Positions 1-42,847 of a DNA stretch of 42,847 nt are shown here, one piece after another. Source of the stretch: a virus. Lineage: Duplodnaviria > Heunggongvirae > Uroviricota > Caudoviricetes. The translations under genes were made by a program, and so were the position numbers. Location of the stretch: IMG/VR virus record IMGVR_UViG_3300045988_015629, one strand, 5' to 3'. The notes beneath the pieces are model-generated. The model was not told where the DNA came from. It ran no database searches and worked only from the letters and a program-made list of their open reading frames with translations. Numbering within the stretch: position 1 is the first letter of the stretch; each line of letters starts with the position of its first letter.

Positions 1-271
1 CGGTAGTAGCGAGCGAAGTTTTCTCGTAGGTGGCGGCGGTAGCGCCTGGGATAGCGTTGTTATCTTTGTACCACTGGTATGTGTACGGGGCCAGACCGCC
101 AGTTACGGCTACGGTAAGAGTCATCGTCTGCCCCGTAGACTTGGTAGTGGTAGCGGCAAGTGCGGTAGAAAAAGATGCGGGCGAGATATTCGCCATATCG
201 ATTTCAACCTGACCATCGGCAGGAGAATCATCAGAAACACCGGTAATGCGACGTTTAATTACATCAACCAT
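1..271 (-). CDS. Ig-like domain virion protein, N-terminal part; gene crosses the window junction and continues at 42713..42792 (total about 116 aa)
   Basis: ATG at 271-269 preceded by AAGGAG; reading frame is continuous with the ORF ending at 42713 once the 55-bp terminal overlap is removed; translation contains a YTYQWYKDNNAIPGATAATY motif typical of phage Ig-like domains. Confidence 0.6.
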   Translation of the reverse strand, partial: MVDVIKRRITGVSDDSPADGQVEIDMANISPASFSTALAATTTKSTGQTMTLTVAVTGGLAPYTYQWYKDNNAIPGATAATYEKTSLATT

Positions 272-283
272 TTTTAAGCTCCT

Positions 284-583
284 TTAGCTTACGGTTCCTG
301 CGTTTTTAAGCGCAGTCAACAGATTTGCTACGGTAGTGCGCAGCGCGGTAACATCAGTTCGGAGTTTGTTGTACTCCGCTACAAGAGCATCGAACTCGGC
401 CTTAGTCAGGTCCGCAGCGGACTGCGACCCGGCGGCAGCGGTAATGGCCGCGGGTGCATCCACAGTAGCTGACTTTTTAACGCCACCAACTACGCTGGTA
501 GTAGCAGGCGTGACTGGGATATCAAAGTCGCCGAAATCGACATTCTGAAGGCTGCGCGGCAAGCCTTTTCCGGTCTTAGCCAT
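284..583 (-). CDS. hypothetical virion-associated protein (99 aa)
   Basis: ORF directly downstream of the capsid gene on the same strand; no recognisable motif. Confidence 0.45.
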   Translation of the reverse strand: MAKTGKGLPRSLQNVDFGDFDIPVTPATTSVVGGVKKSATVDAPAAITAAAGSQSAADLTKAEFDALVAEYNKLRTDVTALRTTVANLLTALKNAGTVS

Positions 584-642
584 AATTTACCTCTTAGTAA
601 ATGAAAAGAGGGACCGAAGTCCATCTCGATTATATCTTAACC

Positions 643-1692
643 TTAAGCCCCGACACCAGTTACCAGGAAGGCAATCGGTACATGCTTACGGTCAACCACA
701 CGGTTCCAGTTGGAGGCGTTCGCCAGGTCCTGCCAGGAAGCGGAACGTGCGACAGTCTCGGTGCCGTTACCGGTGATTACCGCGCTGGTGAAGCTGTAGC
801 CCAGTGGATGCAGCAACCAGGTCTTACGGGTCCACAGGGTTTCAACGCCGCCACCGTTGCCGCGGGATTCTTCGCGCTCGTAGGCCAGCGGATTGGCCGG
901 GGAGCCTTCGCCGTAACCGATAGCGCCATTGCCAAAGATGATGGAGATGAACTTACGGCTCGGGCCGGTGCCGACTACGGTCATGCTGTCGTCAACAATC
1001 ACACGGTAGCCCTGGTAGGTGGCAAACATGGTGTTGTTGTCGGCATCTTTGATGAAATCGATAAGCTGCTGCTTACGCGCCTGAGCGTACACGAAGCTGT
1101 GCATCGCGATAGCACCCAGCACTTCACCGCCGTTGGCCATCAGCGCATCGCCCATAGTCTGGGTAGCGTCGATGAACGCGCCGGAGTCGAAGCCCAGAGT
1201 AGCGGACACGTCGATTACCATGTCATTCTGCTCGTGGTAAGCATCGGTAGCGGCTACGTTGTCGTTGTACAGACCGAGCGCGGTAGCAATCAGACGGCGT
1301 TGTGCCTGACGCTGCCAGAAGTTATCCAGACGGGACGCTACGGATTGCAGAGGGTTCTGGCTGGTCAGTTCGACAGTCAGGTCCGCCTGACCGAAACCTT
1401 CGTTCAGGTGCGCAACGCGGGCCATCATCTCGCCAGTCTGCACATTACGCGGGGTAGCGATGTCCTGATAAACATCGTTCGAGTAGTTAGGCTCGATAGA
1501 AGTATCAATCGCTTTCCAGAAAGGAATGTTGGCGACGTTGGACGGACCGCGAGCAATCTCGGCAGCGTACGGAGTCGGGGTCAGAATACCAGACTGGAAG
1601 AACGCGGTTTTTTCTACCGGGTCCTCGGTCATATAAGACGCCAGGACCGGGATGTTGCCAGTTACGATATCGCCGATAGTGGTAATTGCCAT
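643..1692 (-). CDS. major capsid protein (HK97-fold type inferred)
   Basis: 349-aa ORF immediately after the scaffold gene, strong RBS GAGGAAATAATA before ATG at 1692, position in head module. Confidence 0.75.
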   Translation of the reverse strand: MAITTIGDIVTGNIPVLASYMTEDPVEKTAFFQSGILTPTPYAAEIARGPSNVANIPFWKAIDTSIEPNYSNDVYQDIATPRNVQTGEMMARVAHLNEGFGQADLTVELTSQNPLQSVASRLDNFWQRQAQRRLIATALGLYNDNVAATDAYHEQNDMVIDVSATLGFDSGAFIDATQTMGDALMANGGEVLGAIAMHSFVYAQARKQQLIDFIKDADNNTMFATYQGYRVIVDDSMTVVGTGPSRKFISIIFGNGAIGYGEGSPANPLAYEREESRGNGGGVETLWTRKTWLLHPLGYSFTSAVITGNGTETVARSASWQDLANASNWNRVVDRKHVPIAFLVTGVGA

Positions 1693-1694
1693 TA

Positions 1695-2396
1695 TTATTT
1701 CCTCAGGGCTTTAAGTTGCCGTTCAAATTCGGCAGGGTTCGATTTATACAGGGCTAAACGCTCTGCTTCACTCATGTCTTTAAACGCTGGTGCGGCCCCG
1801 CCGCCTTTGCTACCGGAAGCCCCGCCGCCGGAAGCTGCATTTGCTTTAATCAAATGCGAAAACGCTTTATGTTCGCGCAGGTATTTGCGGAACTGTTCCG
1901 GGTCAGTTGTGACTACGTTGCCATCCGCGCCGACAAACTTAGTAACCACATCATCACCTTCAAACTCAGTCTTAACGAACGGCGCGAGAATGTCTACTGC
2001 TTCCGGGGTAATGAAGTCACCCGCGAAAGAACCTAACACCGCTTTGCGTTCGCTGCCGAGGATGCGCTCTGCCATTCTGGAGATGCGACCATCTTTCTCG
2101 GCTAACACCGGGTCATACTGGCTACGAATCGTCTTTTCGAACTCGTCCATCTTACCGGCGGCTTTCAGGGCCTCCTGGTGTGCACGCTGCCGCTCTTCTT
2201 CGGCCTCTTTTGCTTTACGAGCGGCTTCTTTCTTCTCGTTCAGCAATGCTTCCTGGTTAGCCTTAAGCCCGGCGACTTCTTTCTCAATCAGCGCCTGCAC
2301 TTCTTCGGCTGTGTACATTTTAGGTGCGTCACCGCCCCCTGATTTATCTTCTGCTCCAGCTTCTTCCTGGAACGGATAACGTAAAAAACGATTCAT
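1695..2396 (-). CDS. scaffolding protein
   Basis: A/E/K-rich predicted coiled-coil protein directly upstream of the capsid gene; track ORF extends to 2450 but the internal ATG at 2396 (MNRFLRYPF) is the likelier start. Confidence 0.55.
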   Translation of the reverse strand: MNRFLRYPFQEEAGAEDKSGGGDAPKMYTAEEVQALIEKEVAGLKANQEALLNEKKEAARKAKEAEEERQRAHQEALKAAGKMDEFEKTIRSQYDPVLAEKDGRISRMAERILGSERKAVLGSFAGDFITPEAVDILAPFVKTEFEGDDVVTKFVGADGNVVTTDPEQFRKYLREHKAFSHLIKANAASGGGASGSKGGGAAPAFKDMSEAERLALYKSNPAEFERQLKALRK

Positions 2397-2478
2397 AGTC
2401 AGTATGTCCCCTGGACGTTGGAACCCGGGCCACCCGGATTTACATGTCAAGAATAAATTATTCCAACATACAAGGCAA

Positions 2479-2742
2479 CTATTCCAGAATATTCCTCACG
2501 TAATCCTGCAACATGAACACTTTAAGTCTCAGTTGCCGTACACATTCTGCGTTCTGGACGTCAATAGCTAAATCCTCGTCCGCGTCGCTACTTGGCGCCG
2601 CCAGTTTGCACGGCGGCTGCATCATCGTCGTATCCGGGGATGGAATTGGCGTTGGCGACGGCACGTGACTTGAGCTGCACGCGCTCAGGGTCAAAAGTGC
2701 ACACGCTGCGACCAGGCGTTTTAATGTACTTAACGACTTCAC
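2479..2742 (-). CDS. o-spanin (Rz1-like outer-membrane lipoprotein)
   Basis: Signal peptide with lipobox LTLSAC followed by a proline-rich segment; starts inside the Rz-like gene in another frame and extends past its stop. Confidence 0.6.
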   Translation of the reverse strand: MKSLSTLKRLVAACALLTLSACSSSHVPSPTPIPSPDTTMMQPPCKLAAPSSDADEDLAIDVQNAECVRQLRLKVFMLQDYVRNILE

Positions 2743-2974
2743 GGGTGATTACCTCTGATTTCGTCTTGCCTTCGTTGTCAGCGGCGGCGGCCTTTGATTC
2801 GTCCTGCTGCTGCCGTTGTGTTTTCTTCGCTAACTCAGCCTGTGCTTTCTGCTGTTGCTGCGAAACGAGATTCGCCCGGCCTTCGTTCCAGCCGCTGCGG
2901 TACTGGTAGATGCCGTGTGCGTAAGCCAGGATGATGAAACATGCCCCCGCTACGACAGTTGCTTTAAGATTCAT
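2588..2974 (-). CDS. i-spanin (Rz-like)
   Basis: N-terminal transmembrane anchor, Q/K/E-rich coiled coil, overlapping partner lipoprotein ORF. Confidence 0.65.
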   Translation of the reverse strand: MNLKATVVAGACFIILAYAHGIYQYRSGWNEGRANLVSQQQQKAQAELAKKTQRQQQDESKAAAADNEGKTKSEVITREVVKYIKTPGRSVCTFDPERVQLKSRAVANANSIPGYDDDAAAVQTGGAK

Positions 2975-2996
2975 GTTTCCCCTTTCTCGATAAGTA

Positions 2997-3020
2997 AAGC
3001 CCCGCCTTAAAGCGGGGCGC
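2997..3020 (-). terminator. terminator-like hairpin (GCCCCGC-loop-GCGGGGC) with a short U-tract, between conserved element A and the spanin start
   Basis: GC stem-loop then TTTACTT on the minus strand; weak U-run so possibly conditional. Confidence 0.4.
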
Positions 3021-3144
3021 TAGTCCTTATCATTTAAACATAGAAACGGCGTAATCTCAGTAAACCAGTTACTTTTTACACAAGCAATAGAGTATGGCCC
3101 TTCCGAACGCGTCAGCGTAACTACACTCAGGACTTACGTCCCGC

Positions 3145-3235
3145 TCCGTTACCTGCCCGCGCCGCGGTCGCTTGTTCATACTTCACAAGCTCAGGTGGAG
3201 CTTAGCACATTTTTGGTGAAAAGTCAACTATTCGA
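3145..3235 (-). promoter_or_regulatory. conserved promoter-plus-leader element A (TTGACT-N17-TAAGCT, then a 38-nt core identical to element B containing a hairpin)
   Basis: -35 at 3222-3227 and -10 at 3199-3204 on the minus strand; core 3158-3195 is identical to 14005-14042. Confidence 0.55.
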
Positions 3236-3292
3236 ATAGTTTATTCCAACATTTACAATTGAGTGGAATAACTGGAATAGTCACAGGCACTA

Positions 3293-3315
3293 AAAAGCCC
3301 CTTTCGGGGCTTCAG
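3293..3315 (-). terminator. rho-independent terminator after the Ig-like gene
   Basis: GCCCCGAAAGGGGC hairpin followed by TTTTT on the minus strand. Confidence 0.7.
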
Positions 3316-3316
3316 T

Positions 3317-3778
3317 TTATTCTGGCTTAGTAACCTTCGCTGCTTTACTTACGGCCTCTATACCATCGGCATCAGTGACTTTAACGAAGTATTCACCAAC
3401 TGCGTTAACCGTCAGAGACAGAGCCTCTTCCGGGGCGTTTACCACTTCCTTCCCGTCTTTGTACCAGGTCAGTGCATATGGTGCTTTGCCCGCCTTAACT
3501 TCGACAGCGATATTTGCGCTGCCGTCTGCCAGTTCAGCGTCCTGCGGTTGTACGGAGAAATACACATCACCAGCATCCGCCAGGTACTGAATCTCATAAA
3601 GCATACCTGCCGCTGGCAGCGCAATACCGGTCTTGTCCGCAAACGGCATATCGTCCACTGGGGTTCCGAGTACACTTTCGTCTTCAATAAACACCACGTT
3701 CTCGCCAGAGCCAGACACGCGGGCGTACTGGACTACGCGACGAGACGGTACGTCAGTTACTTTGAAAAAGCCCATCAT
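3317..3778 (-). CDS. Ig-like domain protein (possible head decoration/accessory protein)
   Basis: C-terminal YALTWYKDGKEV...GEYFVKVTDADG resembles Ig-like domains; located in head module. Confidence 0.55.
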   Translation of the reverse strand: MMGFFKVTDVPSRRVVQYARVSGSGENVVFIEDESVLGTPVDDMPFADKTGIALPAAGMLYEIQYLADAGDVYFSVQPQDAELADGSANIAVEVKAGKAPYALTWYKDGKEVVNAPEEALSLTVNAVGEYFVKVTDADGIEAVSKAAKVTKPE

Positions 3779-4854
3779 TAATCCCCTTTCAGATAATCAG
3801 CAACACGTTTATCGAGTTCCGCCATCTGCTTAAGCGTGAGCGGATTCCCGAAACCATCTACAGATATTACGCGAAACTCTTCCGGCGATATACCGCTGTT
3901 ACGGAAAATCTTACCTCGCACCGGGCCGAGCGCCTGGTCCTGAAACCACGCCGGTTGTTGTTTAAGGAACTCGTAGTAAGTGGTATCCGCGCTTACTTGC
4001 GTTCCGCCATCAGCACCTTTGGCAGCACGTTTTGCGCCTGCATCAAGGAAGTCGAACTCTGAGCTAATTACAGGTGCTGTGGTACTTCGACAATTCGGAT
4101 GGGCTGGCGGCGTAGGGCCTTTACCGATTTCCCATGTCATGCCATCTCTGGCCTTGCATATCGTGCTGGTACGGCTGTCCAGTGTTGACACCCATTCGTA
4201 TTTCTCGATGATGTCGCTGTTCTGCCGATAAGTCTCGTTGCGGGCTTCGTTAGATACGTGTGAAAGTGCGGTGCGGATTACGGTAGCGGCATTGCGCTCT
4301 GAGATGTCCGCCAGCCCGCCGGAGCCAACAACGCTCTTGATAATCTGCCGTGTTGTCTGGCCCTGTACAAACCCCATCTTAACGCCAGTTACTAGGCGCG
4401 ACACTTCTGTTTCACCCCAGCCTTCCATAAGTTTCGTGAAATCTGCTGGCTTGTCGCTTAAAGCCAGCGGTCGGAACACAGCGGCGGACCACACCTGCTC
4501 AGCGGTAGGGGTAACAAATTCCGTGTTAACGTTAGCCGCGAGTGTCTTCACATTCCACTCGGCCTCGTACGCCGCCAGTTCCTTAAGGTCTTCTGTCAGC
4601 TTCGTTTGCCAGTCACCGGTTAACCCGGTCAGTGCTTCTTCCAGGTCACGTAACAGTTTATTCAGTCGCGCAGTGCTGCGACCGTCGTCGCCGAATAGCA
4701 GCACCTGCCGTTTGATTTCATCCCGCATCTCCTGAATGAACGGCGCGAGGTCTTTCACCTCACCGGATGCGGTGCGTTGCAGCCATATCTGGTGGCTGAT
4801 TAGTGATGTAAGTAAGCTCATAGATAAACCCTGTGGCGCTAAAGTTAATAGCAT
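3778..4854 (-). CDS. head morphogenesis protein (Mu F / SPP1 gp7-like minor head protein)
   Basis: Conserved EWVSTLDSRTSTICKARDGMTW...PPAHPNCRST region typical of the Mu-F family; follows portal; true start may be the ATG at 4821. Confidence 0.75.
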   Translation of the reverse strand: MLLTLAPQGLSMSLLTSLISHQIWLQRTASGEVKDLAPFIQEMRDEIKRQVLLFGDDGRSTARLNKLLRDLEEALTGLTGDWQTKLTEDLKELAAYEAEWNVKTLAANVNTEFVTPTAEQVWSAAVFRPLALSDKPADFTKLMEGWGETEVSRLVTGVKMGFVQGQTTRQIIKSVVGSGGLADISERNAATVIRTALSHVSNEARNETYRQNSDIIEKYEWVSTLDSRTSTICKARDGMTWEIGKGPTPPAHPNCRSTTAPVISSEFDFLDAGAKRAAKGADGGTQVSADTTYYEFLKQQPAWFQDQALGPVRGKIFRNSGISPEEFRVISVDGFGNPLTLKQMAELDKRVADYLKGD

Positions 4855-4863
4855 ACTATAAGA

Positions 4864-4884
4864 AAGCCCCTTTCGGGGCTACAG
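4864..4884 (-). terminator. terminator-like hairpin between the portal and head morphogenesis genes
   Basis: GCCCCGAAAGGGGC followed by TTTCTT on the minus strand. Confidence 0.4.
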
Positions 4885-4890
4885 GTGAAC

Positions 4891-6372
4891 TTATTGCTGG
4901 GTGGCATCCTGCTGTTGCGCCGACTGCGGAATCTCGCCAGTTACCTGAGTAACAGCGCCTAACGGCACAGGTGCATCCTCAATAGCCGTTGTAATCTCCT
5001 CGTCAGTCCAGTCAGTTACCCCAGCCTTACGCAACGCGGCGTAGTAAGCAGTTGCCGGTAGTAAACCGGCATTAATGTCTGCCATCCACTGCGCACGGTC
5101 CTGAGCGGTCATTGGTTGCAGGAAGAATTCCATATTCAGCTTGAACTCAATTTCCGTTCCTTCGCGTAGACCCAGCATCGCAGCCACCCAACGCAACGCT
5201 TCGGTGTACGCCATGCTTACGTTACGCGCAATGGTTGCCATTGCGGACGTATCGGCAGCACGTTGCAGGCGAGCGGATTCGGCGGTGATTTGCTGCGTAG
5301 GCGTGATAAGCTGTGCACCAATCCGGATTGCCTGATTCTCTTTATCCAACATGTTCTGTTTGGCGAGGTTATTCTCTCCCGCCTGGACCAGAAACGCGTT
5401 GCCGCCGTAGCCGATATTGTGGCCCGAACGTGAACCCATACGTACGCCGTGGGGGTTGGCCTCTTTCCATTGCACCATGCTCATGTTCTCACCGGGGGCG
5501 ATGAACAGAGTGGGCTGGCCTACAACGAAGCTAGATTCCTCATTGTCTGCGCTGTTGCGAAAATGCCCGATATTAAGCTCAGCTAACGGCAGCAAAGGCG
5601 CATCATCAACCGTCGCGTCGTTGTTGCTGGCCCCGATGAACGTGAACGGGATTTTACCGCGCAACTGTTCGCCCAGTTCCGGGAAGATTTCTATTACTTC
5701 GTCTTGCGCGCCGCCTTCCGCATCGAATCGGTATATGCGCTGACGGTAGCGCCCGTCAATCAAGTCGAGAACGCGGTATTGTTCCCCAGACTTGGTTTCA
5801 AACTCGGCTCCAGGTTCTGAATATTCCCATACCTCACGCAGCACTACCATCGTAACGCGGTTAACAGAGCCTACGCGAGTGAGTCGCCAGTTGATGATGT
5901 TCTCTGCGGTATAGAATGCGATGACCGGGTTTAATAATCCGGCGTTCTGTTCGGCTGCCGTCGCTGCCGCTGTCTCCGGCGCATCCACCAGTAAACCGCC
6001 ACGACCCACCGAGTCAATCTCCATCAGCGTATCCTGCGCGTGCTGCCACAGGCCAACACCCGAGCCATCGGCATTGCGTAACAGGTATTCCAGTTCACGT
6101 GGAATAATCTGCTCCGGGTCTTTTCGCATTACCGAGCCAACCATACCCGACAGGGTACGCTTGGTGAAATTGTAGCAGATAGCGCCGTTCTCGTATTCTT
6201 CCTGGCGCTGGGCTGCATAAGTTGGGTCCGGCTCGTTCTTCCCGACGTTTCGCAGATAGCGGATAAGGTCACCCTCCAGTGCGTGGCGCACCTTCTGCCA
6301 TTTATCGAAGTGATGCAGCCATTCCCGGTGTTTTGTCTTAACACCCTGATTCTGACCGTTCATAGTTAACAT
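4891..6372 (-). CDS. portal protein
   Basis: 493-aa ORF between large terminase and Mu-F-like gene, the canonical portal position. Confidence 0.7.
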   Translation of the reverse strand: MLTMNGQNQGVKTKHREWLHHFDKWQKVRHALEGDLIRYLRNVGKNEPDPTYAAQRQEEYENGAICYNFTKRTLSGMVGSVMRKDPEQIIPRELEYLLRNADGSGVGLWQHAQDTLMEIDSVGRGGLLVDAPETAAATAAEQNAGLLNPVIAFYTAENIINWRLTRVGSVNRVTMVVLREVWEYSEPGAEFETKSGEQYRVLDLIDGRYRQRIYRFDAEGGAQDEVIEIFPELGEQLRGKIPFTFIGASNNDATVDDAPLLPLAELNIGHFRNSADNEESSFVVGQPTLFIAPGENMSMVQWKEANPHGVRMGSRSGHNIGYGGNAFLVQAGENNLAKQNMLDKENQAIRIGAQLITPTQQITAESARLQRAADTSAMATIARNVSMAYTEALRWVAAMLGLREGTEIEFKLNMEFFLQPMTAQDRAQWMADINAGLLPATAYYAALRKAGVTDWTDEEITTAIEDAPVPLGAVTQVTGEIPQSAQQQDATQQ

Positions 6373-6384
6373 TGAATAATCCTC

Positions 6385-7635
6385 TTAAAGTGCGAAAGTC
6401 ACCGGGATGTTGATTACTGGTTTAACCACCGGCATCTCGTAAACTACAGGATAGCCGAGAGCATCTGCCATATGGTCAATGATGCCGTCTTTAGCTGGCT
6501 CTCCGTTATCATCGTATGCCTGCTGCTCCAGCGTCTTCGCTATCTCGGGGCATAAGTGGTCATTAACCCACAGCTTACCTTTTTCCAGTGCGGTATTCAC
6601 GGCTAAAACACGGTCTTTAACCGGAGGGTTGGCGGATTTAGCGCGAACATCGAAACCGGCCTGCTGGAGTAACGCAATATCTGAGATTGACGCCGAGTTG
6701 GTCTTGCGGTTCTTGCCGCTGGCGTCCGGGTAAACGACTATGCGGTGGCCCTGCGACTTCCACTTCTCAGTAATTACACGCACGGTGTCCGGCGTATCAA
6801 ACAGACCTTTCAGTTCTGCCACCGCGTGCCAGCCGTCTTTACGTTGCACATACACGGCGCTGGCGTTCTTCGTAACGTTGAAGTCCTGCCCGATGTACAG
6901 TGTATCGCCCGGTTGAATTGTCTCTTTGCTGCGGTGCTTGCGACGGTCATACGCATAATACACGCTGCCGGATGTCAGGTTAACGAACTCACCGTTCAGG
7001 TACGCGTTAATCAGTTGCGCGGGGTAAGTCTCGGTCAGTGAGCTAATGTAGTCAGGCGGCAGGAATCGCGCGTTCTCGTGTGTAGAAGCCTGCACCATCG
7101 AGTAACTCGGCGTCGGGTTCTCTTTGAACTTGGCGTAGACGAACTTGAACCCTTCCGGTGTCGTGGTGACAGAGATGTGGTTAGTTACGCCGGGGATAAC
7201 CAGACGCATACGGGCGACTATTTTGTTCCACGCCAGCTCAGCTTTCTCACGGCTCAATACATCAAGCTCATCCACGACCGCAGCAGCGATTTTGAAGCCG
7301 ACTATCGAGCCTGGGTTATCCATAGAACGGCAGATAACTGTACCGAGCACCGTCTTACCGCGAGTAACCACGACTTCTTTGTCGCCAGATTTAACCAGCA
7401 CATCGAGGCCGAGCAGGTTAGCGGCTTCCTCAAATGTCGGGTAGAAGATGTCACGGATAGCCGGGTATGTCGGGCCGAAGTAACCCAGGCGCGTACCTGG
7501 ATGCTTGAGCATAAACGTAAGCAGGTCAAGGCAGCCAACAAATGTCTTTCCGCTGCCGAAGCCGCCGACATAGGCTTTGTATTTGTTATCGCAATTCAGG
7601 AACAGTGCCTGCGGTGCGGATAGCTGAATACTCAT
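6385..7635 (-). CDS. terminase large subunit
   Basis: Walker A GGFGSGKT and Walker B VVDELD in the N-terminal ATPase region; RBS GGTAGAGGA before the start. Confidence 0.85.
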   Translation of the reverse strand: MSIQLSAPQALFLNCDNKYKAYVGGFGSGKTFVGCLDLLTFMLKHPGTRLGYFGPTYPAIRDIFYPTFEEAANLLGLDVLVKSGDKEVVVTRGKTVLGTVICRSMDNPGSIVGFKIAAAVVDELDVLSREKAELAWNKIVARMRLVIPGVTNHISVTTTPEGFKFVYAKFKENPTPSYSMVQASTHENARFLPPDYISSLTETYPAQLINAYLNGEFVNLTSGSVYYAYDRRKHRSKETIQPGDTLYIGQDFNVTKNASAVYVQRKDGWHAVAELKGLFDTPDTVRVITEKWKSQGHRIVVYPDASGKNRKTNSASISDIALLQQAGFDVRAKSANPPVKDRVLAVNTALEKGKLWVNDHLCPEIAKTLEQQAYDDNGEPAKDGIIDHMADALGYPVVYEMPVVKPVINIPVTFAL

Positions 7636-8177
7636 TCCTCTACCTCACCCATATTCGTTGTTACAATTTTACCTACAGGCTCTGCAACACTAAAAATAAT
7701 CTCAGTCGGTGCCGTTTCTTCGGTGGATTCGACTGGTTTCTCTTTACCGAGGCCCAGTTTAGCTGCGGCGAACGTAGCAGAGATGCCCGCGGCCCCTGTC
7801 TCAGTGAAATATGCCTCTTCCAGCGCCTGTGCTGTTTCATAGGCTTCTGCAAATGCGGGAATCTCACGCAGCCACAGCTTAATAATCGGGATAGTTACGC
7901 CGATGTGTAAGGCGAAGCGGGCCAGTGACGGCGGTTTATCCTGAATCAGCGGACGTTCGTCACCCTTGGACGTAGGCACAAGTTCCCACGACGTACGGTC
8001 GAAGAACTCGATTAACGCGTCGCAATAGTCCGGGTCCCACAACGTGGCGGAATTACGGGACAATTGATAAAGGCTCTGTTTCCCACGCGGTCGCCTACGG
8101 CGGCGGTTTGCACTAACAGCTTCTTCATGTGCAGCTTGCACCACCTCTGGCGATGGCTGCTTGAGTTTCAGCTTCAT
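7632..8177 (-). CDS. terminase small subunit (putative)
   Basis: ORF immediately upstream of and overlapping the large terminase; ATG at 8177 has RBS AAGGGG; no motif recognised. Confidence 0.5.
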   Translation of the reverse strand: MKLKLKQPSPEVVQAAHEEAVSANRRRRRPRGKQSLYQLSRNSATLWDPDYCDALIEFFDRTSWELVPTSKGDERPLIQDKPPSLARFALHIGVTIPIIKLWLREIPAFAEAYETAQALEEAYFTETGAAGISATFAAAKLGLGKEKPVESTEETAPTEIIFSVAEPVGKIVTTNMGEVEE

Positions 8178-8273
8178 ATAATCCCCTTGCATATGCGTCT
8201 GACCATCAGAGCGCACCAGACGCGCCCTACGCGTCTAAAGGGAGTATATAGGGTGATTGGGCAGGATGTACAG

Positions 8274-8295
8274 AAAAGCCCTCGGTAGAGGGCTT
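8274..8295 (-). terminator. rho-independent terminator at the end of the minus-strand early region
   Basis: GCCCTC-GGTA-GAGGGC hairpin followed by TTTTCTG on the minus strand. Confidence 0.6.
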
Positions 8296-8551
8296 GTATC
8301 AGTTGTATAGGCCGTGGCGTGGTGCTCTTTTACCGTCGCCGCCGTAATGGTCGTTAGCTACGGGAATGGCCCAGGCGTTAGGGATGATTAGTAGTCTCAT
8401 TTGAAGAAACCATCCTTGACAAGCTGACGGTATAGTTTAGCTGCGTAACGCTCTGCCTGGCCTTTGCGCCGAAATATTTTCCCATTAACTGAATACTTAT
8501 TTAACTCTGGCTCGTACCAAACTTGGTTGTCGATGAACTCCAGAATACTAA

Positions 8552-8812
8552 TCATTCCCCACTCCCCTCTTTAGCGATACGTTGCTCTGTTTTAGTAATA
8601 CCCCGGCGCGTGAATAACACCGGGCTTGTCTTAACGTGCGTCATCAGACGATTGTTATAAATTACATGGCGTTCACAATCGACGTCTTTGCTGTACTTCG
8701 CAATCGTCATTTCGTTGATGCCGGTTTGTCGGCATGTCTCCGCCATCGTGCCAAATTCTTTAATCAGGTTCGGAATGCTGGTAATCATCCTAAGAAATTC
8801 CTCGTTGTCCAC
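8552..8812 (-). CDS. hypothetical early protein (86 aa)
   Basis: ORF in the early small-gene cluster. Confidence 0.4.
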   Translation of the reverse strand: MDNEEFLRMITSIPNLIKEFGTMAETCRQTGINEMTIAKYSKDVDCERHVIYNNRLMTHVKTSPVLFTRRGITKTEQRIAKEGSGE

Positions 8813-8957
8813 ATCGCATTCGGATATTTATTATCACGGTCCTGTACCACAGCAATCATGTTTCCGCGTTGCACCAGGCAGAAGTGCCGTTGTTGTTCAC
8901 CGTTGTAGCGACGCCAGATTGCTTCTTCGATTGCCGCATCAATGTCACTGAACATAA

Positions 8958-9140
8958 TCACCCCACTATCTCATCACCAAGCCACGCCGTTTCTCGTATA
9001 TCATCGACCACACAGGCGGCGTGCTCACGGCTAATTGCAAAAATGTAGAAACTAAACTTCTTCCCGTCGGCGTCGATATGGTTAACCGAGTAGGGTTTCC
9101 ACAGGACACCATCGATAACTACGGGTTCAGGCGCTTTCAT
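8958..9140 (-). CDS. hypothetical early protein (60 aa)
   Basis: ORF in the early cluster, overlapping its neighbour at the start/stop. Confidence 0.35.
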   Translation of the reverse strand: MKAPEPVVIDGVLWKPYSVNHIDADGKKFSFYIFAISREHAACVVDDIRETAWLGDEIVG

Positions 9141-9375
9141 ACGCTTTACCGCATTTTAAGCATGTGACTCGATGCTCCCCATCAACTAAATGCAGGCGGT
9201 AATCATGCTCGCAGGCGTTCATCTTTTCCTCTTCTCCTCTCAACAACATGAGAAGAACCTTAAATGCGGCTAACTGGTACTCACCGTTAATCGACAGTTG
9301 CCCGCCTAACGTCTGTTTCTCCGACTCAAGCACCAGAATACGGCGCTCGAGCGATGCGATTGTGATTTTAGGCAT
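9127..9375 (-). CDS. small zinc-ribbon protein
   Basis: C-terminal CEHDY...CLKCG cysteine pairs; likely start is the internal ATG at 9375, which overlaps the upstream stop. Confidence 0.45.
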   Translation of the reverse strand: MPKITIASLERRILVLESEKQTLGGQLSINGEYQLAAFKVLLMLLRGEEEKMNACEHDYRLHLVDGEHRVTCLKCGKAYESA

Positions 9376-9613
9376 GACGCTGTACCCCGCATTTAATACA
9401 CTGCCCACACATATCCTTCGGATTGTAGTCGAACTCATGTTCGCACTTGTTCAGGTTGAAGCGGTTAATCAGTTCACGGCGCGTCTCATAAAGCGACTCA
9501 ACCATTTGCTCAGCTACCGCGATTTTAGTATTCAGGACGTGCATCACGTGTCCGATGTCTACGCCGCCGTTAACAGCCTCTACCATCATCTTTTCGTATT
9601 CGCGGTCAGTCAT
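9368..9613 (-). CDS. small zinc-ribbon protein
   Basis: C-terminal CEHEF...CGQCIKCG cysteine pairs; paralogous in pattern to 9127..9375. Confidence 0.45.
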   Translation of the reverse strand: MTDREYEKMMVEAVNGGVDIGHVMHVLNTKIAVAEQMVESLYETRRELINRFNLNKCEHEFDYNPKDMCGQCIKCGVQRHA

Positions 9614-9946
9614 TCTTTACGCTCTCCCCACATGCGATTGAGATACTTGTTCTTGTCCGGCCCCGGGAAACTGTTACGTTTCATCAGTTCCTCGCGTGTC
9701 GGGAACGGGGTGTGACTGACTTTACGGCCTACTCGTAACGGCTGGCTTACTGGGCCTTGTTCGCTCATTTCTTCTCTCCTGCGTAAGCTGCTTTAAGTGT
9801 CTGCATCGCAGCGAACCAGAACGCGTCCGCTGGAATGCTGTTGCTCAGGTTACTAACGGCGATGCGTGCCATCAGTTGTGCGTCTTTGAATGCTTCGATG
9901 TCTGTGATTTTCATTTTCTCTACTCCGTTCTCGTTGTCGATGGAGT

Positions 9947-9976
9947 AAATATAATTGGCGTAAGAGTAATAGTCAA
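9947..9976 (-). promoter_or_regulatory. sigma70-like promoter TTGACT-N17-TATATT for the 9.9-8.3 kb minus-strand genes
   Basis: Near-consensus hexamers with 17-bp spacing, read on the minus strand. Confidence 0.45.
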
Positions 9977-9994
9977 CTAGTCATTACAGAAAAC

Positions 9995-10035
9995 AGATAA
10001 AAAAAATCCCGGCTGGGTCAGTGCCGGGATAAAAC
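9995..10035. terminator. strong bidirectional rho-independent terminator downstream of the endolysin gene
   Basis: CCCGGC-loop-GCCGGG hairpin flanked by an A8 run on one side and ATAAAA on the other. Confidence 0.7.
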
Positions 10036-10094
10036 TGGAGAGCAGAGGGATGGAACAGGAGGTGATTTAAGTATCGTCTGATTGGCCTTAGGTG

Positions 10095-10583
10095 TCAACC
10101 TTTCACCGCACGCCCGATTGCCTCAGCCTCCTGCCACGGTTTACCGTCGAACAATGCCAGACGTCCTGCGGTACGGCGACGCAGGCCAAGTAACGGTTTG
10201 CCGTTCTGGTTGATGAACAGCGCCAGCTTAGCCCGCAGCGTCGTAATATCACCCGAACGCAGCGCCTTACCGGTTCCGGTAGTAGCTGCTATCACACCAG
10301 CACCTGCGTTATACACCAGGTCACACACCGCATCGAACTGTGCCTGTGTAAGCGAATGGTGTGCTGCTGCGTCAACAGCAGCTACAGCCTTAGCCATATC
10401 GCGATTCAGTAACAGCAAGCCCTGTCCTGGTGTGATGGTCTTACCTGGTGTTACGTCTGGCCCGTAGTGACCATAACCAATAGTCAGGTACTTCTCGTTC
10501 GGCGTAGCGCGATACGCAGTTCCGCGGAATCCCTCGAACGCGGCACAGAAATGCAATCCATTATCTGAAATATTTCGAGACAC
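10095..10583 (-). CDS. endolysin, lysozyme-like muramidase (GH24-type)
   Basis: FEGFRGTAYRATPNEKYLTIGYGH matches the catalytic signature of T4/lambda-type phage lysozymes. Confidence 0.85.
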   Translation of the reverse strand: MSRNISDNGLHFCAAFEGFRGTAYRATPNEKYLTIGYGHYGPDVTPGKTITPGQGLLLLNRDMAKAVAAVDAAAHHSLTQAQFDAVCDLVYNAGAGVIAATTGTGKALRSGDITTLRAKLALFINQNGKPLLGLRRRTAGRLALFDGKPWQEAEAIGRAVKG

Positions 10584-10863
10584 GCTTATGCCCTCCGTAT
10601 GACAGCCACGCCTGGCGAATCTGGCGCAGCGCGACTAATGTGATTAATGTCTCAGGCAGCGTAGGCGACATGCTGCCCTGTAACAGGTGAATACATCCGG
10701 CGGCACAGACGATAGCAGTCAGGATATAGAGAACACGCCCGAACAGCCCGTCGTCCACGCGTTCATTATACACGTTGAACAGGGACGAAGCGCCCATTGA
10801 AAGCATTGTGACAAACCAGAATAGCTCAGTCATGCGGTCCTCCTGGGCGGGCAATATCGCCAC
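10561..10863 (-). CDS. membrane protein, holin or antiholin-like
   Basis: Two predicted hydrophobic helices; adjacent to holin and endolysin. Confidence 0.45.
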   Translation of the reverse strand: MAILPAQEDRMTELFWFVTMLSMGASSLFNVYNERVDDGLFGRVLYILTAIVCAAGCIHLLQGSMSPTLPETLITLVALRQIRQAWLSYGGHKRVSKYFR

Positions 10864-11134
10864 CCGATACGATGCCAGAAAGGCGGGAATAGATGGGCAT
10901 CCAGAGAACGGCGATAATAAAGCCCAGGCCAGCTATCTCACGCTCACCGGTAATACCGAACCATTGAGCGGCAAGAGGTGCACCGAAAATAGCACACGCG
11001 AAGCCGGTGAGAAGAAATACCAGTCCGTCAATCGGCCCGGATATAGACTTTTTATGTTGTCTTAGCCCGACCAATCCACCGACCAGTGCGGCAGCGAGAA
11101 GCCACCCCGTCACTGTTTCAGTAAATTTATCCAA
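10826..11134 (-). CDS. holin (putative, 3 hydrophobic segments)
   Basis: Three hydrophobic helices, charged C-terminus, directly upstream of endolysin; apparent TTG start with strong GGAGGA RBS. Confidence 0.55.
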   Translation of the reverse strand: MDKFTETVTGWLLAAALVGGLVGLRQHKKSISGPIDGLVFLLTGFACAIFGAPLAAQWFGITGEREIAGLGFIIAVLWMPIYSRLSGIVSGGDIARPGGPHD

Positions 11135-11209
11135 GATGAATCCTCCAGGTGCGTATTAAGTATGCAGTAACTGGAGGATACCACGGGTAGGAATTATCCT
11201 AATAGTTGT

Positions 11210-11503
11210 TTATTTATGTCTCCAGATGTATTGGCGTCTCTGCGGTTTCGTCGGAATATCATCGTATCCCAACGATTTCCAGTAATTAAATAGCCGATTA
11301 GCGATTGCTGCGCGTTCCTGTGTTTTAAACTCACCGAGATTCACAGCCTTCCCGTTCTGGAATCCACAGGCGCGGACCGCTTTGCGTCTGGCCTGAATCT
11401 CGGGGTACAGTGCATTACGGCGGCGCTTGTGTATACGCGTATTCGCTCTCGGCGACAGCGGCGCAAGGCCGCTTCGTTTCAGGATGTCAGTTGCTAACGA
11501 CAT
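11210..11503 (-). CDS. hypothetical basic protein (97 aa)
   Basis: ORF with K/R-rich N-terminus. Confidence 0.4.
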   Translation of the reverse strand: MSLATDILKRSGLAPLSPRANTRIHKRRRNALYPEIQARRKAVRACGFQNGKAVNLGEFKTQERAAIANRLFNYWKSLGYDDIPTKPQRRQYIWRHK

Positions 11504-11724
11504 TATTTCTCCTGTTTACCAAGTCGCTTAGGTGAGCAGATAGCGCGTACCTCCGAATCGTTGGGCTTGTCGCCCTGAAACAGGAAGTGCGCGTTCTCTG
11601 CGGCGCGTGCCGCTGACTGGCACGCCTCCATCGAATAAAACGTTTCCGATGCCGCTAGTTGCATCTGGCCCGCCGACAGTACCCAGATAAATAAGATGCT
11701 GGTCATCAGAAGTATTCCCCACAC
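11503..11724 (-). CDS. hypothetical secreted or membrane protein (73 aa)
   Basis: N-terminal hydrophobic signal-like segment. Confidence 0.4.
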   Translation of the reverse strand: MWGILLMTSILFIWVLSAGQMQLAASETFYSMEACQSAARAAENAHFLFQGDKPNDSEVRAICSPKRLGKQEK

Positions 11725-12221
11725 GTTTTACATACTTTCGTACCGAACGGCGCGGAGCCATCTGTTATTACATAATAGAAACTGTGTTTGCACTCCTGTG
11801 TACAGGCTGTTGCCCCATACTCAAGTCCGTCCCACTCACGCTTGCCGCATTCGCAGCAAAACAGGCTACCGGGCACGTTGTCCTTGTTGCCTTCGGCAAT
11901 AAACAATCCTGGAGCGATAATCCAATTGTGGTCACATTCCTGCGTATCTTCTTTTCGGCAACCAGATTGCTCCGAACCGTACGCACCTTTGCGGATAAGT
12001 TTGTATGCCTCCACGTCACCAGTAGCCTCGGCCAATGCCAGACGCAACTCCTTAACTTGCCCTGTCAGGTGCGATATGTGCTCAGATTTCTTAATGTTGT
12101 CTTCCCGCAACTCCTTAATCTGCACCTCATGCGCCAGGTCTTCGCACCGGTTGTTATTTACCTGATGCCGTAGCTGGTCAATCAGGTGCTCGAATACTTC
12201 GTTTTTGTTACTCACCATCAC
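11706..12221 (-). CDS. cysteine-rich putative zinc-binding protein (171 aa)
   Basis: Predicted coiled-coil N-terminus, C-terminal CCECG...CKTCG cysteine clusters. Confidence 0.45.
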   Translation of the reverse strand: MMVSNKNEVFEHLIDQLRHQVNNNRCEDLAHEVQIKELREDNIKKSEHISHLTGQVKELRLALAEATGDVEAYKLIRKGAYGSEQSGCRKEDTQECDHNWIIAPGLFIAEGNKDNVPGSLFCCECGKREWDGLEYGATACTQECKHSFYYVITDGSAPFGTKVCKTCGEYF

Positions 12222-12423
12222 CGTCCCCTTCCTCGCTAATTAGTTCGAATTTACCGTTTGCGTGCTTAATGGCTTCTTGCCCACAATGGTCGCAAACCAA
12301 CAGTTTATCGAACCCATCAAACTCATCCCCTACCACGCAAGACAGTACAAATTTATGCTTGGTGCATACTTCTTGCGGAGCACCGAAAATTGCGTGAAAA
12401 CATCTCGCCACTGCATTAAACAT
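12208..12423 (-). CDS. small zinc-binding protein (71 aa)
   Basis: C...C/H...CDHCG pattern and acidic tail; first gene after the promoter at about 12445-12480. Confidence 0.45.
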   Translation of the reverse strand: MFNAVARCFHAIFGAPQEVCTKHKFVLSCVVGDEFDGFDKLLVCDHCGQEAIKHANGKFELISEEGDGDGE

Positions 12424-12444
12424 CTTCCGTCTCTCCTCTCGCTT

Positions 12445-12480
12445 GTGTAAATGAATAGTAGCTTATTCTATCTTAGTGTG
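12445..12480 (-). promoter_or_regulatory. conserved early-type promoter, divergent copy (TTGCAC-N17-TACTAT with embedded GAATAG dyad)
   Basis: Related to the 36-bp elements at 13744-13779 and 35655-35690. Confidence 0.45.
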
Positions 12481-12490
12481 CAAGTAAATT

Positions 12491-12664
12491 TTATTGGTGT
12501 GTTATAGAGTCGATGAACGCCAGTAACCCCCTTTCCGCTTCTGCTTCTCTTTCTTCAAGCGACCAGGTAGCGGATTCCTCTGTTGCCGTTGCTAAATCGG
12601 TTTTCGCATCAACCATCGTGTCGATTAACGTGATTAGTCGTTCAGCCTGTTCTTTAGTAATCAT
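12491..12664 (-). CDS. hypothetical protein (57 aa, below the ORF-track threshold)
   Basis: Hand-translated ORF MITKEQAERLITLIDTMVDAKTDL... filling a gap between annotated early genes. Confidence 0.3.
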   Translation of the reverse strand: MITKEQAERLITLIDTMVDAKTDLATATEESATWSLEEREAEAERGLLAFIDSITHQ

Positions 12665-12798
12665 TGTTGCATCTCCTGCAATAGTCGCTTCGATTGTTGC
12701 GTTTGATGAAAGTGTCGCCTTTTGACGACACTAAGTTAAAGTTGTACGCTGCGGTGTAGCAGCGTAAGTCACTCAGTAAAATCCCAAACTATTGAACA

Positions 12799-12999
12799 TC
12801 ACACTTCTGGCGGCTCGGGTAACGGCATCCAGTGCGTCACGTACTTATCGTAGTGATTCCAGAAAGGCTTTCTCCCGTCATCAGGAACTATGTAATAATC
12901 GTGCTGAACTGCGTTATTTAACGTTTCATACACCAGGAACTCTTTATCCGTATACCCATTACCCGGCAGCATCTCACTACACTTAATCCACTCACCCAT
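12799..12999 (-). CDS. DUF551-like small phage protein
   Basis: C-terminal HWMPLPEPP motif characteristic of DUF551 proteins. Confidence 0.5.
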   Translation of the reverse strand: MGEWIKCSEMLPGNGYTDKEFLVYETLNNAVQHDYYIVPDDGRKPFWNHYDKYVTHWMPLPEPPEV

Positions 13000-13143
13000 A
13001 CCTCACACCTCTTTCAATCAAGGATTGCACACCAGCTTTCCACGCCCGCCACGCGAGACGCGTCTTAACGTTCAGGTACTCTTTCTTTGAACCCTTGTTA
13101 ACCGGCAGACCCTCGACCACAGCCCACCGTTCAAATGCTTCTC

Positions 13144-13332
13144 TCATACCAGAACCTCACATTCATCCCGATACACGAACAATAACGACCCTTTGTACTC
13201 AATCATAAAACCATAATGGTTGATGCTGAACGCCGGAAAAACATCACCTACCGAGATACCGAAATCTATAAGCCTGCGGTCAGTTATACGGACAAGCCTG
13301 CGGTCAGTTATACGGATTCGCATTAACGGCAA
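13144..13332 (-). CDS. hypothetical protein containing an 8-aa tandem repeat
   Basis: Encodes RITDRRLV RITDRRLI from a 24-bp tandem duplication at 13269-13316. Confidence 0.35.
   Translation of the reverse strand: MPLMRIRITDRRLVRITDRRLIDFGISVGDVFPAFSINHYGFMIEYKGSLLFVYRDECEVLV
13269..13316. repeat. 24-bp tandem direct repeat x2 (AGCCTGCGGTCAGTTATACGGA core)
   Basis: Two adjacent copies, 23/24 identical, read directly. Confidence 0.8.
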
Positions 13333-13526
13333 CCTCCCTCAGAGTCGTCGGCACAAGCATCACGATTCGATGCCGTTCGTATTGCTCGTAAGCTATTTAA
13401 CATTCGCTCGCTGGTAGATGTAATAACCGTTATACCGTCCGCCAGATGCACCTCGTAGCGTTCAGCTACGAAATATATTTCCTCGAAATCATGATGTTTC
13501 AGTTCTTCAAATAATTCTTCCATCAC
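13323..13526 (-). CDS. hypothetical acidic early protein (67 aa)
   Basis: ORF in early operon. Confidence 0.4.
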   Translation of the reverse strand: MMEELFEELKHHDFEEIYFVAERYEVHLADGITVITSTSERMLNSLRAIRTASNRDACADDSEGGCR

Positions 13527-13714
13527 TTCGCCCCTTTAAATTTAAAATTTTTGCCGATGAGTTTTAAGTTCTCCTCCGCTACGTATATTTGTGAATTTAC
13601 TCCTCTCACATTTTGCACGGTAACTACGTACTTTCCTGGAAATAAAGCAGATTTTAATTCAATTATGCCGTGTTTATCGTCGGAGTATTTAACCAACTGA
13701 CCACGTTTAAACAT
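13523..13714 (-). CDS. hypothetical early protein, first gene of the leftward early operon
   Basis: ATG at 13714 with AGGAG RBS; track ORF uses GTG at 13723. Confidence 0.45.
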   Translation of the reverse strand: MFKRGQLVKYSDDKHGIIELKSALFPGKYVVTVQNVRGVNSQIYVAEENLKLIGKNFKFKGAK

Positions 13715-13743
13715 AACCCTCACTCCTCTGTCTCGTTTCGATA

Positions 13744-13779
13744 AGTGAATAGTATCCTATTATGTTGGGGTGTGCAAGA
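13744..13779 (-). promoter_or_regulatory. conserved 36-bp early promoter element (minus-strand TTGCAC-N17-TACTAT; contains GAATAG-N4-CTATTA dyad)
   Basis: About 33/36 identical to 35655-35690 in the opposite orientation. Confidence 0.55.
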
Positions 13780-13822
13780 GAATAGTTACGTTGCCGTTGT
13801 GATTCTTTAGTTTAATGGGATA

Positions 13823-13880
13823 GCGAGCGAAACGAAACGAACGTGGTGCCGAAGGCACCAAGAGTGAGTGAGTGAGCTTG
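13823..13880. repeat. short tandem repeats flanking a hairpin: (CGAAA)2-3, GGTGCC-GAA-GGCACC, (GAGT)4
   Basis: Read directly; lies in the 457-bp divergent control region. Confidence 0.7.
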
Positions 13881-13989
13881 CGGATATAACCCACGGCAAA
13901 TCAGTAACTTAGATATTTAGGCGGGAATTACAATAGACTTTGGGCCTCCCAAACGCGCCAGCGAGCCTCACTCCACACGCTACACGTGC

Positions 13990-14080
13990 TCGTTTCGCCT
14001 GCCGCGCGCCGCGGTCGCTTGTTCATACTTCACAAGCTCAGGCTGAGCTTACCATATTTTTAAGTAAAAGTCAATACCGG
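13990..14080 (-). promoter_or_regulatory. conserved promoter-plus-leader element B (paralog of element A)
   Basis: -35 TTGACT at 14069-14074 and -10 TAAGCT at 14046-14051 on the minus strand; core 14005-14042 identical to 3158-3195. Confidence 0.55.
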
Positions 14081-14121
14081 TAGCATCTTTTGTATCTTAG
14101 TAACTTTGTGTGGTGTTTTGG

Positions 14122-14150
14122 TTGCTTTTACATTCCCGCTATCCTATACT
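14122..14150 (+). promoter_or_regulatory. sigma70-like promoter TTGCTT-N17-TATACT for the rightward replication operon
   Basis: Hexamers with 17-bp spacing about 35 bp upstream of the first plus-strand gene. Confidence 0.45.
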
Positions 14151-14181
14151 TGGCTTCACCAAACAAACAGGAGATTTAAAA

Positions 14182-14364
14182 ATGCAACATTACATGACCC
14201 AGAATGAAGTAGCCGAGCGTATCGGGGTGACACGTCAGACAATTAATAACTGGTTGCGCAGTGGTAAATTCCCGGATTGTTGTATTAAGGTTATGGGCCG
14301 CCGGATGCCGGGAACATTCGACCGTAATAAAGTTGAAGCGTGGATTAAGGAGAACGTGAAATGA
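14182..14364 (+). CDS. small HTH DNA-binding protein (excisionase/AlpA-like fold inferred)
   Basis: MTQNEVAERIGVTRQTINNWLRSGKFP helix-turn-helix signature; ATG at 14182 with GGAG RBS (track ORF uses GTG at 14110). Confidence 0.6.
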   Translation: MQHYMTQNEVAERIGVTRQTINNWLRSGKFPDCCIKVMGRRMPGTFDRNKVEAWIKENVK

Positions 14365-14594
14365 TTGGGCGTATGGGTTGTAGCTTCCGCGAAGACGGCA
14401 GCATTAAATATTATTTCAAGATTGCGTCAAATATAACCGACGATGGGTGTTATGTAGAACTTTTCCCTTATAACTTTTGTGGACCCACTAAAATAGTTAA
14501 ATTTTCTATAGAGGATATCCTTGATTGCAGTTTTTACCGTAGCGAAGGAGAGTGGGTTAATGCGGTGCGTAGACAAAAGAAACCCCAACGCTAG
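14361..14594 (+). CDS. hypothetical protein (77 aa), AT-rich
   Basis: ORF with noticeably lower GC than its neighbours. Confidence 0.4.
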   Translation: MIGRMGCSFREDGSIKYYFKIASNITDDGCYVELFPYNFCGPTKIVKFSIEDILDCSFYRSEGEWVNAVRRQKKPQR

Positions 14595-14644
14595 AACGTC
14601 GGGGCCGAAGCATAAATCATCAAAGTAAGCACAAGGATTATACA

Positions 14645-14773
14645 ATGACGAAGTTAATAGTTCCACAGCTACGCCGCCAGAAACACGGCGCTGATTTCTT
14701 CGCACCGGTAAAGATGAACCGCGCAATGCGCCGTATGCAGGAAGCCTTAGAACGTGCGGAGAAAAAGAAATGA
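14645..14773 (+). CDS. hypothetical small basic protein (42 aa)
   Basis: Hand-translated ORF whose stop overlaps the primase-helicase start. Confidence 0.3.
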   Translation: MTKLIVPQLRRQKHGADFFAPVKMNRAMRRMQEALERAEKKK

Positions 14774-17031
14774 ATATTGTTTTTGCAACGCTGCGTAACA
14801 CATTCGATAAAAACCCTGTAGCGCGTGAAATGCCGCTGGAGCAGTTCGTAGAGTATGTCTGTGATACATCGAAGCGTTTATCCGTGGACCCGTCGTGGAC
14901 TAAGGAAGAGTACGACGCCGCCAAGATTAAACAGAAAGCTATCGCACCTGTTGGTGGTCGCCGTAAGAACGCGATTCTGGAAGACAGTGTGGTTAAGTTC
15001 GACTTTGACCATCTCAACCGTACTCAGTACCGCAACCTGACACGCAAATTTAAGAATGCGCCGTTCTTCAACATTCTGCATACAACGGCGTCACACCGGC
15101 ACGCGTGCAAAAACGGGGATTACGCCTTCCGCGTTCTGGTTCCGGCTCGCACGCCGTTTAACTCTAACGATGCGTGGATGGTGCAACGTGCTATTTGTGC
15201 CGAGTTAGAAATAGACGAAGCATTGCGCGACCACTGCACGGAAGACGGCAATCGCCTTATCTACCTGCCGCATAAAGAGTCAAAGATAACGGTTACAGAA
15301 GGGCGGGTTATCCGTGCTGAGCGGTACATCAAGAAAGCCGAAGAGATGGGATTGCGTAAGCGTGAAGCTAAGACGCTTGCTGCCGATGAGCACGGGCTTA
15401 ACGCAGATATAGCCCATTTCTGCGAAGCTGAGTTAGGTCTTGACGCTCTATCTTCCGGCCGCGGGTACGAAGTGCCTTGCCCTAACGAACACCTGCACAC
15501 CGGAAAAGGTTCCACCAGCATTATGCTTGACGGTAAAGAAGTGCGCTTCGTGTGCCAGCACACAAACAACGGCGCTTGCACTGAACTTAACCGTCGACAA
15601 CATTTGGCCTTGCGTATGTGCGGACTGCCAGACGAGCTTAACGTAGACAAGCAACCTATCAGTATTAACAGCATTCGTGCGGCTTTGCCGGATTTACCGG
15701 ACGAAGAGATTGAGGAATTGCACCGCACAGAGAACGAAGAGCCTGTAACTTGCACGCTGGAAGACCTTGAAGACGAGCCGGAAGTAGAAAAAGAACCTGC
15801 TTACTCCGTCGTAGACGGCCTTATGCAGACTAATGAATCCTTCTACATTTGCGCAAAGTCCCACACTGGTAAGTCAACATTTAGTATGGCGATTGACGCC
15901 GCTATTGCCGCTGAAAAAAGATATGCGTTCGGCGGGGCTGAGGTCGCAGAAGGACATGCGTTCATTTTTGCGGGTGAAGGTGCGCAGTCGTTCGAGCGAC
16001 ATAAAAAGTCTTTGCAGATTGCCCTCGGGGATAGCCTGGACCGCTTGCACATTATCGATTGTGTCGCCGATGGGTGTAATTTACTTGATGAGGCGTGGCG
16101 CCGCCAGGCGGTGAGAATGATGCGCCGTGTTGCCGGTGAAGAGAAAATTGTAAAGGTTACGTTTGATACCCTACAAACTTGCATACCGGGCTTCGACGAA
16201 AACGATAACAGGTCGATGAAAGAAGCGGCGCAGGCGCTTAACGAAATAGCGGCAACGCTTAACGCTGCGGTCGGCGCTATGGTGCACCCGACTAAAAACA
16301 TCGACGAAACTGTGCCGTCTGAAAACGGCATGATGCCGAAGGGTGGAAGTGATTTTCACAACTCCATCGATAACGGGATGTTCCTGCATAAACCAGACAA
16401 CGACAATAACTTAGAGATAAACCTGTATCACATAAAGAACCGAAATGGAGAACGGCAGAAAGCCAGAGGATTCGTAATACAGAAGATTAAGATAGCGGAG
16501 CCGCCGGAAAAGAAAGAACCAACTCACAACTTCATGGGGCTTCCGGAAGGGTATAGCAGTGATGATGTGCGCGATTTTGACGCGGGAAATCCGCATATTG
16601 ATGTCTTTGTCAACTTCAACGCCTTCTCTGTCTTTGTGAAGAAAGTAGAAGGTATGACTGACGAACAGAAGGAAGCCGTTAAAGAAAAGGTAGGCCAGTT
16701 CGAGAAACTGGATTCCAAAGAGGCTACGGTTATTTACGCATTAGGTAAATTGCAGGAGCAAGGCGACGACAAGCGAGGGTTCTCTATGTCAGCTATCGTC
16801 AAAGCGGCGAAAGAAGATAGTTACGGCGTACCGATTAACGCTAATAACGACCTTCGAAAGAAACTGGAAGAGATGCACGAGGCGGGGGTTATCGTCTCTG
16901 GGCTGGATAACAACAACAGGCCCATCCCTAAGCAATACAGGTTGCCGTGGGGTATAAACGACAACAAAATTCCTAAGACAATATACGAACCGAATGAAAT
17001 GCTGACAGTGACAGAGGAGGATTTGGAATAG
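14770..17031 (+). CDS. DNA primase/helicase (zinc-binding primase-like N-terminal region plus RecA-like P-loop domain)
   Basis: Cys/His cluster CPNEHLH...CQHTNNGAC; Walker A AKSHTGKST; 753 aa at the head of the replication module. Confidence 0.65.
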   Translation: MNIVFATLRNTFDKNPVAREMPLEQFVEYVCDTSKRLSVDPSWTKEEYDAAKIKQKAIAPVGGRRKNAILEDSVVKFDFDHLNRTQYRNLTRKFKNAPFFNILHTTASHRHACKNGDYAFRVLVPARTPFNSNDAWMVQRAICAELEIDEALRDHCTEDGNRLIYLPHKESKITVTEGRVIRAERYIKKAEEMGLRKREAKTLAADEHGLNADIAHFCEAELGLDALSSGRGYEVPCPNEHLHTGKGSTSIMLDGKEVRFVCQHTNNGACTELNRRQHLALRMCGLPDELNVDKQPISINSIRAALPDLPDEEIEELHRTENEEPVTCTLEDLEDEPEVEKEPAYSVVDGLMQTNESFYICAKSHTGKSTFSMAIDAAIAAEKRYAFGGAEVAEGHAFIFAGEGAQSFERHKKSLQIALGDSLDRLHIIDCVADGCNLLDEAWRRQAVRMMRRVAGEEKIVKVTFDTLQTCIPGFDENDNRSMKEAAQALNEIAATLNAAVGAMVHPTKNIDETVPSENGMMPKGGSDFHNSIDNGMFLHKPDNDNNLEINLYHIKNRNGERQKARGFVIQKIKIAEPPEKKEPTHNFMGLPEGYSSDDVRDFDAGNPHIDVFVNFNAFSVFVKKVEGMTDEQKEAVKEKVGQFEKLDSKEATVIYALGKLQEQGDDKRGFSMSAIVKAAKEDSYGVPINANNDLRKKLEEMHEAGVIVSGLDNNNRPIPKQYRLPWGINDNKIPKTIYEPNEMLTVTEEDLE

Positions 17032-17037
17032 GTAAAA

Positions 17038-17064
17038 ATAAAGGGGCGTTAAGCCCCTTCACCC
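17038..17064. terminator. bidirectional terminator between the convergent primase-helicase and XRE genes
   Basis: AGGGGC-GTTA-GCCCCT hairpin with A-run upstream. Confidence 0.55.
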
Positions 17065-17264
17065 AACGCCAGCCACTTGGCGTCTACTTGCAGCACTTCC
17101 GCCAGTTTAAACAGCGTCGCTGGGCGGACGTCCTGAGTTACCCCAAGTGCCAGCTGGTTAATCGCGCCTTGGGAAACACCGGCCAGGACAGCCAGATGGC
17201 GCTGGGAGATACCGAGTTCTTTACGGCGTTGCTCTACACGGATACCTAGTTCAGATGGTTGCAT
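17049..17264 (-). CDS. XRE-family HTH transcriptional regulator (Cro/CI-like)
   Basis: LGISQRHLAVLAGVSQGAINQLALG is a canonical XRE helix-turn-helix; AAGGAG RBS; opposite strand to its neighbours. Confidence 0.75.
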   Translation of the reverse strand: MQPSELGIRVEQRRKELGISQRHLAVLAGVSQGAINQLALGVTQDVRPATLFKLAEVLQVDAKWLALGEGA

Positions 17265-17285
17265 GCCAATTACTCCTTAGTCAGT

Positions 17286-17357
17286 TGATATGTGAATAGT
17301 ACCATATTAATTATTTTAGAAAAGCCCATTGACAAGTGAATAGTTCGCTATTATAGT
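17286..17357. promoter_or_regulatory. divergent promoter/operator region: plus-strand TTGACA-N17-TATAGT at 17329-17357 and two GAATAG-N4-(C/A)TATTA dyads
   Basis: Dyads at about 17294-17309 and 17338-17353. Confidence 0.55.
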
Positions 17358-17388
17358 TAGCCCATACCAAACGAGAGGAGAGAAACAA

Positions 17389-17910
17389 ATGTTAGAGAAA
17401 TTCTTGGTATTACTGGAACGTTTCGTAGTCGCCCACGAACTGATTGCTGCAAACAGTGTGAAACAACCGACTAGCAAATCTGTAGGTGAATTGACTGTTG
17501 ACGTCGCGGTAACTGGGGTAGAGACAGTTAAAAAAGAACTGGCTAAAGCACTTGAAGAAGTCGAGAAGGCGAAAGAAATCCCGGTTGAAGGTGAAGACAT
17601 CGTCGACACTAAACCAGCAGAAGAAGAGAAGCCGAAGCGCAAGCCGCGTAAGGACAAAGTAGAGGAACCAACGCCAGAGCCGGAAGAAGAGAAAGAAGAA
17701 GTCGATTACCAGTCTCTGCGCGACCAGATTCAGGCTATCGACGATGCGATTAACGAAGGCCCAAGCGATGCCGCGTGCGACGATTCTGACGAACTGCTGG
17801 AAGAGTTTACCGGTAAGAAGATGAAGATTGCAGCGATTAAAGACGAAGACCTGGCTGAGTATCTGGAGCGCCTGACAGCAATCAAGAACAAGTATTTCGA
17901 AGAAGAATAA
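17389..17910 (+). CDS. highly acidic protein (173 aa), function unknown
   Basis: E/D/K-rich low-complexity middle section, acidic C-terminal part. Confidence 0.5.
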   Translation: MLEKFLVLLERFVVAHELIAANSVKQPTSKSVGELTVDVAVTGVETVKKELAKALEEVEKAKEIPVEGEDIVDTKPAEEEKPKRKPRKDKVEEPTPEPEEEKEEVDYQSLRDQIQAIDDAINEGPSDAACDDSDELLEEFTGKKMKIAAIKDEDLAEYLERLTAIKNKYFEEE

Positions 17911-17911
17911 C

Positions 17912-17938
17912 TATCCCGCGGCCTTCGGGCCGCTTTAA
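17912..17938 (+). terminator. terminator-like hairpin after the acidic protein gene
   Basis: GCGGCC-TTCG-GGCCGC followed by TTTA. Confidence 0.4.
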
Positions 17939-17953
17939 CTGAGGGTCGGAATT

Positions 17954-18226
17954 ATGATTTACCAACTCTACCGCGCCGTAGACAGGCGGGATAGCACAGA
18001 GGCGCTATGGCTGTTACGTGCGCCGTCTGGCTCGCACCAGATGGAAGATATGGCGTACTTAGGCAAAGTGCCACGGCCTAAAGACATAGGCCGCCACGTG
18101 TCACATATTAAGCGCACGACTTTCGCCAAACCGGACTTTTACGTCTTCGAGTCGATGTATGGCTGGGCTATGCACTGCGACCATAAGACACGACATTTAA
18201 TTGACCAGTGGGAGAGCAGGGTATGA
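17954..18226 (+). CDS. hypothetical protein (90 aa)
   Basis: ORF whose stop overlaps the exonuclease start (ATGA). Confidence 0.45.
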   Translation: MIYQLYRAVDRRDSTEALWLLRAPSGSHQMEDMAYLGKVPRPKDIGRHVSHIKRTTFAKPDFYVFESMYGWAMHCDHKTRHLIDQWESRV

Positions 18227-19473
18227 TTTTAAAGGAACGCGGCGGCAATAACGATGTGCACGCCTTACTGTCGCCGTCTGGCGCTAAAAAGTGGCTGGCG
18301 TGCAGTGCATCACTGGCCTGTGAGAAAGATATTCCCAACACGTCTGGTAAAGCCGCCGTTACAGGGACTGCATGCCACACCATAGCGGAGATGCACCTTA
18401 ACCAGTACATCAAAGGCACTGCTCTGCCATTAGAGCGTGAAGTCGGCGCTTACGTGCTGGATGAAGGTAAAGGCCAGATTAAGGCGCTAATCAGCCCAAT
18501 GAAAGGCGCGGTACTGATTACGGCGGACATGATTGAGCAGGTGCGCAAGTACACCGACTACTGCAAAGCGATTATCGACGTAGCGACTTACGCCAAGCTG
18601 GAAATGCGAGTCAATCTTACTGAGGTATTGCATCCTGGGTATGAAGGTGTCGAGACGTTCGGAACGGCTGACCTCGTTGCTGTCCAGGAACTGGCGAACA
18701 CCGACGAGCACATGCTCATTATTGGCGACCTTAAAACTGGACGGCATCGTGTTGAAGCGAAAGAAAACAAGCAGCTTATGCTTTACGCTCTCGGTGTTTA
18801 TCGCCGACTCAAGAGACGTTATAACATCACAGTAGTGCGCCTGGTCATCTTCCAGCCGTACGCGGGGGGTGCGTCAGAGTGGGACATCTCGGTCGAAGGT
18901 CTGGAACTGTTCGCTAAGTTCGCACAGAAACGGGCACTGTTAGCGCTTGATGCTTATTTCCGTGGAAAGAAGAACCTGAAAGCGTCGGACTTTAAACCGT
19001 CGGTCGATGGTTGCCAGTGGTGCCGGTTCTCTGAACAGTGTGCCGCGCGTACAAAGACGGTTAATTCTGTACTGGCGGAAGAACTTGAAGACGACTTTGT
19101 GCTGGAACTGACGACGGAGCAACTCGTAGTTGAGTATGAGAAGTTGCCGCTGTTGCGCCAGCACATCGACAAGGTTGAGAAAGCGATGTCCGCCGCATTG
19201 CATTCCGGTAAGAAAGTGCCAGGGTACAAACTGGTAGAAGGCCGCCCGGGTAATCGTGCGTGGAAAGATGCCGATGCGATTGAAGTGTCACACGGCGACA
19301 TTCTCAAAAAAGAGGTATTGATGTCCCCTACGGAGGCAGCAAAAGTTCTTTCTGCGGATGAGATGGCAGCGCTTGAGCCGTTTATTACCCGTAAGCCAGG
19401 CGCACCATGTGTCGCAACGGCAGACGACAAACGTCCTGAGTGGAATCAGGTTAGTGAAGAAGATTTGGAATAA
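18223..19473 (+). CDS. PD-(D/E)XK exonuclease with C-terminal cysteine cluster (RecB/Cas4-like)
   Basis: GTADLVAV...IGDLKTG and QLMLYALG motifs plus C...CQWCRF..C; ATG at 18223 with GGAG RBS. Confidence 0.7.
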   Translation: MILKERGGNNDVHALLSPSGAKKWLACSASLACEKDIPNTSGKAAVTGTACHTIAEMHLNQYIKGTALPLEREVGAYVLDEGKGQIKALISPMKGAVLITADMIEQVRKYTDYCKAIIDVATYAKLEMRVNLTEVLHPGYEGVETFGTADLVAVQELANTDEHMLIIGDLKTGRHRVEAKENKQLMLYALGVYRRLKRRYNITVVRLVIFQPYAGGASEWDISVEGLELFAKFAQKRALLALDAYFRGKKNLKASDFKPSVDGCQWCRFSEQCAARTKTVNSVLAEELEDDFVLELTTEQLVVEYEKLPLLRQHIDKVEKAMSAALHSGKKVPGYKLVEGRPGNRAWKDADAIEVSHGDILKKEVLMSPTEAAKVLSADEMAALEPFITRKPGAPCVATADDKRPEWNQVSEEDLE

Positions 19474-19477
19474 AGTG

Positions 19478-19506
19478 TTGACACCCGAATAGTTAGCTAT
19501 TATAGT
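19478..19506 (+). promoter_or_regulatory. conserved promoter TTGACA-N17-TATAGT with embedded GAATAG-N4-CTATTA dyad
   Basis: About 25/29 identical to the 17329-17357 promoter. Confidence 0.55.
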
Positions 19507-19559
19507 TCTAATCACTGGCCGGGCAGTTCCCGGAGTAAACTGAAAAGCGAGAAATCACG

Positions 19560-20186
19560 ATGGGTATTAAACTGAATCTGCGTAAAGTAAACACTGCATG
19601 GGTTAACGTATTCGAACGCGAAAAAGACCGTGAAAACGATGATGGCTCAATCACTAAAGGCCAGTACAGCGCGACTATCATCCTGCCGTCTGACCACGCA
19701 CAAATCGACGCGCTCTACGACACCGTTTACGCTGTGGTTGAAGATGCGTTGGGCGCAGCTGCCGCTGAGAAGTGGATGAAGTCCAACTACGGCGAAGGTA
19801 AGCACATGGATAAATGTGCGATTAAAGACATTGCCGAGCGCGACAATCCGTTTGAAGACTTCCCGGAAGGCTTCTACTTCAAGGCGAAGGCACAGAAACA
19901 GCCACTGATTGTAACCTCTAAAAAAGGCGAGACTCAGGTAGAACAGGACTTCAATGTAGACGGCGAACAGATTGAAGGTGAACAGGTTTACAGCGGCTGC
20001 GTCGCTAACGTAAGCGTTGAAATCTGGTTCAGCCAGAAATACAAAGTCCTCGGCGTTAACCTGCTGGCTATTAAATACGTTGGTGAAGGTAAAGCGTTTG
20101 GCGGTTCTAAAGTAGCCGCAAGCGTCGATGACCTTGAAGACGATGAAGAGGATGAAGCACCGCGCCGCGAACGTCGTCGCCGTTAA
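19560..20186 (+). CDS. putative single-stranded DNA-binding protein
   Basis: 208 aa with an acidic C-terminal tail (DDLEDDEEDE) between the exonuclease and polymerase genes; call from context, not motif. Confidence 0.4.
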   Translation: MGIKLNLRKVNTAWVNVFEREKDRENDDGSITKGQYSATIILPSDHAQIDALYDTVYAVVEDALGAAAAEKWMKSNYGEGKHMDKCAIKDIAERDNPFEDFPEGFYFKAKAQKQPLIVTSKKGETQVEQDFNVDGEQIEGEQVYSGCVANVSVEIWFSQKYKVLGVNLLAIKYVGEGKAFGGSKVAASVDDLEDDEEDEAPRRERRRR

Positions 20187-20203
20187 TATCTGAATCAATT
20201 TAA

Positions 20204-20232
20204 CTAAGGCCCTTCATTGGGCCTTTTTACTA
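20204..20232 (+). terminator. rho-independent terminator
   Basis: AAGGCCC-TTCATT-GGGCCTT followed by TTTT. Confidence 0.6.
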
Positions 20233-20245
20233 AGGGTCGAAAATA

Positions 20246-22426
20246 ATGAGTTACCTGTTCTTAGACTTTGAAACATTCTCCGAAGCCGATTTGAAGAAAG
20301 TTGGTTCCTACGCTTACGCTGAGCATCCAACTACCGAAGTCCTTATTTGTACATATGCTTTTGACGACGAGCCTGTGCGGGTATGGGATTGCACAGACGG
20401 CAGCGACATGCCGGGGGATTTGCACCGCGCGTTACGCCGTCTGGTGAAACCAAATAGTCGCATTAAGATGGTATGGCACAACGGCTCAATGTTCGACAGG
20501 CTCATCATGAAACACTGCTGGGGCTTTGATATTCCCGTAAGCAACACCATTGATACGATGATTTGGGCGTTTCGTCACGCGCTGCCGGGCTCACTTGATG
20601 CGCTGTGTGAAGTGCTTGGCGTGTCTGCTGACAATGCAAAAGATAAACGCGGCAAGGCGCTGATTCAGCGTTTCTCTAAACCGACACCGAAGAATTACAA
20701 AATCCGCCGCTACACCGCAGAAACACACCCGGACGAGTGGGCGCTGTTCATCAAGTACGCCGTGAGCGACATCACTGCGATGCGTGAAGTCTTCCATAAG
20801 CTGCCGCGTTGGGGTAACTCTGAGTTCGAAGACCGTGTACTGGAACTGGACCAGTTAATCAACGACCGCGGGTTTAAGGTTGACGTTGCACTGGCGGAAG
20901 CCGCTATTGAAGCCGTGGAGAAACACAAAGCGCAGTTACAGGAGGAAGCCCAACGCAAATACGGCGGCTCGCTTACTGGTAAGGACTTTCTGCCGATTCT
21001 TCGTGAACTCGCCCCTGCACACCGCATACACAACGCACAGAAGTCGACGCTTAACGACCTGCTGGCGGACGATGATTTACCGGACGACGCACGCACAATT
21101 ATCGAAATGCGCCTCGGGGCCGCGTCCACCGCGTCAACGAAATATAACCCGCTGCTGTTGGGCCGCTCGTCTGACGACCGACGCCGTGGTTGCATACAAT
21201 ATGGTGGAGCTAAGCGTACGTTACGGTTTGCAGGTAAAGGCTTCCAGCCGCAGAACCTCGCGCGCGGGTACTATCACGATGATGAACTGGATAAAGGAAT
21301 TTCTGCGTTACTTAAGGGCCGCGCTCATCGTCGATTTGACGTAGCCAAGCTAACGGCATCTACCGTTCGTAGCTGCATCATACCGGAAACTGGACATAAG
21401 TTTGTCGTTGCCGATTACTCTAACGTCGAAGGCCGCGGGCTTGCGTGGCTGGCGGGGGAAGAAACCGCGCTAGATACGTTCCGTGCCGGACTGGATATTT
21501 ACTGCGTAACCGCGGGTAAGATGTTCGGTATGGAGCCGGATTACATTAAGAAAGAACGTAAAGATTTGCGCCAGATTGGTAAGGCCTGCGAACTTGGGCT
21601 TGGCTATGCGGGCGGTGTCGGCGCATTCGTACAGTTCGCCAAGAACCTTGGCCTTGACCTGGTTGATATGGCAAAAACAATGGATGGGACTTTCCCCGAC
21701 CACATCTGGGCCGCTACCGCACGTGGATATGAGTGGGCGCGTATTCAGGAAACCAAGCGACCACCACGTCCAGGTGAAAAGGATGACCGACCATCATATA
21801 TTCTTGATAAGAAAGTGTGGCGTACCTGTGACGCTATCAAGCGCATGTGGCGCGAGTCTCACCCGGAAACAGTAGCTTTCTGGCGAGATATTGAAGATGC
21901 AGCTATGGCGGCTATCCGCAACCCAGGTAAAGAGTTCACCGCAGGGCCGCGGGGCGTTAAGTTTTCGCGTAACGTAGAAACGGACAACAACGGCAACAAA
22001 GTCGCCGGTTGGTGGTTGCGGATGACGTTGCCGTCGGGCCGCGTTATGTCTTATCCGGGTGTTGGGCTAAGCGTGTCGAAAGAGACAGACGAAGACGGGA
22101 AGGTGTCTACCAACGTGCGCATCAAGTACCAGGGCGAAAACCAGTTAACCCGTCAGTGGGGCTTCCAGTACACCTACTCTGGTAAACTGGTGGAAAACTG
22201 CACTCAGGCGCTGTGCCGTGATTTGTTGGCTAATGCACTGCTGAACGTCGAAGCAAACGGCTACCCGATTGTTCTTCACGTACACGATGAGATTATCTGC
22301 GAGACACCAGATTTACCGGAATACAATGTAGATGAACTGGAGAAATTAATGTGTGCGTTGCCTGAGTGGGCAGAAGGCTTCCCTCTTGTAGCAGAAGGTG
22401 CGGAGATGAAGCGTTATGCCAAGTAA
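20246..22426 (+). CDS. DNA polymerase, family A, with 3'-5' exonuclease domain
   Basis: Exo motif FLDFETFS, motif A DYSNVEGRG, motif B RQIGKACELGLGYAGG, motif C VHDEI. Confidence 0.9.
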   Translation: MSYLFLDFETFSEADLKKVGSYAYAEHPTTEVLICTYAFDDEPVRVWDCTDGSDMPGDLHRALRRLVKPNSRIKMVWHNGSMFDRLIMKHCWGFDIPVSNTIDTMIWAFRHALPGSLDALCEVLGVSADNAKDKRGKALIQRFSKPTPKNYKIRRYTAETHPDEWALFIKYAVSDITAMREVFHKLPRWGNSEFEDRVLELDQLINDRGFKVDVALAEAAIEAVEKHKAQLQEEAQRKYGGSLTGKDFLPILRELAPAHRIHNAQKSTLNDLLADDDLPDDARTIIEMRLGAASTASTKYNPLLLGRSSDDRRRGCIQYGGAKRTLRFAGKGFQPQNLARGYYHDDELDKGISALLKGRAHRRFDVAKLTASTVRSCIIPETGHKFVVADYSNVEGRGLAWLAGEETALDTFRAGLDIYCVTAGKMFGMEPDYIKKERKDLRQIGKACELGLGYAGGVGAFVQFAKNLGLDLVDMAKTMDGTFPDHIWAATARGYEWARIQETKRPPRPGEKDDRPSYILDKKVWRTCDAIKRMWRESHPETVAFWRDIEDAAMAAIRNPGKEFTAGPRGVKFSRNVETDNNGNKVAGWWLRMTLPSGRVMSYPGVGLSVSKETDEDGKVSTNVRIKYQGENQLTRQWGFQYTYSGKLVENCTQALCRDLLANALLNVEANGYPIVLHVHDEIICETPDLPEYNVDELEKLMCALPEWAEGFPLVAEGAEMKRYAK

Positions 22427-22628
22427 ACTGATTATCGCGGTACTGGCTGGATTCGCCGCCGGTGTTTACTGTCATGAGGGTCAGTACGGCATGATGGTTG
22501 CCGTATTGGGTATATTCATCGCAATTTATCTGTGGGTGCTGGAATGAAAATTTACTGGTTATATGAAGAAGACTGTCGAATCTGCCCTCGCTGCGGTATC
22601 GCGCATACGAAACGGGAGGGGTGTATAG

Positions 22629-22916
22629 ATGAGTACGCCTGAGGGGCGCGTGCAGAAATACGCAAAAGAGCGATTCGAGGCCCTGGGAGGCCTCGTACGC
22701 AAATTGTCGTACGAAAATAGAGCGGGCGCCCCCGACCTGCTGGTAATTCTCCCTGGTGGCATCATCTGGTTCGTCGAGGTTAAGAAAGACGAAAACACGA
22801 AGCCGGACCCGCACCAGTTACGAGAGCACGAGCGGATGCGTAAACGTGGTGCAAATGTTTTTGTCGTTGGTTCGTTTAAACAGGTTGACGACCTAATAGC
22901 GGGCTATTATAGTTAA
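22629..22916 (+). CDS. VRR-NUC domain nuclease
   Basis: PDLLVIL...WFVEVKKD PD-(D/E)XK arrangement typical of VRR-NUC; 95 aa. Confidence 0.65.
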   Translation: MSTPEGRVQKYAKERFEALGGLVRKLSYENRAGAPDLLVILPGGIIWFVEVKKDENTKPDPHQLREHERMRKRGANVFVVGSFKQVDDLIAGYYS

Positions 22917-22946
22917 TCACACACCAACAATATAAGGAATTGAGAA

Positions 22947-23138
22947 ATGAAACACGAATACGACCGCAAACCAGCACGTGACATCGTACCGGGTGACATG
23001 ATTTTCAACGTTAAGACACGTCAACCTGTTGCCGTTGATACGGTGTTCGTCGAGTCGAACGGTAAACTGGTTATCGAAGATGTAACGGGTAACGTTACGG
23101 CGTTCGGGCGTAAAGAGCTGGTGCTGGTGGCGAAATGA
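22947..23138 (+). CDS. hypothetical protein (63 aa)
   Basis: ORF with AAGGAA RBS. Confidence 0.4.
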   Translation: MKHEYDRKPARDIVPGDMIFNVKTRQPVAVDTVFVESNGKLVIEDVTGNVTAFGRKELVLVAK

Positions 23139-23959
23139 ACTATTACAACGAATGGGATAAAGGCGCAGCCGCGTGGCTGCGTGAATTAATAAAACATGGT
23201 CACATACCTTTTGGAGTTGTAGATGAAAGAAGCATTACCGAAGTTAAGCCAGAAGACCTTGACGGGTTCACCCAGTGTCATTTTTTCGCTGGTATCGGCG
23301 GCTGGCCTCTCGCGCTCAGACTTGCGGGAGTTTCGGAGGATACGCCTCTCTGGACGGGAAGCCCGCCTTGCCAACCGTTTAGCACGGCAGGAAAACAACT
23401 CGGACAGTTCGACCCGAGACACCTCGCGCCGGTCTTCCTCGACATCATCAGCGAGTGCCGCCCTCCAGTCATCTTTGGGGAGCAGGTTGCGGCAGCAATT
23501 GCAAAATCGTGGATGTGCGATTTACAAGCTCACCTGGAAGGAGAAGACTACGCCGTCGGGTTTGCTGTTCTCCCAGCTTGTAGCGTCGGCGCACCGCACA
23601 AAAGAGAACGACTCTTCTTTGGCGCGCACGAACTGGCCTACACCGACAGCGAACGACTTCAGAGGGAGCGGAGAGACAGTGATTCGCACGGACGGGAGGG
23701 ACAGAACATTCGACAGGCTGGACTACTCAACAGAGCAGGGATTGAAAGCGAGTCAACCAACCCGCACCACGGCTTCTGGTCAGATGCTGACTGGCTCGGA
23801 TGCCGTGATGGAAAGTTCCGGCCGGTTGAACCCGGCGCATTCCCGCTGGCTAATGGGATACCCGCAAGAGTGGGACGATTGCGCGGTTACGGCAATGCCA
23901 TCGTCCCGCAAGTAGCCGCTGAATTTATAAAGGCATTCATGGGGGCGGTAAATGAGTAA
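23135..23959 (+). CDS. DNA (cytosine-5)-methyltransferase, compact (274 aa)
   Basis: Motif I FFAGIGG, motif [10 protein letters not shown] (catalytic Cys), ENV-like FGEQV, motif [12 protein letters not shown], motif X-like GYGNAIVP. Confidence 0.8.
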
Positions 23960-25376
23960 GTTTCAAAGGCGCGAATACCAGAAGCTCATGACTTCGTTCA
24001 TGCTGCGGCACCATCGCTGTAATATTTGGGCGAGTATGGGTGCCGGGAAGACTGGCAGCGTACTGTGGGTCTTAAACCGACTGTTCCGCAACGGCCAACT
24101 TAATGATGGCGACCGGGTGTTAATTCTGGCTCCTTTACGTGTTGCGTCCGGCACATGGCCGGCAGAGCAAGAGAAATGGAATTTCCCATGTCTGCGTGTC
24201 GTAGACGCGACAGGTTCAGAGAAGCGCCGCATCGCGGCGCTGGAGTCAGATGCTAACGTGGTGTGCACGAACTACGAAGTTATCGAGTGGCTGATCGACT
24301 ACTACGGCAAAGATGACTGGCCTTTTACGGTTATCGTTGCCGATGAGAGCACGAAGCTGAAATCATTCCGCAGCCGTTCAGGTGGTAGCAAGCGGGCAAA
24401 GGCGCTCAGTAAGGTGGCGTTTGGAAAGGTTAAGCGTTTTATAAACCTTACCGGCACGCCCTCACCAAACGGCCTCAAGGACTTGTGGGGTCAGAACTGG
24501 TTTATCGACGCTGGCGAACGCCTAGGTTCTTCGTACACGGCATTCACCGACCGCTGGTTTAACTCGGTACAGAAAGGAAAGTCGGCGATGGCGCGCGAAT
24601 ACCACGCCCGTCCTGGCGCGGATAATGAAATTCACCAGAAGATGAAGGACATCAGCCTCACTATTGACGCCGCTGAGTGGTTCGGGTGTGAAGCGCCGAT
24701 TATTGTTACGGTTGAAATCGACCTGCCGAAGAAAGCACGTCAGGCGTACATCGATATGGAGGAGAAGTTATTCGCGGAACTTGAGAGCGGGGAAGTGGAA
24801 GCTGCTAACGCTGCGGCGAAGACGTCGAAGTGCTTGCAAATTGCGTCCGGTGCCGTATATGTATCGGGGCCAGACGGCGAAGCAACCAAAGACTGGGAGA
24901 AAGTACACGACACGAAACTGGACGCGCTGGAGTCCATTGCCGAGGAGTTGCAGGGTGCGCCGTTACTAGTCGCCTATCAGTTCAAGCACGAACTGGAGCG
25001 CATCCTCAAGCGCTTCCCGCAGGCGCAGGCTTTTGCAAAAGGCGCGAAGGGCAATAAGCAGATGGAAGCGTGGAACCGTGGCGAAATCGAAATCCTATGC
25101 GTGCACCCCGCGTCAGCCGGCCATGGTTTGAATTTACAGGACGGCGGACATCATCTGGCGTTCATCTCGCAAGGCTGGAACCTTGAACACTATTTGCAGG
25201 TTGTCGAGCGTATAGGCCCTGTCCGCCAGAAACAGGCAGGTCATGAGCGCCCGGTGTTCCTCTATCACATCGTTGCAAAAGACACGCTGGACGAGGTTGT
25301 TGCCGCGCGTACTGACGAGAAGAAATCCGTCCAGGAAGAGTTGCTTAACTACATGAAGAGACGAGGTAAGAAATGA
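23952..25376 (+). CDS. SNF2-family DNA helicase
   Basis: N-terminal GAGKTG, DExx-like VIVADEST, LTGTPSPNGLKDLW and a C-terminal helicase domain. Confidence 0.8.
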   Translation: MSKFQRREYQKLMTSFMLRHHRCNIWASMGAGKTGSVLWVLNRLFRNGQLNDGDRVLILAPLRVASGTWPAEQEKWNFPCLRVVDATGSEKRRIAALESDANVVCTNYEVIEWLIDYYGKDDWPFTVIVADESTKLKSFRSRSGGSKRAKALSKVAFGKVKRFINLTGTPSPNGLKDLWGQNWFIDAGERLGSSYTAFTDRWFNSVQKGKSAMAREYHARPGADNEIHQKMKDISLTIDAAEWFGCEAPIIVTVEIDLPKKARQAYIDMEEKLFAELESGEVEAANAAAKTSKCLQIASGAVYVSGPDGEATKDWEKVHDTKLDALESIAEELQGAPLLVAYQFKHELERILKRFPQAQAFAKGAKGNKQMEAWNRGEIEILCVHPASAGHGLNLQDGGHHLAFISQGWNLEHYLQVVERIGPVRQKQAGHERPVFLYHIVAKDTLDEVVAARTDEKKSVQEELLNYMKRRGKK

Positions 25377-25576
25377 ATAATGAGTTTGATATTGACGCCT
25401 GCAACGAATTGGTAAAATCTGCTCTTAATGCCCGCGAGCAACTTCTTGCTATGCAGTTAAAGCGAGAAATAAAACGTATCAAGGAACTTGAAGAGGAGGT
25501 TCTACGACTACGGCAGCAAAGAGACGCCGCTAACGCACAACTGGCGTTTGTACTGGAGAAGCTATCAGAAGAGTAG
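25373..25576 (+). CDS. hypothetical protein with predicted coiled coil (67 aa)
   Basis: Last gene of the rightward operon. Confidence 0.4.
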   Translation: MNNEFDIDACNELVKSALNAREQLLAMQLKREIKRIKELEEEVLRLRQQRDAANAQLAFVLEKLSEE

Positions 25577-25608
25577 AGAAAAGGCCCCGTTTGGGGCCTT
25601 AGTTTTAT
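25576..25608. terminator. bidirectional rho-independent terminator at the replication/tailspike convergence
   Basis: GGCCCCGTTTGGGGCC hairpin flanked by AGAAAA and TTAGTTTTA. Confidence 0.75.
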
Positions 25609-28559
25609 TTATCTTCTAGTGCTGCCAGCCTCTTCTCGAACTCGCGCATCTTCTTACGCTGATAGGCAATCTCTATGAAGAACATCTGGTCCGCCCTAAC
25701 CCCCCATCTGCCGCCGGGAGGGGATACTTGTACAGTCTGACCATCTTCATCAATATCATACGTAGCTTCAATTGAGTCGTAGCACAAGAAAGCATATTTA
25801 CAGTATGTAGAACCCTCCTCCATAAGCCCATGGTTGACCAAGATGTCTCGCACATCTTGGGCTATCACACCGAAGTGTATCCTTGCAGTGTCACCCTTGA
25901 TTGCTAGGCTTTCAAGCCACTTAAAAGATATTACATGTATATCCTCCCATGCGGTAAGGAGTTGTCCCTCAATTTCCTCTTTGTTCGTCTTAAGTGTACC
26001 ATCAGACGTGTTTATCGTACCGGTGGTCGCGTACACCGTAGTCCACCTATTACCTGCCGAACCTAAAGACACTTGCGAGTCTAAGTAAGGAAGGAAATTG
26101 TTGTATGAGTAGAAGCCTCCTGACGCATACATAATAGCCCTGTTAGGCCTTGCATGGTTTGCCCCGTACAGTTGCAGCAACGCACCATCGGAACTGGATG
26201 CACCATCACCACCGCTAACTATCAGTCTTTGACCCGATGGGGTTTTAGTGGGGACTGTTTTTGAAATCAGCCCGTAATCACCATCAAACCGTGCACGCAC
26301 GGCAGACTGTTGTGTGCCATCATATTCCAGACCAGTTACATGCAGGGAGTACACGCTTACATCATTGTCAAACGTTAAAGGTGCTTCTACATGGCGTACA
26401 CCATCTACCCCCATGGCGACAGGTATTGTACGGTTAGGAGTTGCTCCGTATTTGAAATCACGTGATACATACGGGTGGTCTTCAATCTTTATCCGGTAGC
26501 TATATAAGTCAGCCGGGTGCCCATCATGTTTGTACCATAACTTCGCACTGTTATCCCCGATGCTCCAGGGAGAGAAGAAGTCTTCCCCTCCAAAGATATA
26601 GTACAACCAGCCATCTTTAACACAGACAGAGCCGACGCCGACGGCAGTGTTAACGATATGGCCCTGGTATATTTGGTCGGTAATATTAAACCACTGAACA
26701 TCATCTAAAGATGAAGGCCAGGACGACACATTGACTTTGCACATAAAGGTCCTCGGATACGAACCTTCATAGCGGCTGCCCGGCTCGCCACCTTCCCACT
26801 CACCAAATGCACGTTCTGTACCAAAGATGTAGAGATAGTCACCTACTTTAGCGAACGGAAGATTGGAGTGATGTACATTGTTCGGGAATCGCAAGTAGCT
26901 CCAGTTTTGCCCAGAATCGGTGCTCATCGCCAGTGTAGAGCCGGGGGAAGTAGGTAATGTGCCGCGTGTGGTAAGGTAGAGCACACCGCCATAACTTTTC
27001 ACACACGGCTCAGAAGCGTTATCAGCGTATGCCTGAGCGACAGTGCGACGAACGAATACGCCTGGATTGTCATACACGTTACTAAAATACAAGACACCGA
27101 GACGCCGAGGGGACACATCGCCGTTGTGATAGCCGACAGCGATAGTGTAGTTAGCATCATCTATAACCGCAAAACTATGTGTCTCCGTGACACACAAATC
27201 AGCGTTAGTGGAGTATGCCACCCCCGGCAATTCGGTAATTTCCCATGGGCTGTCCCAGAATAGCGTTGCGAAGTTCCAGGTAACCCCCGCATTGTTTATG
27301 GTGGAGCCCGCAGGGCTTGAGAGCGTAACAGTGAACGTATTTCGGTTAATTATAGACGCAACCGTCATATTACCCGATACGCCAGTTGCCGATGTATTAG
27401 AGAAGTTAACCGCATCTCCTGCTTTTAGGCCATGATTTTCTATGACAATGGTAGCAGTAGTGGAGCCAGAACTAATAGTTATTCCGCCGGTTGGGTGTCT
27501 AAAATACGGCATTGGGCGTGACCAAAGTTCTGCCTTCTTCATCCGCATATTAGATAAGTAGCGGGTTTCTATAACTGCATATAATCGGTTGCCGCACGTA
27601 CCCATGCTCATGCAGTGGTAGTTAACTCTGTCCGTAGAAACACTAGCATTATAGTCAGCATGGATTGGAGTCAACCACTCAGGCATTGACCAAGTCTGCC
27701 CGTCGTCTCCAGAGCGAACCCAAGCTACATGTAAGTTTTGAACACCATGTCGTTCGCCCGCCATAAACGGGGCGTAAATAACATGGTCGTAGACGAAAGT
27801 TTTATCCTGCGTCCATGCGTTGTAGAACGGGGTATCCGTCACCTTAGTTAGTGAGCCGTTAAAGAAGCCATCAGCTACATAAGTAAGCGGTTGCCCGGCT
27901 ACGCGCTCGTAAACGAATGCAGCATTCTTAAATTTACTAATGTCAGGTAATTGGGAAACTTTATAAGTCAAACCCCTGCCGTCTATAATCCAATTGTTGG
28001 GGGAAGCTGCTAATACATTAAAAATAGATTGAGTATCATCAGTTACGCCGTCGCCCACGGCGCCCCATGCGCGCGGGTCGTATTCGTCCTTCCATCGCGC
28101 CACATGTAAATCTGGGTACAGAATTGCACCGTTTACATCAGATATTTGCTGCCGCAGTATGACCGACCCGACAGGCTGCCACGCCCCATCTGCCACGCCA
28201 CCGGTGGACTGCGGAGAAGATGACGCCGGGATAATTTTTGGTAGAGCACCCAACCAATAGTACCAATCCCCGTCACCGCCAGAGGACGACGGCCACAAAA
28301 CTGCGGTGTTTCGGTCGTTAGCGGATAGTGTACCGCCTGACGTGAAATCAAAATCTGCCAGTTTAAAACCAGCATCACGCAACACGGCAGGTAACGTCTT
28401 CTGGGTCTGTCCAGTAACCTGATTTGTCGCGTAATCAATATCGGCACCACCGGCGACACCGCCGGATTTGCCAGTGGTAACCTCGGCCTCGAAAATCTGA
28501 TGTTTCTTGGCGGTTTGTAAATCCGCCAGGCTTAAAACGTCACCGCATCCGCTTGACAT
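25605..28559 (-). CDS. tailspike / tail fibre protein with C-terminal intramolecular chaperone (peptidase S74-like) domain
   Basis: 984 aa; C-terminal ...SLGSAGNRWTTVYATTGTINTSDGTLKTNKEEIEG... resembles the autoproteolytic chaperone domain of endosialidase-type tailspikes; RBS AAAGAGGA. Confidence 0.75.
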   Translation of the reverse strand: MSSGCGDVLSLADLQTAKKHQIFEAEVTTGKSGGVAGGADIDYATNQVTGQTQKTLPAVLRDAGFKLADFDFTSGGTLSANDRNTAVLWPSSSGGDGDWYYWLGALPKIIPASSSPQSTGGVADGAWQPVGSVILRQQISDVNGAILYPDLHVARWKDEYDPRAWGAVGDGVTDDTQSIFNVLAASPNNWIIDGRGLTYKVSQLPDISKFKNAAFVYERVAGQPLTYVADGFFNGSLTKVTDTPFYNAWTQDKTFVYDHVIYAPFMAGERHGVQNLHVAWVRSGDDGQTWSMPEWLTPIHADYNASVSTDRVNYHCMSMGTCGNRLYAVIETRYLSNMRMKKAELWSRPMPYFRHPTGGITISSGSTTATIVIENHGLKAGDAVNFSNTSATGVSGNMTVASIINRNTFTVTLSSPAGSTINNAGVTWNFATLFWDSPWEITELPGVAYSTNADLCVTETHSFAVIDDANYTIAVGYHNGDVSPRRLGVLYFSNVYDNPGVFVRRTVAQAYADNASEPCVKSYGGVLYLTTRGTLPTSPGSTLAMSTDSGQNWSYLRFPNNVHHSNLPFAKVGDYLYIFGTERAFGEWEGGEPGSRYEGSYPRTFMCKVNVSSWPSSLDDVQWFNITDQIYQGHIVNTAVGVGSVCVKDGWLYYIFGGEDFFSPWSIGDNSAKLWYKHDGHPADLYSYRIKIEDHPYVSRDFKYGATPNRTIPVAMGVDGVRHVEAPLTFDNDVSVYSLHVTGLEYDGTQQSAVRARFDGDYGLISKTVPTKTPSGQRLIVSGGDGASSSDGALLQLYGANHARPNRAIMYASGGFYSYNNFLPYLDSQVSLGSAGNRWTTVYATTGTINTSDGTLKTNKEEIEGQLLTAWEDIHVISFKWLESLAIKGDTARIHFGVIAQDVRDILVNHGLMEEGSTYCKYAFLCYDSIEATYDIDEDGQTVQVSPPGGRWGVRADQMFFIEIAYQRKKMREFEKRLAALEDK

Positions 28560-28571
28560 ATAGAGTCCTCT

Positions 28572-31127
28572 TTAATTAAAACCATTGCTGAATCCGTCGG
28601 AGAAACCGCTGCCGTATGGCGCGACGCCGTCGTATTTGTAGAATCCGTCGTCATAGTTGTAGCCAGTAATCTTGACAGTGCGGTCGTCGCCGGGGTCGAT
28701 TGAAGAAACAACTATCTTCTGAGCATTATGCCTTGCTTCGTTGCCGAATGAAAACTCAGTTTTTAGTGCGCTATTCCCTGTATAGACTGCCTCCTCCGGC
28801 GCGGATAGCATAATCACCTCGCGGTCATGGCTTCCTTTGGTAACAGAGATACTCTGCACAGAGCCGTCGCGCTTCTTAAGGATGATGGAGTGGTCGTCGC
28901 CTGGGGTAAACGTAACCGGTTGAGATAGCGTAAGTGTAAGCCCATTAACGGCAACAACATAACCATCCTGAGGCGCGATGCGGGAGCCTTTAACAACGCT
29001 GATCACCCCGCCGGGGGTAGCTAGCGCGCCCTCTTCAGTAGCCTCGAACTCTACAACAACTTTACTTAATGTGTTGCGCTGGTAACGACGCCATGCCAGC
29101 CAATATGCCTGTTGGTAGTTACGCACGCCCTTCGATTCATATTTCTCGGTATTTGCACCGAGTTCTTCCGGGATATAAATAGTTTCCTGTACGTTAGTAT
29201 CCGGGTCGATGTATGAGAACGACAGGCTATCGTAGGTTGTCGAATCGTTGAACGTGCGGGTCCATTTCTCGGTACCGGTAGTTTTGCTGCGGTGGGTGAA
29301 CACCATTTCAGGCCCCGCGACAGGACGGTCGAATCGCAGCATAATATCCGCACCTTTACGGTACGCAGTACAGAAAACGGCTTCCGCTATGGTCTGGACG
29401 ATGTCCTGCATGGTTGTGTCATAGTCGTCGAACGTGTAGCAGAATTGCCCTGCTAATTCACTTCCGAAATAGGACTCAATTTCTTCCTGCACAGCAAGTA
29501 ACTTGTCCATGTTTGCCGTTGTCAGTTCCAGATTGCCTACTGCGGGGTCGCGCGCCAGTCGAATTAGAGATTGTACGGCTTGCGTGTTCGGTGTCATTAC
29601 TGTATCGAATACCCCATTGCCGAGGTATTTGTAACACATCTCGGTTGCAATCATGCGCAGTTCCGGGTTGTCTATGCTGGCGGCACGCGGCGTCTGTTTA
29701 CGTGCGCAATGCACGGTAGTTCGGTTGCCGTAGTGTGGGGTTGTGTCCAGCGACTGCCCGTACAGGTTGATGAAGGTTATCTCGTCGCTTACTGTACCGT
29801 TGTAGTCCTTATCAAAATTCGTTATACGGCGCATACGGGCGCGGAAACGCGATGCAGTAGGCAATCGCCCGTAGATAGACGTACCGACGTAATCCGTGCT
29901 ATTACCGGTAATTGTAGCCTGTACTGTGTAAATATCGCTCAACGGGTTACGCTGAGAATCAATCATCTGGTACTGGAGTTCTACGGTTACGCTGGTGCGG
30001 TTGTAGCCGCCGTCGTATTTGTAGAGGCCGTTCTGCCCGGCTACGTTAGCGAGCACACGGTCGACTTCCCCACGCACCATGTAATACCAGTCTGTAAGGG
30101 ATACGTCGTAGGTGTTGCTCGGGCCGATAAACGTATCTGAACGCTCTGTTAGGGTGTACGTCTGTCCGCTGGTCAACGCCGCCCAGTTAGACGCTCCGTT
30201 TACCGCTAATCTTACTTCGAAGTCGTCAACGTATAAAACATCAAACGAGCCGTTCAGGTTAGTGACATCAGCAACGTCAAAGTTGCTAAGCACCGCCACA
30301 TCACCAACGCTAAGAAACTCAGAAAAAGCAGAGTCGCCTGACGGGTCATAGATGTAGCCGGTGTTTGAAATGCGTTTAGCCGTGCCGTCGGAGCTTGGGT
30401 TAGCTCCGATGTCGTTTGGTGCTTTCAGCACAATACCGTCAACGTCGTCGTTGGAGTATGTCACATAGAGTTTCTGGTCGATGACGTCGCCGATTTGTAG
30501 TTGCGGCGATGTGGTGTTGTTCGGTGACGTATACGGCGCGTATACGGCAACAGAGGAACCTGTGATGTCGCTTATCAGGGTGTCGCCCTCTGTGACGCCA
30601 TCAGCCTCAATATGCAGATGTCCGCGCCCCGCGTCATAGTACGAATACTCCAGCAAAGCACCAGTGGAGTTGAACGCCTTATACGTCTGCATCAGGTCAT
30701 TAGGTATTGTCTGCACAGTCCCGCAGATGTCATAGGAGCGCTCGTAAGGGCGTGGTTTGTTTGAGCGGTCTGTGAGGCTGTTATTTGGCGATGTTGTCTG
30801 GTTGTTAGTCGCCGTGTAGTTGGCGTTGGCGGCCGTGTTCAGGCCAAACAACTTGGCGATTGGCTTAAGGATAAAACCAAACACCTTACTAACCGCACCG
30901 AGCGCCCCGCCACCAGCACCCTCGATAATGTGATATACCGCGTCTTCGTCTTTAAGCGCATCGAAGTCATCGGTTACGTCTGTGTCATCGCCAATCTCAC
31001 CGAGGTAGACGCGCACCGGCACGCCGTCAGGGATACGACTAACGACAAACTCCATCGGCATCCCGACGTGTTTTGTACGGTCGAAAGCGCCATCAGCGTT
31101 TCGCGTGTAGTGCAGAATTATCGCCAA
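28572..31127 (-). CDS. central tail fibre / host-specificity protein (lambda J-like, inferred)
   Basis: 851-aa protein downstream of the K-like gene and upstream of the tailspike. Confidence 0.5.
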   Translation of the reverse strand: MAIILHYTRNADGAFDRTKHVGMPMEFVVSRIPDGVPVRVYLGEIGDDTDVTDDFDALKDEDAVYHIIEGAGGGALGAVSKVFGFILKPIAKLFGLNTAANANYTATNNQTTSPNNSLTDRSNKPRPYERSYDICGTVQTIPNDLMQTYKAFNSTGALLEYSYYDAGRGHLHIEADGVTEGDTLISDITGSSVAVYAPYTSPNNTTSPQLQIGDVIDQKLYVTYSNDDVDGIVLKAPNDIGANPSSDGTAKRISNTGYIYDPSGDSAFSEFLSVGDVAVLSNFDVADVTNLNGSFDVLYVDDFEVRLAVNGASNWAALTSGQTYTLTERSDTFIGPSNTYDVSLTDWYYMVRGEVDRVLANVAGQNGLYKYDGGYNRTSVTVELQYQMIDSQRNPLSDIYTVQATITGNSTDYVGTSIYGRLPTASRFRARMRRITNFDKDYNGTVSDEITFINLYGQSLDTTPHYGNRTTVHCARKQTPRAASIDNPELRMIATEMCYKYLGNGVFDTVMTPNTQAVQSLIRLARDPAVGNLELTTANMDKLLAVQEEIESYFGSELAGQFCYTFDDYDTTMQDIVQTIAEAVFCTAYRKGADIMLRFDRPVAGPEMVFTHRSKTTGTEKWTRTFNDSTTYDSLSFSYIDPDTNVQETIYIPEELGANTEKYESKGVRNYQQAYWLAWRRYQRNTLSKVVVEFEATEEGALATPGGVISVVKGSRIAPQDGYVVAVNGLTLTLSQPVTFTPGDDHSIILKKRDGSVQSISVTKGSHDREVIMLSAPEEAVYTGNSALKTEFSFGNEARHNAQKIVVSSIDPGDDRTVKITGYNYDDGFYKYDGVAPYGSGFSDGFSNGFN

Positions 31128-31483
31128 AATTCAATCTCCGTGTACGTGTCTCTGAGGTCCGCCAGCCTGTCCAGCCGTACCTGACGTGAAGCAAGTTCGC
31201 AATGGCTAACCATCCCGTCGAAGTAAACTCCCGCGTGCCACACAATACGACCGCCACGGCGATACCCCATAAGCACCGCACAGAAGTTTTCAGGCTTATC
31301 AATTTTCGTAAGCCCCTTCGTGTTGCGGTGGCCTTCGTCAAACGCGTCGTTAATTGCCGTTGGGCTTGTAACATCGAAAGCCGGGGTTTCTAACCCGGCG
31401 TCCGCACGTACAATGCGCACGTGATGCCAGCAATTGCGTTTGCGAAAGTCGTAAGGTATTCCCGTGTAGTCGTTAATATTCAT
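31118..31483 (-). CDS. tail assembly protein with NlpC/P60-like fold (lambda K-like, inferred)
   Basis: Cys...His pattern (NCWHHV...HAGVYFDG) in a 121-aa protein within the tail tip cluster. Confidence 0.45.
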   Translation of the reverse strand: MNINDYTGIPYDFRKRNCWHHVRIVRADAGLETPAFDVTSPTAINDAFDEGHRNTKGLTKIDKPENFCAVLMGYRRGGRIVWHAGVYFDGMVSHCELASRQVRLDRLADLRDTYTEIEFWR

Positions 31484-32010
31484 GTGGTCAACAGGCCGCG
31501 TAATAACGGTATCTCTTTAGGTGTCATCAGTATACCAGTGCTCCGTTGGTTCAGCATAGGTGTACCGACATCTGCGGAGAACTCGCCTTTCTCCTGGTTG
31601 ATAGCCTGTAACTCGTACACGACCGGGCCGTCCGCCGGATAAGACAGGTCGGTACTGACATAACGGCGGAAGACGAATTTCGGCAACTCGGTGTTACTCA
31701 TCGGGATTTTATCCATCTCATCATCCAGTTGATTGAGAATATCCGGTAGAGTAAACGTGGTAGTCTGGTCCATATCACTGTTGTTAGCAGCCCCCGACGC
31801 TTCCATCGGGGTGGGTTCGAATGTGATAGTTTCGCCGGTTTCCAGTGTCGCCGTAAGTTCCTGCAGCCCGCGCACAAGATAGTACGTCTTCGACAGCAAC
31901 GGGTGGCTGATTTGCAACGTTACGTAGTCCATCTCGCCGTCTGGATTTGATGCCAACTTACGGCGATAGGCAGCTTCTACTGATTCCTGGCTCATTGCAT
32001 CGGGTCCCAA
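31480..32010 (-). CDS. minor tail protein (lambda L-like by position)
   Basis: Gene order after tape measure; no motif recognised. Confidence 0.35.
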   Translation of the reverse strand: MGPDAMSQESVEAAYRRKLASNPDGEMDYVTLQISHPLLSKTYYLVRGLQELTATLETGETITFEPTPMEASGAANNSDMDQTTTFTLPDILNQLDDEMDKIPMSNTELPKFVFRRYVSTDLSYPADGPVVYELQAINQEKGEFSADVGTPMLNQRSTGILMTPKEIPLLRGLLTT

Positions 32011-32492
32011 ATTCGTGGAAACGTTGATTGTGCAGTTCCGTAGGCTTTAAGGAAACACCCCAGCCCGTCACCATAGCAACCGTACAAATCCGGCAGATTG
32101 TTAATCAGGCACTGGTTCTCAAGGTCCTGGAACGGCGATTTCTCGGCGGTTGCCGTGAAAGTAATCGTCCAGTTAATCCCGTCTTCGGTAGACTCGGCGA
32201 TGGTGGATGTAATTGTTACCTGATAATCCTCGATACCCATGCCGAAGTCATGTGCCATCCAGAAACTTGACGCACCGCCGTCTACTTTTTCGAGGAACGA
32301 CAGAAACGCCTGTCGCCCCATTGCGGATGTAATCAGGGTTACGCTAACAGGGAACACGTCGTAATACGTGTCACGGCCCTGACGCACCCCGCCACCGGCT
32401 AAATCTACACTCCAGACGTTGTTACGTCTGGTCATTGAGTAGCCTTTCGATACAATTGGCTTAAGGCTACGTGGGAAATATAAGTCGCTCAT
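31992..32492 (-). CDS. minor tail protein (lambda M-like by position)
   Basis: Immediately downstream of the tape measure gene. Confidence 0.35.
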   Translation of the reverse strand: MSDLYFPRSLKPIVSKGYSMTRRNNVWSVDLAGGGVRQGRDTYYDVFPVSVTLITSAMGRQAFLSFLEKVDGGASSFWMAHDFGMGIEDYQVTITSTIAESTEDGINWTITFTATAEKSPFQDLENQCLINNLPDLYGCYGDGLGCFLKAYGTAQSTFPRIWDPMQ

Positions 32493-34780
32493 TATTTAAA
32501 CCCCGGCGCATTTCTTGTGGCTTTGCGGGCCTTGCTAATCTTGCTGTTGCTGTTCTGCAAAGAGGCAGCCACCTGCTCCTCGATGATGATTCGCAAACGG
32601 CCTTCATCATCTTGTTCGGTGGATACGTTGCCGATCTGAGAACTTGTGTTGTTTACGATAGTAACATTAGACGGGCCGGAAGAAGACCCGTTTTGCCCCA
32701 TAATTTCTTTCATCTGCTGTGCTGTGCGAACACGCGATGCACCCGCGGGCATGATAACTTCTGGTTTACCGCGTTCAGCGATAGTAGAAGCCTGCCCGGC
32801 GGATAACTGCCCACCCTGTTCACGTGCGGACCGGATAGCGGAAATCTGCGCCATACCTGCACCAACGGCAGCGGCAGCGGCTACAGGGGCTAGGAAGGGG
32901 CCAACAACGGGGATAGCAGCCGTTGACTTGTACGCTTCAATGGCTGCGGTGTATGTGGCGATAGTGGCCTGCACAATAGCGAATGCCTTATACGCACCAG
33001 AAGCCTCGCCCAATGCGGACCCGATGTTTGAAGCCATATTACCAAAGGCGGTTGCCGTTGCATCGGCACGTTTGGTTGCGTATTGCTCGTTGATGGCGTT
33101 AAGAGCGGCCTGATACTGCTTCTCGCTAATCAAACCCTGCTCGCGGTACTTATCCGCTACCGCCAGTTTCTGCTGTTCCTGGATGTCGAGAAGCTCAAGC
33201 TCAGTAGCGTTCTGACCCATAATCTGAGCCATGAAGTCGTCACCTTTCTGCTGCTTTTCCTGGGCTTCTTTCTGGCGTTTATCCAGTTCATCTTGTCGTT
33301 TTTGCCCGGCTTCGAGGACGATAGCTGTTTTAGCTTGTTCATATTCTTTCAGGGACAACGCGCCCTGGCTGTAGAACTCTTTTGCCTTAGCCAGTTTCTG
33401 CTGTTCCTGCGCGTCGATAGCCTTTAACTCGTCGTTGTTCTGACGGGCCAAAGTGTCGAGGTAATCTTGCGCCTGATTCCGCAATTGCTCTGCTTTCTTG
33501 GCGGCGGCTTTTGCTGCTTTATCGTCGGTTGTCCCCACCCCACCAGTTCCGCCCTTTTTATTAACAAGGCTGGCTAAGTCAATTTCTTGCTTCTTACGCT
33601 CGTCGTACTGCTTGCGCTGTTCCTCAATTTCTTTCTTACGCTGCTTAGACCTGTCGGTAATGGCTTGGGATTCGGCCTCTGCACGTTTTATACTGGCGTC
33701 GTATGCGGCATCAGCCTCTGCAGTCAGTTTTTTAAATGTGAGCGCCGACGTTTTGCTCGGGTCAAACACATCAGCAAGGGTCTGGCCTAACGCTACCGCG
33801 TAGTCGTCAATGCGCTGGAACCACGCAATAACCTCGTGGAATGTCTGCTGGATATCCGGCAACCACTCACGGATGGCATCCGGTATATCCCCCAGCGAGT
33901 CGGACATATCAACGGATTTGTCCTCGGTATCGAATGCCAGGTCGTTCAAGGCGTCAGAAATAAACTTGAACGACTCATTGAACAGTGTCACCCAATCCTG
34001 GAGCGTGGCGGAGATCTCATTGGACGCGATGGCGTCGGTGAGTGCGGTGATAGCATCTTCCGCTGTTGCCGCTTGTTCGCCTACCGCGTCGCCAAAACCG
34101 GATTGCGCTACCGCAAGAACAAGACCATCGAAGGAGTCCGCCAGGCTAGATAACTGACCATCTAAGGTCTTCGAGCGCGTCTCCATCGCTCCGGCGAAAT
34201 CAGTGTTACCGATATTTAGCAGGTATTTCTGAATCTCTTCGGAGTTCTTTTTAACCGTGGTCGTTACGCCACGGAACGTAAACGAAACTGTATCCGCCTG
34301 TTGGGAAGACTTGATACCGAACTCTTTTAAGCGCTCAAATTCAAATGTACTGGCGTCGGCAACTGCCTCAATCATTTGGTTAAGGTCTTTGCCCATAGCT
34401 GCGGCGGTGTTGCCGTAGGATATTAACGCCTCTTTGCTGGGGTTAAGACCTAGCGCCACGAGCTTGGTAAACCCCTCTACCGCCTGATTGAGGCCATACG
34501 GAGTTTCTTTTGCGAACTGTTGCAGGACGCTGAATGCCTTAGCAGCGTTCTCGGCGCTCCCGGTCATTGTGATGAGGCCGGAGTTCAGCTTATCGAAGTT
34601 GCGCTGGGAGTCCACCAGCGCACTGAACACCTGTTTGGCAGTTTCCAGACTGACAACGGCAGCGGCGGCGGCCCCCGCGGCTTTGGTAAGCCCGTTCAGT
34701 TGTGATGTGGTTTTATCGACGCCGGTCGATGATACTCGTACGATCAAGCTAGCGGTATCAGCCATGATTTCTACCTTCAA
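32492..34780 (-). CDS. tail tape measure protein
   Basis: 762 aa, predicted coiled-coil A/Q/K/E-rich repeats, preceded by a chaperone pair. Confidence 0.75.
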   Translation of the reverse strand: MKVEIMADTASLIVRVSSTGVDKTTSQLNGLTKAAGAAAAAVVSLETAKQVFSALVDSQRNFDKLNSGLITMTGSAENAAKAFSVLQQFAKETPYGLNQAVEGFTKLVALGLNPSKEALISYGNTAAAMGKDLNQMIEAVADASTFEFERLKEFGIKSSQQADTVSFTFRGVTTTVKKNSEEIQKYLLNIGNTDFAGAMETRSKTLDGQLSSLADSFDGLVLAVAQSGFGDAVGEQAATAEDAITALTDAIASNEISATLQDWVTLFNESFKFISDALNDLAFDTEDKSVDMSDSLGDIPDAIREWLPDIQQTFHEVIAWFQRIDDYAVALGQTLADVFDPSKTSALTFKKLTAEADAAYDASIKRAEAESQAITDRSKQRKKEIEEQRKQYDERKKQEIDLASLVNKKGGTGGVGTTDDKAAKAAAKKAEQLRNQAQDYLDTLARQNNDELKAIDAQEQQKLAKAKEFYSQGALSLKEYEQAKTAIVLEAGQKRQDELDKRQKEAQEKQQKGDDFMAQIMGQNATELELLDIQEQQKLAVADKYREQGLISEKQYQAALNAINEQYATKRADATATAFGNMASNIGSALGEASGAYKAFAIVQATIATYTAAIEAYKSTAAIPVVGPFLAPVAAAAAVGAGMAQISAIRSAREQGGQLSAGQASTIAERGKPEVIMPAGASRVRTAQQMKEIMGQNGSSSGPSNVTIVNNTSSQIGNVSTEQDDEGRLRIIIEEQVAASLQNSNSKISKARKATRNAPGFK

Positions 34781-35090
34781 AGATTGCTTCTAAGCCCATG
34801 ATAATGTCTATCTCGAACAGGCTAAGCTGTTTTTGCGTAACATCGAGATAGGCTTTCAGGTCTTGCCACGTAACGGATTCTCTTGCGAACAATACTACAG
34901 CGTCCTCGCGCACGTGTCGCGTAAACTTAATGTCGCAGTACGTCTCGAAGGTGGATATAAAAAGGGGCGGGCATTCTGGCCCACCCCGTCGCGCTGCACG
35001 TTTTTTCTTATCGATTACACCCATCGCGATAAGCGCCTGTTCGTGTCCGTCGGCTATAGAATCAAACTCTCTGATTTTATGCTTATCCAC
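34758..35090 (-). CDS. tail assembly chaperone T-like segment (possible -1 frameshift extension of the upstream chaperone)
   Basis: This frame is open from 35147, overlapping the end of the 35123..35539 ORF in the -1 frame; no ATG, track start is GTG. Confidence 0.4.
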   Translation of the reverse strand: MDKHKIREFDSIADGHEQALIAMGVIDKKKRAARRGGPECPPLFISTFETYCDIKFTRHVREDAVVLFARESVTWQDLKAYLDVTQKQLSLFEIDIIMGLEAIFEGRNHG

Positions 35091-35122
35091 AAACTCATAG
35101 GTGGCGAACCTGTACAGCGCGT

Positions 35123-35539
35123 CTACTTTTCCTGTAATGCTTTGCGCTCAGCGTTATGGAACGCTGCTACCTGTGTGCCTAATGCCTTGAACTGGTCCAG
35201 CAATTTGTTAAATGCTTCTTTAGAGAAAGGCTCATCAAAGCTCCAGCCGTTTACGACTTCTGCCGCGAGTTGCCGGTTGAGGTCTTCCGCCAGTTCGTTA
35301 ATAGCCAGGTTATATTCAGTATAGTCGCCGGATTCTTTGGCGGCTTTTTCCAGTTCTTCGAAACGCGCCAACCCGCGACGGTACGCAATAATGAAAGCAC
35401 GCCCCGCTTTAACGGCGACATCCGCATCGGGACTTACAACGTTAAGCCATTCACCGGAGTCTTCGCCGTTTGGCAGCAGAATGGGCATCTTCTTGCCTAC
35501 CAGTGCTTTCTCTTCGAAATAAAAATCAGAAAGTTTCAT
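35123..35539 (-). CDS. tail assembly chaperone (lambda G-like, inferred)
   Basis: Acidic 138-aa protein immediately upstream of the tape measure gene. Confidence 0.5.
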   Translation of the reverse strand: MKLSDFYFEEKALVGKKMPILLPNGEDSGEWLNVVSPDADVAVKAGRAFIIAYRRGLARFEELEKAAKESGDYTEYNLAINELAEDLNRQLAAEVVNGWSFDEPFSKEAFNKLLDQFKALGTQVAAFHNAERKALQEK

Positions 35540-35647
35540 TCTTTAATCCTTTGGTTAAGAGGTTACAGGTTAACGATAAATGCGCCAGACGGGAACCACC
35601 CGCTTTTCGTGTGCGACACTAGGCGCAAACTTATTCTATCACATTAC

Positions 35648-35690
35648 TTGCACACCCCAATATAATAGGGTACTATTCACTTACACCAAC
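35648..35690. promoter_or_regulatory. conserved 36-bp promoter element, divergent (plus-strand TTGCAC-N17-TACTAT for the island; minus-strand promoter for the chaperone/tape-measure operon)
   Basis: Reverse complement is about 33/36 identical to 13744-13779. Confidence 0.55.
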
Positions 35691-35691
35691 A

Positions 35692-35898
35692 ATGAAGGGG
35701 TTTAAAATGTCCAGTTTACCAGTTTCCTTAATTCTGTTTGCACTGCTCGCTTATTTCGCGCCTTTCCTGGTTGCGTACTTCCGTAACCATAAAGCGAAGT
35801 TAGCGATATTCATGGCTAATCTGTTTCTTGGTTGGGTTCTGCTGCCGTGGGTATTTATCTTAATCTGGGCGTGCAACTCGAATGTCAAAGAGAAGTGA
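35692..35898 (+). CDS. small membrane protein (2 TM helices)
   Basis: Two hydrophobic helices; RBS GAAGGGG before the second ATG at 35707. Confidence 0.55.
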   Translation: MKGFKMSSLPVSLILFALLAYFAPFLVAYFRNHKAKLAIFMANLFLGWVLLPWVFILIWACNSNVKEK

Positions 35899-35935
35899 GC
35901 TAGTATAGGACAAATCCTAAACACGAGGAATAAGC

Positions 35936-37066
35936 ATGGCCAGGAAGAAAATAACCGACGAACAGTTACAGGAAGAATTGAACGCCGGTATGAAGAATAT
36001 CGACATCGCCCGTAAATACGGCATCTCCGACCGCGTTATTCGTATCCGTAAAGCGAAGCTGGCTAAGAAAGGTGTAGGCCACGGGCGTGACGTTAGTTAC
36101 CTTGTACCGGACGGCTACAAGATTAAAGGAACGTCATCACTGGTGGATGAGTTTGGCAACACCAAGTTGCAATGGGTTAAGACCGACACCGATGCCGAAC
36201 GTCAGGTTGAATTGATGAAAGCCGTAATCGAAGGCATGAAGTCGGAGATTACACCAGTTGCACCTGTTAAAGCCGTTCGCGCCAAACGAGACGACAAGCT
36301 ACTCAACCTTTACACTGTGTCTGATTTCCATCTCGGTATGCTGGCCTGGGCTGACGAGAGCGGCGACGACTGGGACATGAAGATTGCGGAAGACCTGTTC
36401 TCCCGCTGGTTCGACGCAGCGTTCCAGAAAGCACCGGATGCCGGAACAGGAGTTATTAATCTGCTGGGCGACCTTGCGCATTTCGATAGTCTGGACGCCG
36501 TTACACCTGCCAGTGGTCATGTTCTTGACGCTGACACCCGCTATCAGAAACTTGTACGCTACATGATTCGTATGGTCCGCCGTGTCATTGATATGGCTCT
36601 CGTTAAACATAAAAATGTTCGCTTGCTTATCGTGCAAGGTAACCACGACGAAAGCGGAATGATTTGGTTAGCTGAGATGTTTAGTACGCTGTACGACAAT
36701 GAGCCGCGTGTGTTCGTCGATACGTCGCCGGATGTTTACAAGATGGTGCAACACGGCAAAACGACGCTGTTCTTCCATCATGGGCATAAAGCACGATTCG
36801 ACGCTATCGAACCGGTTATGATCGCCAAGTTCCGCAAAGCGTTCGGCGAGAGTGTTTACAGCTACGCCCACGTGGGTCACCTGCACCACCAAAAGATTGT
36901 AGAAAGCCGTAACATGATTGTTGAGCAACACCGCACTCTCGCGGCTAAAGATGCATATGCCTCCCGCGGTGGGTGGATGTCGGGCCGCAGTGCAAACGTA
37001 ATTACTTATAGCGCCGAATATGGCGAGGTCGCACGTTTAACTATTTCACCGGAGATGCTTGGATGA
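35936..37066 (+). CDS. calcineurin-like metallophosphoesterase with N-terminal HTH domain
   Basis: MPP motifs SDFHLG, LLGDLAHFD, VQGNHDE, FHHGHK, HVGHLHH; N-terminal 40 aa resemble a helix-turn-helix. Confidence 0.75.
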   Translation: MARKKITDEQLQEELNAGMKNIDIARKYGISDRVIRIRKAKLAKKGVGHGRDVSYLVPDGYKIKGTSSLVDEFGNTKLQWVKTDTDAERQVELMKAVIEGMKSEITPVAPVKAVRAKRDDKLLNLYTVSDFHLGMLAWADESGDDWDMKIAEDLFSRWFDAAFQKAPDAGTGVINLLGDLAHFDSLDAVTPASGHVLDADTRYQKLVRYMIRMVRRVIDMALVKHKNVRLLIVQGNHDESGMIWLAEMFSTLYDNEPRVFVDTSPDVYKMVQHGKTTLFFHHGHKARFDAIEPVMIAKFRKAFGESVYSYAHVGHLHHQKIVESRNMIVEQHRTLAAKDAYASRGGWMSGRSANVITYSAEYGEVARLTISPEMLG

Positions 37067-37548
37067 AAGATATTGTGATTTTCGATTTAGACGGGACATT
37101 GGCAGATGGTACTCATCGTTTACACCTGCTGCCGAAAGATAACTACGGCGAAACCTGGGCGTGGAAACCATTTAACATGGCGTGCAAAGACGATGCACCC
37201 ATTAAAGATAACATCGAACTGTGTAACGCCCTTAATCGTCGCTATGCCGTTATTATCTTAACAGGCCGTAGTGATGACGCGGAAAAAGAAACCAGAATGT
37301 GGTTGCAGCGCCACCGCGTCGAATTTTATCAGTTAATCATGCGCAGCAAACACGACAACAGAAAAGACATCGTAATTAAAGAAGAGGTGTTGCGTGCTAT
37401 TGGGCCGGAGAGAATCTTGTGTGCATTCGACGACTCTCCAGCGGTAATAAAGCATTTCCGCGAACTCGGCATAACCACTCACGCAGTTACTGAATACGAC
37501 TGTAACGGGAACTCTACACACTTAAAACCACATGGGAGTGATAAATAA
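37063..37548 (+). CDS. HAD-superfamily phosphatase
   Basis: Motif I FDLDGTL, motif II ILTGR, later K and FDDS acidic motifs. Confidence 0.75.
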   Translation: MKDIVIFDLDGTLADGTHRLHLLPKDNYGETWAWKPFNMACKDDAPIKDNIELCNALNRRYAVIILTGRSDDAEKETRMWLQRHRVEFYQLIMRSKHDNRKDIVIKEEVLRAIGPERILCAFDDSPAVIKHFRELGITTHAVTEYDCNGNSTHLKPHGSDK

Positions 37549-38102
37549 TGGCTAAGGTAATTATTCTTAATGGTCCTGCGGGCTGCGGGAAAGACACACT
37601 TGCTAGGGCGCTGGTAGAAATGGGCTTTGCGAAGGGTGTCGCCAGTTTCAAGAATCCGATGTTCAATATTGCTATGGCTGCGTTAGGCCAGGATGCTTAC
37701 CGCGAGTTTCTCGACGGCTACGACGACCGGGCGCGGAAAGAAAAGCCAGAGGGTTTCCTTAACGGGTTGTCTCGGCGTCAGTTCATGATTGCCATTTCCG
37801 AGCAATTCATTAAACCGGTGTTCGGTGATGATTATTTCGGTAAGTATCTTGCCGGAAACTTGCCCGACGGCGACGAAGTTTTTGTGGTGTCTGATGGCGG
37901 GTTCGCCAGCGAAGTAGCCCCTATCGTTGCCGCGGGGCATGATGTGAGAATCGTCCGCTTGCACAGAGACGGCCATACGTTTGAAGGGGACAGCCGCGGT
38001 TACCTGTACGATATTGATGGTGTAAAAGATTATGACACCTACATCATACCGGGTTACGTTAAATCGAACGCTATAGGCATTGCTTTAAGATTAGGTTTGT
38101 AA
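37548..38102 (+). CDS. P-loop nucleotide/polynucleotide kinase (dNMP-kinase-like)
   Basis: N-terminal Walker A VIILNGPAGCGKDT; the GKDT variant is reminiscent of phage dNMP kinases. Confidence 0.7.
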   Translation: MAKVIILNGPAGCGKDTLARALVEMGFAKGVASFKNPMFNIAMAALGQDAYREFLDGYDDRARKEKPEGFLNGLSRRQFMIAISEQFIKPVFGDDYFGKYLAGNLPDGDEVFVVSDGGFASEVAPIVAAGHDVRIVRLHRDGHTFEGDSRGYLYDIDGVKDYDTYIIPGYVKSNAIGIALRLGL

Positions 38103-38133
38103 GAAAAAGGCCCCAAACGGGGCCTTAGTTTTA
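38103..38133. terminator. bidirectional rho-independent terminator at the island/major-tail convergence
   Basis: GGCCCCAAACGGGGCC hairpin flanked by AAGAAAAA and TTAGTTTTA; same stem as the 25576-25608 terminator. Confidence 0.75.
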
Positions 38134-39303
38134 TGCGTATGTGATACGCTGAATAACAATAGACGACTGGTACTGGTTGCCAGTAGCCTGGCCTTCAATA
38201 GACTGAGTGATTGACTCAGGTCCTCCAATCTCAGGTGTAACCGCCGTAAGTTCTGCACGTTTCAAACTGAAAGACATAGCCCCATTTACCCCAGCCAGAA
38301 TAGAGTTAATCTCCACCTGCTGCTCGTTGATAAACTTCTGAATCATCGCCATGTCGTACAGCTTACCGGAGATGGAGAAGGTGTTAGCTGCTCGGCTACG
38401 CTCCACAAACGCTACGTTAGTGTTGCCGAGTTCGAACTGTGCGGACGCGCTGTTGTCGTTGGTGATGGTCAGGCTGTCGCAACGCAACGGCGTAGAACCG
38501 TCGAACACAGAAACATCGACCGAGGAGAATGGCTCGTCACCAAACGTAACAGAGGAGAAATCAGAACCAGACGGCTGCGTGGTGAGAATCTCCTGACTGC
38601 GACCGATGAACGGGAAGCTGCCAGTTACCATAGCGTTAACAGCCTGTTCGATGGTAAAACCAGAAACTTCCACGCCTTTGGTTAGTGTGTACGCGTCAGT
38701 CCCGCCGCACTGGCCTTTGTACCAGGTGAGAATAGAGAACGTCTTGCACTGGCTTCCCGTTTCCAGTTTATCCCCTGTCTTAGCGGCGGTAGTTACTGTC
38801 TCTGTGGTCAGGGTATGCTGGATACCCGCCCCGGTCACTACCAGCGCCTCTACTGCAGTTACGATAAACGGTTTTGCGTTGTCACCGGTTAAGTCGGTAA
38901 ACGCAATCAGGTCGCCCACTTCAACGCCGTCAGAAATAAAGCTACCTTCGGCACGGGTAAAGGTCTTGCCTGCAGGCGCGACGGTAATTGATAGCCTGGT
39001 CAGAGAACTACCGGATTGCCATGTAGAGCCTAAAGCACCCGCCAGCCAGTCGTCCTGGCTTTTCGAGCTAAGCTCAATAGCGTATTCTCCGCTAACCTGC
39101 TTGTTACCGGTGCGGATTGACGTAGTTTCACGGCTGCCGTCCAGTTCGTTGGAGGTCAGCGTGTCGCGGGTAATGGCAGGAACGCCACCTGTGTTACGCA
39201 ATGGCGACCAGACCGGGTTAGTCGGTGTTACGCCAGGGGTAGTTTCTGCCACATAGAATTGCGCAGTATTCGCGCCCTTAAAAGGAGTTGTAGCCATATT
39301 CAC
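38131..39303 (-). CDS. major tail (tube) protein, putative
   Basis: 390-aa protein at the end of the head-tail joining cluster and upstream of the chaperones. Confidence 0.5.
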   Translation of the reverse strand: MNMATTPFKGANTAQFYVAETTPGVTPTNPVWSPLRNTGGVPAITRDTLTSNELDGSRETTSIRTGNKQVSGEYAIELSSKSQDDWLAGALGSTWQSGSSLTRLSITVAPAGKTFTRAEGSFISDGVEVGDLIAFTDLTGDNAKPFIVTAVEALVVTGAGIQHTLTTETVTTAAKTGDKLETGSQCKTFSILTWYKGQCGGTDAYTLTKGVEVSGFTIEQAVNAMVTGSFPFIGRSQEILTTQPSGSDFSSVTFGDEPFSSVDVSVFDGSTPLRCDSLTITNDNSASAQFELGNTNVAFVERSRAANTFSISGKLYDMAMIQKFINEQQVEINSILAGVNGAMSFSLKRAELTAVTPEIGGPESITQSIEGQATGNQYQSSIVIQRITYA

Positions 39304-39716
39304 AGCCTCTTGGTGAATGCAATAAAGTTAATTGACAATGGTCGTTTGGCCCATCCGTTTTCTACAATCAGCGGCCCCAGGCTAACCGATTGAACCTCGG
39401 CGCAGATGTCGTTACGAGAAAATGACTTACCTGCTTTGAATGCCGTGTTAAGTAAGTCTGCCATTTTATTGATTGGCGCGCTACCTTTCACCGATGCGTA
39501 GTTAATGTCGACCTGATAAACACCCGCGCGTTGTTCCGTGAAGAACAAATCTGCTTGCTCGGTATCCGCCAGTAACATGTAACTTGCCAGATATGGCGTA
39601 TCGGTTGACGTCGGCGCGTCGATGTTTTCAAGCGCGACCTTGATGCCGTTGGCGGTTCCGAAGGCTACCAGCGGAACATCGAACGCTTTTGTTAAGTCCT
39701 CAAAGTAGCCCATCAT
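39300..39716 (-). CDS. tail completion / tail terminator-like protein, putative
   Basis: Position immediately upstream of the major tail protein. Confidence 0.4.
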   Translation of the reverse strand: MMGYFEDLTKAFDVPLVAFGTANGIKVALENIDAPTSTDTPYLASYMLLADTEQADLFFTEQRAGVYQVDINYASVKGSAPINKMADLLNTAFKAGKSFSRNDICAEVQSVSLGPLIVENGWAKRPLSINFIAFTKRL

Positions 39717-40108
39717 TTCACCTTGTTGGCTTCTTCGTTAATGAGTTGCTGGAAGCGAGACACATTAGTCCTGACAACCCCGGCTGGCGCCTGTTGCGAC
39801 CAACCATACTCCAGCCGTTGCGCATACGGCAGATTATTTGTCAGCGTGAACTCATGCCAGTCAGCGGCTTTCAGCACGAAACTCGTAGCGTTTCCGGTTG
39901 CTGTGTTTCCTGATTTATCCGTAGCGTCCGTAATCCCGGAAGCAGGAGTACCGCCAGATGCCATCCAGTTCATACGAAAGCGGCCCGTGTCTACCGGACT
40001 CGCCTTTATAATAGCGGAAAACAGCTTGATAGACACCTGACGCATCACCTTCTCAGGGTTCTTCTTCGCCTTTTCCACGAACTTAGAGACATCGAGCGCG
40101 AAACTCAT
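39713..40108 (-). CDS. HK97 gp10-like head-tail joining protein, putative
   Basis: SPVDTGRFRMNW resembles the conserved VDTGxLRxSW motif of that family. Confidence 0.5.
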   Translation of the reverse strand: MSFALDVSKFVEKAKKNPEKVMRQVSIKLFSAIIKASPVDTGRFRMNWMASGGTPASGITDATDKSGNTATGNATSFVLKAADWHEFTLTNNLPYAQRLEYGWSQQAPAGVVRTNVSRFQQLINEEANKVK

Positions 40109-40464
40109 TTTCTCACCTGAATAAAGTACGCCACGACGTCATCGTTAACCATCTTCTTCTCAATAGCTACGATGGACCATTGCTCGCCGCCGAATTGCAC
40201 CTTGTCTTCCATCTTCGGAACGACGCTGTAATCGGCTTTAACAATCATGTCGCCAGCCTGAATCGTCGTACCGTTTACCAGTCCCGCGTTTACCGGAACC
40301 GGAACGGCCTTCAACGGCAACACTTCATCCGCAGACCAGACGTACTCACCGAGAACTTCATCCCATACTTTTGAACCAGCGCGAATCAGAGATACCGTGC
40401 TACCGAATTTGGTTAGCAGGCGCGTACCCACGCCTTGCATACGTTTACTGAAAGCGGTGCTCAT
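40105..40464 (-). CDS. head-tail connector/adaptor protein, putative
   Basis: Start moved to the ATG at 40464 with AAGAGG RBS (track ORF begins further upstream). Confidence 0.4.
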   Translation of the reverse strand: MSTAFSKRMQGVGTRLLTKFGSTVSLIRAGSKVWDEVLGEYVWSADEVLPLKAVPVPVNAGLVNGTTIQAGDMIVKADYSVVPKMEDKVQFGGEQWSIVAIEKKMVNDDVVAYFIQVRK

Positions 40465-40558
40465 TTTAGCACCTCTTGCAGCGTCAAAAGAACACCGTAA
40501 CTGTGCAAGACTACCGCGGTAAGAAAACCAAAAACTACACCACATGTGAACTTATTCA

Positions 40559-41173
40559 TCAAGCGGCCTCCAGTCTCGAAATAACCAGTAGCGCGGACGG
40601 TGCTGTGCCCCATGCTGTTACGGTAGCGGCTTGTGGGTACACGCCGCCGAAGTTGCTTCCGGCACCATCCCGCATAATCTGAACGGCAAACGTCTGGCCT
40701 GCTGCGGTGTTAATAACGACGCGGGATTCAATCGGGATGGTCACGTCCGCGCTTACCAGCTTAGTTGCTGCGGGAGAGCCGTACTGAGCACCGTTTACTA
40801 AAATACGTGATAGCAGGATTGATGTCCCACTAGCGCCAGTACGCCCCGCCTGTAACTTGATGCGAACGGCGTAGTTACCCGCGGTGTTGAATGTAACAAG
40901 CCCTGCGGCATTAATCATTACCGGGTTAGACGCGCCTCCCTGCGCTGCACCGAAGGTTAGTTGCAACGCCGTGTCAACCGCAGACGGGGCCTGAACGGCG
41001 GTAGACGCAGCCCGTAGCACCTCAACCTCTTTCACCCCCGGAGTGGTGTAAATAGGCGAGTCGTCCATCTGCGTAAGTACGCCACGCAATTTAGCTGGTG
41101 TAATTTGCCCGGTCGTGTTGTCAGGTAGCTCGGACCCGATTAGCGTAAATATCTCTGTTTTAGTCTTCGCCAT
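40559..41173 (-). CDS. hypothetical structural protein (204 aa)
   Basis: G/A/T-rich protein within the head-tail gene block. Confidence 0.4.
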   Translation of the reverse strand: MAKTKTEIFTLIGSELPDNTTGQITPAKLRGVLTQMDDSPIYTTPGVKEVEVLRAASTAVQAPSAVDTALQLTFGAAQGGASNPVMINAAGLVTFNTAGNYAVRIKLQAGRTGASGTSILLSRILVNGAQYGSPAATKLVSADVTIPIESRVVINTAAGQTFAVQIMRDGAGSNFGGVYPQAATVTAWGTAPSALLVISRLEAA

Positions 41174-41175
41174 TT

Positions 41176-41688
41176 TTAACCCCGGTACACATTAAATGAG
41201 AAGCCGTTGTTAAGACCGCCACACAGTAACGGGCGTAAAGCGTCGTCCGCAGCGGTAATAGCAGTTGTAGCCCCGCTGTTGCCGTTGTTGAAGTAGGTCA
41301 CTGTCACCGCACCCTCGACACGCTCAGTCTGCACGGAACGCCCGTCTGAGTTAGCCCGAACATCAGTACCCGCACCATACGTAACCGCAGCGATTACTTG
41401 TGCCCGGATTAACTGCGACGGGATAACATTATCCGCTACGGTGAAGCCGTTTAGTGTTGTTCCTGTACGTGGGTACGCCAGAGACTGTTCAGCGGATACA
41501 CGGCGGCCGCACATCTGCGTTTCGGCGAGCCCGACATAAGTAGCACCATTGCGCAGAGCTACTTCGGCGTCAGTGTCGTCGGCAGGTAACTCAAGACCGT
41601 AATTAGCCGCTAACGCGCGGGCGTCAGCCAGTGAGATGTACGAATCGGCCCCTTCTATAATTTGACCTGTTTCTACGGTTAAGGACAC
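41176..41688 (-). CDS. head-tail adaptor-like structural protein, putative
   Basis: Position downstream of the HNH gene. Confidence 0.4.
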   Translation of the reverse strand: MSLTVETGQIIEGADSYISLADARALAANYGLELPADDTDAEVALRNGATYVGLAETQMCGRRVSAEQSLAYPRTGTTLNGFTVADNVIPSQLIRAQVIAAVTYGAGTDVRANSDGRSVQTERVEGAVTVTYFNNGNSGATTAITAADDALRPLLCGGLNNGFSFNVYRG

Positions 41689-41691
41689 TTT

Positions 41692-42441
41692 TCACCCCTT
41701 CTTACAGTTATCAAAGTGCCACCTCTTTAGAAGAGATAGCGCCCCTTCGGTTCCGCAATGTGGGCATACCCCGCGCGGGCGTTTCATTCCAGTAAGTTTA
41801 TCTGAAATTTTCTTGACAGTCTCGCCCTTTAACGTATGGCCCTTCTTAAAACTTCCGGAGTTAGGTTTTCTATTAACCTTGCCAACGATTCTATTTGGGT
41901 CCGCGAACTGGCATTTCTTGCAGCAATATTTACGCGCTCGTGATTTAAAACGGTAGGGGATCGGCTGGTCGCATGTTACACATCGTTGTGGGTTTGCCAT
42001 GTAATGCTCTATTCTGGCTTTTCTACTTGCAGTTTCCCCGGTAGCAATTCCTTTATTCCACGCCTTTTGCCCTAGATGTGCTTGTCTGAGATTTTCTATA
42101 CGTTTATCAGAAAATTTAACACCAGTATTCAACCTGGACATCTCTATAGCCCAAGCCTCTTTCGCCAACTTAAAGGAATGTGAGGTAACTTTTGACCTTT
42201 GATTGTTTTTAGGGTTAATACACATAACCCTCCAGGCGAAAGCTAGTTCTTTAGTCCCGTGTATCTTATAGAGAAGCCAATGCGCAATAAAATGCTGTCT
42301 AGCGCTCAAAGATACAATATTGTCAAAAGTATCTCCACCACCCATGCATTTCGGGACTATGTGATGTTTTTCGGTATACCCACTAAACGGATTGATTTTT
42401 GCGTTCGATATTAACTGTTCATAGATTTTGGCGTAGTTCAT
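41692..42441 (-). mobile_element. HNH homing endonuclease (free-standing)
   Basis: HHIVPKCMGGGDTFDNIVSLSARQHFIAHW is a canonical HNH motif; C-terminal CxxC pairs; gene is visibly AT-richer than its flanks; TGGTATAAT-like extended -10 upstream. Confidence 0.85.
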
Positions 42442-42496
42442 GATTCACCCTTTTCAATGGAGGATGGATTCATTATACCAACTACGCCAGATATTA

Positions 42497-42676
42497 CTAT
42501 TCCTCAGACTTACGGCGACGACGCTTAGTGCCACCGCCGTTGTTGTGCGCTTCTTCGTTGTCCGGTTGGGTCGCAACCAGCTCATCCGCCTCTACAACAC
42601 CGCGCACGGGTATCACCTGACCATCAACCATATCAACGTGGGTGTACTTTTCGCGGATTACATAATTATCTGCCAT
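42497..42676 (-). CDS. hypothetical small protein (59 aa, just below the track threshold)
   Basis: Hand-translated MADNYVIREKYTHVDMVDGQ...KRRRRKSEE with AAGGAAAGG RBS. Confidence 0.4.
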   Translation of the reverse strand: MADNYVIREKYTHVDMVDGQVIPVRGVVEADELVATQPDNEEAHNNGGGTKRRRRKSEE

Positions 42677-42712
42677 GACCTTTCCTTATTACGGCCCCGA
42701 AGGGACGCGGTA

Positions 42713-42847
42713 TTAAGATACAATTGCTCCGGTGCTGCTGGAGATAATATTACCGTATACATCGTGGACAACCACTTTATACGTACCGGAATCGGTAGTA
42801 GCGAGCGAAGTTTTCTCGTAGGTGGCGGCGGTAGCGCCTGGGATAGC
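42713..42847 (-). CDS. Ig-like domain virion protein, C-terminal part of the junction-spanning gene (see 1..271)
   Basis: Frame continuous with 1..271 across the terminal overlap; stop codon at 42713-42715. Confidence 0.6.
   Translation of the reverse strand, partial: AIPGATAATYEKTSLATTDSGTYKVVVHDVYGNIISSSTGAIVS
42793..42847. repeat. 55-bp exact terminal direct repeat (identical to 1-55)
   Basis: Direct comparison of the first and last 55 nt. Confidence 0.95.

Follow-up and report, generated by a model that had tools for sequence, protein, structure and literature searches.

A probable Jersey-family two-component spanin encoded by overlapping genes among the head genes of a Kagunavirus

Do two overlapping genes that lie among the head genes of a phage, some 7 kb from its holin and endolysin genes, encode a spanin, and does their location tie outer-membrane disruption to late capsid expression? 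Both proposals came from a sequence-only reading of the viral DNA IMGVR_UViG_3300045988_015629 (42,847 nt; the whole stretch is called the window here), in which an Rz-like membrane protein and an out-of-frame, Rz1-like lipoprotein were recognized directly behind a conserved element, element A. Here the coding potential, family membership, genomic position and upstream control region of the pair are considered in turn.

The window is a complete Kagunavirus genome (Guernseyvirinae, a K1G-like coliphage). Its terminal 55 bases are duplicated at both ends (1-55 = 42793-42847), so it represents a circularly closed assembly of 42,792 bp. Over the spanin region it is 95-99% identical to many Escherichia Kagunavirus phages (K1G, K1ind1-3, Sciku, JSSK01) and 72-80% identical to Salmonella Jerseyviruses. 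The pair was found at exactly the coordinates first given (2479-2974) and lies, as claimed, between the Ig/Hoc-like gene and the scaffold gene (Table 1). The order Ig/Hoc-like gene, spanins, scaffold and major capsid is kept in Kagunavirus, Jerseyvirus, Cornellvirus and Serratia phage Tsm2. A predicted bidirectional hairpin terminator after the Ig/Hoc-like gene would close the transcription unit upstream of the spanin region.

Table 1. Predicted features of the spanin locus and related regions of the window
Feature	Position	Strand	Remarks
Major capsid gene	643-1692	minus	Beyond the scaffold gene
Scaffold gene	1695-2450	minus	Downstream neighbour of the spanin pair
Second palindrome copy, GGAATAATTTATTC	2451-2464	minus	15 nt past the o-spanin stop, ahead of the scaffold gene
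o-spanin gene (lipoprotein precursor)	2479-2742	minus	GTG start; 264 nt; 87 aa; +1 frame relative to i-spanin
Dual-frame stretch, 155 nt	2588-2742	minus	i-spanin C-terminus / o-spanin signal peptide and Pro-rich linker
o-spanin lipobox L-S-A-C (residues 19-22)	2677-2688	minus	Cys22 predicted to be the lipidated first mature residue; Ser at +2
o-spanin Shine-Dalgarno-like GAGG	2752-2755	minus	9 nt ahead of GTG (GAGG-N9-GTG), inside the i-spanin gene
i-spanin gene (Jersey-family inner-membrane subunit)	2588-2974	minus	ATG start; 387 nt; 128 aa
i-spanin N-terminal transmembrane anchor codons (residues 5-23, ATVVAGACFIILAYAHGIY)	2906-2962	minus	Hydropathy
i-spanin Shine-Dalgarno-like AAAGGGG	2979-2985	minus	4 nt ahead of ATG (GGGGAAAC-ATG)
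GC-rich terminator-like hairpin	2999-3018	minus	GCCCCGC-UUUAAG-GCGGGGC, then UUUACUUAU; 24 nt ahead of the i-spanin start
Structured core of leader RNA, element A copy A1	3091-3194	minus	Covariance-model match, 124 bits
Sigma-70-type promoter	3199-3227	minus	TTGACT-17 nt-TAAGCT, near consensus; heads leader and spanins
Palindrome GGAATAAACTATTC, candidate regulator-binding site	3234-3247	minus	Just upstream of the -35 hexamer of the A1 promoter
Bidirectional hairpin terminator	3295-3312	minus	After the Ig/Hoc-like gene; repeat families D2 and D6; annotated at the same place in Sciku
Ig/Hoc-like gene	3317-3778	minus	Upstream neighbour of the spanin pair
Endolysin gene	10095-10583	minus	Endolysin PHROGs; Pfam Phage_lysozyme, 5.9e-27
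Holin-family gene	10561-10863	minus	phrog_2508 'holin'
Holin-family gene	10826-11134	minus	phrog_2359 'holin'
Element A copy A2	13844-14074	minus	Promoter 14046-14074; core 13937-14041; terminator-like hairpin 13844-13860

The longer gene encodes a protein that begins MNLKATVVAGACFIILAYAHGIYQY... and that has the layout expected of an i-spanin. Residues 5-23 form its most hydrophobic 19-residue stretch (mean Kyte-Doolittle 1.72), giving a single N-terminal transmembrane segment with the remainder predicted to be periplasmic, and outside this segment the protein is polar or charged (29% D/E/K/R) and rich in Q, A, K and E. An AlphaFold model made from the single sequence, of low overall confidence and with low confidence past residue 65, contains one long helix (residues 3-63), within which the transmembrane residues fall, and a second helix (residues 69-79). 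The full length of the protein matches phrog_2536 'Rz-like spanin' (3.8e-57), and it is 95% identical to K1G ORF5 and 61% identical to SETP3 gp07. Its Cys92 is invariant in an alignment of Kagunavirus, Jerseyvirus, Cornellvirus and Serratia phage Tsm2 proteins.

The shorter gene is predicted to encode a lipoprotein precursor whose N-terminus reads MKSLSTLKRLVAACALLTLSAC/SSSHVPSPTPIPSP..., with cleavage at the slash. Its signal sequence carries basic residues at K2, K8 and R9, followed by the hydrophobic stretch LVAACALLTL and the L-S-A-C lipobox that had been picked out in the sequence-only reading; the site (MKSLSTLKRLVAACALLTLSA/C) is followed by Ser rather than Asp at +2, as expected of an outer-membrane lipoprotein. 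Predicted processing would leave a mature part of 66 residues that holds all eight of the protein's prolines, seven of them among its first 24 residues. The protein matches phrog_5672 (3.2e-30) and phrog_1267 (7.3e-20), both 'Rz-like spanin', and is 91% identical to K1G ORF6 and 64% identical to SETP3 gp08. In the alignment of the same four groups, Cys45 and Cys67 (precursor numbering) are invariant and the lipobox cysteine is also kept, so that periplasmic cysteines are predicted in both subunits (Cys92 in the i-spanin, Cys45 and Cys67 in the o-spanin). The C-terminal 40 residues of the o-spanin are the best-conserved part of either protein across genera. Ribosome-binding sites are annotated in Sciku at the equivalent places for both genes.

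Both genes lie on the minus strand, and the shorter one is read in the +1 frame of the longer over 155 nt. It runs a further 109 nt past the i-spanin stop (2479-2587) and is thus overlapped with the longer gene rather than embedded in it. Within the overlap, nucleotide diversity tracks the i-spanin frame, which argues that constraint on the o-spanin signal peptide and linker is loose and that these form the more tolerant partner; this is expected for such segments, but it is weaker evidence for their translation. The same observation would fit a chance overlap in which the longer membrane protein alone is made, and many GenBank records do carry either a 144-147-nt version of the short frame or no annotation of it. 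The stretch that belongs to the short frame alone speaks differently. Across 43 related loci from IMG/VR, its diversity at the three codon positions is 0.087/0.033/0.252 in the o-spanin frame, a strong constraint that, as read from these sequences, is the signature of a translated gene. Both frames are intact in the 43 loci, with identical lengths and the same 155-nt overlap, and none of the 41 distinct o-spanin homologues in this sample lacks the lipobox cysteine (position 22 or 23), which homologues from Jersey, Cornell and Serratia phages also have. Conservation of the C-terminal 40 residues points the same way. Finally, when a lipoprotein-signal filter was run on 1100 start-to-stop combinations of at least 45 aa, taken from all six frames of the whole genome, two passed, and only the o-spanin has a normal short n-region. 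With these data in hand, a chance overlap is barely credible, and we take both genes to be translated.

Judged by the criteria of Summer 2007 and Kongari 2018 for two-component spanins, the features set out above assign the pair to this class. The 'Jersey' family of 27 overlapped spanin pairs, which lists Jersey, K1G, K1H, K1ind1-3 and SETP3 (Kongari 2018, PMC6139136), is described as having a 155-bp gene overlap and constant Cys45 and Cys67 in the o-spanin (PMC6139136). Both subunits encoded in the window are homologous to listed members, and they share the exact 155-nt overlap and the two cysteines; together these make the pair a plain member of the described family. We therefore assign 2588-2974 and 2479-2742 to a Jersey-family two-component spanin in the overlapped arrangement, with a probability of roughly 0.9, on the grounds of signal-sequence architecture and family membership. 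The sequence-only reading was correct in each of these respects: the transmembrane anchor of the Rz-like protein, the proline-rich, Rz1-like lipoprotein with its lipobox, and the spanin identity of both. For the coiled coil that it also proposed in the Rz-like protein, the long helix of the low-confidence AlphaFold model offers a partial check. Recognition of spanins from sequence alone is thereby confirmed as feasible.

Profile searches place the pair outside the sequence families of lambda. A Pfam search with both proteins gave neither the Rz nor the Rz1 family even at E values up to 0.1, the sole match for the pair being DUF2514 (E = 0.0093, below the cut-off). In NCBIfam there were only sub-threshold lipoprotein and P2_Rz1 matches (P2_Rz1, 15.8 bits against a cut-off of 27; E = 0.011). 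The pair thus falls outside the lambda Rz/Rz1 sequence families, although it is expected to be Rz/Rz1-like in its working.

Genes at the same position are annotated as spanins in K1G, Sciku, SETP3, Bas76, fBC-Eco01 and many other GenBank records; the K1G entry reads 'ORF6 ... overlapping gene', and Sciku names an i-spanin and an o-spanin, citing the K1G proteins. Several records of the phage group shorten the o-spanin to 144-147 nt, losing the lipoprotein signal, and some leave it unannotated or name the pair 'hypothetical', which is a practical concern for annotation.

The position of the pair is also as first stated. The holin and endolysin genes form a block at 10095-11134, on the same strand and 7.1 kb upstream of the spanins in the direction of transcription, and the space between endolysin and spanins is taken up by small ORFs and by terminase, portal, head-morphogenesis and Ig/Hoc-like genes. 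This layout had already been published: the genome announcement of a related phage reports spanin genes apart from the holin/antiholin-endolysin genes (PMC6763661), and the descriptions of Golestan and fBC-Eco01 give the same arrangement, with spanins apart from the lysis cassette. Because the pair, its overlap and its separate position are already described for this phage group, the spanin finding is an ordinary one, and there is nothing new in the spanins themselves.

Such a position could be taken to mean that the pair is spanin-shaped but serves another envelope function, for example as a lipoprotein that excludes superinfection or masks a receptor together with a membrane partner, and that something else disrupts the outer membrane. 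The genes do lie among head genes outside the lysis cassette and lack sequence similarity to the tested Rz/Rz1 of lambda, and our literature search found no experiment on any Jersey-family spanin. A second or unimolecular spanin adjoining the endolysin gene was considered and rejected by the genome-wide lipobox scan: only one ORF in the genome has a credible lipoprotein signal, which leaves no other spanin candidate, and the ORFs after the endolysin gene match PHROG families of unknown function and no spanin families. Moreover, the full set of spanin hallmarks (transmembrane protein, proline-rich lipoprotein, overlap and periplasmic cysteines) is kept across three genera. In T4, pseT.3/pseT.2 are established spanin genes that lie away from the lysis cassette (PMC6139136), so that a position outside the cassette is compatible with spanin function. 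A different envelope function is accordingly improbable in our judgement. With the pair read as a spanin, the genome holds a full lysis set of two holin-family proteins, an endolysin and a two-component spanin.

Lambda Rz/Rz1 is the established model of spanin action, and the mechanism that we infer for the pair in the window is built on it. The N-terminal transmembrane helix would anchor the i-spanin in the inner membrane, from which a largely helical domain would extend into the periplasm. The o-spanin would be exported, lipidated on Cys22 and, having Ser rather than Asp at +2, sorted to the inner leaflet of the outer membrane, from which it would reach inward via its proline-rich linker. 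Binding between the C-terminal parts of the two proteins would then produce a complex that crosses the periplasm through the peptidoglycan mesh, probably with intermolecular disulfides involving Cys92 of the i-spanin and Cys45 and Cys67 of the o-spanin. Restrained by this mesh, complexes would build up harmlessly late in infection until the holins release endolysin and the wall is degraded; the freed complexes would fuse or otherwise disrupt the outer membrane, completing lysis. Because the wall restrains the spanin, its genes would need no co-transcription with those for holin and endolysin. They would instead be expressed from behind their own promoter and leader, with the scaffold and major capsid genes apparently belonging to the same transcription unit.

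The second question bears on the control region upstream. The repeat underlying element A (D3, 70 nt) occurs at 3158-3227 and 14005-14074, its two copies being 89% identical, and is predicted to comprise a promoter plus the start of a leader. In the first copy (A1), the promoter coincides with a predicted host promoter at the equivalent site in fBC-Eco01, and the leader extends for about 190 nt, from 3194 to about 2990, ending 16 nt before the i-spanin start codon; the spanins do indeed stand directly behind element A. The GC-rich hairpin close to its end is the top-ranked terminator-like site on the minus strand, with a weak U-tract; it is annotated as a terminator in fBC-Eco01, and its stem is kept by compensatory changes in SETP3-type and Cornell-type relatives. 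The second copy (A2) shares this promoter, and its leader is 75% identical to that of A1 over about 190 nt. A2 sits in a divergent control region adjoining an HTH regulator gene and heads a minus-strand block of small genes running into the holins and endolysin.

The leader is conserved more strongly than the genes on either side of it. K1G-type leaders are present in 181 GenBank records and SETP3-type leaders in 269 (95-100% identical), and K1G-type leaders are 97-100% identical where the spanin genes are 73-96% and the scaffold genes 83-94% identical. Among the genomes examined, those of Kagunavirus and Jerseyvirus carry a leader immediately before the spanins; in Cornellvirus-type phages and Tsm2 it is less clear. 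Built from Kagunavirus- and SETP3-type leaders, a covariance model finds exactly two copies in the window (the A2 core scoring 79 bits) and one in the whole Bas76 genome, and barely detects Cornellvirus-type leaders (E = 0.4-0.9).

The A1, A2 and SETP3-type leaders differ by compensatory base-pair changes. One pair of the outer stem occurs as C-G (9), U-A (9) and A-U (2), and the apical hairpin takes the forms GGGAC/GUCC, GGUGC/GCAC and GGGCG/CGCCC. RNAalifold applied to MAFFT alignments recovered the outer stem only, because indels shift the inner stems out of register, and for this reason the structure was named by hand. The structure named in this way is 83% paired, as against 28-39% when the partners are slid, counts that are biased towards this structure because it was derived from the tested sequences. 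Its covariation score, calculated for a structure named from the same sequences, lies above all 500 shuffles. Folding of the two copies as single sequences gave z-scores of -1.6 and -0.5, which are not informative alone. Rfam gave no match for the whole window at the gathering score, its best match for 2900-3340 at a relaxed E-value being E = 1.1, and ARAGORN detected neither tRNA nor tmRNA. In several records a 36-aa ORF is annotated inside the leader (3069-3179). This is probably no gene: it has no PHROG match, its frame differs between A1 and A2 despite their nucleotide similarity, relatives carry 1-nt indels inside it, and SETP3-type leaders lack the ATG.

A further shared element flanks the spanin cassette. 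The window contains just two sites of the palindrome GGAATA-N3-TATTC, where chance predicts 0.15: one directly upstream of A1 and the other between the o-spanin and scaffold genes; A2 has none. Sites at these two positions are also seen in almost every one of the roughly 60 related loci, SETP3 and Cornellvirus types among them, and in the whole Bas76 genome the two sites, at the same two positions, are the only ones. Their placement on both sides of the cassette suggests control shared with the head genes.

The proposed link to late capsid expression is plausible. The search for terminator-like sites turned up none from the end of the o-spanin gene to the start of the scaffold gene, and with the palindrome shared on both sides this makes a link between the spanins and late head-gene expression a reasonable one. 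However, the second copy of element A heads the block that runs into the holin and endolysin genes, and not a capsid operon.

It is also conceivable that spanin production is independent of late capsid expression altogether. Host polymerase would then read element A from the start of infection, the hairpin merely lowering read-through, and spanin would be made early or throughout. By its sequence the A1 promoter looks constitutive for host polymerase and on paper requires no activator, yet the -35 hexamer is poor in SETP3-type (TAGACT) and Cornell-type (TGGATT) phages, as in activator-dependent promoters. The near-identical promoter and leader of A2 stand beside the HTH gene in a divergent arrangement typical of early promoters, but A2 is missing from most relatives: roughly 43 of the 181 records with a K1G-type leader contain two places that match, and Bas76 only one. 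Early synthesis would be tolerable, since under the lambda model spanins are harmless until the wall is degraded. Against this stands the palindrome, found at A1 and not at A2, with its second copy before the scaffold gene and its subfamily-wide conservation. On balance, spanin synthesis uncoupled from the head genes is rather unlikely, and a link to late head-gene expression is retained as the plausible reading.

The conserved, structured leader and the flanking palindromes appear to be the only features here that have not been described; a literature search for transcriptomes or described RNAs of the phage group returned nothing relevant. It is possible, though doubtful, that the leader is an undescribed cis-acting RNA (acting in attenuation or antitermination, in processing or stability, or as a small RNA), with the palindromes timing spanin, scaffold and capsid expression and the duplicated copy coordinating the lysis genes. 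If functional, leader and palindromes would offer a handle on late-gene timing in Guernseyvirinae, which are widely used for therapy and biocontrol against Salmonella and E. coli.

The nearest analogies for element A are the PR'-6S RNA-tR' region of lambda, the site of Q antitermination, and the putL and putR RNAs of HK022. As in these systems, a strong promoter would yield a non-coding transcript of about 190 nt that meets a terminator before late or lysis genes, and there would be two similar structured RNA copies, each with its own promoter. Unlike them, element A has no sequence or Rfam match, its U-tract is weak, and no Q-like or N-like gene was identified.

For the spanins themselves the closest counterparts are K1G ORF5/ORF6 (ADA82248/ADA82249) and SETP3 gp07/gp08, which match the pair in gene length (387 and 264 nt), in the 155-nt overlap, in Cys45 and Cys67 of the o-spanin and in their place between the Ig/Hoc-like and scaffold genes; apart from a few amino-acid substitutions, nothing of substance separates the pair in the window from the Jersey family. 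Its likeness to lambda Rz/Rz1 is one of architecture: a type II inner-membrane protein with a helical periplasmic domain (predicted in the window), a small proline-rich outer-membrane lipoprotein read from the +1 frame of the same DNA, and periplasmic cysteines in both systems. The mechanism is presumed to be the same. In contrast to lambda, the pair has no homology to Rz/Rz1 that Pfam detects, its o-spanin gene overruns the end of the i-spanin gene where Rz1 is embedded, and it lies 7 kb from the holin and endolysin genes, which Rz/Rz1 directly follow. In this last respect it resembles T4 pseT.3/pseT.2, a two-component spanin encoded at a distance from the holin (t) and endolysin (e) genes (PMC6139136), although the T4 genes are separated from each other, belong to an unrelated sequence family and stand in another genomic context.

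The spanin cassette is headed by a module that occurs twice in the genome, each copy consisting of a sigma-70 promoter (TTGACT-17-TAAGCT), a structured non-coding leader of ~190 nt and a terminator-like hairpin. In phages whose flanking genes share 73-96% identity, this leader is conserved at 97-100%, and compensatory base-pair changes were seen within it. No family matching the leader was found in Rfam. Most relatives lack the second copy of the module. Between the terminator-like hairpin of this copy and the first gene of the block that it heads lies one of five copies of a promoter-like 30-nt motif, TTGACA...GAATAGT..CTATTATAGT, that has a palindrome within it; the fBC-Eco01 paper (PMC9825357) reported this consensus for its predicted 'phage promoters'.

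The leader also contains a 36-aa open reading frame, for which the annotations of several relatives (Sciku_007, Bas76_0007, fBC-Eco01_09) give 'hypothetical protein'. A search for a family match to this ORF returned none. The two copies of the leader have it in different reading frames, 1-nt indels fall within it in relatives, and its start codon is missing from SETP3-type leaders. Judged from the sequence, the ORF is probably non-coding.

The genome has only two copies of the palindrome GGAATA-N3-TATTC, against a chance expectation of 0.15, and these flank the leader-plus-spanin cassette on both sides. The two positions recur in nearly all of the related phage loci compared here (L001-L065), and the arrangement is kept across Kagunavirus, Jerseyvirus and Cornellvirus. 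The palindrome is a candidate binding site for a late-gene regulator.

Features of the spanin and lysis regions, with related loci
Feature	Sequence	Coordinates	Strand	Position or identity
Module copy 1	window	2990-3227	-	directly upstream of the spanins
Module copy 2	window	13844-14074	-	head of the gene block leading to holins and endolysin
36-aa ORF	window	3069-3179	-	inside the structured leader
GGAATA-N3-TATTC, site 1	window	3234-3247	-	just upstream of the -35 hexamer of the promoter
GGAATA-N3-TATTC, site 2	window	2451-2464	-	downstream of the o-spanin stop, before the scaffold gene
30-nt promoter-like motif	window	13738-13767, 17285-17314, 17329-17358, 19478-19507, 22885-22914	+	
Two holin-family genes	window	10561-11134	-	phrog_2359 and phrog_2508, different families
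Shortened o-spanin	L008 (Bas76)	5839-5982		Bas76_0009
Shortened o-spanin	L006 (S120)	1853-1996		S120 orf11
Shortened o-spanin	L003 (fBC-Eco01)	1810-1956		fBC-Eco01_11

The two holin-family genes overlap each other, the second also overlapping the endolysin start; annotations of related phages call them holin and antiholin, or else a class I and a class II holin. Elsewhere in the window, 23 nt are duplicated exactly in tandem with a 24-nt period (13270-13316, within the small ORF 13144-13332), giving the repeated peptide RITDRRL(V/I). The window begins and ends with the same 55 nt (1-55 and 42793-42847), an exact repeat that is an overlap of the assembly; the genome itself measures 42,792 bp and is circular or circularly permuted.

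In many GenBank records the o-spanin is annotated in a shortened form of 144-147 nt, which begins at an internal Met and is missing both signal peptide and lipobox; others (Serratia phage Tsm2) leave the gene out altogether. All of these records contain the complete 264-nt ORF, lipobox included. In Escherichia phage vB_VIPECOMC04 (PQ423993.1, 37823-38887) the spanin region matches as two aligned pieces spanning 1065 nt, with an HNH endonuclease annotated under the match. The split match together with this annotation suggests that a homing endonuclease has inserted into one of the spanin genes or between them, much as in the T5/Shivani case that Kongari et al. (PMC6139136) discuss.

Follow-up and report, generated by a model that had tools for sequence, protein, structure and literature searches.

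The DNA analyzed here, referred to as the window, is the 42,847-nt sequence of IMG/VR virus record IMGVR_UViG_3300045988_015629, which carries on its minus strand two copies of a promoter and leader element, copy A (3227 to 3085) and copy B (14074 to 13931). The 500 bp around the element match 181 phage records of Kagunavirus and related Guernseyvirinae at 90-100% identity, and on the strength of these matches the window is a Kagunavirus (Guernseyvirinae) genome. Its two ends share a 55-bp mutual repeat, indicating that the genome is complete and was circularly assembled. Phages of Kagunavirus and related Guernseyvirinae are virulent siphophages whose hosts are E. coli and Salmonella.

A gene map was taken from annotated relatives such as phages Shashou and Sciku. 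Read along the minus strand, copy B is followed by small early genes and a terminator, the holins and endolysin and another terminator, a group of small genes and a further terminator, and then the genes for terminase, portal, head morphogenesis, and an Ig-like protein, closed by a terminator at 3292-3315. Copy A comes next, heading an operon whose first gene is the i-spanin (2588-2974, minus strand), followed by the o-spanin, scaffold, and major capsid protein, a terminator, the head-tail genes up to the tail tube, and a final terminator; the whole series from copy B to the tail tube is co-oriented. The first gene of the early-left operon behind copy B is a small gene at 13523-13723 (minus strand). 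Adjoining copy B and divergent from it is a gene for a 60-residue winged-helix protein (14182-14364, plus strand) with a match to Pfam HTH_17 (excisionase/MerR-like), which is kept in 449 phage records and is a candidate phage regulator. A PHROGs scan of 20 small proteins and a Pfam scan of five recognized HTH_17 and HTH_3 (XRE-type) as the only regulators, and neither scan returned a match to the N or Q antiterminator families.

The terminator at 3292-3315 (minus strand) is a strong intrinsic one, AGCCCCGAAAGGGGCU followed by UUUUU, supported by repeat families and by terminator annotation in Shashou and Sciku. Other terminators lie after the capsid gene and near 12712, 10008, 8278, 4866, and 38110, and most terminators of the cluster have their own promoters behind them. 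In the stretch from the terminator at 3292-3315 to the genes for spanin, scaffold, and capsid, no candidate promoter other than that of copy A is present.

Two paralogous promoters

An earlier note on this DNA, made from the letters alone, had described the two copies as minus-strand promoter-plus-leader cassettes with an identical 38-nt core and exactly conserved -35 and -10 hexamers on either side of a 17-bp spacer that differs between them, and this description holds throughout. A repeat finder returned positions 3158-3227 and 14005-14074 as an ungapped repeat of 70 nt at 89% identity, the first 38 nt of which (CGCGCCGCGGTCGCTTGTTCATACTTCACAAGCTCAGG) are identical in both copies. The pattern TTGACT-N14-TGn-TAAGCT has exactly two matches in the window, both on the minus strand, versus 0.01 in shuffled sequence, and the spacers differ at 6 of 17 positions. 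Each promoter also has an extended -10 TG, a feature absent from the earlier note, and by these motifs both are sigma-70-type promoters with an extended -10. Promoter A (3199-3227, minus strand; -35 TTGACT at 3227-3222, TG at 3207-3206, -10 TAAGCT at 3204-3199, 17-bp spacer) is kept in all variants and probably starts transcription at about 3192 or 3191. Promoter B (14046-14074, minus strand; -35 TTGACT at 14074-14069, 17-bp spacer, TG, -10 TAAGCT at 14051-14046) would start at about 14039.

The surroundings of the two promoters are not alike. Overlapping inverted repeats resembling operators, ACTATTCGAATAGT and GAATAGTTTATTC, with GAATAG/CTATTC half-sites, occupy 3227-3246 and adjoin the -35 hexamer of promoter A; they are absent at promoter B. 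They form the most conserved block of the locus (0.993) and persist in Jerseyvirus as GGAATA-N3-TATTC. Since they are kept in Jerseyvirus despite a poor -35 hexamer there (TAGACT), the repeats suggest that promoter A is an activator-dependent middle or late promoter. Promoter B, with a consensus -35 and no operator sites, heads the early-left operon. One RNA would therefore serve both an immediate-early promoter (B) and a later one (A), which argues for a host component as its partner. A second promoter-like site (13738-13775, minus strand; TTGCAC-N17-TACTAT) with an embedded operator-like repeat, a member of a repeat family at 13738-13767, lies between copy B and the first early-left gene. 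It is present also in phages that lack copy B and is conserved in phages K1H and Jersey; with this promoter behind copy B, the early-left operon would not depend on read-through from copy B.

The -10 hexamer recurs 9-11 nt downstream (TAAGCT..TGAGCT here, TACGCT..TACGCT in Jerseyvirus), and the downstream -10-like GAGCTT has A as its second base and T as its sixth. This recurrence resembles a sigma-dependent pause element, and it raises the question of DNA-level control of the Q or AlpA type, in which a phage protein, for example the HTH_17 protein, would load onto polymerase at the two promoters during a sigma-dependent pause and conservation of the RNA would be secondary. Paralogous promoters with hairpins downstream are also what AlpA targets look like (PMC7969949), and a universally conserved small winged-helix gene adjoins copy B. 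We nevertheless regard such control as very unlikely, given that the spacer lacks conservation and that covariation in the RNA finds no explanation in DNA sites. Within the block from -80 to +20, variation is greatest in the promoter spacer, which differs between the copies as described and is unrelated in Jerseyvirus, so that a conserved protein site within it is not supported across genera. The protein encoded at 14182-14364 matches HTH_17, neither the AlpA nor the Q families, and a DNA site would be unable to account for the 15 compensated RNA pairs and strand-specific G-U pairs described below.

A structured leader RNA

The earlier note had limited the shared element to about 90 bp. A gapped minus-strand alignment extends the similarity to about +108 (window positions 3085 and 13931): beyond a middle that aligns poorly, conservation resumes in a further block, GCTG.CGCGTT.GG.AGG.CCA.A.TCTATTG. 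Of the hairpin and GC-rich tract that had been proposed for the initial transcribed core, the GCUUGU/ACAAGC hairpin with its 9-nt loop is predicted in every variant. The tract, by contrast, is not single-stranded but forms the 5' strand of a stem of about 65 nt, and the 38-nt core therefore covers only this strand and the hairpin, which we call P1. The element is thus fuller than a hairpin with a GC tract, a two-domain RNA of about 108 nt. Sequence variants were gathered from GenBank phages and IMG/VR, and a covariance model, R1, was built on 24 Kagunavirus sequences; in the window it finds only the two copies.

In copy A (type T1; 3085-3192, minus strand; 128.3 bits with R1, and supported by folding and covariation) the P1 hairpin at 3190-3170 is followed by a GA linker, a long irregular stem at 3167-3103, and the tail AAGGGCCAUACUCUAUUG at 3102-3085. 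The long stem consists of P2 (CCG/CGG, GG/UU, CGCG/CGCG, CAG/CUG), P3 (GGUAAC/GUUAC), an internal loop, and P4 (CGGGAC-GUAA-GUCCUG). Copy B (type T2; 13931-14039, minus strand; 89.2 bits, and supported by folding) has P1 at 14037-14017, the long stem at 14014-13948, and a tail reaching to 13931, with P3 and P4 sequences unlike those of copy A. Folding gives a single predicted architecture for eight sequence types: P1 from +3, a linker of 1-2 nt, an irregular stem of about 65 nt, and a single-stranded tail. The stem comprises CCG/CGG, two G-U pairs, N-GCG/CGC-N', CAG/CUG, a 5-bp P3, an internal loop, and P4. The junction ACCGCGG-N-GCG ... CGC-N'-UUCGGAAGGG is nearly invariant, the internal-loop strands AACG.AGC and GAGUG are semi-conserved, P4 varies in both sequence and loop, and the element ends in a tail with the consensus AAGGGCC...CUAUUG. 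By these predictions the divergent middle retains the fold. In every case the RNA begins at the inferred start site, and the promoter always accompanies the RNA.

The fold is strongly supported by covariation. Among 42 distinct sequences, 94.8% of pair cells hold standard pairs, versus 30-43% when partners are slid by one to three columns, and 15 of the 29 pairs vary on both sides; this alignment was fitted to R1, which favors structure, and the key covariations appear also in a plain MAFFT alignment. The pair at the base of the stem is CG in 18 sequences, UA in 18, and AU in five, without a break, and between genera P1 changes from GCU.../...AGC to CGC.../...GCG. Conserved G-U pairs are found on the minus strand only, in agreement with the orientation of the promoters. 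Thermodynamic z-scores are modest, from -1.0 to -2.7. A pseudoknot between the P1 loop and the tail (AGUAUG/CAUACU in copy A, 6 bp) was rejected, as the tail variants CAUAGU, CAUAUU, and CAAAGU are uncompensated, and it is not a feature of the family, the pairing being missing in type T3 and in Jerseyvirus.

Several GenBank records, including Shashou and Sciku, annotate a protein of 32-36 residues (MNKRPRR...) over copy A. An ATG in the P1 loop does open a 36-codon frame in copy A, which has been annotated as hypothetical, but across variants the frame runs to 9, 17, 19, 22, or 32-41 codons or has no ATG. The ATG is missing in type T3, one-base indels shorten the frame to 9 or 17 codons in near-identical copy A variants, the conserved 3' block lies in different frames in copies A and B, and no convincing ribosome-binding site is present. 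With the open frame not preserved across relatives, the element is judged to be non-coding, and it is barely conceivable that the region encodes the annotated small protein. The supposition that the transcribed part is a functional RNA is borne out by strong covariation, by conservation above that of the flanking genes, and by the breakage of the overlying frame in variants.

The position of P1 at the very start of the transcript raises the alternative that the element is an mRNA 5'-end stabilizer or processing module. With its hairpin 2 nt in from the 5' end, the transcript would be shielded from decay by RppH and RNase E that depends on that end, the long imperfect stem would serve in processing or stability in the manner of RNase III elements, and the output of the spanin/capsid operon and of the early operon would be raised. 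Every Kagunavirus variant has P1 starting at +3, the element invariably occupies the extreme 5' end, it works in two unrelated operons, about 29 pairs interrupted by internal loops make up its long stem, and a second covarying hairpin stands directly ahead of the ribosome-binding site, all of which would suit such a module. A generic hairpin would suffice for stabilization, however, leaving unexplained the invariance of ACCGCGG.GCG, CGC.UUCGGAAGGG, and CUAUUG across genera and the conserved internal-loop motifs, and in Jerseyvirus P1 would have only 3-5 bp with the most likely start site. Stabilizer hairpins such as those of the ompA-type 5' untranslated region, and RNase III hairpins such as those of T7 early mRNAs and the lambda N leader, tolerate almost any sequence. 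The element resembles them in its hairpin within 2 nt of the 5' end and its long imperfect stem with internal loops, and differs in having invariant junction, loop, and tail sequences across genera. We consider a stabilizing or processing role unlikely, if still worth weighing.

Searches of the whole window against Rfam 15 at gathering thresholds returned no match, and for 2900-3300 at E-values up to 10 the only matches were at chance level (E of at least 1, with bit scores far under the cut-offs). These results, together with the put model described below, agree with the earlier note in finding no named family for the element. The papers searched on Kagunavirus, Jerseyvirus, and Guernseyvirinae yielded no description of it. 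We therefore regard structured leader RNAs of this kind as a candidate new family of cis-acting RNA, with a function that is only proposed here.

Conservation and distribution

The earlier note had looked to related phages for the presence of the element and for compensating changes in its hairpin, and both were found in about 450 phage genomes. The Kagunavirus type of copy A occurs in 181 records and the Jerseyvirus type in 269. The latter is a diverged version (32-40 bits with R1, E ~1e-8) at the same genomic position, between an Ig-like/Hoc-like gene and the spanin gene and ahead of the spanin and capsid genes. Across 35 distinct copy A loci, majority-residue conservation lies between 0.95 and 0.995 from -80 to +220, with peaks in the operator/-35 block and from -5 to +20. 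The flanks are less conserved (spanin gene, 0.86-0.96; upstream Ig-like gene, about 0.5), and a drop in conservation marks a mosaic boundary near -100.

A second copy was found in about 43 Kagunavirus records (224 places in the 181 records) and comes in at least three further types, with P3 and P4 accounting for most of the differences. Where copy B is lacking, a different promoter and leader take its place, with the junction near GUCUAUU. From this pattern, copy B is a duplicate of promoter and RNA together that replaced another promoter and leader. One IMG/VR phage locus is a natural recombinant with a B-type middle inside a copy A context (L043), indicating that the types are exchanged by recombination and are evidently interchangeable.

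None of 5,426 complete E. coli genomes contains the element, and a host origin was rejected on this result. A pattern scan of metagenomes gave at least 120 loci; 11 among the matches listed score strongly with R1, all of them Kagunavirus types. The same kind of scan in representative bacterial genomes gave only two short phage-like contigs, and across both scans the copies among the matches listed are of Guernseyvirinae type only. In the distant relative Serratia phage Tsm2, R1 has no match, and the Tsm2 leaders carry a different paired element.

Downstream hairpins

The earlier note had placed a terminator-like hairpin 150-200 nt downstream in each copy. The hairpins are there, conserved and covarying, but their designation as terminators is not established, since their U-tracts are weak. 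Behind copy A, a GC-rich hairpin, GCCCCGC-UUUAAG-GCGGGGC (3018-2999, minus strand), followed by UUUACUUAUC (the whole at 2990-3018), lies about 175-200 nt past the start site and 16 nt ahead of the spanin ribosome-binding site. Behind copy B the corresponding hairpin, UGGUGCC-UUC-GGCACCA (13860-13844, minus strand), is followed by CGUUCGUUUCGUUUCG (the whole at 13835-13860). In a consensus scan both rank among the best terminator-like sites of the first 15 kb. The U-tracts behind them are short and interrupted (UUUACUUAU and ACGUUCGUUUCG), and in B types T3 and T4 the hairpin lacks any adjacent U-tract. The stem of the copy A hairpin covaries: GCCCCGC/GCGGGGC gives way to GCCCAGC/GCUGGGC in one locus (L001) and to GCCCGGC/GCCGGGC or GCCCGAC/GUCGGGC in Jerseyvirus. 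Its CCCCGC/GCGGGG portion equals the stem of type I-E CRISPR repeats, a resemblance that was dismissed as coincidence because the stem covaries away from that sequence.

The order of structured leader, hairpin, and first gene is that of a classical attenuator, and binding of the leader by a small ligand or by a protein of phage or host origin could decide whether transcription stops at the hairpin. This alternative includes an N/nut-like system or a bipartite conAn-like one in which RNA and protein act together. Internal-loop sequences are kept while helices vary, as in protein or ligand pockets, many small phage proteins have no assigned function, and conAn provides a precedent for coupling leader RNA to a small protein (PMC8191782). 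When the sequences were compared by reading, however, the element and the arms of the hairpin showed no alternative pairing that is conserved, and changes in the hairpin stem were unmatched by partner changes in the element; antiterminator or anti-Shine-Dalgarno pairing with the downstream hairpin is likewise not conserved. Between element and hairpin lies a linker of about 70 nt that is poorly conserved, B-type hairpins differ and some lack a U-tract, copy B runs from an immediate-early promoter, and no riboswitch-like Rfam match appeared even at E-values up to 10. Regulated attenuation seems to us rather improbable.

Each locus might instead be a small RNA gene, the two being paralogs, with an independent product of about 195-240 nt that has its end at the hairpin and, comparable to lambda 6S or oop RNA, acts in trans on targets of the phage or the host. 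Each has its own promoter, a hairpin about 195 nt downstream, and a conserved structured 5' domain, and with a separate promoter for the first gene behind copy B, the copy B transcript could be an end in itself. Set against this, promoter A is the sole candidate for the operon behind it, so polymerase starting there must pass the hairpin at 3018-2999 to reach the spanin, scaffold, and capsid genes. Moreover, the U-tails are short, in contrast to Hfq-type small RNAs, the part from element to hairpin differs strongly between copies A and B, and no conserved single-stranded seed is apparent except the tail. A small RNA acting in trans is quite unlikely on this evidence.

Comparison with known systems

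The nearest functional parallel is the put RNA of phage HK022. The put RNA alone binds the beta' zinc-binding domain of RNA polymerase and suppresses pausing and termination in cis. It was found in only 21 phage records. It has two stems, putL lies directly after PL, and no protein is needed (PMC9378689). As in the put system, there are two paralogous copies behind two promoters of one phage with terminators downstream: here the copies run from about +1 of the promoters at 3227-3199 and 14074-14046, with hairpins 175-200 nt on. Both putL and the element start at the 5' end of the transcript, both are two-stem RNAs with a conserved junction, neither has a recognizable N-like protein, and at an early promoter the enterobacterial sigma-70 polymerase would be the only possible partner. 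The element differs in length (about 108 nt versus about 74 nt), in its short P1 and very long second stem, in occurring in virulent Guernseyvirinae rather than lambdoid phages, and in that one copy heads a late lysis/structural operon.

These likenesses do not extend to homology. A put covariance model built from six putL sequences recovers HK022 putL at 97 bits and putR at 37.7 bits; with filters off, it found nothing at the elements of the window and of phage Jersey, the best match in the window (8.7 bits) being at an unrelated place. R1, also with filters off, had no match to HK022 putL or putR. Local alignment to putL, controlled by shuffling, is at chance (p = 0.1-0.5), and a 26-nt likeness to putL stem II (GAGCGCGGCG..CAGG..AACGG) is at chance level as well (p ~0.1). 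With covariance models negative in both directions, membership was rejected and the element is classed as outside the put family.

The layout also recalls lambda pR', where Q antitermination involves qut, the 194-nt 6S RNA, and the terminator tR'. Both have a strong promoter, a hairpin about 195 nt on, and then lysis genes and head and tail genes, and both carry a -10-like hexamer where the transcribed region begins; in the window the hairpin at 3018-2999 precedes the genes for spanin, scaffold, and capsid. Here, in contrast, there was no Q-family match among the 20 small proteins scanned, no spacer element is conserved across genera (six variable columns in the -30 to -6 bin), and the U-tract is weak. 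At the present locus conservation and covariation reside in the leader RNA itself, which is not known to be the case for the lambda 6S RNA region. The conAn system of Gram-positive conjugative plasmids (conAn2 RNA plus ConAn1 protein) shares a leader RNA at the head of a long multi-terminator operon that confers read-through, with terminators insulating against spurious transcription; it has no sequence relationship to the element and belongs to different hosts. The conAn2 RNA, with a length of about 280-380 nt, is located behind a gene and depends on protein for processivity (PMC8191782).

Two shorter signals were considered and rejected. An RfaH ops-like site in phage Jersey (TGCGGTCGCGTG) matches GGCGGTAGCGTG at 10 of 12 positions, but the match does not persist in other Jerseyviruses and has no counterpart in Kagunavirus. 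The tail CUCUAUUG is only loosely boxA-like, and the variation of the P4 loops (GUAA, GUUA, AUUA, UGUAG, UCUCGA, CACA) indicates that there is no conserved boxB-like loop.

Discussion

We tentatively propose, with rather less than even confidence, that the element works as a put-like cis-acting RNA that opposes pausing and termination without phage factors. The cassette is portable, a host sigma-70 extended -10 promoter fused to an RNA of about 108 nt from the predicted start site. This RNA would fold during synthesis into the 5'-terminal hairpin and the long irregular stem, and the nascent RNA would then act in cis on its own elongation complex, as HK022 put RNA does, binding host RNA polymerase without a phage protein and rendering it resistant to pausing and termination. 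Polymerases from both promoters would in this way pass the hairpin at about 195 nt and the later operon terminators, while read-through or spurious transcripts from upstream would still be stopped. It is also possible, though doubtful, that processive antiterminators made of RNA alone have a second class, with no structural relation to put, to which the element belongs. The nascent leader would then bind enterobacterial RNA polymerase immediately after promoter escape and license the lysis/structural operon, and sometimes the early operon, in a large subfamily of virulent siphophages.

The put-like reading draws on a covarying RNA under strong constraint, its breadth of occurrence, its promoter-linked position at +1, and the lack of a recognized N or Q protein. 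The layout resembles lambda pR'-tR' and HK022 PL-putL, with a hairpin followed by co-oriented operons that contain intrinsic terminators, and an antitermination or pause-related role fits this pR'-like layout with its multi-terminator operons. Copy B heads the early operon from a consensus promoter without an operator and must therefore work before any phage protein is made, which points to a host-only target. Against the put-like reading, there is no sequence or structure homology to put, the U-tracts are short and interrupted, so that the hairpins may not be terminators, and the z-scores are modest. A strictly 5'-terminal element whose P1 is preceded by 2 unpaired nt would suit an mRNA stabilizer equally well. 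Processive antitermination is also not strictly required where most terminators of the cluster have their own promoters, and the second promoter behind copy B frees the operon there from reliance on read-through.

Protein-free reprogramming of bacterial RNA polymerase by RNA is known essentially from one small family, HK022 put. If the proposal is correct, an unrelated element with the logic of put would mean that this solution evolved more than once and would provide a second system for studying nascent-RNA control of elongation. Whatever the mechanism, a strongly constrained non-coding element heads the capsid/lysis operon in about 450 Guernseyvirinae phages with sequenced genomes, and it currently goes without annotation or is mis-annotated as a hypothetical protein. 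Many of these phages were isolated with therapy in view, or the biocontrol of E. coli and Salmonella. Being compact (about 140 bp) and naturally portable, the promoter-plus-RNA cassette is a candidate part for phage engineering and synthetic biology.

Promoter-proximal features of the leader element

At both copies of the leader element, a second -10-like hexamer lies 9-11 nt 3' of the -10 hexamer on the minus strand (window 3204-3187 and 14051-14034, TAAGCT..TGAGCT). In Jerseyvirus the -10 hexamer is likewise repeated, as TACGCT..TACGCT (phage Jersey, 7292-7312), and between the window and Jerseyvirus the third base of the -10 hexamer covaries with that of its downstream repeat. By analogy with phage lambda pR', which has a promoter-proximal sigma-70-dependent pause element, the repeated hexamer could serve as a pause element of the same kind; it could also be a by-product of the sequence of the P1 stem, the 5'-terminal hairpin of the element.

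Around promoter A, conservation was compared among 35 related phages. Majority-residue conservation is only about 50% in the Ig-like/Hoc-like gene (window 3317-3778) and, with positions counted relative to promoter A, exceeds 95% once about -80 is reached (scored from -80 to +220), a sharp mosaic boundary upstream of about 3300. This boundary is a recombination junction, bounded roughly by the terminator near -95 on one side and by -80 on the other. Many deposited GenBank genomes carry a "hypothetical protein" across the element (window 3069-3179, minus strand), including CPT_Shashou_007, CPT_Sciku_007, and Jersey gp08; this annotation is very probably spurious.

Operator-like sites, terminators, and other repeats

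Six regions of the window contain inverted repeats that resemble operators and belong to a single family, with GAATAG/CTATTC half-sites. One adjoins the -35 of promoter A (3227-3246), one is found 5' of the scaffold gene (2451-2463), one precedes the first early-left gene (13738-13767), and the others (17285-17358, 19478-19507, and 22885-22914) occupy spacer sequence in four promoters of the plus strand (TTGACA...TATAGT). A single phage regulator, activating one promoter and repressing the others, is probably behind this family, the candidates being the HTH_17 protein (14182-14364) and an XRE/Cro-like protein (17049-17264). Operon boundaries are marked by GC-rich terminator hairpins at 3292-3321, 4863-4884, 25579-25608, and 38105-38134, some of them bidirectional; they form one family with nearly the same sequence, AAAGCCCC-NNNN-GGGGCTT.

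Two further repeats were observed in the window. Within the small early genes, at 13270-13316, a 23-bp sequence (AAGCCTGCGGTCAGTTATACGGA) is perfectly duplicated in tandem, the two copies being separated by 1 nt. The perfect 55-bp duplication of the ends (1-55 and 42793-42847) is not a biological repeat: the genome is circular or circularly permuted, and its assembly overlaps at the ends.

Leaders at the same loci in other phages

Phages without copy B possess a strong promoter and structured leader (~300 nt) upstream of a second, operator-bearing early-left promoter. The leader of Jersey (38860-38990) starts at its 5' end with the hairpin GUAACUU-C-AAGUUAC, while that of phage K1H (about 330-560) contains GCCCCGC-CCUAAA-GCGGGGC, similar to the hairpin 3' of copy A.

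The covariance model of the element, built from Kagunavirus variants, has no match in Serratia phage Tsm2, a distant member of the Guernseyvirinae. Its spanin-upstream and early-left leaders (20440-20530 and 9730-9860) are paralogous to one another, sharing the motif GAGTTGC.G..GGAAAAACT..TTATGCT and a covarying closing stem (UAUGCUCA/UGAGCAUA versus UAUGCUAC/GUAGCAUA), and the late leader ends at its 3' side in CAUUCGGAAAG, resembling the tail of the element. The Tsm2 pair may be an analogue, or a highly diverged version, of the element pair at the same two loci.

What the first reader, a model, noticed from the sequence alone, without database searches (positions are those of the whole stretch)
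13790..14180. 457-bp divergent control region containing element B, tandem short repeats and a hairpin
The region between the leftward early operon and the rightward replication operon carries, in order, the conserved early promoter element (13744-13779), tandem CGAAA repeats, a GGTGCC-GAA-GGCACC hairpin and a (GAGT)4 microsatellite-like run at about 13823-13880, then element B and a plus-strand TTGCTT-N17-TATACT promoter. The repeats flanking a hairpin next to the replication genes could be an origin or iteron cluster, or the terminator of the element-B transcript. Either way it is the densest non-coding signal in the genome.
Basis: seen in the sequence. Interest (0 to 1): 0.5.

Follow-up and report, generated by a model that had tools for sequence, protein, structure and literature searches.

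The report
Leftward promoter, structured leader RNA, terminator
The "repeats plus hairpin" lie at the 3' end of a leftward transcription unit that starts inside element B, a conserved promoter fused to a roughly 105-nt structured RNA, undescribed as far as I could find, that also precedes the capsid operon of Kagunavirus and Jerseyvirus phages; nothing here looks like a replication origin.

Summary
The sequence features are real at the stated coordinates, apart from small corrections. The origin/iteron reading is not supported.

- **Element B.** On the minus strand, element B (13928-14074) is a sigma-70 extended -10 promoter (TTGACT-17-TGnTAAGCT). It is followed directly by a ~105-nt RNA with a 5' hairpin and a long irregular arm.
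- **Second copy.** A second copy lies at 3082-3227. It points at the spanin, scaffold and major-capsid genes.
- **Family.** A covariance model finds this RNA in Kagunavirus and, much diverged, in Jerseyvirus, always on the strand of the downstream genes. It has 10 base pairs with compensatory changes and folds far better on the minus strand.
- **Not previously catalogued.** It has no Rfam match and no match in E. coli genomes. It is not coding.
- **Hairpin and repeats.** The GGTGCC-GAA-GGCACC hairpin reads as a cUUCGg hairpin on the minus strand. The CGAAA repeats are its U-rich tail and (GAGT)4 is an upstream CUCA run. Both flanks are complementary to the Shine-Dalgarno region of the first leftward gene.
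- **Relatives.** They vary the GAGT count or replace the whole 3' module with another GC hairpin.

Most likely function (inferred): a promoter-leader-terminator cassette whose read-through is controlled, as in lambda PR'/tR' or HK022 put.

The parts
14122..14150 (+). Rightward promoter TTGCTT-N17-TATACT, upstream of the HTH gene (ATG 14182) and the replication operon
   Evidence: Read from the sequence. Conserved in relatives that carry copy 1.
14046..14074 (-). Element-B promoter, copy 1: -35 TTGACT (14074-14069), 17-nt spacer, TGg, -10 TAAGCT (14051-14046)
   Evidence: The hexamers and TG are invariant while the spacer varies across 30 distinct upstream sequences. The pattern occurs exactly twice in the window.
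13928..14045 (-). Element-B leader RNA, copy 1. H1 pairs 14037-14032 with 14022-14017. The long arm P2/P3 pairs 14014-13997 with 13964-13949. The apical hairpin H3 pairs 13988-13983 with 13979-13974.
   Evidence: Covariance model R1 scores 109.6 bits, E 4e-28.
13862..13877 (-). (GAGT)n run, which reads CUCACUCACUCACUC in the leftward RNA, directly 5' of the hairpin. It is complementary to the Shine-Dalgarno sequence GGAGUGAGG of the first leftward gene.
   Evidence: TRF gives 3.8 copies. The copy number is higher in a Golestan-like relative, with 3 versus 6 TCAC units counted by regex. Duplex with the UTR: p=0.002.
13845..13859 (-). GC hairpin GGUGC-C(UUCG)G-GCACC, terminator-like on the minus strand
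   Evidence: Flagged on the minus strand by the terminator scan. Relatives carry non-homologous GC hairpins at the same position.
13826..13844 (-). U-rich tail ACGUUCGUUUCGUUUCGC, the complement of the plus-strand CGAAA repeats. It is complementary to CGAAACGAGAC in the downstream 5'UTR.
   Evidence: (inverted repeat I3).
13749..13777 (-). Early promoter element TTGCAC-N17-TACTAT, driving the leftward early genes
   Evidence: Three exact-pattern copies in the window (12455-12483, 13749-13777, 35648-35676) against 0.12 expected.
13714..13740 (-). 5'UTR, Shine-Dalgarno sequence and ATG of the first leftward gene (CGAAACGAGACAGAGGAGUGAGGGUUAUG)
   Evidence: Nearly invariant in the Kagunavirus relatives aligned. 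It pairs with the repeat flanks in the predicted fold of a read-through transcript.
3199..3227 (-). Element-B promoter, copy 2 (TTGACT-17-TGcTAAGCT)
   Evidence: The fBC-Eco01 record carries a PHIRE-predicted minus-strand host promoter directly upstream of the leader match, at the position I assign to this promoter.
3082..3198 (-). Element-B leader RNA, copy 2
   Evidence: R1 scores 144 bits, E 1e-37. The region is at least 95% identical in about 180 phage records.
2989..3018 (-). Terminator-like hairpin GCCCCGC-UUUAA-GCGGGGC plus UUUACUUAUC, ending 14 nt before the spanin Shine-Dalgarno sequence (ATG 2974)
   Evidence: The stem covaries: GCCCUGC/GCAGGGC, GCCCGGC/GCCGGGC and GCCCGAC/GUCGGGC.
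3292..3313 (-). Intrinsic terminator that ends the preceding late operon, just upstream of copy 2
   Evidence: Read from the sequence. The scan lists the same palindrome on the plus strand.

Best explanation
**Layout.** The region is a divergent control region with three promoters: one rightward (14122-14150) and two leftward.

**Element B.** The distal leftward promoter is the start of element B. It is a near-consensus sigma-70 extended -10 promoter. Transcription is predicted to begin at about 14039, directly into a conserved ~100-nt structured RNA made of a 5'-terminal hairpin H1 and a long irregular arm P2-P3-H3.

**3' module.** About 70 nt further on lies a cUUCGg hairpin with a U-rich tail. 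It is followed by the early promoter and the leftward genes.

**Second copy.** The same promoter-leader-hairpin cassette sits directly in front of the spanin, scaffold and major-capsid operon at 2989-3227. That is its ancestral site. It is found in many Kagunavirus records and, in diverged form, in the Jerseyvirus genomes examined.

**Shown here.**
- The promoter is conserved.
- The RNA structure is supported by covariation, and its strand is established.
- The element is non-coding.
- A GC hairpin lies downstream in every variant.

**Inferred mechanism.** The hairpin stops most transcripts, giving a short RNA of about 200 nt. The leader allows regulated read-through into the downstream genes. 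It could do this by modifying RNA polymerase itself, as HK022 put does, or as the loading site of a phage factor, as lambda Q or AlpA do. A candidate factor is the early excisionase-family HTH protein encoded next door at 14182-14364.

**Lineage-specific feature.** In this phage lineage the sequences flanking the hairpin can also pair with the Shine-Dalgarno region of the first leftward gene in read-through transcripts. This would silence its translation from this promoter only.
For: **Promoter.** The -35, TG and -10 are invariant while the spacer varies across 30 distinct upstream sequences. Jerseyvirus keeps TAGAyT-17-TGyTACGCT.

**Strand.** The consensus fold is -27.6 kcal/mol on the minus strand and -13.7 on the plus strand. 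There are invariant tandem G-U pairs and a U-A to U-G change that pair only on the minus strand. The element always lies on the strand of the downstream genes.

**Structure.**
- On a MAFFT-only alignment, 96.9% of cells are paired, 0 of 500 shuffles reach this, and slid controls give 30-46%.
- On 36 distinct sequences, 10 pairs show double-sided changes. One pair shows C-G, U-A and A-U.
- H1 and H3 are entirely re-sequenced in Jerseyvirus yet still pair.

**Family.** R1 hits only the two copies in the window, at 144 and 110 bits; the next best hit is 12 bits. It hits Jerseyvirus at 36-43 bits.

**Conservation.** Copy 2 is at least 95% identical in about 180 records.

**Hairpins.**
- The scan flags both hairpins on the minus strand.
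- The copy-2 stem covaries.
- Other Kagunaviruses carry a different GC hairpin followed by UCUUUU at the copy-1 site.

**Need for read-through.**
- I saw no other promoter between the copy-2 hairpin and the spanin gene, which starts 14 nt after the U-rich tail.
- A further cUUCGg terminator follows the capsid gene.

**Candidate factor.** In a related Kagunavirus, an HTH-domain gene is the only functionally annotated gene among the four classed as early by RNA-seq (PMC12645636). I did not verify that it is the orthologue of the window's HTH gene.

**Anti-SD pairing.** The duplex is -29.8 kcal/mol against -20.3 +/- 3.0 for shuffles, p=0.002.
Against: - There are no transcript data. The start site, the 3' end and any read-through are all predictions.
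- The U tracts are imperfect. In copy 1 they are interrupted by C and G, and in Jerseyvirus the tail is UUAGCGUAU. The hairpins may therefore be weak terminators or serve another purpose.
- The leftward operon has promoters of its own (13749-13777, 12455-12483, 9948-9976), so copy 1 is not obviously needed for its expression.
- Bas71-type phages do without element B at this site.
- There is no sequence or structure similarity to HK022 put.
- No recognised Q-type antiterminator was found among the 20 early proteins scanned. The HTH protein shows only generic excisionase/HTH similarity.
- The anti-SD complementarity is significant only in this lineage.
- Sequences in the alignments are closely related, which inflates shuffle statistics.
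Confidence: 0.5

Rival explanations
1. Element B encodes a stand-alone small RNA of about 200 nt, running from its promoter to the hairpin. It acts in trans on host or phage targets. The two copies are paralogous sRNA genes, and read-through is incidental.
For: - Each unit has its own strong promoter and a downstream hairpin about 200 nt away in both copies.
- Sequence conservation is extreme, beyond what pairing alone requires.
- The 3' parts differ between the copies, as expected for different targets.
Against: - In every genome examined the ancestral copy lies directly upstream of, and on the same strand as, the capsid operon, with the hairpin 14 nt before the Shine-Dalgarno sequence. That is the layout of a leader, not of a free-standing gene.
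- The conserved part is the 5' structured domain, not a single-stranded seed.
- The Jerseyvirus hairpin lacks a usable U tract.
Confidence: 0.2
2. The leader is a 5' stabiliser or processing module for highly expressed late mRNA. A 5'-terminal hairpin and a compact fold would protect against RNase E. There would be no effect on termination.
For: - H1 starts about 2 nt after the predicted start site.
- The cassette precedes the major capsid gene, which is expected to be among the most highly expressed late genes.
- Poor U tracts suggest the downstream hairpin may be a stability element.
Against: - A stabiliser needs only a 5' hairpin. It would not need a 100-nt fold with invariant internal loops and tandem G-U pairs conserved across genera.
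- H1 is the least conserved part in sequence.
- It does not explain the GC hairpin placed between the leader and the genes in every variant.
Confidence: 0.15
3. The region is the replication origin. The short repeats would be iterons and the hairpin or inverted repeats a protein-binding or unwinding element next to the helicase-primase operon.
For: - The cumulative GC-skew minimum and the lowest GC content (0.445) fall at 13-14.5 kb.
- There is an AT-rich spacer at 14050-14120 between the divergent promoters.
- The region is adjacent to the replication genes.
Against: - The skew switch coincides with the switch in gene orientation, as it does again at 25 kb, so it is not diagnostic.
- No direct-repeat family longer than 11 nt was found, and TRF reports only GAGT x3.8.
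- No DnaA box lies in the region.
- The repeat module is variable or replaced in relatives.
- The features are explained by strand-specific RNA signals.
- An origin elsewhere in the AT-rich spacer is not excluded.
Confidence: 0.05
4. Element B encodes small proteins, as some GenBank records annotate: Sciku_053 on the plus strand and fBCEco01_09 on the minus strand. In the window the corresponding ORFs are 13940-14083 (+) and 13928-14026 (-).
For: Open frames of 32-47 codons exist on both strands and are annotated in relatives.
Against: - The minus-strand ATG lies in the H1 loop. It is lost in the fFiEco03-type and Jerseyvirus variants.
- The two copies in this genome differ by frame-shifting 1- and 2-nt indels.
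- Substitutions are compensatory for base pairs, not synonymous.
- There is no convincing Shine-Dalgarno sequence.
Confidence: 0.02

Closest known systems
HK022 putL/putR (cis-acting polymerase-utilisation RNAs)
   Same: - There are two copies per genome.
- Each lies just downstream of a sigma-70 promoter, and the structure begins within a few nt of the start site.
- The architecture has two arms with internal loops and non-canonical pairs.
- Terminators lie downstream.
- No dedicated antiterminator protein is recognisable.

The put features are taken from PMC9378689.
   Different: - There is no detectable sequence or structure similarity.
- The RNA is about 100 nt rather than about 70 nt.
- It occurs in a virulent siphophage and serves a late (capsid) operon rather than early operons.
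- Its function is untested.
Lambda PR'-6S RNA-tR' late unit with Q (and the AlpA-type antiterminators of the excisionase-like HTH class)
   Same: - A constitutive-looking promoter with TTGACT at -35, a short transcript of about 200 nt, and then a terminator directly in front of lysis and structural late genes.
- A small early HTH protein is encoded nearby.

The comparison with lambda and AlpA rests on my own knowledge, not on a tool result.
   Different: - No Q or AlpA family hit was found for any scanned protein.
- As far as I know, Q systems do not have a leader RNA with a conserved, covarying structure.
Processive-antitermination RNAs of other mobile elements (Tn916 canT, conAn, Bacillus EAR)
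   Same: They are promoter-proximal structured RNAs in mobile elements that let polymerase pass terminators. The papers were found (PMC11658703, PMC8191782).
   Different: They come from Gram-positive hosts and are unrelated in sequence. I did not compare them structurally.

Membership tests
Sigma-70 extended -10 promoter | A -35 hexamer, a 17-nt spacer, TG at -15/-14 and a -10 hexamer with A at position 2 and T at position 6, with the hexamers conserved and the spacer free to vary | tested here: met
   TTGACT-17-TGnTAAGCT is present in all Kagunavirus copies with variable spacers. Jerseyvirus has TAGAyT-17-TGyTACGCT. The pattern occurs twice in the window against 0.24 expected.
Structured non-coding RNA (new family) | A conserved secondary structure supported by compensatory changes, strand-specific, and not coding | tested here: met
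   10 pairs with double-sided changes, 96.7% of cells paired, 0 of 500 shuffles reaching the observed covariation, and slid controls at or below 46%. The minus strand folds at -27.6 and the plus strand at -13.7 kcal/mol. The ATG is lost and indels shift the frame.
Any Rfam family | A match at or near the family's gathering score | tested here: not met
   No hit at gathering thresholds over the whole window. The best lenient hits are 16-17 bits, well below threshold.
HK022 put RNA | Sequence and structure homology to putL/putR | tested here: not met
   Model R1 was run over HK022 25-33 kb, which I take to contain putL and putR. The record does not annotate them, so their presence in that stretch rests on my own knowledge. 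The best score was 5.5 bits, E 2.3. I did not run the reverse test, a put model against the window.
HK022 put RNA | Factor-independent suppression of terminators through binding to the beta' zinc-binding domain | not testable with these tools
   This needs in-vitro transcription or rpoC zinc-binding-domain mutants.
Intrinsic terminator | A GC-rich stem-loop directly followed by a U tract | tested here: inconclusive
   Copy 2 has 8 bp (7 GC) followed by UUUACUUAUC. Copy 1 has 7 bp followed by CGUUCGUUUC. Jerseyvirus has a good stem but the tail UUAGCGUAU.
Iteron-type or DnaA-dependent origin | Several direct repeats of about 17-22 bp, DnaA boxes and an AT-rich unwinding element, conserved among relatives | tested here: not met
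   There are no such repeats and no DnaA box in 13700-14200. The repeat module is variable or replaced in relatives. An AT-rich spacer is present but is shared with the divergent promoters.
Lambda Q / AlpA-type antitermination system | A phage-encoded antiterminator protein of a recognised family | tested here: inconclusive
   Twenty early ORFs were scanned and gave no Q or AlpA family hit. The neighbouring 60-aa protein is a generic excisionase-family HTH (PF12728, TIGR01764). Not all ORFs were scanned.

The most novel reading that the evidence does not exclude
The element-B leader is a self-sufficient RNA that binds E. coli or Salmonella RNA polymerase as it emerges and makes it resistant to terminators. 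It would be a second, unrelated family of put-like RNAs. Here it would drive capsid and lysis gene expression in a large group of virulent phages that are used therapeutically.
Probability: 0.2. Interest if true: 0.8.

Novelty: new variant of a known kind. Interest (0 to 1): 0.5.

Why it matters
Kagunavirus and Jerseyvirus phages are isolated very often for therapy and food safety, yet how they time late gene expression is unknown. The cassette in front of the major capsid operon is almost identical in about 180 genomes. It has a covarying RNA fold, is absent from Rfam, and is annotated in GenBank only as spurious small ORFs.

If it controls read-through, it would be the switch for capsid and lysis expression in this subfamily. 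It would also be a compact, possibly factor-independent regulatory part. Even if it is only a leader, the annotation of the region should change: there are no genes there, but a promoter, an RNA and a terminator.

Tried and rejected
**Plus-strand reading of element B.** The hairpin AAGCTCAGGCTGAGCTT followed by ATTTTT at 14034-14050 looks like a plus-strand terminator.
- The stem is perfect only in this lineage. It is reduced to 6 bp per arm in copy 2 and shifted by a 1-nt deletion in fFiEco03-type copies.
- It overlaps the minus-strand -10.
- No plus-strand promoter lies upstream.
- The plus strand folds poorly.

**tRNA, tmRNA and Rfam families.** None were found.

**Prophage or host origin.** There is no match in 5,426 E. 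coli genomes.

**Long-range pairing within copy 1.** I tested whether the leader pairs with the flanks of the hairpin as a general switch. The support is modest (z -2.3 and -3.1 in two lineages), it is absent in the L022 type, and it is not type-specific.

**Flanking inverted repeats.** The 11-nt inverted repeats 13815-13825 and 14137-14147 could suggest a mobile insertion, but the number expected by chance is about 1 (my own estimate).

**-10-like pause element in the H1 loop.** AAGUAU fits NANNAT as in putL, but it is not conserved in fFiEco03-type or Jerseyvirus copies.

**MAFFT alignment A3.** The variable middle was misaligned, so I used the model-based alignment A4 instead.

**Literature.** I found no description of the element. 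The one Kagunavirus RNA-seq paper does not mention intergenic or non-coding transcripts.

Full report
**What the window is.** The 1-kb stretch around the finding matches 269 phage records. The closest is Escherichia phage vB_EcoS_fTaEco01 at 97%, so the window is a Kagunavirus-like siphophage of the subfamily Guernseyvirinae. An annotated relative, Sciku, shows the layout. To the left run small early genes, then a protease, holins and endolysin. To the right run a small HTH gene, helicase-primase, exonuclease, SSB and DNA polymerase.

**Checking the observation.** Every listed feature is present.
- The early promoter element TTGCAC-N17-TACTAT lies on the minus strand at 13749-13777. It has 3 copies in the window against 0.12 expected.
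- CGAAACGAAACGAAC lies at 13828-13842.
- The hairpin GGTGCC-GAA-GGCACC lies at 13845-13859.
- GAGT x3.8 lies at 13862-13876.
- Element B (13931-14074) is 77% identical to 3085-3227.
- TTGCTT-N17-TATACT lies at 14122-14150.
- Considered only as repeats, the two short repeats are weak. Tandem Repeats Finder reports only GAGT, at the minimum score, and no direct-repeat family exceeds 11 nt.

**Element B is a leftward promoter.** On the minus strand, both copies begin with TTGACT, a 17-nt spacer, TGn and TAAGCT (14074-14046 and 3227-3199). This pattern occurs exactly twice in the window. I extracted the sequence upstream of 58 homologues. Across the 30 distinct versions the two hexamers and the TG do not change, while the spacer and the n do. 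The diverged Jerseyvirus versions keep TAGAyT-17-TGyTACGCT. That is the pattern expected of a functional extended -10 promoter. The fBC-Eco01 record also carries a PHIRE-predicted minus-strand host promoter just upstream of the leader match, where I place this promoter.

**Element B continues as a structured RNA on the minus strand.**
- An exact-word scan of IMG/VR returned 46 copies with 22 distinct cores.
- RNAalifold on the MAFFT alignment gave two features: a 5' hairpin (H1), and a long arm of two helices (P2, P3) capped by a hairpin (H3).
- The consensus energy was -27.6 kcal/mol on the minus strand and -13.7 on the plus strand.
- 96.9% of cells are paired. No shuffle out of 500 reached the observed pairing or covariation. 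Sliding the partners by 1-3 columns dropped pairing to 30-46%.

**More diverged copies strengthen the structure.**
- Diverged copies from fFiEco03, NRG857CP3 and phiEc3 added a third Watson-Crick type at one P2 pair (C-G, U-A, A-U), a U-A to G-C swap in P3, and a new H3. They also added a U-A to U-G change in H1 that pairs only on the minus strand.
- A covariance model built from the first alignment found only the two copies in the window, at 144 and 110 bits. The next hit scored 12 bits.
- The model then found a much more diverged homologue in Jerseyvirus vB_SenS-Ent2, at 43 bits and E 1e-9. It lies between the head-decoration gene and the spanin genes, on their strand. Nine further Jerseyvirus contigs matched.
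- In the Jerseyvirus copies H1 (ACGCU-UUC-AGCGU), P3 (CGCG/CGCG) and H3 (GGGCGC/GCGCCC, with C-G to U-A among them) have entirely different sequences but the same pairing.
- On the model-based alignment of 36 distinct sequences, 96.7% of cells pair and 10 pairs carry double-sided changes.

**Caveats on the structure.**
- The sequences are related, and that alignment is fitted to the model.
- The outer 3-bp helix never varies and probably lies upstream of the start site.

**Element B is not coding.** The minus-strand ATG (14026) sits in the H1 loop and is absent from the fFiEco03-type and Jerseyvirus copies. The two copies in this genome differ by 1- and 2-nt indels. The small ORFs annotated over the element in some GenBank records are therefore probably spurious.

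**Where the copies sit.**
- Copy 2 is the ancestral one. Its 181-nt region is at least 95% identical in about 180 Kagunavirus and Salmonella-phage records.
- In the annotated genomes examined it lies after the terminator of the preceding late operon and directly before i-spanin, o-spanin, scaffold and major capsid protein.
- Copy 1, the subject of the finding, exists only in part of the genus. 40 records cover at least 80% of the intergenic query. Others keep only its two ends.
- Bas71 carries a different minus-strand promoter, a long hairpin and a GC hairpin followed by UUU at the same place.
- The element is absent from 5,426 E. coli genomes and from Rfam.

**What the hairpin and the repeats are.**
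- On the minus strand the hairpin is GGUGC-C(UUCG)G-GCACC. The CGAAA repeats become its U-rich tail ACGUUCGUUUCGUUUCGC. (GAGT)4 becomes CUCACUCACUCACUC just 5' of it.
- The terminator scan flags it on that strand, about 200 nt from the predicted start.
- Copy 2 has GCCCCGC-UUUAA-GCGGGGC followed by UUUACUUAUC at the same distance, ending 14 nt before the spanin Shine-Dalgarno sequence. That stem covaries among relatives.
- Other copy-1 lineages replace the whole module with GGGGUGGGC-UAAC-GCCCACCC inside an outer stem followed by UCUUUU.
- The GAGT count differs between relatives: 3 versus 6 regex units.
- A module that keeps its shape and position while its sequence is swapped behaves like a terminator, not like iterons.

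**An extra, lineage-specific feature.**
- The two flanks of the hairpin are complementary to the 5'UTR and Shine-Dalgarno sequence of the first leftward gene (CGAAACGAGAC-AGA-GGAGUGAGGG, 13740-13717).
- The duplex energy is -29.8 kcal/mol against -20.3 +/- 3.0 for 1000 shuffles (p=0.002).
- In the predicted fold of a read-through transcript, the leader keeps its conserved fold while the Shine-Dalgarno sequence is paired. A transcript from the proximal early promoter leaves it free.
- Other lineages do not show this significantly.
- The same flanks also match two segments of this lineage's own leader.
- I cannot tell a translational clamp from the relic of a local inverted duplication.

**Mechanism.** Shown here are a conserved promoter, a conserved strand-specific RNA fold beginning at the start site, a GC hairpin downstream in every variant, and late genes right behind it. 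The rest is inferred.
- I saw no other promoter between the copy-2 hairpin and the spanin gene. The scaffold and capsid genes therefore appear to be reached only by polymerases that pass this hairpin.
- Another cUUCGg terminator follows the capsid gene.
- This is the layout of lambda PR'-6S-tR', which I compare from my own knowledge.
- With two promoter-proximal structured copies, it also resembles HK022 putL/putR (PMC9378689).
- I therefore favour regulated read-through. It could be intrinsic to the RNA or depend on a phage factor.
- The nearest candidate factor is the 60-aa excisionase-family HTH protein encoded at 14182-14364. In Kagunavirus K1B4, an HTH-domain gene is the only annotated gene among the four classed as early (PMC12645636). 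I did not verify that it is the orthologue.

**Evidence against this mechanism.**
- The U tracts are imperfect.
- The leftward operon has its own promoters.
- There is no similarity to put.
- No Q-type protein was found among the 20 ORFs scanned.
- There are no transcript data.

**Origin of replication.** The cumulative GC-skew minimum and the lowest GC content fall here. However, the skew follows gene orientation throughout the window. There are no iterons or DnaA boxes, and the flagged module is not conserved.

**Verdict.** The origin idea is not supported. The terminator idea is right once the strand is corrected. Its function is still to be tested.

Noticed in passing
window 3228-3279 (and L049 5700-5760): Directly upstream of the copy-2 -35 lies a perfect palindrome, CTATTCGAATAG (3228-3239). 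It is followed by TTATTCC (3241-3247), GGAATAA (3265-3271) and GGAATA (3274-3279). Jerseyvirus Ent2 keeps TTATTCC-AG-TTATTCC-N17-GGAATA although the surrounding sequence has diverged. This is a candidate binding site for a regulator of the late promoter.
   Followed up: partly
window 604-627, minus strand: A cUUCGg hairpin (GAG-GGAC-UUCG-GUCC-CUC) followed by UUUU lies right after the major capsid gene. It is an internal terminator in the late operon downstream of copy 2.
   Followed up: no
window 9948-10030, minus strand: A strong intrinsic terminator (CCCGGC...GCCGGG followed by eight U, about 10030-9999) lies after the endolysin gene. It is immediately followed by a promoter, TTGACT-17-TATATT (9976-9948). 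The simple scan missed the terminator because its loop is 9 nt.
   Followed up: no
window 12455-12483, minus strand: A third copy of the early promoter element TTGCAC-N17-TACTAT lies inside the leftward operon. It is preceded by two weak hairpins at about 12700-12770.
   Followed up: no
L045 (Bas71, PQ850615) 392-873: At the site of copy 1, Bas71-type Kagunaviruses carry a non-homologous cassette on the same strand. It has a promoter-like sequence, a long hairpin (GUUGACGAA...UUCGUCAAC) and GGGCAGGC-UUAG-GGCCUGCCC followed by UUU. Two short plus-strand ORFs are annotated over it.
   Followed up: partly
window 13964-13998 versus 13717-13740: In this lineage, two segments of the copy-1 leader (GCGAAACGAGC and GGAGUGAGG) closely resemble the 5'UTR and Shine-Dalgarno sequence of the first leftward gene (CGAAACGAGAC...GGAGUGAGGG). 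Copy 2 has different sequences at these positions. This suggests local sequence exchange or a three-way pairing switch.
   Followed up: partly
window 13001-14500: The global minimum of cumulative GC skew (-0.90) and the lowest GC content (0.445) fall in this region. They coincide with the switch in gene orientation.
   Followed up: partly
L001 5493-5600; L044 1510-1626; L045 422-790: GenBank records annotate hypothetical proteins of 33-59 aa over element B or its replacement. Comparison shows these frames are not conserved.
   Followed up: yes

Follow-up and report, generated by a model that had tools for sequence, protein, structure and literature searches.

Between the helicase-primase gene and the downstream replication genes of a phage genome, a small gene of the XRE helix-turn-helix (HTH) type is read from the opposite strand, with a terminator behind it and a compact control region in front. 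Positions refer to the window, by which we mean the whole 42,847-nt stretch of DNA analysed. The features of the locus, with promoters, operators and terminator as predicted, are as follows:

14770-17031, plus strand: helicase-primase gene, tail-to-tail with the XRE gene
17034-17062, minus strand: predicted intrinsic terminator of the XRE gene, a 10-bp stem with a 5-nt loop containing the TAA stop, then UUUAUUUUU
17049-17264, minus strand: XRE/Cro-type HTH gene, a 71-aa ORF with an ATG start
17273-17278, minus strand: ribosome-binding site AAGGAG, 8 nt 5′ of the XRE ATG, read from the sequence
17295-17308: putative operator O1, AATAGTACCATATT, with 1 mismatch to the dyad described below, overlapping the likely -10 element of the XRE promoter
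17296-17340, minus strand: XRE promoter region, with two candidates
17296-17301, minus strand: -10 element of candidate 1, a class-II-like CTTTTC-17-TACTAT aligned with the class II promoters
17340-17313, minus strand: candidate 2, TTCACT-16-TAAAAT
17329-17357, plus strand: predicted class I sigma-70 promoter TTGACA-17-TATAGT (11/12), which would drive 17389-17910 and the downstream replication genes
17339-17352: putative operator O2, AATAGTTCGCTATT, a perfect dyad that fills the spacer of the rightward promoter
17389-17910, plus strand: gene for an acidic protein (phrog_3127, function not assigned), head-to-head with the XRE gene

Beyond 17389-17910 lie genes for a DUF2800 nuclease, an Enc34-type ssDNA-binding protein and DNA polymerase A. 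A first-pass annotation of this DNA had placed an XRE HTH gene on the opposite strand between the primase-helicase gene and the downstream replication genes, and this placement stands, the listed elements being present at the coordinates given: the product of the ORF at 17049-17264 (minus strand) matches Pfam HTH_3 (PF01381) at 45.2 bits against a cut-off of 23 (E=9.7e-12, residues 11-65). The top PDB sequence match of the protein is 434 Cro, over its full length (E=1.8e-6, residues 6-68 versus 4-64), and the other best matches are the N-terminal domains (NTDs) of 434 cI and P22 C2. The AF2 model, with a mean pLDDT of 78, is a five-helix bundle (helices 5-17, 21-28, 32-39, 48-57 and 62-66); Foldseek gives it a query-normalised TM of 0.71-0.76 to 434 Cro and 0.77 to the 434 cI NTD, with 0.7-0.8 spanning these and the P22 C2 NTD, and a probability of 1.00 for SinR NTD, 434 cI NTD, 434 Cro and P22 C2. 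By sequence and fold the protein belongs to the 434-Cro-like subgroup of the XRE/HTH_3 family. At 71 aa it ends directly after helix 5, and no C-terminal S24 peptidase or oligomerisation domain is found in it.

Identity of the XRE protein is 92-100% in Kagunavirus-type records and loci, about 50% in Jerseyvirus and about 41% in Cornellvirus, and its AAGGAG ribosome-binding site is unchanged in 36 distinct upstream sequences. More than 500 phage records already carry an annotation of the gene, which is named ‘Cro’, ‘DicA’ or ‘repressor’ in related phages. Because it is already annotated in hundreds of related phages, it is an ordinary regulator and not a hidden lysogeny switch. Across the IMG/VR loci L009-L045 the neighbouring helicase-primase is strongly mosaic, with 31-99% protein identity to that of the window, and the XRE gene beside it stays 92-99% identical (75% in L045). 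In Cornell-like loci L003/L005 (FSL SP-031) and in L008 (vB_SenTO17) the helicase-primase gene is inverted and follows the XRE gene in the same orientation; to judge from this arrangement, the XRE gene heads the helicase-primase operon there.

Two other roles for a small XRE protein were considered and ruled out. No toxin partner, as in a HigA/HipB-type toxin-antitoxin pair, adjoins the gene, whose neighbours are the convergent helicase-primase and the divergent phrog_3127 genes; the gene is monocistronic between its own promoter and its own terminator, which rules out an antitoxin of this type. A restriction-modification (R-M) controller (C) protein is ruled out by the lack of an endonuclease partner and by the position of the methylase gene, 6 kb off behind one of seven dyad promoters.

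The first 55 nt of the window are identical to the last (1-55 and 42793-42847), an overlap left by the assembly of a circular or circularly permuted genome whose true length is about 42,792 bp; the identical ends therefore mark a circularly assembled, complete genome of about 42.8 kb. Nucleotide alignment matches 97.8% of the 42,847 nt to Golestan, RP180, K1H or Jerseyvirus Shelanagig, and the region 14000-20500 has 97% identity with Escherichia phage MirsaeidiM_Esher4 and 88-96% with many Kagunavirus (Guernseyvirinae) phages. The window thus reads as a complete Kagunavirus genome. Its tailspike gene at 25605-28559 (minus strand) encodes a complete endosialidase with a C-terminal S74 chaperone domain, which makes this an E. 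coli phage of the K1G/K1H type that targets the K1 polysialic acid capsule. Only at 41632-42495 does the window lack a nucleotide match to the four Kaguna/Jersey reference genomes; this segment lies in the head-decoration region and holds a 249-aa ORF (41692-42441, minus strand) with no Pfam match. An exact 23-nt tandem duplication (spacing 24) at 13270-13316, within the ORF 13144-13332 (minus strand), gives a repeated RITDRRLV peptide.

The XRE gene had been described as closed by a convergent terminator. The hairpin is there, at about 17038-17062; a U-run follows on the minus strand only, and the plus-strand side reads UUCACCC with no U-tract. This one-sided U-run, together with the stop codon in the loop, points to the XRE gene's own terminator rather than a symmetric bidirectional one. 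The hairpin would be a poor terminator for helicase-primase transcripts, which may, speculatively, run through it antisense to XRE. A counterpart terminator is annotated in Jerseyvirus Shelanagig.

Upstream of the gene, the first-pass annotation had noted two copies of a dyad. The 9-mer GTGAATAGT does occur there exactly twice, at 17292-17300 and 17336-17344, as part of the 14-bp dyad AATAG-N4-CTATT; of the two dyads, however, O2 is the only perfect one, and the element is not local to the XRE gene. By itself the 9-mer shows no genome-wide enrichment, with 13 matches at up to 1 mismatch against 7.9 expected. The dyad at up to 1 mismatch has 12 matches in the window against 1.06 expected (0/100 shuffles), among them 1-mismatch sites at 3219, 4847, 9968 and 11201, and exact copies number 5 against 0.04 expected (p=5e-10), with 0-0.03 exact copies in shuffle controls. 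When all 5-mer dyads with gaps of 0-10 were enumerated without bias, AATAG-N4-CTATT ranked first in the window; the same dyad ranked first in Golestan (8), RP180 (8), K1H (7) and Shelanagig (5), and the runner-up dyads were terminator hairpins. A search for repeats turned up five members of a promoter-like family of 30 nt, at 13738, 17285, 17329, 19478 and 22885.

The dyad is found in seven predicted sigma-70 promoter cores of the window, as five exact copies and two with 1 mismatch (O1 and the site at 12454). It takes two registers relative to the -10 element, lying in the -35/-10 spacer in class I promoters, which are strong and would drive the replication genes, and across the -10 in class II. 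Besides the control region of the XRE gene, the predicted promoters are:

12455-12483, minus strand: class II, TTGCAC-17-TACTAT, with a 1-mismatch dyad at 12454-12467, upstream of 12208-12423 (minus strand)
13749-13777, minus strand: class II, TTGCAC-17-TACTAT, with an exact dyad at 13748-13761 over the -10, facing leftward small early genes (first ORF 13523-13714)
19478-19506, plus strand: class I, TTGACA-17-TATAGT, with an exact dyad at 19488-19501 in the spacer, upstream of the ssDNA-binding and DNA polymerase genes
22885-22913, plus strand: class I, TTGACG-17-TATAGT, with an exact dyad at 22895-22908, upstream of small ORF 22947, a C5-methylase and an SNF2 helicase
35648-35676, plus strand: class II, TTGCAC-17-TACTAT, with an exact dyad at 35664-35677, ahead of a superinfection-immunity gene (35707-35898) and a nuclease and PNK cluster

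Read on the plus strand, the dyad at 13748-13761 lies in the spacer of a weak TCGATA-17-TATGTT element that faces the HTH_17/helicase operon. The site orthologous to 12454 is an exact dyad in Golestan, RP180 and K1H. No operator-free copy of either promoter type was found in the window. A protein bound in either register would exclude RNA polymerase. At the XRE gene itself both predicted promoter candidates overlap O1 and/or O2. The region can be aligned with the class II promoters over the dyad and on into the first transcribed bases. It departs from them in its poor -35 and in the imperfect site O1, the perfect O2 standing at a distance of 44 bp, and the XRE promoter looks like a weakened class II promoter.

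Some further repeats and palindromes were seen. At 3226-3241 a perfect 16-bp palindrome, AACTATTCGAATAGTT, carries the half-sites in swapped order (CTATT-CG-AATAG); it is kept in Golestan, RP180 and K1H and adjoins one copy of a 70-nt repeat (3158-3227 and 14005-14074, 89% identity). On the minus strand this repeat holds TTGACT-17-TAAGCT, then a hairpin (AGCTCAGCCTGAGCT) and a conserved G+C-rich leader, and may be a third promoter/leader class; of the two copies, one points towards the spanin and head genes and the other towards the leftward early genes. The divergent early region of Shelanagig has, at about 36439-36474, a 36-bp perfect palindrome, TAACCTGTAATAATAG-TACT-CTATTATTACAGGTTA, centred on a dyad and far longer than an operator requires.

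A possible alternative is that no protein is dedicated to the dyad: it could descend from promoter sequence multiplied by duplication, or be recognised by a host factor. A stretch of 30 nt is common to the class I promoters at 77-87% identity, and the class II promoters have longer blocks in common, which fits a duplication of promoter cassettes. Because the dyad stands in two different registers relative to the -10, however, it is not simply part of one copied promoter template, and promoter function leaves its symmetry unexplained. Conservation also speaks against such an origin. Dyad sites lie at orthologous positions and promoters in Kagunavirus (Golestan, RP180 and K1H) and in Jerseyvirus (Shelanagig), and the half-sites persist between genera whose flanks have diverged. 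An intergenic alignment of four Kaguna genomes proved too conserved for footprinting and was replaced by IMG/VR sequences, anchored on the XRE start codon and not on the motif: the 135-nt upstream region of 38 Kaguna-type loci, giving 36 distinct sequences. In these, all 10 half-site positions are invariant in both O1 and O2, and variation falls on 3 of the 4 central positions of O2, on 1 central position of O1 and on several flanking positions. O1 stands at -44 and O2 at -88/-89 from the XRE start in 37/37 Kaguna-type IMG/VR loci, and the tandem site pair was found solely at the XRE gene. Half-sites that stay invariant within a sigma-70 spacer while the central 4 bp drift form the pattern that would be expected of an operator for a dimeric HTH protein. 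We regard a dyad without its own binding protein as highly improbable.

The protein that binds the dyad is, in our judgement, quite probably XRE. One line of argument failed here, namely a simple covariation of recognition helix and site. The helix is SQGAINQ in Kagunavirus, SQSLITH in Jerseyvirus and TQSAISH in Cornellvirus; that of Jerseyvirus differs from that of Kagunavirus at 4 positions, yet the half-site is the same, and that of Cornellvirus is close to the Jerseyvirus one, yet there the dyad is absent except for a single degenerate copy, AATAC-N4-CTAAT, in the spacer of the equivalent promoter. No replacement operator came out of a de novo search for dyads in Cornellvirus and TO17; it found only terminators and a GAATA-N3-TATTC element, which is enriched in Cornell-like genomes without the main dyad.

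A firmer connection comes from five unrelated loci of 52-63% G+C (L060, L061, L063, L064 and L065). Each encodes, opposite a cro-like gene, a longer protein (150-230 aa) that begins with a homologous HTH, and every one of the five has helix 3 SQGxIxQ, as in the window's XRE. Three of the five proteins are about 230 aa and CI/LexA-like by length and sequence, and the XRE homologues in L060 and L063 carry an extra 160 aa or so. Exact A[AT]TAG-N4-CTA[AT]T sites in the five loci are confined to an OR-like cluster 31-71 nt upstream, along with OL-like sites; the OR-like clusters contain further one-mismatch sites at 24-bp spacing, and in 4/5 loci an OL-like site or pair lies just past the gene. No HTH_17 gene was found in any of the five. 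These CI-type loci, having similar operators and no HTH_17, therefore tie the HTH subfamily to the operator type independently of HTH_17.

The last point bears on a second DNA-binding gene of the window:

14182-14364, plus strand: HTH_17 (excisionase-like) DNA-binding gene (Pfam HTH_17, PHROG 66)

The ORF list begins this gene at GTG 14110, and its orthologues (183-189 nt) point to ATG 14182. The first-pass annotation had stated that no excisionase partner was visible; an excisionase-like gene does exist, in a phage without an integrase. It is probably a separate early regulator. One possible hypothesis is that the dyads are bound by another phage protein, most plausibly this early HTH_17 product, and that XRE acts only locally or does something else. 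Kagunavirus and Jerseyvirus have HTH_17, and Cornellvirus and TO17 lack it, which is also the distribution of the dyad, so that across the three genera dyad presence tracks HTH_17 as well as XRE. Between Kagunavirus and Jerseyvirus it is the better conserved of the two (84% versus 50%), matching the unchanged half-site; the dyad at 13748 also lies upstream of its gene, and its orthologue K1B4_008 is expressed early. Against this, HTH_17 is replaced in L011 and L025 by unrelated ORFs, with no match even at E<=10, and both loci keep XRE and exact dyads at the orthologous promoters, while unrelated CI-type phages without HTH_17 carry near-identical operators beside an XRE homologue. Small HTH_17/excisionase-type proteins typically bind direct repeats, not 14-bp dyads. 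A PDB sequence search with HTH_17 gave no significant or informative match. Because of L011, L025 and the CI-type loci we downgrade HTH_17 as the binder and hold this assignment to be unlikely.

Taking XRE as the binder, a reading we think reasonably likely is that it is a 434-Cro-like, headpiece-only repressor that regulates its own gene and turns down early and replication transcription during lytic growth. We infer binding, dimerisation, repression and timing alike. An XRE dimer would sit on the 14-bp operator AATAG-N4-CTATT. Host sigma-70 RNA polymerase would fire all early and replication promoters at infection; XRE would then build up slowly or with delay from its weak, imperfectly operated promoter; it would next turn down the host-takeover and replication transcription units; and self-repression would come last. 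Temporal control, as the first-pass annotation had suggested, is thus the best reading of the locus; as for the early-to-middle control named there, a lowering of transcription from early and replication promoters is more likely than an activation.

Published expression data offer limited support for the proposed timing. In the sole Kagunavirus transcriptome, an RNA-seq time course of K1B4, the XRE orthologue, K1B4_004, is classed as ‘middle’ (PMC12645636), a coarse peak-time class that takes in 42/57 genes, the helicase-primase included (PMC12645636). The supplementary gene table gives K1B4_004 as a 216-nt opposite-strand gene adjoining the AAA helicase-primase (PMC12645636). K1B4_008, an ‘early’ HTH gene, was considered as the XRE orthologue and rejected, the supplementary gene table showing it to be the orthologue of HTH_17; it is one of only four early-class genes (PMC12645636). 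In the literature we found no work on operators or promoters of Guernseyvirinae, and no published account of the operator and its regulon.

Another alternative is that XRE is left over from, or still takes part in, a lysogeny-type decision, be it pseudolysogeny, a carrier state, or immunity of the repressor type towards superinfecting relatives. Homology links the protein to the DNA-binding domains of CI and Cro from temperate phages; through operators on the early and replication promoters it would be able to shut down, in trans, a related genome that enters the cell; and the phage has genes for an immunity-like membrane protein and an excisionase-like protein. Set against these points, no integrase or recombinase, partition or protelomerase gene was found in the window, by Pfam scans of large ORFs and by way of annotated relatives covering 97.8% of it. 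The earlier description of the phage as integrase-less holds, since that 97.8% aligns to annotated, integrase-free Kaguna/Jersey genomes and neither the one uncovered ORF nor the other large ORFs scanned contain a recombinase domain. A CI gene is likewise missing, with no S24/CI domain among the Pfam-scanned ORFs and none annotated in the same relatives, and XRE itself lacks an S24 or oligomerisation domain at its C-terminus. Every homologue with at least 74% identity lay on a contig no longer than 45 kb, 185,579 species-representative genomes contained no relative above 45% identity, and a 3.5-kb query with the helicase-primase, XRE and downstream DNA had no match in 5,426 complete E. coli genomes. 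Papers on the relatives describe strictly lytic, clear-plaque phages; in some the gene appears as ‘transcriptional repressor DicA’ with no further remark, and others say that a repressor is absent. We judge a lysogeny-type role to be very unlikely.

The same evidence bears on two readings of the earlier annotation. It had likened the locus to a CI/Cro switch; there is one repressor only, the divergent product of 17389-17910 being a phrog_3127 protein without an HTH and not a second repressor. It had also raised a pseudolysogeny decision, which finds no footing in homologues restricted to phage-sized contigs, with no prophage copies found and a literature of strictly lytic phages. With no CI partner, integrase or prophage copy, the bistable-switch and pseudolysogeny readings are therefore unsupported.

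The preferred reading of XRE as a Cro-like regulator of lytic growth has practical consequences. Phages of the genera Kagunavirus and Jerseyvirus are widely put forward for therapy and for biocontrol in food, and CM001 serves as a synthetic-biology chassis. The labels ‘repressor’, ‘DicA’ and ‘Cro’ that annotation pipelines attach to the gene can raise a lysogeny flag or be ignored; recognising it as a Cro-like regulator of the lytic cycle, whose operator is defined and whose regulon is predicted, would clear this safety question. The predicted regulon is also a testable transcription map of an understudied, very common phage group, and one repressor with graded repressible promoters makes a compact engineering set. 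The gene itself is already annotated; what is new is the dyad operator with its predicted regulon. The case illustrates cleanly how a virulent phage can reuse a lysogeny-type DNA-binding module to control timing, a principle that is not new. We offer as a tentative extension, doubtful as it stands, that a strictly lytic subfamily kept only the headpiece of a temperate CI/Cro lineage and copied its operator into its sigma-70 early and replication promoters, gaining both a genome-wide delayed-feedback timer and superinfection immunity in trans, or ‘repressor immunity without lysogeny’. XRE would act as such an immunity factor because every early promoter of a related incoming genome carries the site.

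Several known systems invite comparison. The C proteins of R-M systems (C.AhdI, C.BclI) resemble the window's XRE in size and fold (Foldseek TM 0.72-0.74); these small XRE proteins bind dyads in their own promoters and serve as delayed-feedback timers, and the XRE promoter of the window is likewise weak and would be self-operated. Their sequence similarity to XRE is weak, however (E=0.15-0.95), and the window has no restriction enzyme gene; the dyad promoter at 22885 does precede a C5-methylase, but it is one of seven. The L5 repressor with its stoperators also pairs one small repressor with many copies of its site along the genome for global control of transcription. L5, a Cluster A mycobacteriophage, is temperate, and its sites are asymmetric 13-mers inside transcription units that act as roadblocks; those of the window differ in being symmetric and in lying in promoter cores.

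A further comparison is with the CI repressors of L060, L063, L064 and L065, whose N-terminal HTH is homologous to XRE (36-43% identity) with helix 3 SQGxIxQ, and whose A[AT]TAG-N4-CTA[AT]T sites have the same length and spacing and a near-identical half-site. These repressors are 150-230 aa long with a C-terminal domain, face a cro-like gene and use OR/OL-type clusters, whereas the window has the headpiece alone in a lytic genome. The remaining comparison is with the Cro proteins of 434 and lambda. A place for XRE in a lambdoid CI/Cro switch was rejected, both the CI partner and the temperate context being absent. The phage of the window differs from 434 and lambda in having no opposing CI gene and no tripartite OR shared by two repressors, and in not being temperate; its operators are found in seven promoter cores genome-wide rather than at OR/OL only, with the half-site AATAG rather than ACAA. 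XRE and 434 Cro are both 71 aa, with about 40% identity and the same five-helix XRE bundle. The operators of 434 have a 14-bp geometry, equal to that of the dyad in the window. In 434, as here, dyad operators (14 bp) lie over core promoter elements and the gene diverges from the control region that bears them, and the role that we propose for XRE, the turning down of early transcription and of its own synthesis, would be that of 434 and lambda Cro in lytic growth.

Follow-up and report, generated by a model that had tools for sequence, protein, structure and literature searches.

A recurrent operator-like palindrome on the sigma-70 promoters of a Kagunavirus genome and its probable reader, a 434-Cro-like regulator

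A palindrome of 14-16 bp with the consensus (G/T)AATAG-N4-CTATT(A/C) recurs on at least seven host-type promoters of the phage genome analysed here, a stretch of 42,847 bases that we call the window. Judged on sequence and comparative evidence, this dyad is very probably an operator on host sigma-70 promoters, and the protein that binds it is probably the 71-aa XRE regulator encoded in the window. An operator laid over sigma-70 promoter cores and bound by a dimer of this 434-Cro-like protein is the most likely overall reading. An earlier note on this DNA had proposed an operator for a dimeric phage DNA-binding protein. The enrichment of the repeat, its confinement to promoters, the conservation of its half-sites, its presence at orthologous promoters and its variants in other lineages all argue for that proposal, but the apparent regulon is larger than was listed, a third candidate binder has to be considered and the repeat had already been published.

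The window is a complete, circularly assembled Kagunavirus genome (Guernseyvirinae). Bases 1-55 are identical to bases 42793-42847, an overlap left by the circularising assembly, and the cut lies inside a head-decoration/Ig-like gene. The genome is ~97% identical to Escherichia Kagunavirus phages (e.g. MirsaeidiM_Esher4 and fTaEco03), has the gene order of the annotated relative Snoke and encodes a K1 endosialidase tailspike; it is a lytic siphovirus of E. coli K1, and its relatives are described as strictly lytic. Among the window's genes and in Pfam scans, we found neither a cI-type partner repressor with a cleavable C-terminal domain nor an integration module. Pfam scans of all the large proteins and of 33 small ones returned no RNA polymerase or sigma family, the sole sigma-related match being a sub-threshold Sigma70_r4 hit on an HTH_17 protein (16 bits against a cutoff of 24). 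Three recognisable DNA-binding proteins are encoded: the XRE regulator (HTH_3), the HTH_17 protein and a NinH-like protein. The genes for a C5-cytosine DNA methylase (23135-23959), a PNKP-like phosphatase (37063-37548) and an AAA_18 protein (37548-38102) gave no hit when Snoke, Ent3, Tsm2 and SE1 were searched by tblastn, and look like accessory cargo inserted in conserved operons.

To rank inverted repeats without preselecting a motif, every 5-mer inverted repeat with a gap of 0-12 was scored across the genome. AATAG-N4-CTATT ranked first, with five exact copies where 0.02 were expected; the runners-up were GC-rich terminator stems. The entries AAGGC-N10-GCCTT and GCCCC-N4-GGGGC appear in this ranking because a bidirectional terminator cassette, AAAAGGCCCC-N4-GGGGCCTTAGTTTTAT, is reused at 25581-25600 and 38107-38126 (with a related copy at 20206), where convergent operons meet. 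A search for GAATAG-N4-CTATTA, the form in which the earlier note had reported the dyad, gave 21 strand-matches at 13 loci when up to two mismatches were allowed, with 2.3 expected and a maximum of 7 in 100 shuffles. The six dyads already listed are all present, although the last lies at 35663-35678, one base from where it had been placed; likewise, the abutted palindrome CTATTCGAATAG exists but occupies 3228-3239 rather than 3229-3240.

The non-coding fraction, computed from a curated gene map, is 7.2% of the genome, yet it contains 11 of the 13 dyad loci (binomial P = 2e-11) and 10 of the 21 copies of GAATAG. That all copies are intergenic, as had been claimed, does not hold: the promoter at 22885-22913 is situated within the VRR-NUC ORF, at its 3' end. 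All good copies overlap promoters of the sigma-70 type that are directed towards the genes behind them, and the dyad centres fall in three fixed registers (-18.5, -12.5 and -33.5), each of which overlaps core promoter elements, as would be expected of an occluding operator.

These registers define three promoter classes (Table 1). Class 1 consists of TTGAC(A/G)-N3-dyad running into TATAGT, centred at -18.5, and starts at 17329, 19478 and 22885 on the plus strand; its members drive the nuclease, SSB/DNA polymerase and helicase operons. When a 10.8-kb stretch was scanned for sigma-70 matches (scored out of 12), class-1 promoters were the only ones to reach at least 10, and those at 17329-17357 and 19478-19506 were the best; these two are identical at 25 of 29 positions, exactly as reported before. 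Class 2 consists of TTGCAC-N9-dyad, centred at -12.5, in which the right half-site supplies the -10 element TACTAT, and serves small early/accessory genes. Its elements begin at TTGCAC at 35648 (+), 13777 (-) and 12483 (-), with pairwise identities of 34/36, 28/36 and 27/36. This is the 36-bp TTGCAC-N17-TACTAT element of the earlier note, which is real, but the two intervals given for it (13744-13779 and 35655-35690) are out of register with each other by ~9 bp. We rejected an alternative class-2 -10 element (TATAAT in the left half-site, with ATCACA as the -35; 10/12 by eye at 35648), which is not kept at the other copies, whereas TTGC at the fixed distance is.

The XRE gene's own promoter is also of the class-2 type and carries an imperfect dyad (O2), which on the minus strand reads TAATATGGTACTATTC. 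In Kagunavirus, a TGn extended -10 (TGgTACTAT at 17304..17296) replaces the -35; the equivalent position in Jerseyvirus reads TTGCGT-N17-TACTAT. An alternative XRE promoter, TTCACT-16-TAAAAT (17340..17313), overlaps the neighbouring strong operator, O1, which lies 44 bp from O2, centre to centre. O1 is kept in Snoke and, with one mismatch, in Jerseyvirus.

The two promoter classes recognised previously are thus both present, but there is also a third register, with the dyad placed on the -35 (GACTAG-TTGA-CTATTA; centre -33.5), and the sites number at least ten, late promoters included. Class-3 promoters, at 9976, 3227 and 2478 on the minus strand, precede packaging and head genes, and their dyad copies are imperfect. 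The dyad of the 9948..9982 promoter is kept in 29 Kagunavirus and 9 Jerseyvirus sequence contexts, with one ACTAG half every time, and the orthologue of the scaffold/capsid promoter in Serratia phage Tsm2 carries a full dyad, AATAGTGCGCTATA. The sites added here are the third class-1 promoter (22885-22913), the dyads over -35 elements (9967-9982, 3218-3233 and 2469-2484) and a weak copy at 4846-4861. Two promoters are free of the dyad: that of the HTH_17/primase operon (14122-14150) and a divergent one at 14074-14046.

Table 1. Candidate operators, the promoters that carry them and the genes of the proteins considered as binders
Feature	Position	Strand	Details
Operator O1, GAATAGTTCGCTATTA	17338..17353		Strong, exact match; in spacer and -10 of the rightward class-1 promoter; centre -18.5
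Class-1 promoter, TTGACA-N17-TATAGT	17329..17357	+	Score 11/12; drives 17389.. (13.88-kDa-like protein, hypothetical protein, DUF2800 nuclease)
Operator O2, GAATAGTACCATATTA	17294..17309		Weaker, one mismatch; over the XRE gene's promoter
Class-1 promoter, dyad 19487-19502	19478..19506	+	Score 11/12; drives SSB and DNA polymerase
Class-1 promoter, dyad 22894-22909, TAATAGCGGGCTATTA	22885..22913	+	Only perfect palindrome (TAATAGC-GG-GCTATTA); drives 63-aa protein, C5-methylase, SNF2 helicase
Class-2 promoter, TTGCAC-N17-TACTAT, dyad 35663-35678	35648..35678	+	Centre -12.5; drives superinfection-immunity and phosphoesterase genes
Class-2 promoter (13777..13749), dyad 13747-13762	13747..13777	-	34/36 identical to the 35648 copy; drives leftward small-early-gene operon
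Class-2 promoter (12483..12455), diverged dyad 12453-12468	12453..12483	-	Dyad reads GAATAAGCTACTATTC on the minus strand
Class-3 promoter, TTGACT-N17-TATATT, dyad GACTAGTTGACTATTA over -35	9948..9982	-	Centre -33.5; after the lysis-cassette terminator; drives small genes, terminase, portal
Class-3 promoter, TTGACT-N17-TAAGCT, partial dyad GAATAGTTGACTTTTC (3218-3233) and abutted CTATTCGAATAG (3228-3239)	3199..3239	-	Drives spanin, scaffold and capsid genes
Scaffold/capsid promoter, TTGCCT-N17-TATTCT	2450..2484	-	GAATAG half-site abuts the -35
Weak copy, TTATAGTATGCTATTA	4846..4861	-	After the portal terminator, upstream of head-morphogenesis gene; kept in Snoke and SS3e
HTH_17 (excisionase/MerR-like) protein, 60 aa	14182..14364	+	Pfam HTH_17, E = 2e-8; own promoter TTGCTT-N17-TATACT (14122-14150) without dyad
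63-aa all-beta protein, SH3/Tudor-like fold	22947..23138	+	Distribution matches the AATAG dyad
XRE/434-Cro-like regulator, 71 aa	17049..17264	-	Pfam HTH_3; favoured candidate binder

Several other elements lie at or near these promoters. On the minus strand, the dyad at 35663-35678 falls within the spacer of a TTGGTG-N19-TATATT element that faces the tail-assembly operon (35539 leftward), and may be one operator serving two divergent promoters. A repeat of ~76 bp (3152-3227 and 13998-14074), probably the 'element A' of the earlier note, reads TTGACT-N17-TAAGCT and then the hairpin AGCTCAGCCTGAGCT on the minus strand; the 3227 copy has a GAATAG half-site and the 14074 copy none, the latter forming a dyad-free divergent pair with the HTH_17 promoter. 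Both head-gene promoters also carry a second inverted repeat, GAATA-N3-TATTC inside TGTTGGAATAAnnTATTC (2451-2463 and 3234-3246), which is among the top dyads of Snoke (6382 and 7171) and SS3e (5923 and 6679) too; its spacing is unlike that of the main operator and it may be a separate late-promoter element. The mRNA leaders that follow the SSB and scaffold promoters each contain a hairpin close to the promoter (CACTGGCCGGGCAGTTCCCGGAG at 19507-19545 and CCGGGTGGCCCGG at ~2425-2450, respectively); both hairpins are kept in all lineages, even where the operator has changed (orthologues in loci L002, L003, L004, L058, L060 and L074); they may be processing or stability signals. Finally, ~260 bp between the early divergent promoters (13780-14045) hold short tandem motifs (CGAAACGAAACGAAC and GAGTGAGTGAGTGAG) and no convincing ORF; the corresponding part of SE1 (L003 3751-4111) is a G-rich repeat region.

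To compare the promoters base by base, we extracted SSB promoters by their -35 and the conserved downstream hairpin, ignoring the dyad, which gave 17 unique sequences from Kagunavirus, Jerseyvirus and Tsm2. The AATAG/CTAT columns show 0-1 departures, as few as the hexamers, against 3-8 for the central 4 bp and 3-6 for the 3 bp that follow the -35. Since nothing about a sigma-70 spacer in itself calls for conservation, constancy of this kind is the pattern expected of dimer half-sites. This dyad also heads the ranking of inverted repeats in Snoke (seven copies), Ent3 (four) and SS3e (three), and it occurs at orthologous promoters in Tsm2.

This pattern bears on whether the repeats are simply copies of a duplicated promoter-plus-leader cassette, in which the palindrome would have no function of its own. 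The two most similar class-2 copies do share 34 of 36 bases, and the leaders have the CGAGAGGAGAG ribosome-binding region in common. Within promoters, however, only the hexamers and half-sites stay constant while neighbouring bases drift; the dyad is embedded in three promoter frameworks that are otherwise unrelated; and it predates the split between Kagunavirus, Jerseyvirus and Tsm2, all of which have kept it. We regard mere duplication as scarcely credible. An RNA element was also rejected: Rfam gave no match in the window and every dyad precedes the predicted start of transcription, so that the element acts at the DNA level. MerR-type activation through the spacer was rejected because the spacers are of the optimal 17 bp and not over-long at 19-20 bp; the HTH_17 protein is only 60 aa long and its MerR_1 match is below threshold.

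The repeat has been described before under a different label. The fBC-Eco01 paper lists seven 'phage RNA polymerase' promoters found with PHIRE, with the consensus tgAATAGTa-ccTATTat-T (PMC9825357), and the Golestan paper tabulates seven 20-mers, both XRE-flanking copies included (PMC7203180, Table S4); the copy at 4846..4861 corresponds to PHIRE site 1 of the latter. These are the same sites as the dyads described here, and neither paper mentions the palindrome, the three registers or a link to a Cro-like protein. The published interpretation, that the dyad is part of a phage-specific promoter read directly by an RNA polymerase, draws on the recovery of a conserved 20-mer in both phages, and it would accommodate a right half-site that supplies the -10 in class 2 and abuts it in class 1. 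The attribution to a polymerase nevertheless fails because the genomes encode no such gene: in the window the large ORFs are all assigned to other functions, no sigma factor is present either, and the DNA-binding domains of the small proteins are HTH_3, HTH_17 and NinH only. The dyad is, moreover, palindromic and placed in three registers relative to the hexamers, not asymmetric at one fixed distance, and SSB promoters of one lineage (group D, below) hold their -35 and -10 without any dyad. Promoters for a phage polymerase were rejected on the missing polymerase and sigma genes, and we consider direct reading by a polymerase highly improbable. A 1997 report on the Jersey-like phage MB78 is said to have described a promoter without a -35 that was bound by a phage-specific factor.

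To follow the dyad and its candidate readers across lineages, we collected 80 further loci through XRE alignment and grouped them by XRE recognition helix. Kagunavirus (SQGAINQ), Jerseyvirus (SQSLITH) and Tsm2 (SQGMLNH) all have the AATAG dyad. In group H (TQGGIGH) the sites number four and read AATAC-N4-GTAT(T/A), and two of these flank the XRE gene. Three promoters of group G (SQGYISH), the SSB orthologue among them, carry ATTAGC-N2-GCTAAA, and five promoters of group C carry mixed AATA[G/C] sites. Dyads are few or degraded in groups D, E and F; the SSB orthologues of group D retain the -35 and -10 with the dyad absent, and searching groups D and E for dyads de novo gave no clear replacement operator. 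XRE recognition helices thus differ among lineages with differing dyads. Long cI-like homologues returned by the XRE search sit in unrelated contigs without the dyad.

The XRE regulator matches PF01381 (HTH_3) with E = 9.7e-12 (45 bits against a cutoff of 23). Its best PDB match is 434 Cro (1zug/3cro; 71 aa, E = 1.8e-6), aligned over residues 6-68 of 71, and 434 repressor and P22 C2 are also matched. Dimers of 434 Cro bind operators of 14 bp, which is also the length of AATAG-N4-CTATT, with its conserved half-sites and unconserved centre. A homologue of XRE is present in each of the 86 loci examined, and XRE is the sole recognisable sequence-specific DNA-binding protein common to all lineages. 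Two dyads flank its gene in Kagunavirus, Jerseyvirus (imperfectly) and group H; in Tsm2 the dyad at the XRE-adjacent promoter is poor, with mismatches at 3 of the 10 core positions. Between Kagunavirus and Jerseyvirus, XRE is only ~50% identical and its helix residues differ, while the half-site is identical; by this measure the HTH_17 protein (84%) and a 63-aa protein (98%) follow operator constancy better than XRE does.

The earlier note had named XRE and the HTH_17 protein as candidate binders, and the comparison favours the first and disfavours the second. That the operator is instead read by the early HTH_17 protein, with XRE doing something else, seems unlikely to us. The protein carries an HTH domain, is better conserved than XRE between two genera with the same AATAG operator and is limited to exactly these two genera, in which the dyads are densest; it is also expressed early in RNA-seq of phage K1B4, and the lack of a dyad on its own promoter is what would be expected of a first-expressed regulator. 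Against this, group C has no HTH_17 and Tsm2 has no homologue by tblastn (to E = 10) or by Pfam scan of its 29 small proteins, which returned only a Cro-type HTH and one weak HTH_38 match, yet both keep AATAG-type dyads at their promoters. No dyad lies near the HTH_17 gene, and the usual targets of HTH_17/Xis-type proteins are direct repeats, bound by monomers, and not palindromes of 14 bp.

A third candidate is a phage protein without a recognisable DNA-binding domain, most obviously the 63-aa beta-barrel protein, whose gene ends with a stop codon overlapping the SNF2 helicase start and which has six cluster representatives only among 1.8 billion proteins. It is found in Kagunavirus (32/37), Jerseyvirus (12/12) and Tsm2, and is absent from groups C-H even though the flanking genes are present; in an unbiased phyletic profile of ~50 genes it alone matched the canonical AATAG dyad. 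It is also nearly invariant between Kagunavirus and Jerseyvirus, and its gene lies directly behind the window's best operator, where autoregulation would fit. Its fold is SH3/Tudor-like, however, and group C has dyads without it; we judge such a binder very unlikely. Were this SH3/Tudor-like protein the true reader, it would be a new kind of palindrome-reading repressor, a bolder proposal that we rate below the temporal-switch model considered below. As a separate observation, the region upstream of the helicase in Tsm2 and in groups C, D and F (L004, spanning the record ends; L058; L060; L003) contains the gene of a small basic-tailed zinc-ribbon protein (CxxC...CxxC), which Kagunavirus and Jerseyvirus lack.

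A host regulator might also bind, TrpR being possible. TrpR operators, which we take to be ACTAG-N4-CTAGT, have the same 5-N4-5 layout as the dyad, and the class-3 sites combine an ACTAG with a CTATT half in Kagunavirus and Jerseyvirus alike. The window has no full ACTAG-N4-CTAGT site, however; the canonical dyads depart from the TrpR core CTAG in each half; and half-sites that vary by phage lineage (AATAC, ATTAGC) are more readily explained by a phage factor that co-evolves with them than by a host protein that is conserved. Binding by a host protein is therefore a remote prospect, and XRE remains the probable binder.

If XRE does bind as proposed, each recognition helix of the dimer would contact one AATAG half-site and the central 4 bp would not be read base by base. 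Protein bound at -18.5 (the three replication-gene promoters), at -12.5 (the three early/accessory promoters and that of XRE) or at -33.5 (the late promoters) would block RNA polymerase. The near-consensus promoters would fire on phage entry; XRE would build up from its own weaker promoter and then repress the early and replication promoters, which have the best operators, while restricting its own synthesis through the imperfect O2. Least sensitive to XRE would be the late promoters, whose sites over the -35 are imperfect. The presence of operators on late promoters at all is not explained by a simple model in which early genes are shut off. A more ambitious possibility, which we consider quite unlikely, is that the Cro-fold dimer constitutes the entire temporal switch: it would repress at -12.5 and -18.5 and aid RNA polymerase at the hybrid ACTAG/CTATT sites at -33.5, the half-site drifting (AATAG, AATAC, ATTAGC) with the helix. 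RNA-seq of K1B4, whose XRE is 97% identical, places HTH_17 (gene 008) early, XRE (gene 004) in the middle class and some genes under dyad promoters (DNA polymerase and the immunity gene) late, which speaks against the model; sampling ran to 120 min and probably spanned several rounds of infection, and these temporal classes are too coarse for testing the model.

Few phages are isolated more often for therapy and food safety than Kagunaviruses and Jerseyviruses. Their gene regulation is essentially undescribed, and a search of the literature found no experimental work on this regulator. Reading the repeat as an operator provides a testable regulatory map, stating which promoters are controlled and by which protein. 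It would also explain why strictly lytic phages conserve a 'repressor' gene, which matters where such genes flag a temperate lifestyle in therapeutic screening. The lineage variants of the operator and the diverged XRE helices together form a small natural series for changes in HTH specificity.

The closest known parallel is 434 Cro, to which the single-domain HTH_3 regulator aligns end to end and whose operators are likewise 14-bp palindromes with conserved outer bases and a variable centre. As at a lambdoid OR, the putative operators overlap divergent promoters beside the regulator gene and are graded in quality, including a weaker site that may be autoregulatory. The half-site is AATAG here and ACAA in 434, and two operators flank the gene rather than three. 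There is, furthermore, no cI partner, integrase or lysogeny in this system, and in place of a single control region the operators are spread over at least ten promoters genome-wide, late ones too. XRE would presumably act as Cro does when lambdoid phages grow lytically, only on sites throughout the genome and with no cI counterpart.

A second parallel is p4 of phi29, also a small dimeric regulator of a strictly lytic phage, with inverted repeats at several promoters for host RNA polymerase and an early-to-late pattern. p4 has another fold, binds upstream of promoters, works with p6, and both represses and activates, whereas here the positions are occluding only and nothing points to activation; an early-to-late switch like that of phi29 p4, but on a 434-Cro scaffold, would be a form of the reading in which XRE activates at -33.5. 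The stoperators of Cluster A mycobacteriophages resemble the present sites in that one repressor's sites are dispersed in many copies through the genome. They are, however, 13 bp long, asymmetric, orientation-dependent, mostly in transcribed regions and part of temperate immunity, while the sites here are symmetric and lie on promoter cores in a lytic phage. Set beside these systems, the repeat is best described as a conserved operator regulon of an ordinary kind, with a probable Cro/XRE-type repressor in a lytic phage and a motif already published under another label, and it calls for no new principle.

Follow-up and report, generated by a model that had tools for sequence, protein, structure and literature searches.

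What kind of protein is encoded by the strongly acidic gene at positions 17389-17910 of the window, the whole 42,847-nucleotide stretch of phage DNA analysed here, and what does it do for the phage? A preliminary description, made from the letters alone, had read its 173-residue product as a possible DNA mimic or anti-defence factor and had named an acidic replisome accessory factor as a secondary possibility. Our analysis points away from the former; the product appears to be a protein without characterised relatives that forms a conserved, unrecognised component of a well-known replication-recombination module.

Identity and conservation of the acidic gene

The window is a K1G-like Kagunavirus genome (subfamily Guernseyvirinae), and the 1.4 kb around the acidic gene share 95-98% identity with Escherichia phages K1G and K1H and with related Kagunavirus genomes. 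The open reading frame extends from an ATG at 17389 to a stop codon at 17908-17910, and its 173-aa product matches K1G ORF38 (gp42), annotated just as 'hypothetical protein', at 100% identity. Residues 1-173 align with positions 1-177 of the 178-position phrog_3127 profile (E 6.4e-70), a full-length match that places the protein in this family, to which no function has been assigned.

Homologues of the gene occur in 484 phage records and in 2406 protein clusters at 90% identity; at 50% identity, an exhaustive scan of 1.8 billion representative proteins returned 27 clusters and no more. Closely related DUF2800 records number roughly 450-500, about as many as the records with the acidic gene, which is a core gene of its phages. 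Third positions of the N-terminal 23 codons vary despite an invariant protein sequence, including an AGT/TCT serine switch. The constraint therefore acts on the protein, and an overlapping DNA or RNA element, considered as the cause of the N-terminal conservation, is ruled out. The gene is real and under protein-level selection.

Sequence and profile searches of Pfam, NCBIfam, PADLOC and the PDB returned no match above threshold for the acidic protein. Among the best 50 of 86 Foldseek matches in the PDB there were only generic three-helix bundles, for instance de novo designs and the Hsp70 lid, each with an E value of at least 1. Against BFVD, matches were confined to uncharacterised phage proteins, the best being the '13.88 kDa late protein' of Salmonella phage MB78, which explains the odd label carried by many homologues.

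Composition and predicted architecture

The acidic protein is rich in E (19.1%), D (8.1%) and K (12.1%), with 2.9% R, a net charge of -21 and a pI of 4.49, in agreement with the composition first described for it. Charged residues account for 42% of the sequence (15% K+R), and the protein is therefore a mixed-charge polyampholyte and not a pure polyanion. Of two further descriptors, 'low-complexity' applies to the middle third only and not to the rest of the protein, and the 'acidic tail' comes down to a terminal EEE, with no longer tail. The segments of the protein, all encoded on the plus strand, are as follows.

17389-17457, plus strand: near-invariant amphipathic N-terminal helix, aa 1-23, MLEKFLVLLERFVVAHELIAANS (AF2, homologue identity)
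17458-17571, plus strand: hypervariable segment, aa 24-61 (low homologue identity, low pLDDT)
17572-17706, plus strand: disordered mixed-charge linker, aa 62-106 (pLDDT below 50)
17575-17616, plus strand: linker motif EIPVEGEDIVDTKP, aa 63-76 (conserved across genera)
17623-17658, plus strand: linker basic patch EEKPKRKPRKDK, aa 79-90 (conserved across genera)
17707-17898, plus strand: acidic three-helix C-terminal domain, aa 107-170 (AF2, C-domain HMM)
17899-17907, plus strand: C-terminal EEE tail after KYF (sequence)

These segments differ widely in conservation, expressed as mean pairwise identity over 65 unique homologues, and in the confidence of the AlphaFold2 model, which was built with a 17-sequence alignment. 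The N-terminal helix (N-helix; residues 2-23 in the model, pLDDT about 76) has an identity of 0.85. It is followed by the hypervariable segment (identity 0.16, length 12 to 43 residues), within which a low-confidence helix is predicted at residues 39-61 (pLDDT 50-66), and by the linker (identity 0.55), whose two motifs read E[IL]PVEGEDxxDTKP and EEKPKRKPR across genera. The C-terminal domain (C-domain; identity 0.64, net charge about -11) is predicted as helices 107-123, 127-141 and 152-170 with pLDDT about 90. It is present twice in the relatives P0134 and P0147, a duplication that suggests an independent binding module. An aromatic-plus-acidic C-terminus is kept across the family in the forms KYYEIEE, EFYDAE and YFELED. 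A TonB-like N-terminal membrane anchor was also considered and is ruled out by the six charged or ionisable residues of the N-helix. Structure prediction, which had been put forward as a check on charge patterning, yielded a disordered mixed-charge linker and an acidic three-helix C-domain, and no DNA-mimic fold.

Signals flanking the gene

Four elements were located immediately upstream and downstream of the coding sequence.

17329-17357, plus strand: sigma-70-type promoter TTGACA-N17-TATAGT for the acidic gene (exact match, 11/12 consensus positions)
17339-17352, no strand: palindrome AATAG-N4-CTATT in the promoter spacer, putative operator (motif count)
17376-17380, plus strand: Shine-Dalgarno sequence AGGAG, 8 nt 5' of the ATG of the acidic gene (read from the sequence)
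17918-17933, plus strand: GC-rich hairpin GCGGCC-UUCG-GGCCGC, then UUUAA, directly 3' of the stop codon (sequence, fold)

The conserved promoter noted earlier ahead of the gene is borne out, with three copies of TTGACA-N17-TATAGT in the window (at 17329, at 19478, exact, and at 22885, with one mismatch) against 0.14 expected by chance. The palindrome has 12 matches with at most one mismatch in the window, against 1.06 expected, and lies in all three of these promoters; it is a putative operator for the divergently encoded HTH protein described below. The hairpin behind the stop codon was tried as a terminator and dropped, since its 66-nt context is no more stable than shuffled controls (z -0.45) and it is not conserved, being missing in Shemara. 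For the orthologue K1B4_003, the text of the paper on the transcriptome of Kagunavirus K1B4 gives no per-gene expression value.

Genomic context of the acidic gene

The genes around the acidic gene comprise a divergent regulator and a set of replication and recombination functions on the strand of the acidic gene itself.

17049-17264, minus strand: divergently transcribed Cro/CI-type HTH regulator, 71 aa (Pfam HTH_3, E 1e-11)
17389-17910, plus strand: acidic protein, K1G ORF38 / phrog_3127 (phrog_3127 profile, K1G identity, ORF list)
17954-18226, plus strand: 90-aa ORF between the acidic gene and the exonuclease gene, phrog_4965, function unannotated (ORF list, PHROG)
18208-19473, plus strand: DUF2800 / PD-(D/E)XK exonuclease, phrog_69 (DUF2800 E 1e-68; phrog_69 E 4e-121)
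19560-20186, plus strand: gp2.5-like SSB/annealase, Enc34-type, DUF2815 (Pfam Enc34_ssDNA-bd, phrog_112)
20246-22426, plus strand: family A DNA polymerase, PolA (ORF; annotated as DNA polymerase in K1G)

At all 65 loci carrying the three genes for DUF2800, SSB and PolA, drawn from IMG/VR and three phage records, the acidic gene lies upstream of them and, wherever an HTH regulator gene was detected, downstream of the latter, which in turn occupies the same position at all related loci where it was found. Allowing for small inserts, the gene is on the same strand as DUF2800 and immediately upstream of it at these 65 loci and in L073, Scapp, mckay, Javan186 and BarryFoster; the 90-aa ORF is found in only some relatives. 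The same layout recurs in Shemara, phiEap-2 and 37P2 as representatives of three annotated genera. The duf2800-gp2.5-polA set is a recognised module (PMC8093625), and on the strength of gene order the acidic gene appears to be a previously unremarked 'fourth gene' ahead of it.

The linkage extends to a divergent outlier. PolA identity, which is 62-73% in other related genera, falls to 31% at locus L073, where a 294-aa protein has the N-helix alone in common with the family and ends in a different C-terminus; a homology search with this protein returned only itself. Its gene stands directly upstream of DUF2800 and the gp2.5-like SSB, and PolA and an unrelated helicase are on the opposite strand. 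At loci where nothing but the N-terminus matched, the N-helix is 56-92% identical. Kagunavirus and the other related genera share only about 29% identity in the helicase-primase, which is also inverted; having diverged while the N-helix stays conserved, this protein is therefore unlikely to be the partner of that helix.

Wider distribution and positional analogues

Homologues of the C-domain reach beyond Guernseyvirinae. In Serratia phage Scapp the gene for gp055 directly precedes DUF2800, and its product matches phrog_3127 (E 2e-11); Dhillonvirus mckay has a homologue in the same slot, divided between the two ends of its genome record. In a search of 839 six-frame ORFs from distant loci, the hits of the C-domain HMM were precisely the ORFs that immediately precede DUF2800, with E 1.9e-4 in Streptococcus phage Javan186 and E 2.9e-4 in Paenibacillus phage BarryFoster; the homologue from the Paenibacillus phage keeps the linker patch as EEKPKRQKK. 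The homologous C-terminal helical domain is significant for Scapp, mckay, Javan186 and BarryFoster alike, and its conservation across phages of Gram-positive and Gram-negative hosts argues for a partner within the phage module and not for a host-specific defence target.

In Chi-like phages, Pseudomonas phage SS2019XI and Caulobacter phage RW the same slot is filled by uncharacterised phrog_7721/phrog_408 proteins. Hhalign of the family against the Chi-like analogues fell short of significance (E 0.043, probability 1%), its best alignment falling on a common LLxxF.V..h..L motif, and an iterated HMM on the Chi-like, Pseudomonas and Caulobacter proteins likewise gave non-significant values (E 0.12-4.9, the best for Caulobacter RW gp052 at 0.12). 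In their AlphaFold layout the Chi-like analogues resemble the acidic protein, with an N-helix, a disordered linker and a three-helix C-domain, and the two have BFVD fold matches in common (eiAU Gp46, Saba and ctRPH1). The likeness of the phrog_7721/phrog_408 proteins thus lies in an identical slot, an identical predicted architecture and overlapping BFVD matches; they differ in having Gly/Ala/Ser/Thr-rich, mildly basic linkers in place of acidic ones, and their phages differ in having SSBs that keep a canonical acidic tail.

Co-variation with the SSB tail

The gp2.5-like SSB of the window ends in an unusual tail, ...DDLEDDEEDEAPRRERRRR. Phages with a phrog_3127-type protein have long SSB tails of alternating acidic and Arg-rich blocks that end in RRRR (basic fraction 0.25-0.34); in all other phages examined the tails are canonical, purely acidic, with a hydrophobic last residue (basic fraction 0-0.10). 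The SSB encoded at L073 has a tail with a Q/P fraction of 0.53 and almost no charge, and the linker of the acidic-gene counterpart has a Q/P fraction of 0.20, joint highest, and hardly any charge. Among Chi-like phages, the tails of the upstream proteins are nearly identical to those of their own SSBs (EEDDV and EDDDV; GEGEDL and GDDDL).

Within the family, and with kinship ignored, C-domains are more negative the more basic residues the SSB tail has (Spearman -0.45, n=64), C-domain charges of about -11, -15 and -20 going with 7, 15 and 21 basic residues, respectively; one lineage, L058, breaks the trend. This co-variation, drawn from about 5-7 independent lineages, provides the main positive hint that the acidic protein and the SSB tail may pair electrostatically. 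The matching composition of the disordered regions could instead reflect a lineage-wide mutational bias.

A candidate adaptor and its alternatives

Taken with its context, the acidic protein is best explained as a well-expressed core protein of the replication-recombination operon. The analysis establishes that the gene is real, along with its architecture, synteny, distribution and co-variation with the SSB, whereas function and all binding partners are inferred, and the reading that we tentatively prefer, as a plausible one well short of certainty, is that of an adaptor or mediator subunit intrinsic to the module. The protein would be built as a flexible tether, with an N-terminal docking helix, a fast-evolving linker and an acidic three-helix C-domain. 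The C-domain would dock electrostatically on a module partner, the best candidates being the cognate SSB, through its Arg-rich C-terminal tail, and the adjacent exonuclease. The N-helix would engage another, highly conserved partner, perhaps a protein of the host replisome or of host repair. Through both contacts the protein may link end resection to ssDNA coating and annealing and to the work of the polymerase.

Adjacency to an exonuclease and an annealase is, by analogy with lambda gam beside bet and exo, equally compatible with an inhibitor of host nucleases. On this alternative, the acidic protein would inhibit RecBCD in the manner of lambda Gam, T7 gp5.9 or P22 Abc2 and guard the ends of replicating, headful-packaged linear DNA. 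Besides the position of its gene at the head of the exonuclease-plus-annealase operon, the helical and acidic nature of the protein is in keeping with this role, K1G is annotated without any other Gam-like gene, and a conserved host protein would be a fitting target for the near-invariant N-helix. The Old protein senses RecBCD inhibition (the Spi phenotype). Kagunaviruses vary in their sensitivity to P2 Old (PMC11990801), although this sensitivity is not assignable to the acidic gene. In Pfam, PHROG and PDB searches the protein resembled none of Gam, gp5.9 and Abc2 in sequence or fold, and the 'DNA recombination nuclease inhibitor gamma' of phage mckay, considered as a complementary Gam in the related Dhillonvirus module, is in fact a mis-annotated HTH protein. 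Firmicutes hosts have AddAB and not RecBCD, yet homologues of the C-domain sit in the same slot of their phages. We regard RecBCD inhibition as unlikely, and a role in host takeover or transcription as improbable. In the latter case the N-helix of an early protein would bind host RNA polymerase, a nucleoid protein or a chaperone, as T7 Gp2 and Gp5.5 illustrate. The acidic gene is indeed the first behind a consensus sigma-70 promoter with a putative operator, in a phage that, to judge from the K1G annotation, has no RNA polymerase of its own and so needs regulators, and no phage replication protein equals the N-helix in conservation, even at the divergent locus L073. Against such a role, the linkage to DUF2800 and SSB survives change in the remaining genome architecture, Pfam and PDB fold searches found no similarity to known RNAP-binding phage proteins, and the MB78 homologue bears the label 'late protein'.

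The role first proposed, that of a DNA-mimic anti-restriction or other anti-defence protein, is very improbable. A net charge of -21, the acidic C-domain and a strong early-type promoter with a ribosome-binding site would suit it, and the protein does share with Ocr, ArdA, Arn, Gam and gp5.9 a small size, helical content and a strongly negative charge. It has, however, no sequence or structural similarity to any of them: the Pfam, PADLOC and PDB searches gave no match, hence none to the Pfam DNA-mimic families, and no DNA-mimic structure is among the best 50 of 86 PDB fold matches. Known DNA mimics are compact and rigid with few basic residues, and unlike Ocr or ArdA the acidic protein is high in Lys and Arg and has about 45-80 disordered residues, including its long linker. 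Anti-defence genes typically reside in variable accessory islands, whereas the acidic gene belongs to a core replication module with fixed synteny and spans host phyla. The BASEL study reports of its isolates of Kagunavirus that they 'display a high sensitivity to RM systems' (PMC11990801), and one of them, Bas72, carries the acidic gene; the observation is at the level of the group and not of the gene. The headline of the preliminary description is thus not supported, and gene context and co-variation favour instead what it named second, an acidic replisome accessory factor.

The adaptor reading can be carried further, to a version that we consider a long shot when taken as a whole. Here the acidic protein and the SSB tail would form a matched, oppositely patterned disordered pair held by multivalent electrostatics, possibly a coacervate-like condensate that organises a replication-recombination compartment in small siphoviruses. 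The acidic protein would supply in trans the aromatic-acidic 'SSB tip' lost by the phage SSB, its N-helix would plug into a conserved host replisome protein, and it would be a widespread fourth component of duf2800-gp2.5-polA in phages of Gram-negative and Gram-positive hosts.

Comparison with mediators and SSB tails

The C-terminal domain of lambda Red-beta, like lambda Orf, is a three-helix-bundle mediator; such mediators bind lambda Exo and the tail of the host SSB (PMC6393309). The acidic protein resembles them in having a small three-helix bundle, a generic fold class, encoded in an exonuclease-plus-annealase operon, and in the role proposed for it, which by analogy would couple nuclease, annealase/SSB and replisome. 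It differs from the Red-beta domain in being a separate polypeptide and not part of the annealase, and the annealase of the window is of the gp2.5/OB-fold type and not of the RecT/Rad52 type found in lambda Red. Homology to Red-beta, for which the lead had been the UniRef label 'RecT protein' on Chi-like analogues together with a motif noticed by eye, was rejected after hhalign: lambda Beta against the family alignment gave nothing (probability 0.2%), and the alignment of Chi-like analogues likewise gave nothing. Neither the Red-beta domain nor lambda Orf is among the best 50 PDB fold matches of the acidic protein, which shows no specific fold match to them. Red-beta homology having been tested and not found, the relationship is therefore one of analogy only.

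T7 gp2.5, T7 gp4 and E. coli SSB have acidic C-terminal tails. The acidic protein, encoded in a module with a gp2.5-like SSB, also combines an acidic C-terminus with an aromatic residue close by; in the protein of the window, however, the aromatic is four positions from the end (KYFEEE) and not terminal, and the tail is borne by the folded bundle of a separate protein. The cognate SSB of the window, unlike SSBs with canonical tails, has RRERRRR in place of the canonical tip.

Implications for tailed-phage replication modules

Of the replication-recombination cassettes that tailed phages carry, the duf2800-gp2.5-polA set is one of the most widespread, yet it is annotated as three genes plus 'hypothetical proteins'. 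It is carried by therapy-relevant Kagunavirus, Jerseyvirus, Dhillonvirus and Chi-like phages. The case of the acidic gene cautions against calling every acidic early phage protein a DNA mimic. Should the adaptor reading prove true, it would replace the misleading labels '13.88 kDa late protein', 'TonB', 'TolA' and 'RecT' in hundreds of genomes, would supply a missing component for recombineering tools derived from this module, and would explain how a gp2.5-type SSB without the canonical acidic tip is integrated into the replisome.

Putative regulatory sites across the window

A second conserved promoter class, TTGCAC-N17-TACTAT, was found in the window, and its members are predicted to drive other early-gene blocks. 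Their spacers are near-identical (ACCCCAAyATAATAGGr), and in each the -10 element is overlapped by an AATAG-N4-CTATT palindrome, a putative operator.

Promoters of the second class and palindrome sites in the window
12454 (-), TTGCAC-N17-TACTAT promoter
13748 (-), TTGCAC-N17-TACTAT promoter
35664 (+), TTGCAC-N17-TACTAT promoter
17339-17352, AATAG-N4-CTATT palindrome
19488-19501, AATAG-N4-CTATT palindrome
22895-22908, AATAG-N4-CTATT palindrome
13748-13761, AATAG-N4-CTATT palindrome
35664-35677, AATAG-N4-CTATT palindrome
17295, 12454 and others, near-matches to the palindrome

Allowing at most one mismatch, the window holds 12 copies of the palindrome against 1.06 expected by chance, and the promoter hexamers contain or adjoin it in every case. 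Collectively, these copies look like a genome-wide set of putative operators for the 71-aa HTH protein (17049-17264, -).

Directly 3' of the acidic gene's stop codon lies a GC-rich hairpin with a UUCG tetraloop followed by UUUAA (17918-17933), which is statistically undistinctive and absent in Shemara; its possible roles are weak attenuation or stabilisation of the RNA.

Proteins of the replication operon

The acidic gene is separated from the exonuclease gene by a 90-aa ORF of unknown function (phrog_4965, 17954-18226), found in some relatives only. This ORF overlaps the GTG start of the DUF2800 nuclease by 19 nt. The nuclease itself (18208-19473) carries, at residues about 268-278, a C-x2-C-x5-C motif (CQWCRFSEQC) which, together with upstream cysteines, is similar to the signature of the Fe-S cluster in RecB-family nucleases of the Cas4/AddB type. 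The gp2.5-like SSB (19560-20186) ends in DDLEDDEEDEAPRRERRRR (last 26 codons, about 20106-20183) in place of the canonical SSB tail, which is acidic with a terminal hydrophobic residue. Across related genera, the tails of gp2.5-like SSBs reach up to 84 residues, with acidic blocks alternating with Arg-rich blocks.

Annotation and module organization in relatives

Several names attached to the acidic-protein family or its positional analogues are misleading: '13.88 kDa late protein' (phage MB78) and 'RecT protein' look like annotation transfer, while 'TonB' and 'TolA' probably stem from a low-complexity Pro/Glu/Lys linker. In Escherichia phage mckay, the homologue of the acidic protein is unannotated because the record ends split the gene in two (L077:7294-7444 and L075:1-285, both mckay loci). 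The product named 'DNA recombination nuclease inhibitor gamma' in this phage (mckay_62, L077:6561-6890) is instead an HTH protein, with matches to the Pfam families HTH_23 and Sigma70_r4_2.

Insertion points of HNH homing endonuclease genes in the replication module differ between relatives, with two genes flanking DUF2800 in Shemara (L001 5196-5702 and 6948-7475) and one preceding the acidic gene in phiEap-2 (L002 3393-3881). Comparison of the helicase-primase (14770-17031, +) with relatives' loci L001-L003 and L052-L072 gave only about 29% identity between Kagunavirus plus Jerseyvirus and the other related genera, and its orientation relative to the HTH gene and exonuclease operon is opposite between the two groups, which suggests that the gene was replaced or inverted within the subfamily.

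Follow-up and report, generated by a model that had tools for sequence, protein, structure and literature searches.

A conserved reading frame nested inside a phage C5-cytosine methyltransferase gene may encode the small subunit of an M.EcoHK31I-type enzyme

[quoted passage not shown] According to a review, only two natural C5 methyltransferases composed of two polypeptides are known (PMC3404938). In M.EcoHK31I, the reading frame for the beta polypeptide differs from that of alpha and lies wholly inside the alpha gene, with motifs I-VIII and X supplied by alpha and motif IX by beta; both polypeptides are required, and the first 42 residues of beta are dispensable (PMC2836561, PMC3404938). Here we describe a phage locus that we read, with a probability of roughly 0.75, as a heterodimeric orphan C5-cytosine methyltransferase of the M.EcoHK31I type, in which one stretch of DNA would specify two polypeptides, likewise called alpha and beta below.

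The locus lies in a viral DNA of 42,847 nucleotides, the whole of which was analysed and is referred to as the window. Its source is a Kagunavirus (Guernseyvirinae), a K1G/K1H-like siphophage of E. coli K1: the 2.8 kb surrounding the methyltransferase are 90-97% identical to many K1G/K1H-like phages, and the methyltransferase gene is 99% identical to that of phage ULINTec2. The gene belongs to a plus-strand replication block in which a PD-(D/E)XK nuclease, a DNA polymerase, a VRR-NUC gene, a 63-aa ORF, the methyltransferase and an SNF2 helicase follow one another (Table 1). The ATG of alpha overlaps the stop of the 63-aa ORF (ATGA), and its own stop falls within the beginning of the SNF2 helicase gene. 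The annotation of the whole 99%-identical ULINTec2 genome includes no restriction endonuclease. This annotation, together with the ORF order, bears out the original prediction of an orphan methyltransferase within a replication gene block. The same prediction placed the gene between the VRR-NUC and SNF2 genes; both do flank it, but the 63-aa ORF intervenes on the VRR-NUC side.

Table 1. Positions of the alpha and beta reading frames, their parts, their neighbours and the segments used for selection analysis; frame A is the reading frame of alpha and frame B that of beta.
Feature	Coordinates	Strand	Description or basis	Frame A dN/dS	Frame B dN/dS
VRR-NUC gene	22629..22916	+	upstream neighbour
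63-aa ORF	22947..23138	+	between VRR-NUC gene and methyltransferase
Alpha ORF, 274 aa	23135..23959	+	predicted large catalytic domain of a C5-cytosine methyltransferase
Alpha aa 1-38	23135..23248	+	motif II-like YYNEWDK and III-like GVVD, before motif I; permuted order
GGAG Shine-Dalgarno-like sequence	23213..23216	+	6 nt upstream of beta ATG at 23223
Beta ORF, 230 aa	23223..23915	+	wholly inside alpha, +1 frame; proposed small subunit
Beta leader, aa 1-75	23223..23447	+	off-frame read of alpha motifs I-V; without constraint of its own
Alpha motif I, FFAGIGG, aa 50-56	23282..23302	+	AdoMet binding; sequence motif
Alpha motif IV, PPCQPFS, aa 77-83	23363..23383	+	catalytic Cys79; sequence motif
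Beta aa 76-125	23448..23597	+	predicted helix plus beta-hairpin; overlaps alpha motifs VI-VIII, constrained in both frames
Alpha motif VI, FGEQV, aa 114-118	23474..23488	+	sequence motif
Alpha motif VIII, with HKRER, aa 152-162	23588..23620	+	sequence motif, hhalign
Alpha aa 165-211	23627..23767	+	unconstrained, predicted-disordered linker; dN/dS, pLDDT
Beta aa 138-175	23634..23747	+	single WPTP cassette; dN/dS over 23631-23753		0.24
Alpha aa 212-250	23768..23884	+	conserved segment; low AF2 confidence	0.10 then 0.34
Beta aa 200-220	23820..23882	+	motif-IX-like element; hhalign		0.22
Alpha motif X, GNAIVPQV (aa 253-260), in aa 251-270 helix	23885..23944	+	pLDDT 93
SNF2 helicase gene	23952..25376	+	overlaps methyltransferase 3' end
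Selection segment	23226-23495			0.18	1.57
Selection segment	23496-23618			0.41	0.64
Selection segment	23631-23753			1.36	0.24
Selection segment	23754-23822			0.10	0.68
Selection segment	23823-23882			0.34	0.22
Selection segment (motif X)	23883-23912			third-position changes only	not informative

The best reading of alpha, based on its motifs, alignments and predicted fold, is a complete large catalytic domain (motifs I-VIII plus X) of a C5-cytosine methyltransferase, for which catalysis is predicted. Motifs I, IV, VI, VIII and X are present in the 274-aa ORF where the original prediction had placed them, and 99 homologues all retain C79, E116, R157, R159, G253 and N254. Pfam PF00145 matched alpha at 64.6 bits (cut-off 22), with a match spanning only aa 73-168, or profile positions 65-164 of 324. 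AF2 modelled aa 1-170 with a pLDDT of about 90 and the motif X helix with a pLDDT of 93, leaving aa 173-254 at low confidence. Foldseek matched this model to M.HhaI and M.HaeIII over the large domain only (about 168 columns, E 2e-8), and hhalign aligned alpha 39-168 to HhaI 6-171 with 98% probability. The Pfam match, invariant residues, AF2 model, Foldseek and hhalign together uphold the predicted identity as a C5-cytosine methyltransferase with an intact catalytic core.

Alpha departs from the canonical I-II-III-IV motif order. We found a gap of ~35 residues in alpha opposite motifs II-III of M.HhaI (HhaI residues 35-73) in the hhalign alignment, and YYNEWDK at alpha aa 3-9 aligns to HhaI 37-47. 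In the AF2 model, a strand (2-5), a helix (9-20) and a second strand (27-30) precede the motif I strand, and both E6 in the motif II-like element and D30 in the motif III-like element are invariant.

Missing from the alpha chain between motifs VIII and X are motif IX and a constrained variable region. The original prediction described a compact enzyme with a very short target-recognition region, about 75 residues separating VIII from X; the gap in alpha comprises 90 residues, and its behaviour is not that of a recognition region. The alpha-frame dN/dS was 1.36 over 23631-23753, aa 165-211 are hypervariable and arginine/glutamate/glycine-rich in relatives, and AF2 assigned these residues a pLDDT of 30-49. 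Because this stretch is hypervariable, unconstrained and predicted to be disordered while the rest of alpha folds confidently, it is a linker and not a recognition domain, and the "very short recognition region" appeared because one frame alone was read. That the 274-aa protein by itself is a complete compact methyltransferase, with the nested ORF irrelevant, as first proposed, is highly improbable: five motifs (I, IV, VI, VIII and X) and a Pfam score above threshold favour it, but alpha is without motif IX, its VIII-X stretch is unconstrained and predicted disordered, a nested frame is kept open under purifying selection at about 150 loci, and the alpha polypeptide of M.EcoHK31I is inactive by itself (PMC2836561). 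Alpha expressed alone would probably be an inactive protein here as well.

The nested frame, beta, is a 230-aa ORF that the first reading missed. The longest +1 open run in alpha is 230 codons, compared to a mean of 93 codons in 5000 synonymous shuffles (P = 2e-4); when codons were drawn from the window's own usage, the mean run was 77 codons and 0 of 5000 draws reached 230. The beta ORF is thus much longer than would be expected by chance. A TAG at 23220-23222 closes the +1 frame immediately ahead of the beta ATG. Many relatives share an arrangement in which the alpha codons for a conserved DERSIxDV yield GGAG, a 7-nt spacer and a beta-frame ATG.

We examined 80 diverse viral loci recovered via alpha (45-80% identity, GC 50-71%) and found that in 79 of them the +1 frame is open across 70% or more of alpha, with a median openness of 89% for the +1 frame versus 19% for the +2 frame. 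Stops in the +1 frame numbered 0.47 per locus versus 4.28 expected, whereas those in the +2 frame were undepleted (12.6 observed versus 11.1 expected), and a motif-IX-like pattern occurred in 73 of the 80 loci. As an independent replicate, 70 bacterial loci were recovered via beta, mostly proteobacterial and presumably prophage; in 66 of these, motif IX lies within an alpha-frame ORF that has motifs IV and X. No single-frame version of the alpha/beta parts was seen, none of the 70 bacterial loci having both in one frame, and beta was never seen without alpha in the loci seeded from beta. In a collection clustered at 90%, beta matched 3,447 proteins, and with clustering at 50% identity it matched 10,060 representatives. 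PHROGs holds the two frames in separate families, phrog_363 for alpha and phrog_1008 and phrog_31772 for beta.

The beta frame is also kept open upstream of its conserved part, where we counted 7 stops in 79 loci versus 1.37 expected per locus; the summed log10 per-locus probability of zero stops in the beta leader region was -58. This upstream openness fits independent initiation of beta near alpha codons 30-40.

Selection was measured by Nei-Gojobori dN/dS on nine Guernseyvirinae-like sequences (the window and eight relatives), and constraint was found to pass back and forth between the two frames along the overlap (Table 1). Codon-position entropy over the 80 viral loci showed the same switches between frames, with three-base periodicity lost at about 23495-23585 and 23825-23885, as is expected of stretches constrained in both frames. 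The length of alpha exceeds that of beta by exactly 44 aa in 11 of 12 Guernseyvirinae-like relatives and in the window, every indel in the measured alpha/beta relatives is a multiple of 3, and the DNA of 23769-23902 retains about 80% identity even in Burkholderia, Rhodobacter, Pseudomonas and Edwardsiella phages. With stop depletion and purifying selection in both frames, alpha and beta are a same-strand overprinted pair: both frames exist and stay open, purifying selection acts on each in alternating segments, and the arrangement is family-wide.

Within beta, constraint is unevenly distributed. The leader has a frame-B dN/dS of 1.57, a pLDDT of about 50 and a low-complexity N-terminal part, and beta's own constraint begins near aa 76-89. 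Of 79 loci, 71 use GTT for alpha Val118 in motif VI and none uses GTG or GTA, so that Leu89 (TTG) is fixed in beta. Although beta alone folds poorly in AF2, its aa 76-125 reached a pLDDT of 83-88 in three of five 10-residue blocks and 65-70 in the other two. A 17-aa stretch downstream of the WPTP cassettes is almost invariant.

Relatives of the window carry 1-7 WPTP cassettes of differing sequence in this same DNA, while the window's beta has one. Among 317 beta proteins, we detected no cassette in 5, one in 54, two in 153, three in 75, four in 26, five in 3 and seven in 1. Single-linkage clustering separated no types and collapsed the cassettes into one cluster of 407 members, and the cassettes are therefore homologous repeats. 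In some relatives, beta is fused to a downstream nuclease-like or Dam-like domain.

We then compared the beta profile to M.HhaI, whose reference sequence was verified against PDB chains. The sole hhalign match paired beta 200-219 with motif IX of HhaI (residues 272-291; E 0.14), a score reached by 5 of 300 shuffled targets. When beta motif IX and alpha motif X were joined in genomic order, they aligned collinearly with HhaI 269-311 (E 0.015; 2 of 300 shuffles), and these profile alignments lend modest support to a motif IX in beta. HMMER searches against PDB sequences gave no match for either the beta profile or a motif IX+X chimera profile, and Pfam searches with a chimera of alpha 1-168, beta 133-220 and alpha 251-274 and with C-terminal fragments did not extend PF00145 into IX-X.

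These results bear on whether beta might be a real protein unrelated to methylation, for example an overprinted DNA-binding or regulatory protein. Beta has no Pfam, NCBIfam or structural match, and the nuclease-like or Dam-like fusions could likewise point to some other role. However, the constant company of alpha in the beta-seeded loci, the position of its motif-IX-like element where it would be expected relative to alpha motif X, and the precedent of M.EcoHK31I all speak against such a role, and we consider it extremely improbable.

The order of the parts, with motif VIII in frame A, WPTP and motif IX in frame B and motif X in frame A again, is collinear with one-chain enzymes, and could also arise if a single polypeptide were made by programmed frameshifting, with ribosomes entering the beta frame past motif VIII and returning to the alpha frame ahead of motif X. 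This would take a +1 and then a -1 shift, and neither junction in the window shows a slippery or homopolymer site. Moreover, the amino-acid sequence following motif VIII varies among relatives, alpha aa 212-231 are selected in frame A although they fall inside the supposed frame-B stretch (dN/dS 0.10, 23754-23822), and frameshifting would not call for a beta frame that stays open from about 400 nt ahead of the shift, as it does. Given the lack of a visible slippery site, the frame-A selection within the frame-B stretch and the open upstream part of beta, double frameshifting was rejected, with a probability that we put very low.

The conserved segment of alpha ahead of motif X allows a further explanation, in which aa 212-250 form a short recognition element, beta gives only motif IX, which stabilises binding, and the WPTP repeats play an accessory part without setting specificity. 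In its favour, alpha aa 212-231 are strongly constrained in frame A (purifying selection, dN/dS 0.10), with W215, D219, W220, C223, D225 and R229 invariant, and published summaries place the predicted recognition domain of M.EcoHK31I in alpha (PMC2836561, PMC3404938). We nevertheless judge this explanation unlikely. The segment is nearly invariant in a family whose beta cassettes differ in sequence and range from 1 to 7, and a near-invariant segment cannot account for differing specificities. Base-specific contacts in solved enzymes come from the small domain (PMC3404938), and AF2 confidence is low for alpha 212-254. The DNA of the second half of aa 212-250 is constrained in the beta frame too. 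We regard aa 212-250 as a candidate docking or hinge element for beta.

From these patterns we infer a heterodimer whose specificity and motif IX come from beta, and a protective role of methylation for the phage. According to this two-polypeptide reading, alpha would contribute AdoMet binding and catalysis (motifs I-VIII), followed by a floppy linker, the conserved segment and a motif X helix leading back to the AdoMet pocket. Translation of beta would start in the +1 frame at a separate ribosome-binding site, some 90 nt into alpha, and the first ~75 residues of beta would be a dispensable leader. The helix-hairpin, the variable WPTP cassette and motif IX of beta would together be the counterpart of the small domain with which ordinary C5 methyltransferases recognise DNA. 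Judged by analogy with those enzymes, the alpha/beta split appears to coincide exactly with the boundary between large and small domains, with the alpha linker taking the place of the small-domain excursion. The two polypeptides would assemble in trans into an active enzyme, and methylation of the phage's own replicating DNA would then protect it from host restriction.

More tentatively, the nested alpha/beta arrangement may be obligate throughout a very large phage and prophage clade of orphan C5 methyltransferases, with the whole small domain, including the specificity cassettes, residing in beta; we hold this broader proposal to be possible rather than probable. If true, the matching segment of alpha would be a deliberately unconstrained read-through linker, and because the frames alternate in constraint, an exchange of cassettes, their duplication (1-7 copies) or their loss could leave the catalytic subunit unharmed. 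Phages would thereby gain a plug-in protective methylase of mono- or multi-specific character. The EcoHK31I-type design, matched here by its architecture, may be a widespread phage solution.

Public records disagree on the locus. GenBank entries for K1G, K1ind3 and fTaEco01 annotate beta as a 'putative Mte8-like protein', the RefSeq record for K1G lists it as a second 'DNA methyltransferase', the records for NTEC3, VLCpiM12a and VIPECOMC04 annotate beta only, some beta-only records naming it 'methyltransferase', and other records alpha only, a reading that suggests almost no recognition domain. The one paper that uses the 'Mte8-like' label gives the gene in a list, and our literature search found no description of nested methyltransferase genes in phages as a family-wide property. 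The M.EcoHK31I precedent for a nested architecture reportedly dates to 1995. Given this precedent and the presence of both ORFs in some records, we view the locus as a new member of a known but rare design. The 693-nt same-strand overlap is unusually long and deeply conserved, and its alternating constraint makes it a clean natural model of DNA sharing.

Among known systems, M.EcoHK31I (E. coli, YGGCCR), to which we liken the locus on the basis of its published architecture, also has a fully nested beta, and its beta N-terminus is dispensable (42 aa) where that of the phage is unconstrained (about 75 aa). M.EcoHK31I is part of a restriction-modification system, whereas the phage enzyme is an orphan encoded within the replication genes of a lytic phage. 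The phage beta differs in being nearly as long as alpha (230 versus 274 aa), and the phage alpha, unlike that of M.EcoHK31I, has motifs II-III ahead of motif I. Selection analysis places the phage variable region in beta, whereas the predicted recognition domain of M.EcoHK31I has been placed in alpha.

The genes of M.AquI (CYCGRG) are adjacent and are not known to be nested, in contrast to the phage beta, which is fully nested out of frame. Like the proposed phage enzyme, M.AquI is a C5 methyltransferase that is split in nature, and its subunits have to associate (PMC3404938). Its split lies inside the variable region, with motifs I-VIII in alpha and the rest together with IX and X in beta (PMC3404938), whereas the phage motif X stays in alpha. 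M.HhaI and M.HaeIII resemble the phage enzyme in the predicted catalytic large-domain fold and in the collinearity of motifs IX and X once beta and alpha are joined; they differ in that a single frame encodes their one chain, which has its motifs in the order I-II-III-IV and a contiguous small domain. The multispecific C5 enzymes of Bacillus phages (SPR, phi3T and relatives) are orphans with tandem variable modules between motifs VIII and IX, and they are single polypeptides. The phage family described here resembles them in that relatives of beta carry 1-7 tandem WPTP cassettes as putative recognition units, of which the window's beta has one.

Compared with the window, near Kagunavirus relatives (L085, L093, L004 and L084) have entire WPTP cassettes inserted or replaced within beta, the proposed small subunit encoded in the +1 frame inside the proposed catalytic large domain, alpha, and beta is accordingly 220, 230, 265 or 270 aa long across the window and these loci. 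Because these whole-cassette differences lie between flanks that are at least 90% identical among the same phages, the alignment suggests that WPTP cassettes are exchanged by recombination. One dual-coded stretch shows about 80% nucleotide identity in very distant phages (matches H74-H83), those of Edwardsiella, Pseudomonas, Burkholderia, Rhodobacter and Ralstonia. This stretch also has a match in an alga-associated record under the name Dunaliella viridis virus SI2, which bears an otherwise phage or prophage gene.

Features of the alpha/beta locus and its surroundings (window coordinates)
Feature	Position	Strand	Remark
PD-(D/E)XK nuclease gene	18208..19473		similar to P0258 extension
ATGA	23135-23138		alpha start codon, stop of preceding 63-aa ORF
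AdoMet-binding half of alpha	23135-23302	+	aa 1-56
Motif-II-like YYNEWDK	alpha, ahead of motif I	+	E6 invariant
Motif-III-like GVVD	alpha, ahead of motif I	+	D30 invariant
Motif VI Val118 codon of alpha	23486-23488	+	beta Leu89
WPTP cassette region compared	23620-23760	+	
Conserved dual-coded stretch	23769-23902	+	matches H74-H83
Helicase gene start within alpha 3' end	23952-23959		helicase ATG at 23952; overlap of 8 nt with alpha
Tailspike, 984 aa	25605-28559	minus	in relatives annotated endo-N-acetylneuraminidase (endosialidase)

Of 79 loci, 71 encode the motif VI valine of alpha with GTT, the other 8 use GTC, and none uses GTG or GTA; among other valines the share of GTT is 27%. In the beta frame, the TTG of Leu89 is a possible alternative start that would yield a 142-aa beta, and the GGGGAG just before it in the window could serve as a Shine-Dalgarno sequence.

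In P0197, an alpha relative of 479 aa, FRPVE and a stretch of 17 residues are separated by an insert of about 190 aa, at a point within the region whose other frame encodes beta motif IX. The beta frame extends into a downstream domain in P0258 (758 aa) and P0263 (497 aa), the extension of P0258 resembling the PD-(D/E)XK nuclease encoded elsewhere in the window and that of P0263 looking like a Dam-type N6-adenine methyltransferase; these extensions could be true fusions or gene-calling artefacts. Public records also disagree on the locus, most giving alpha alone and a few giving both ORFs. L087 (NTEC3), L088 (VLCpiM12a) and L093 (VIPECOMC04) give the +1-frame ORF alone, named 'methyltransferase', in contrast to L085, L086, L090 and others, and in plasmid records alpha is the only ORF that the PLSDB gene table gives at the beta match.

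Alpha overlaps its neighbors at both ends: its start lies in an ATGA and the helicase ATG lies inside its 3' end, an arrangement compatible with translational coupling along the operon. Downstream, the tailspike is annotated as an endosialidase in relatives, which identifies this phage as K1-capsule-specific.

Motif order in the AdoMet-binding half of alpha seems to be permuted, and this order is common to the entire alpha family. In the AF2 model, a strand (residues 2-5), a helix (9-20) and a second strand (27-30) precede the motif I strand with pLDDT of about 90. When hhalign aligns alpha to M.HhaI, a canonical one-chain C5 methyltransferase, alpha shows a gap of about 35 residues exactly at the position of HhaI motifs II-III; the II- and III-like elements of alpha lie before motif I.
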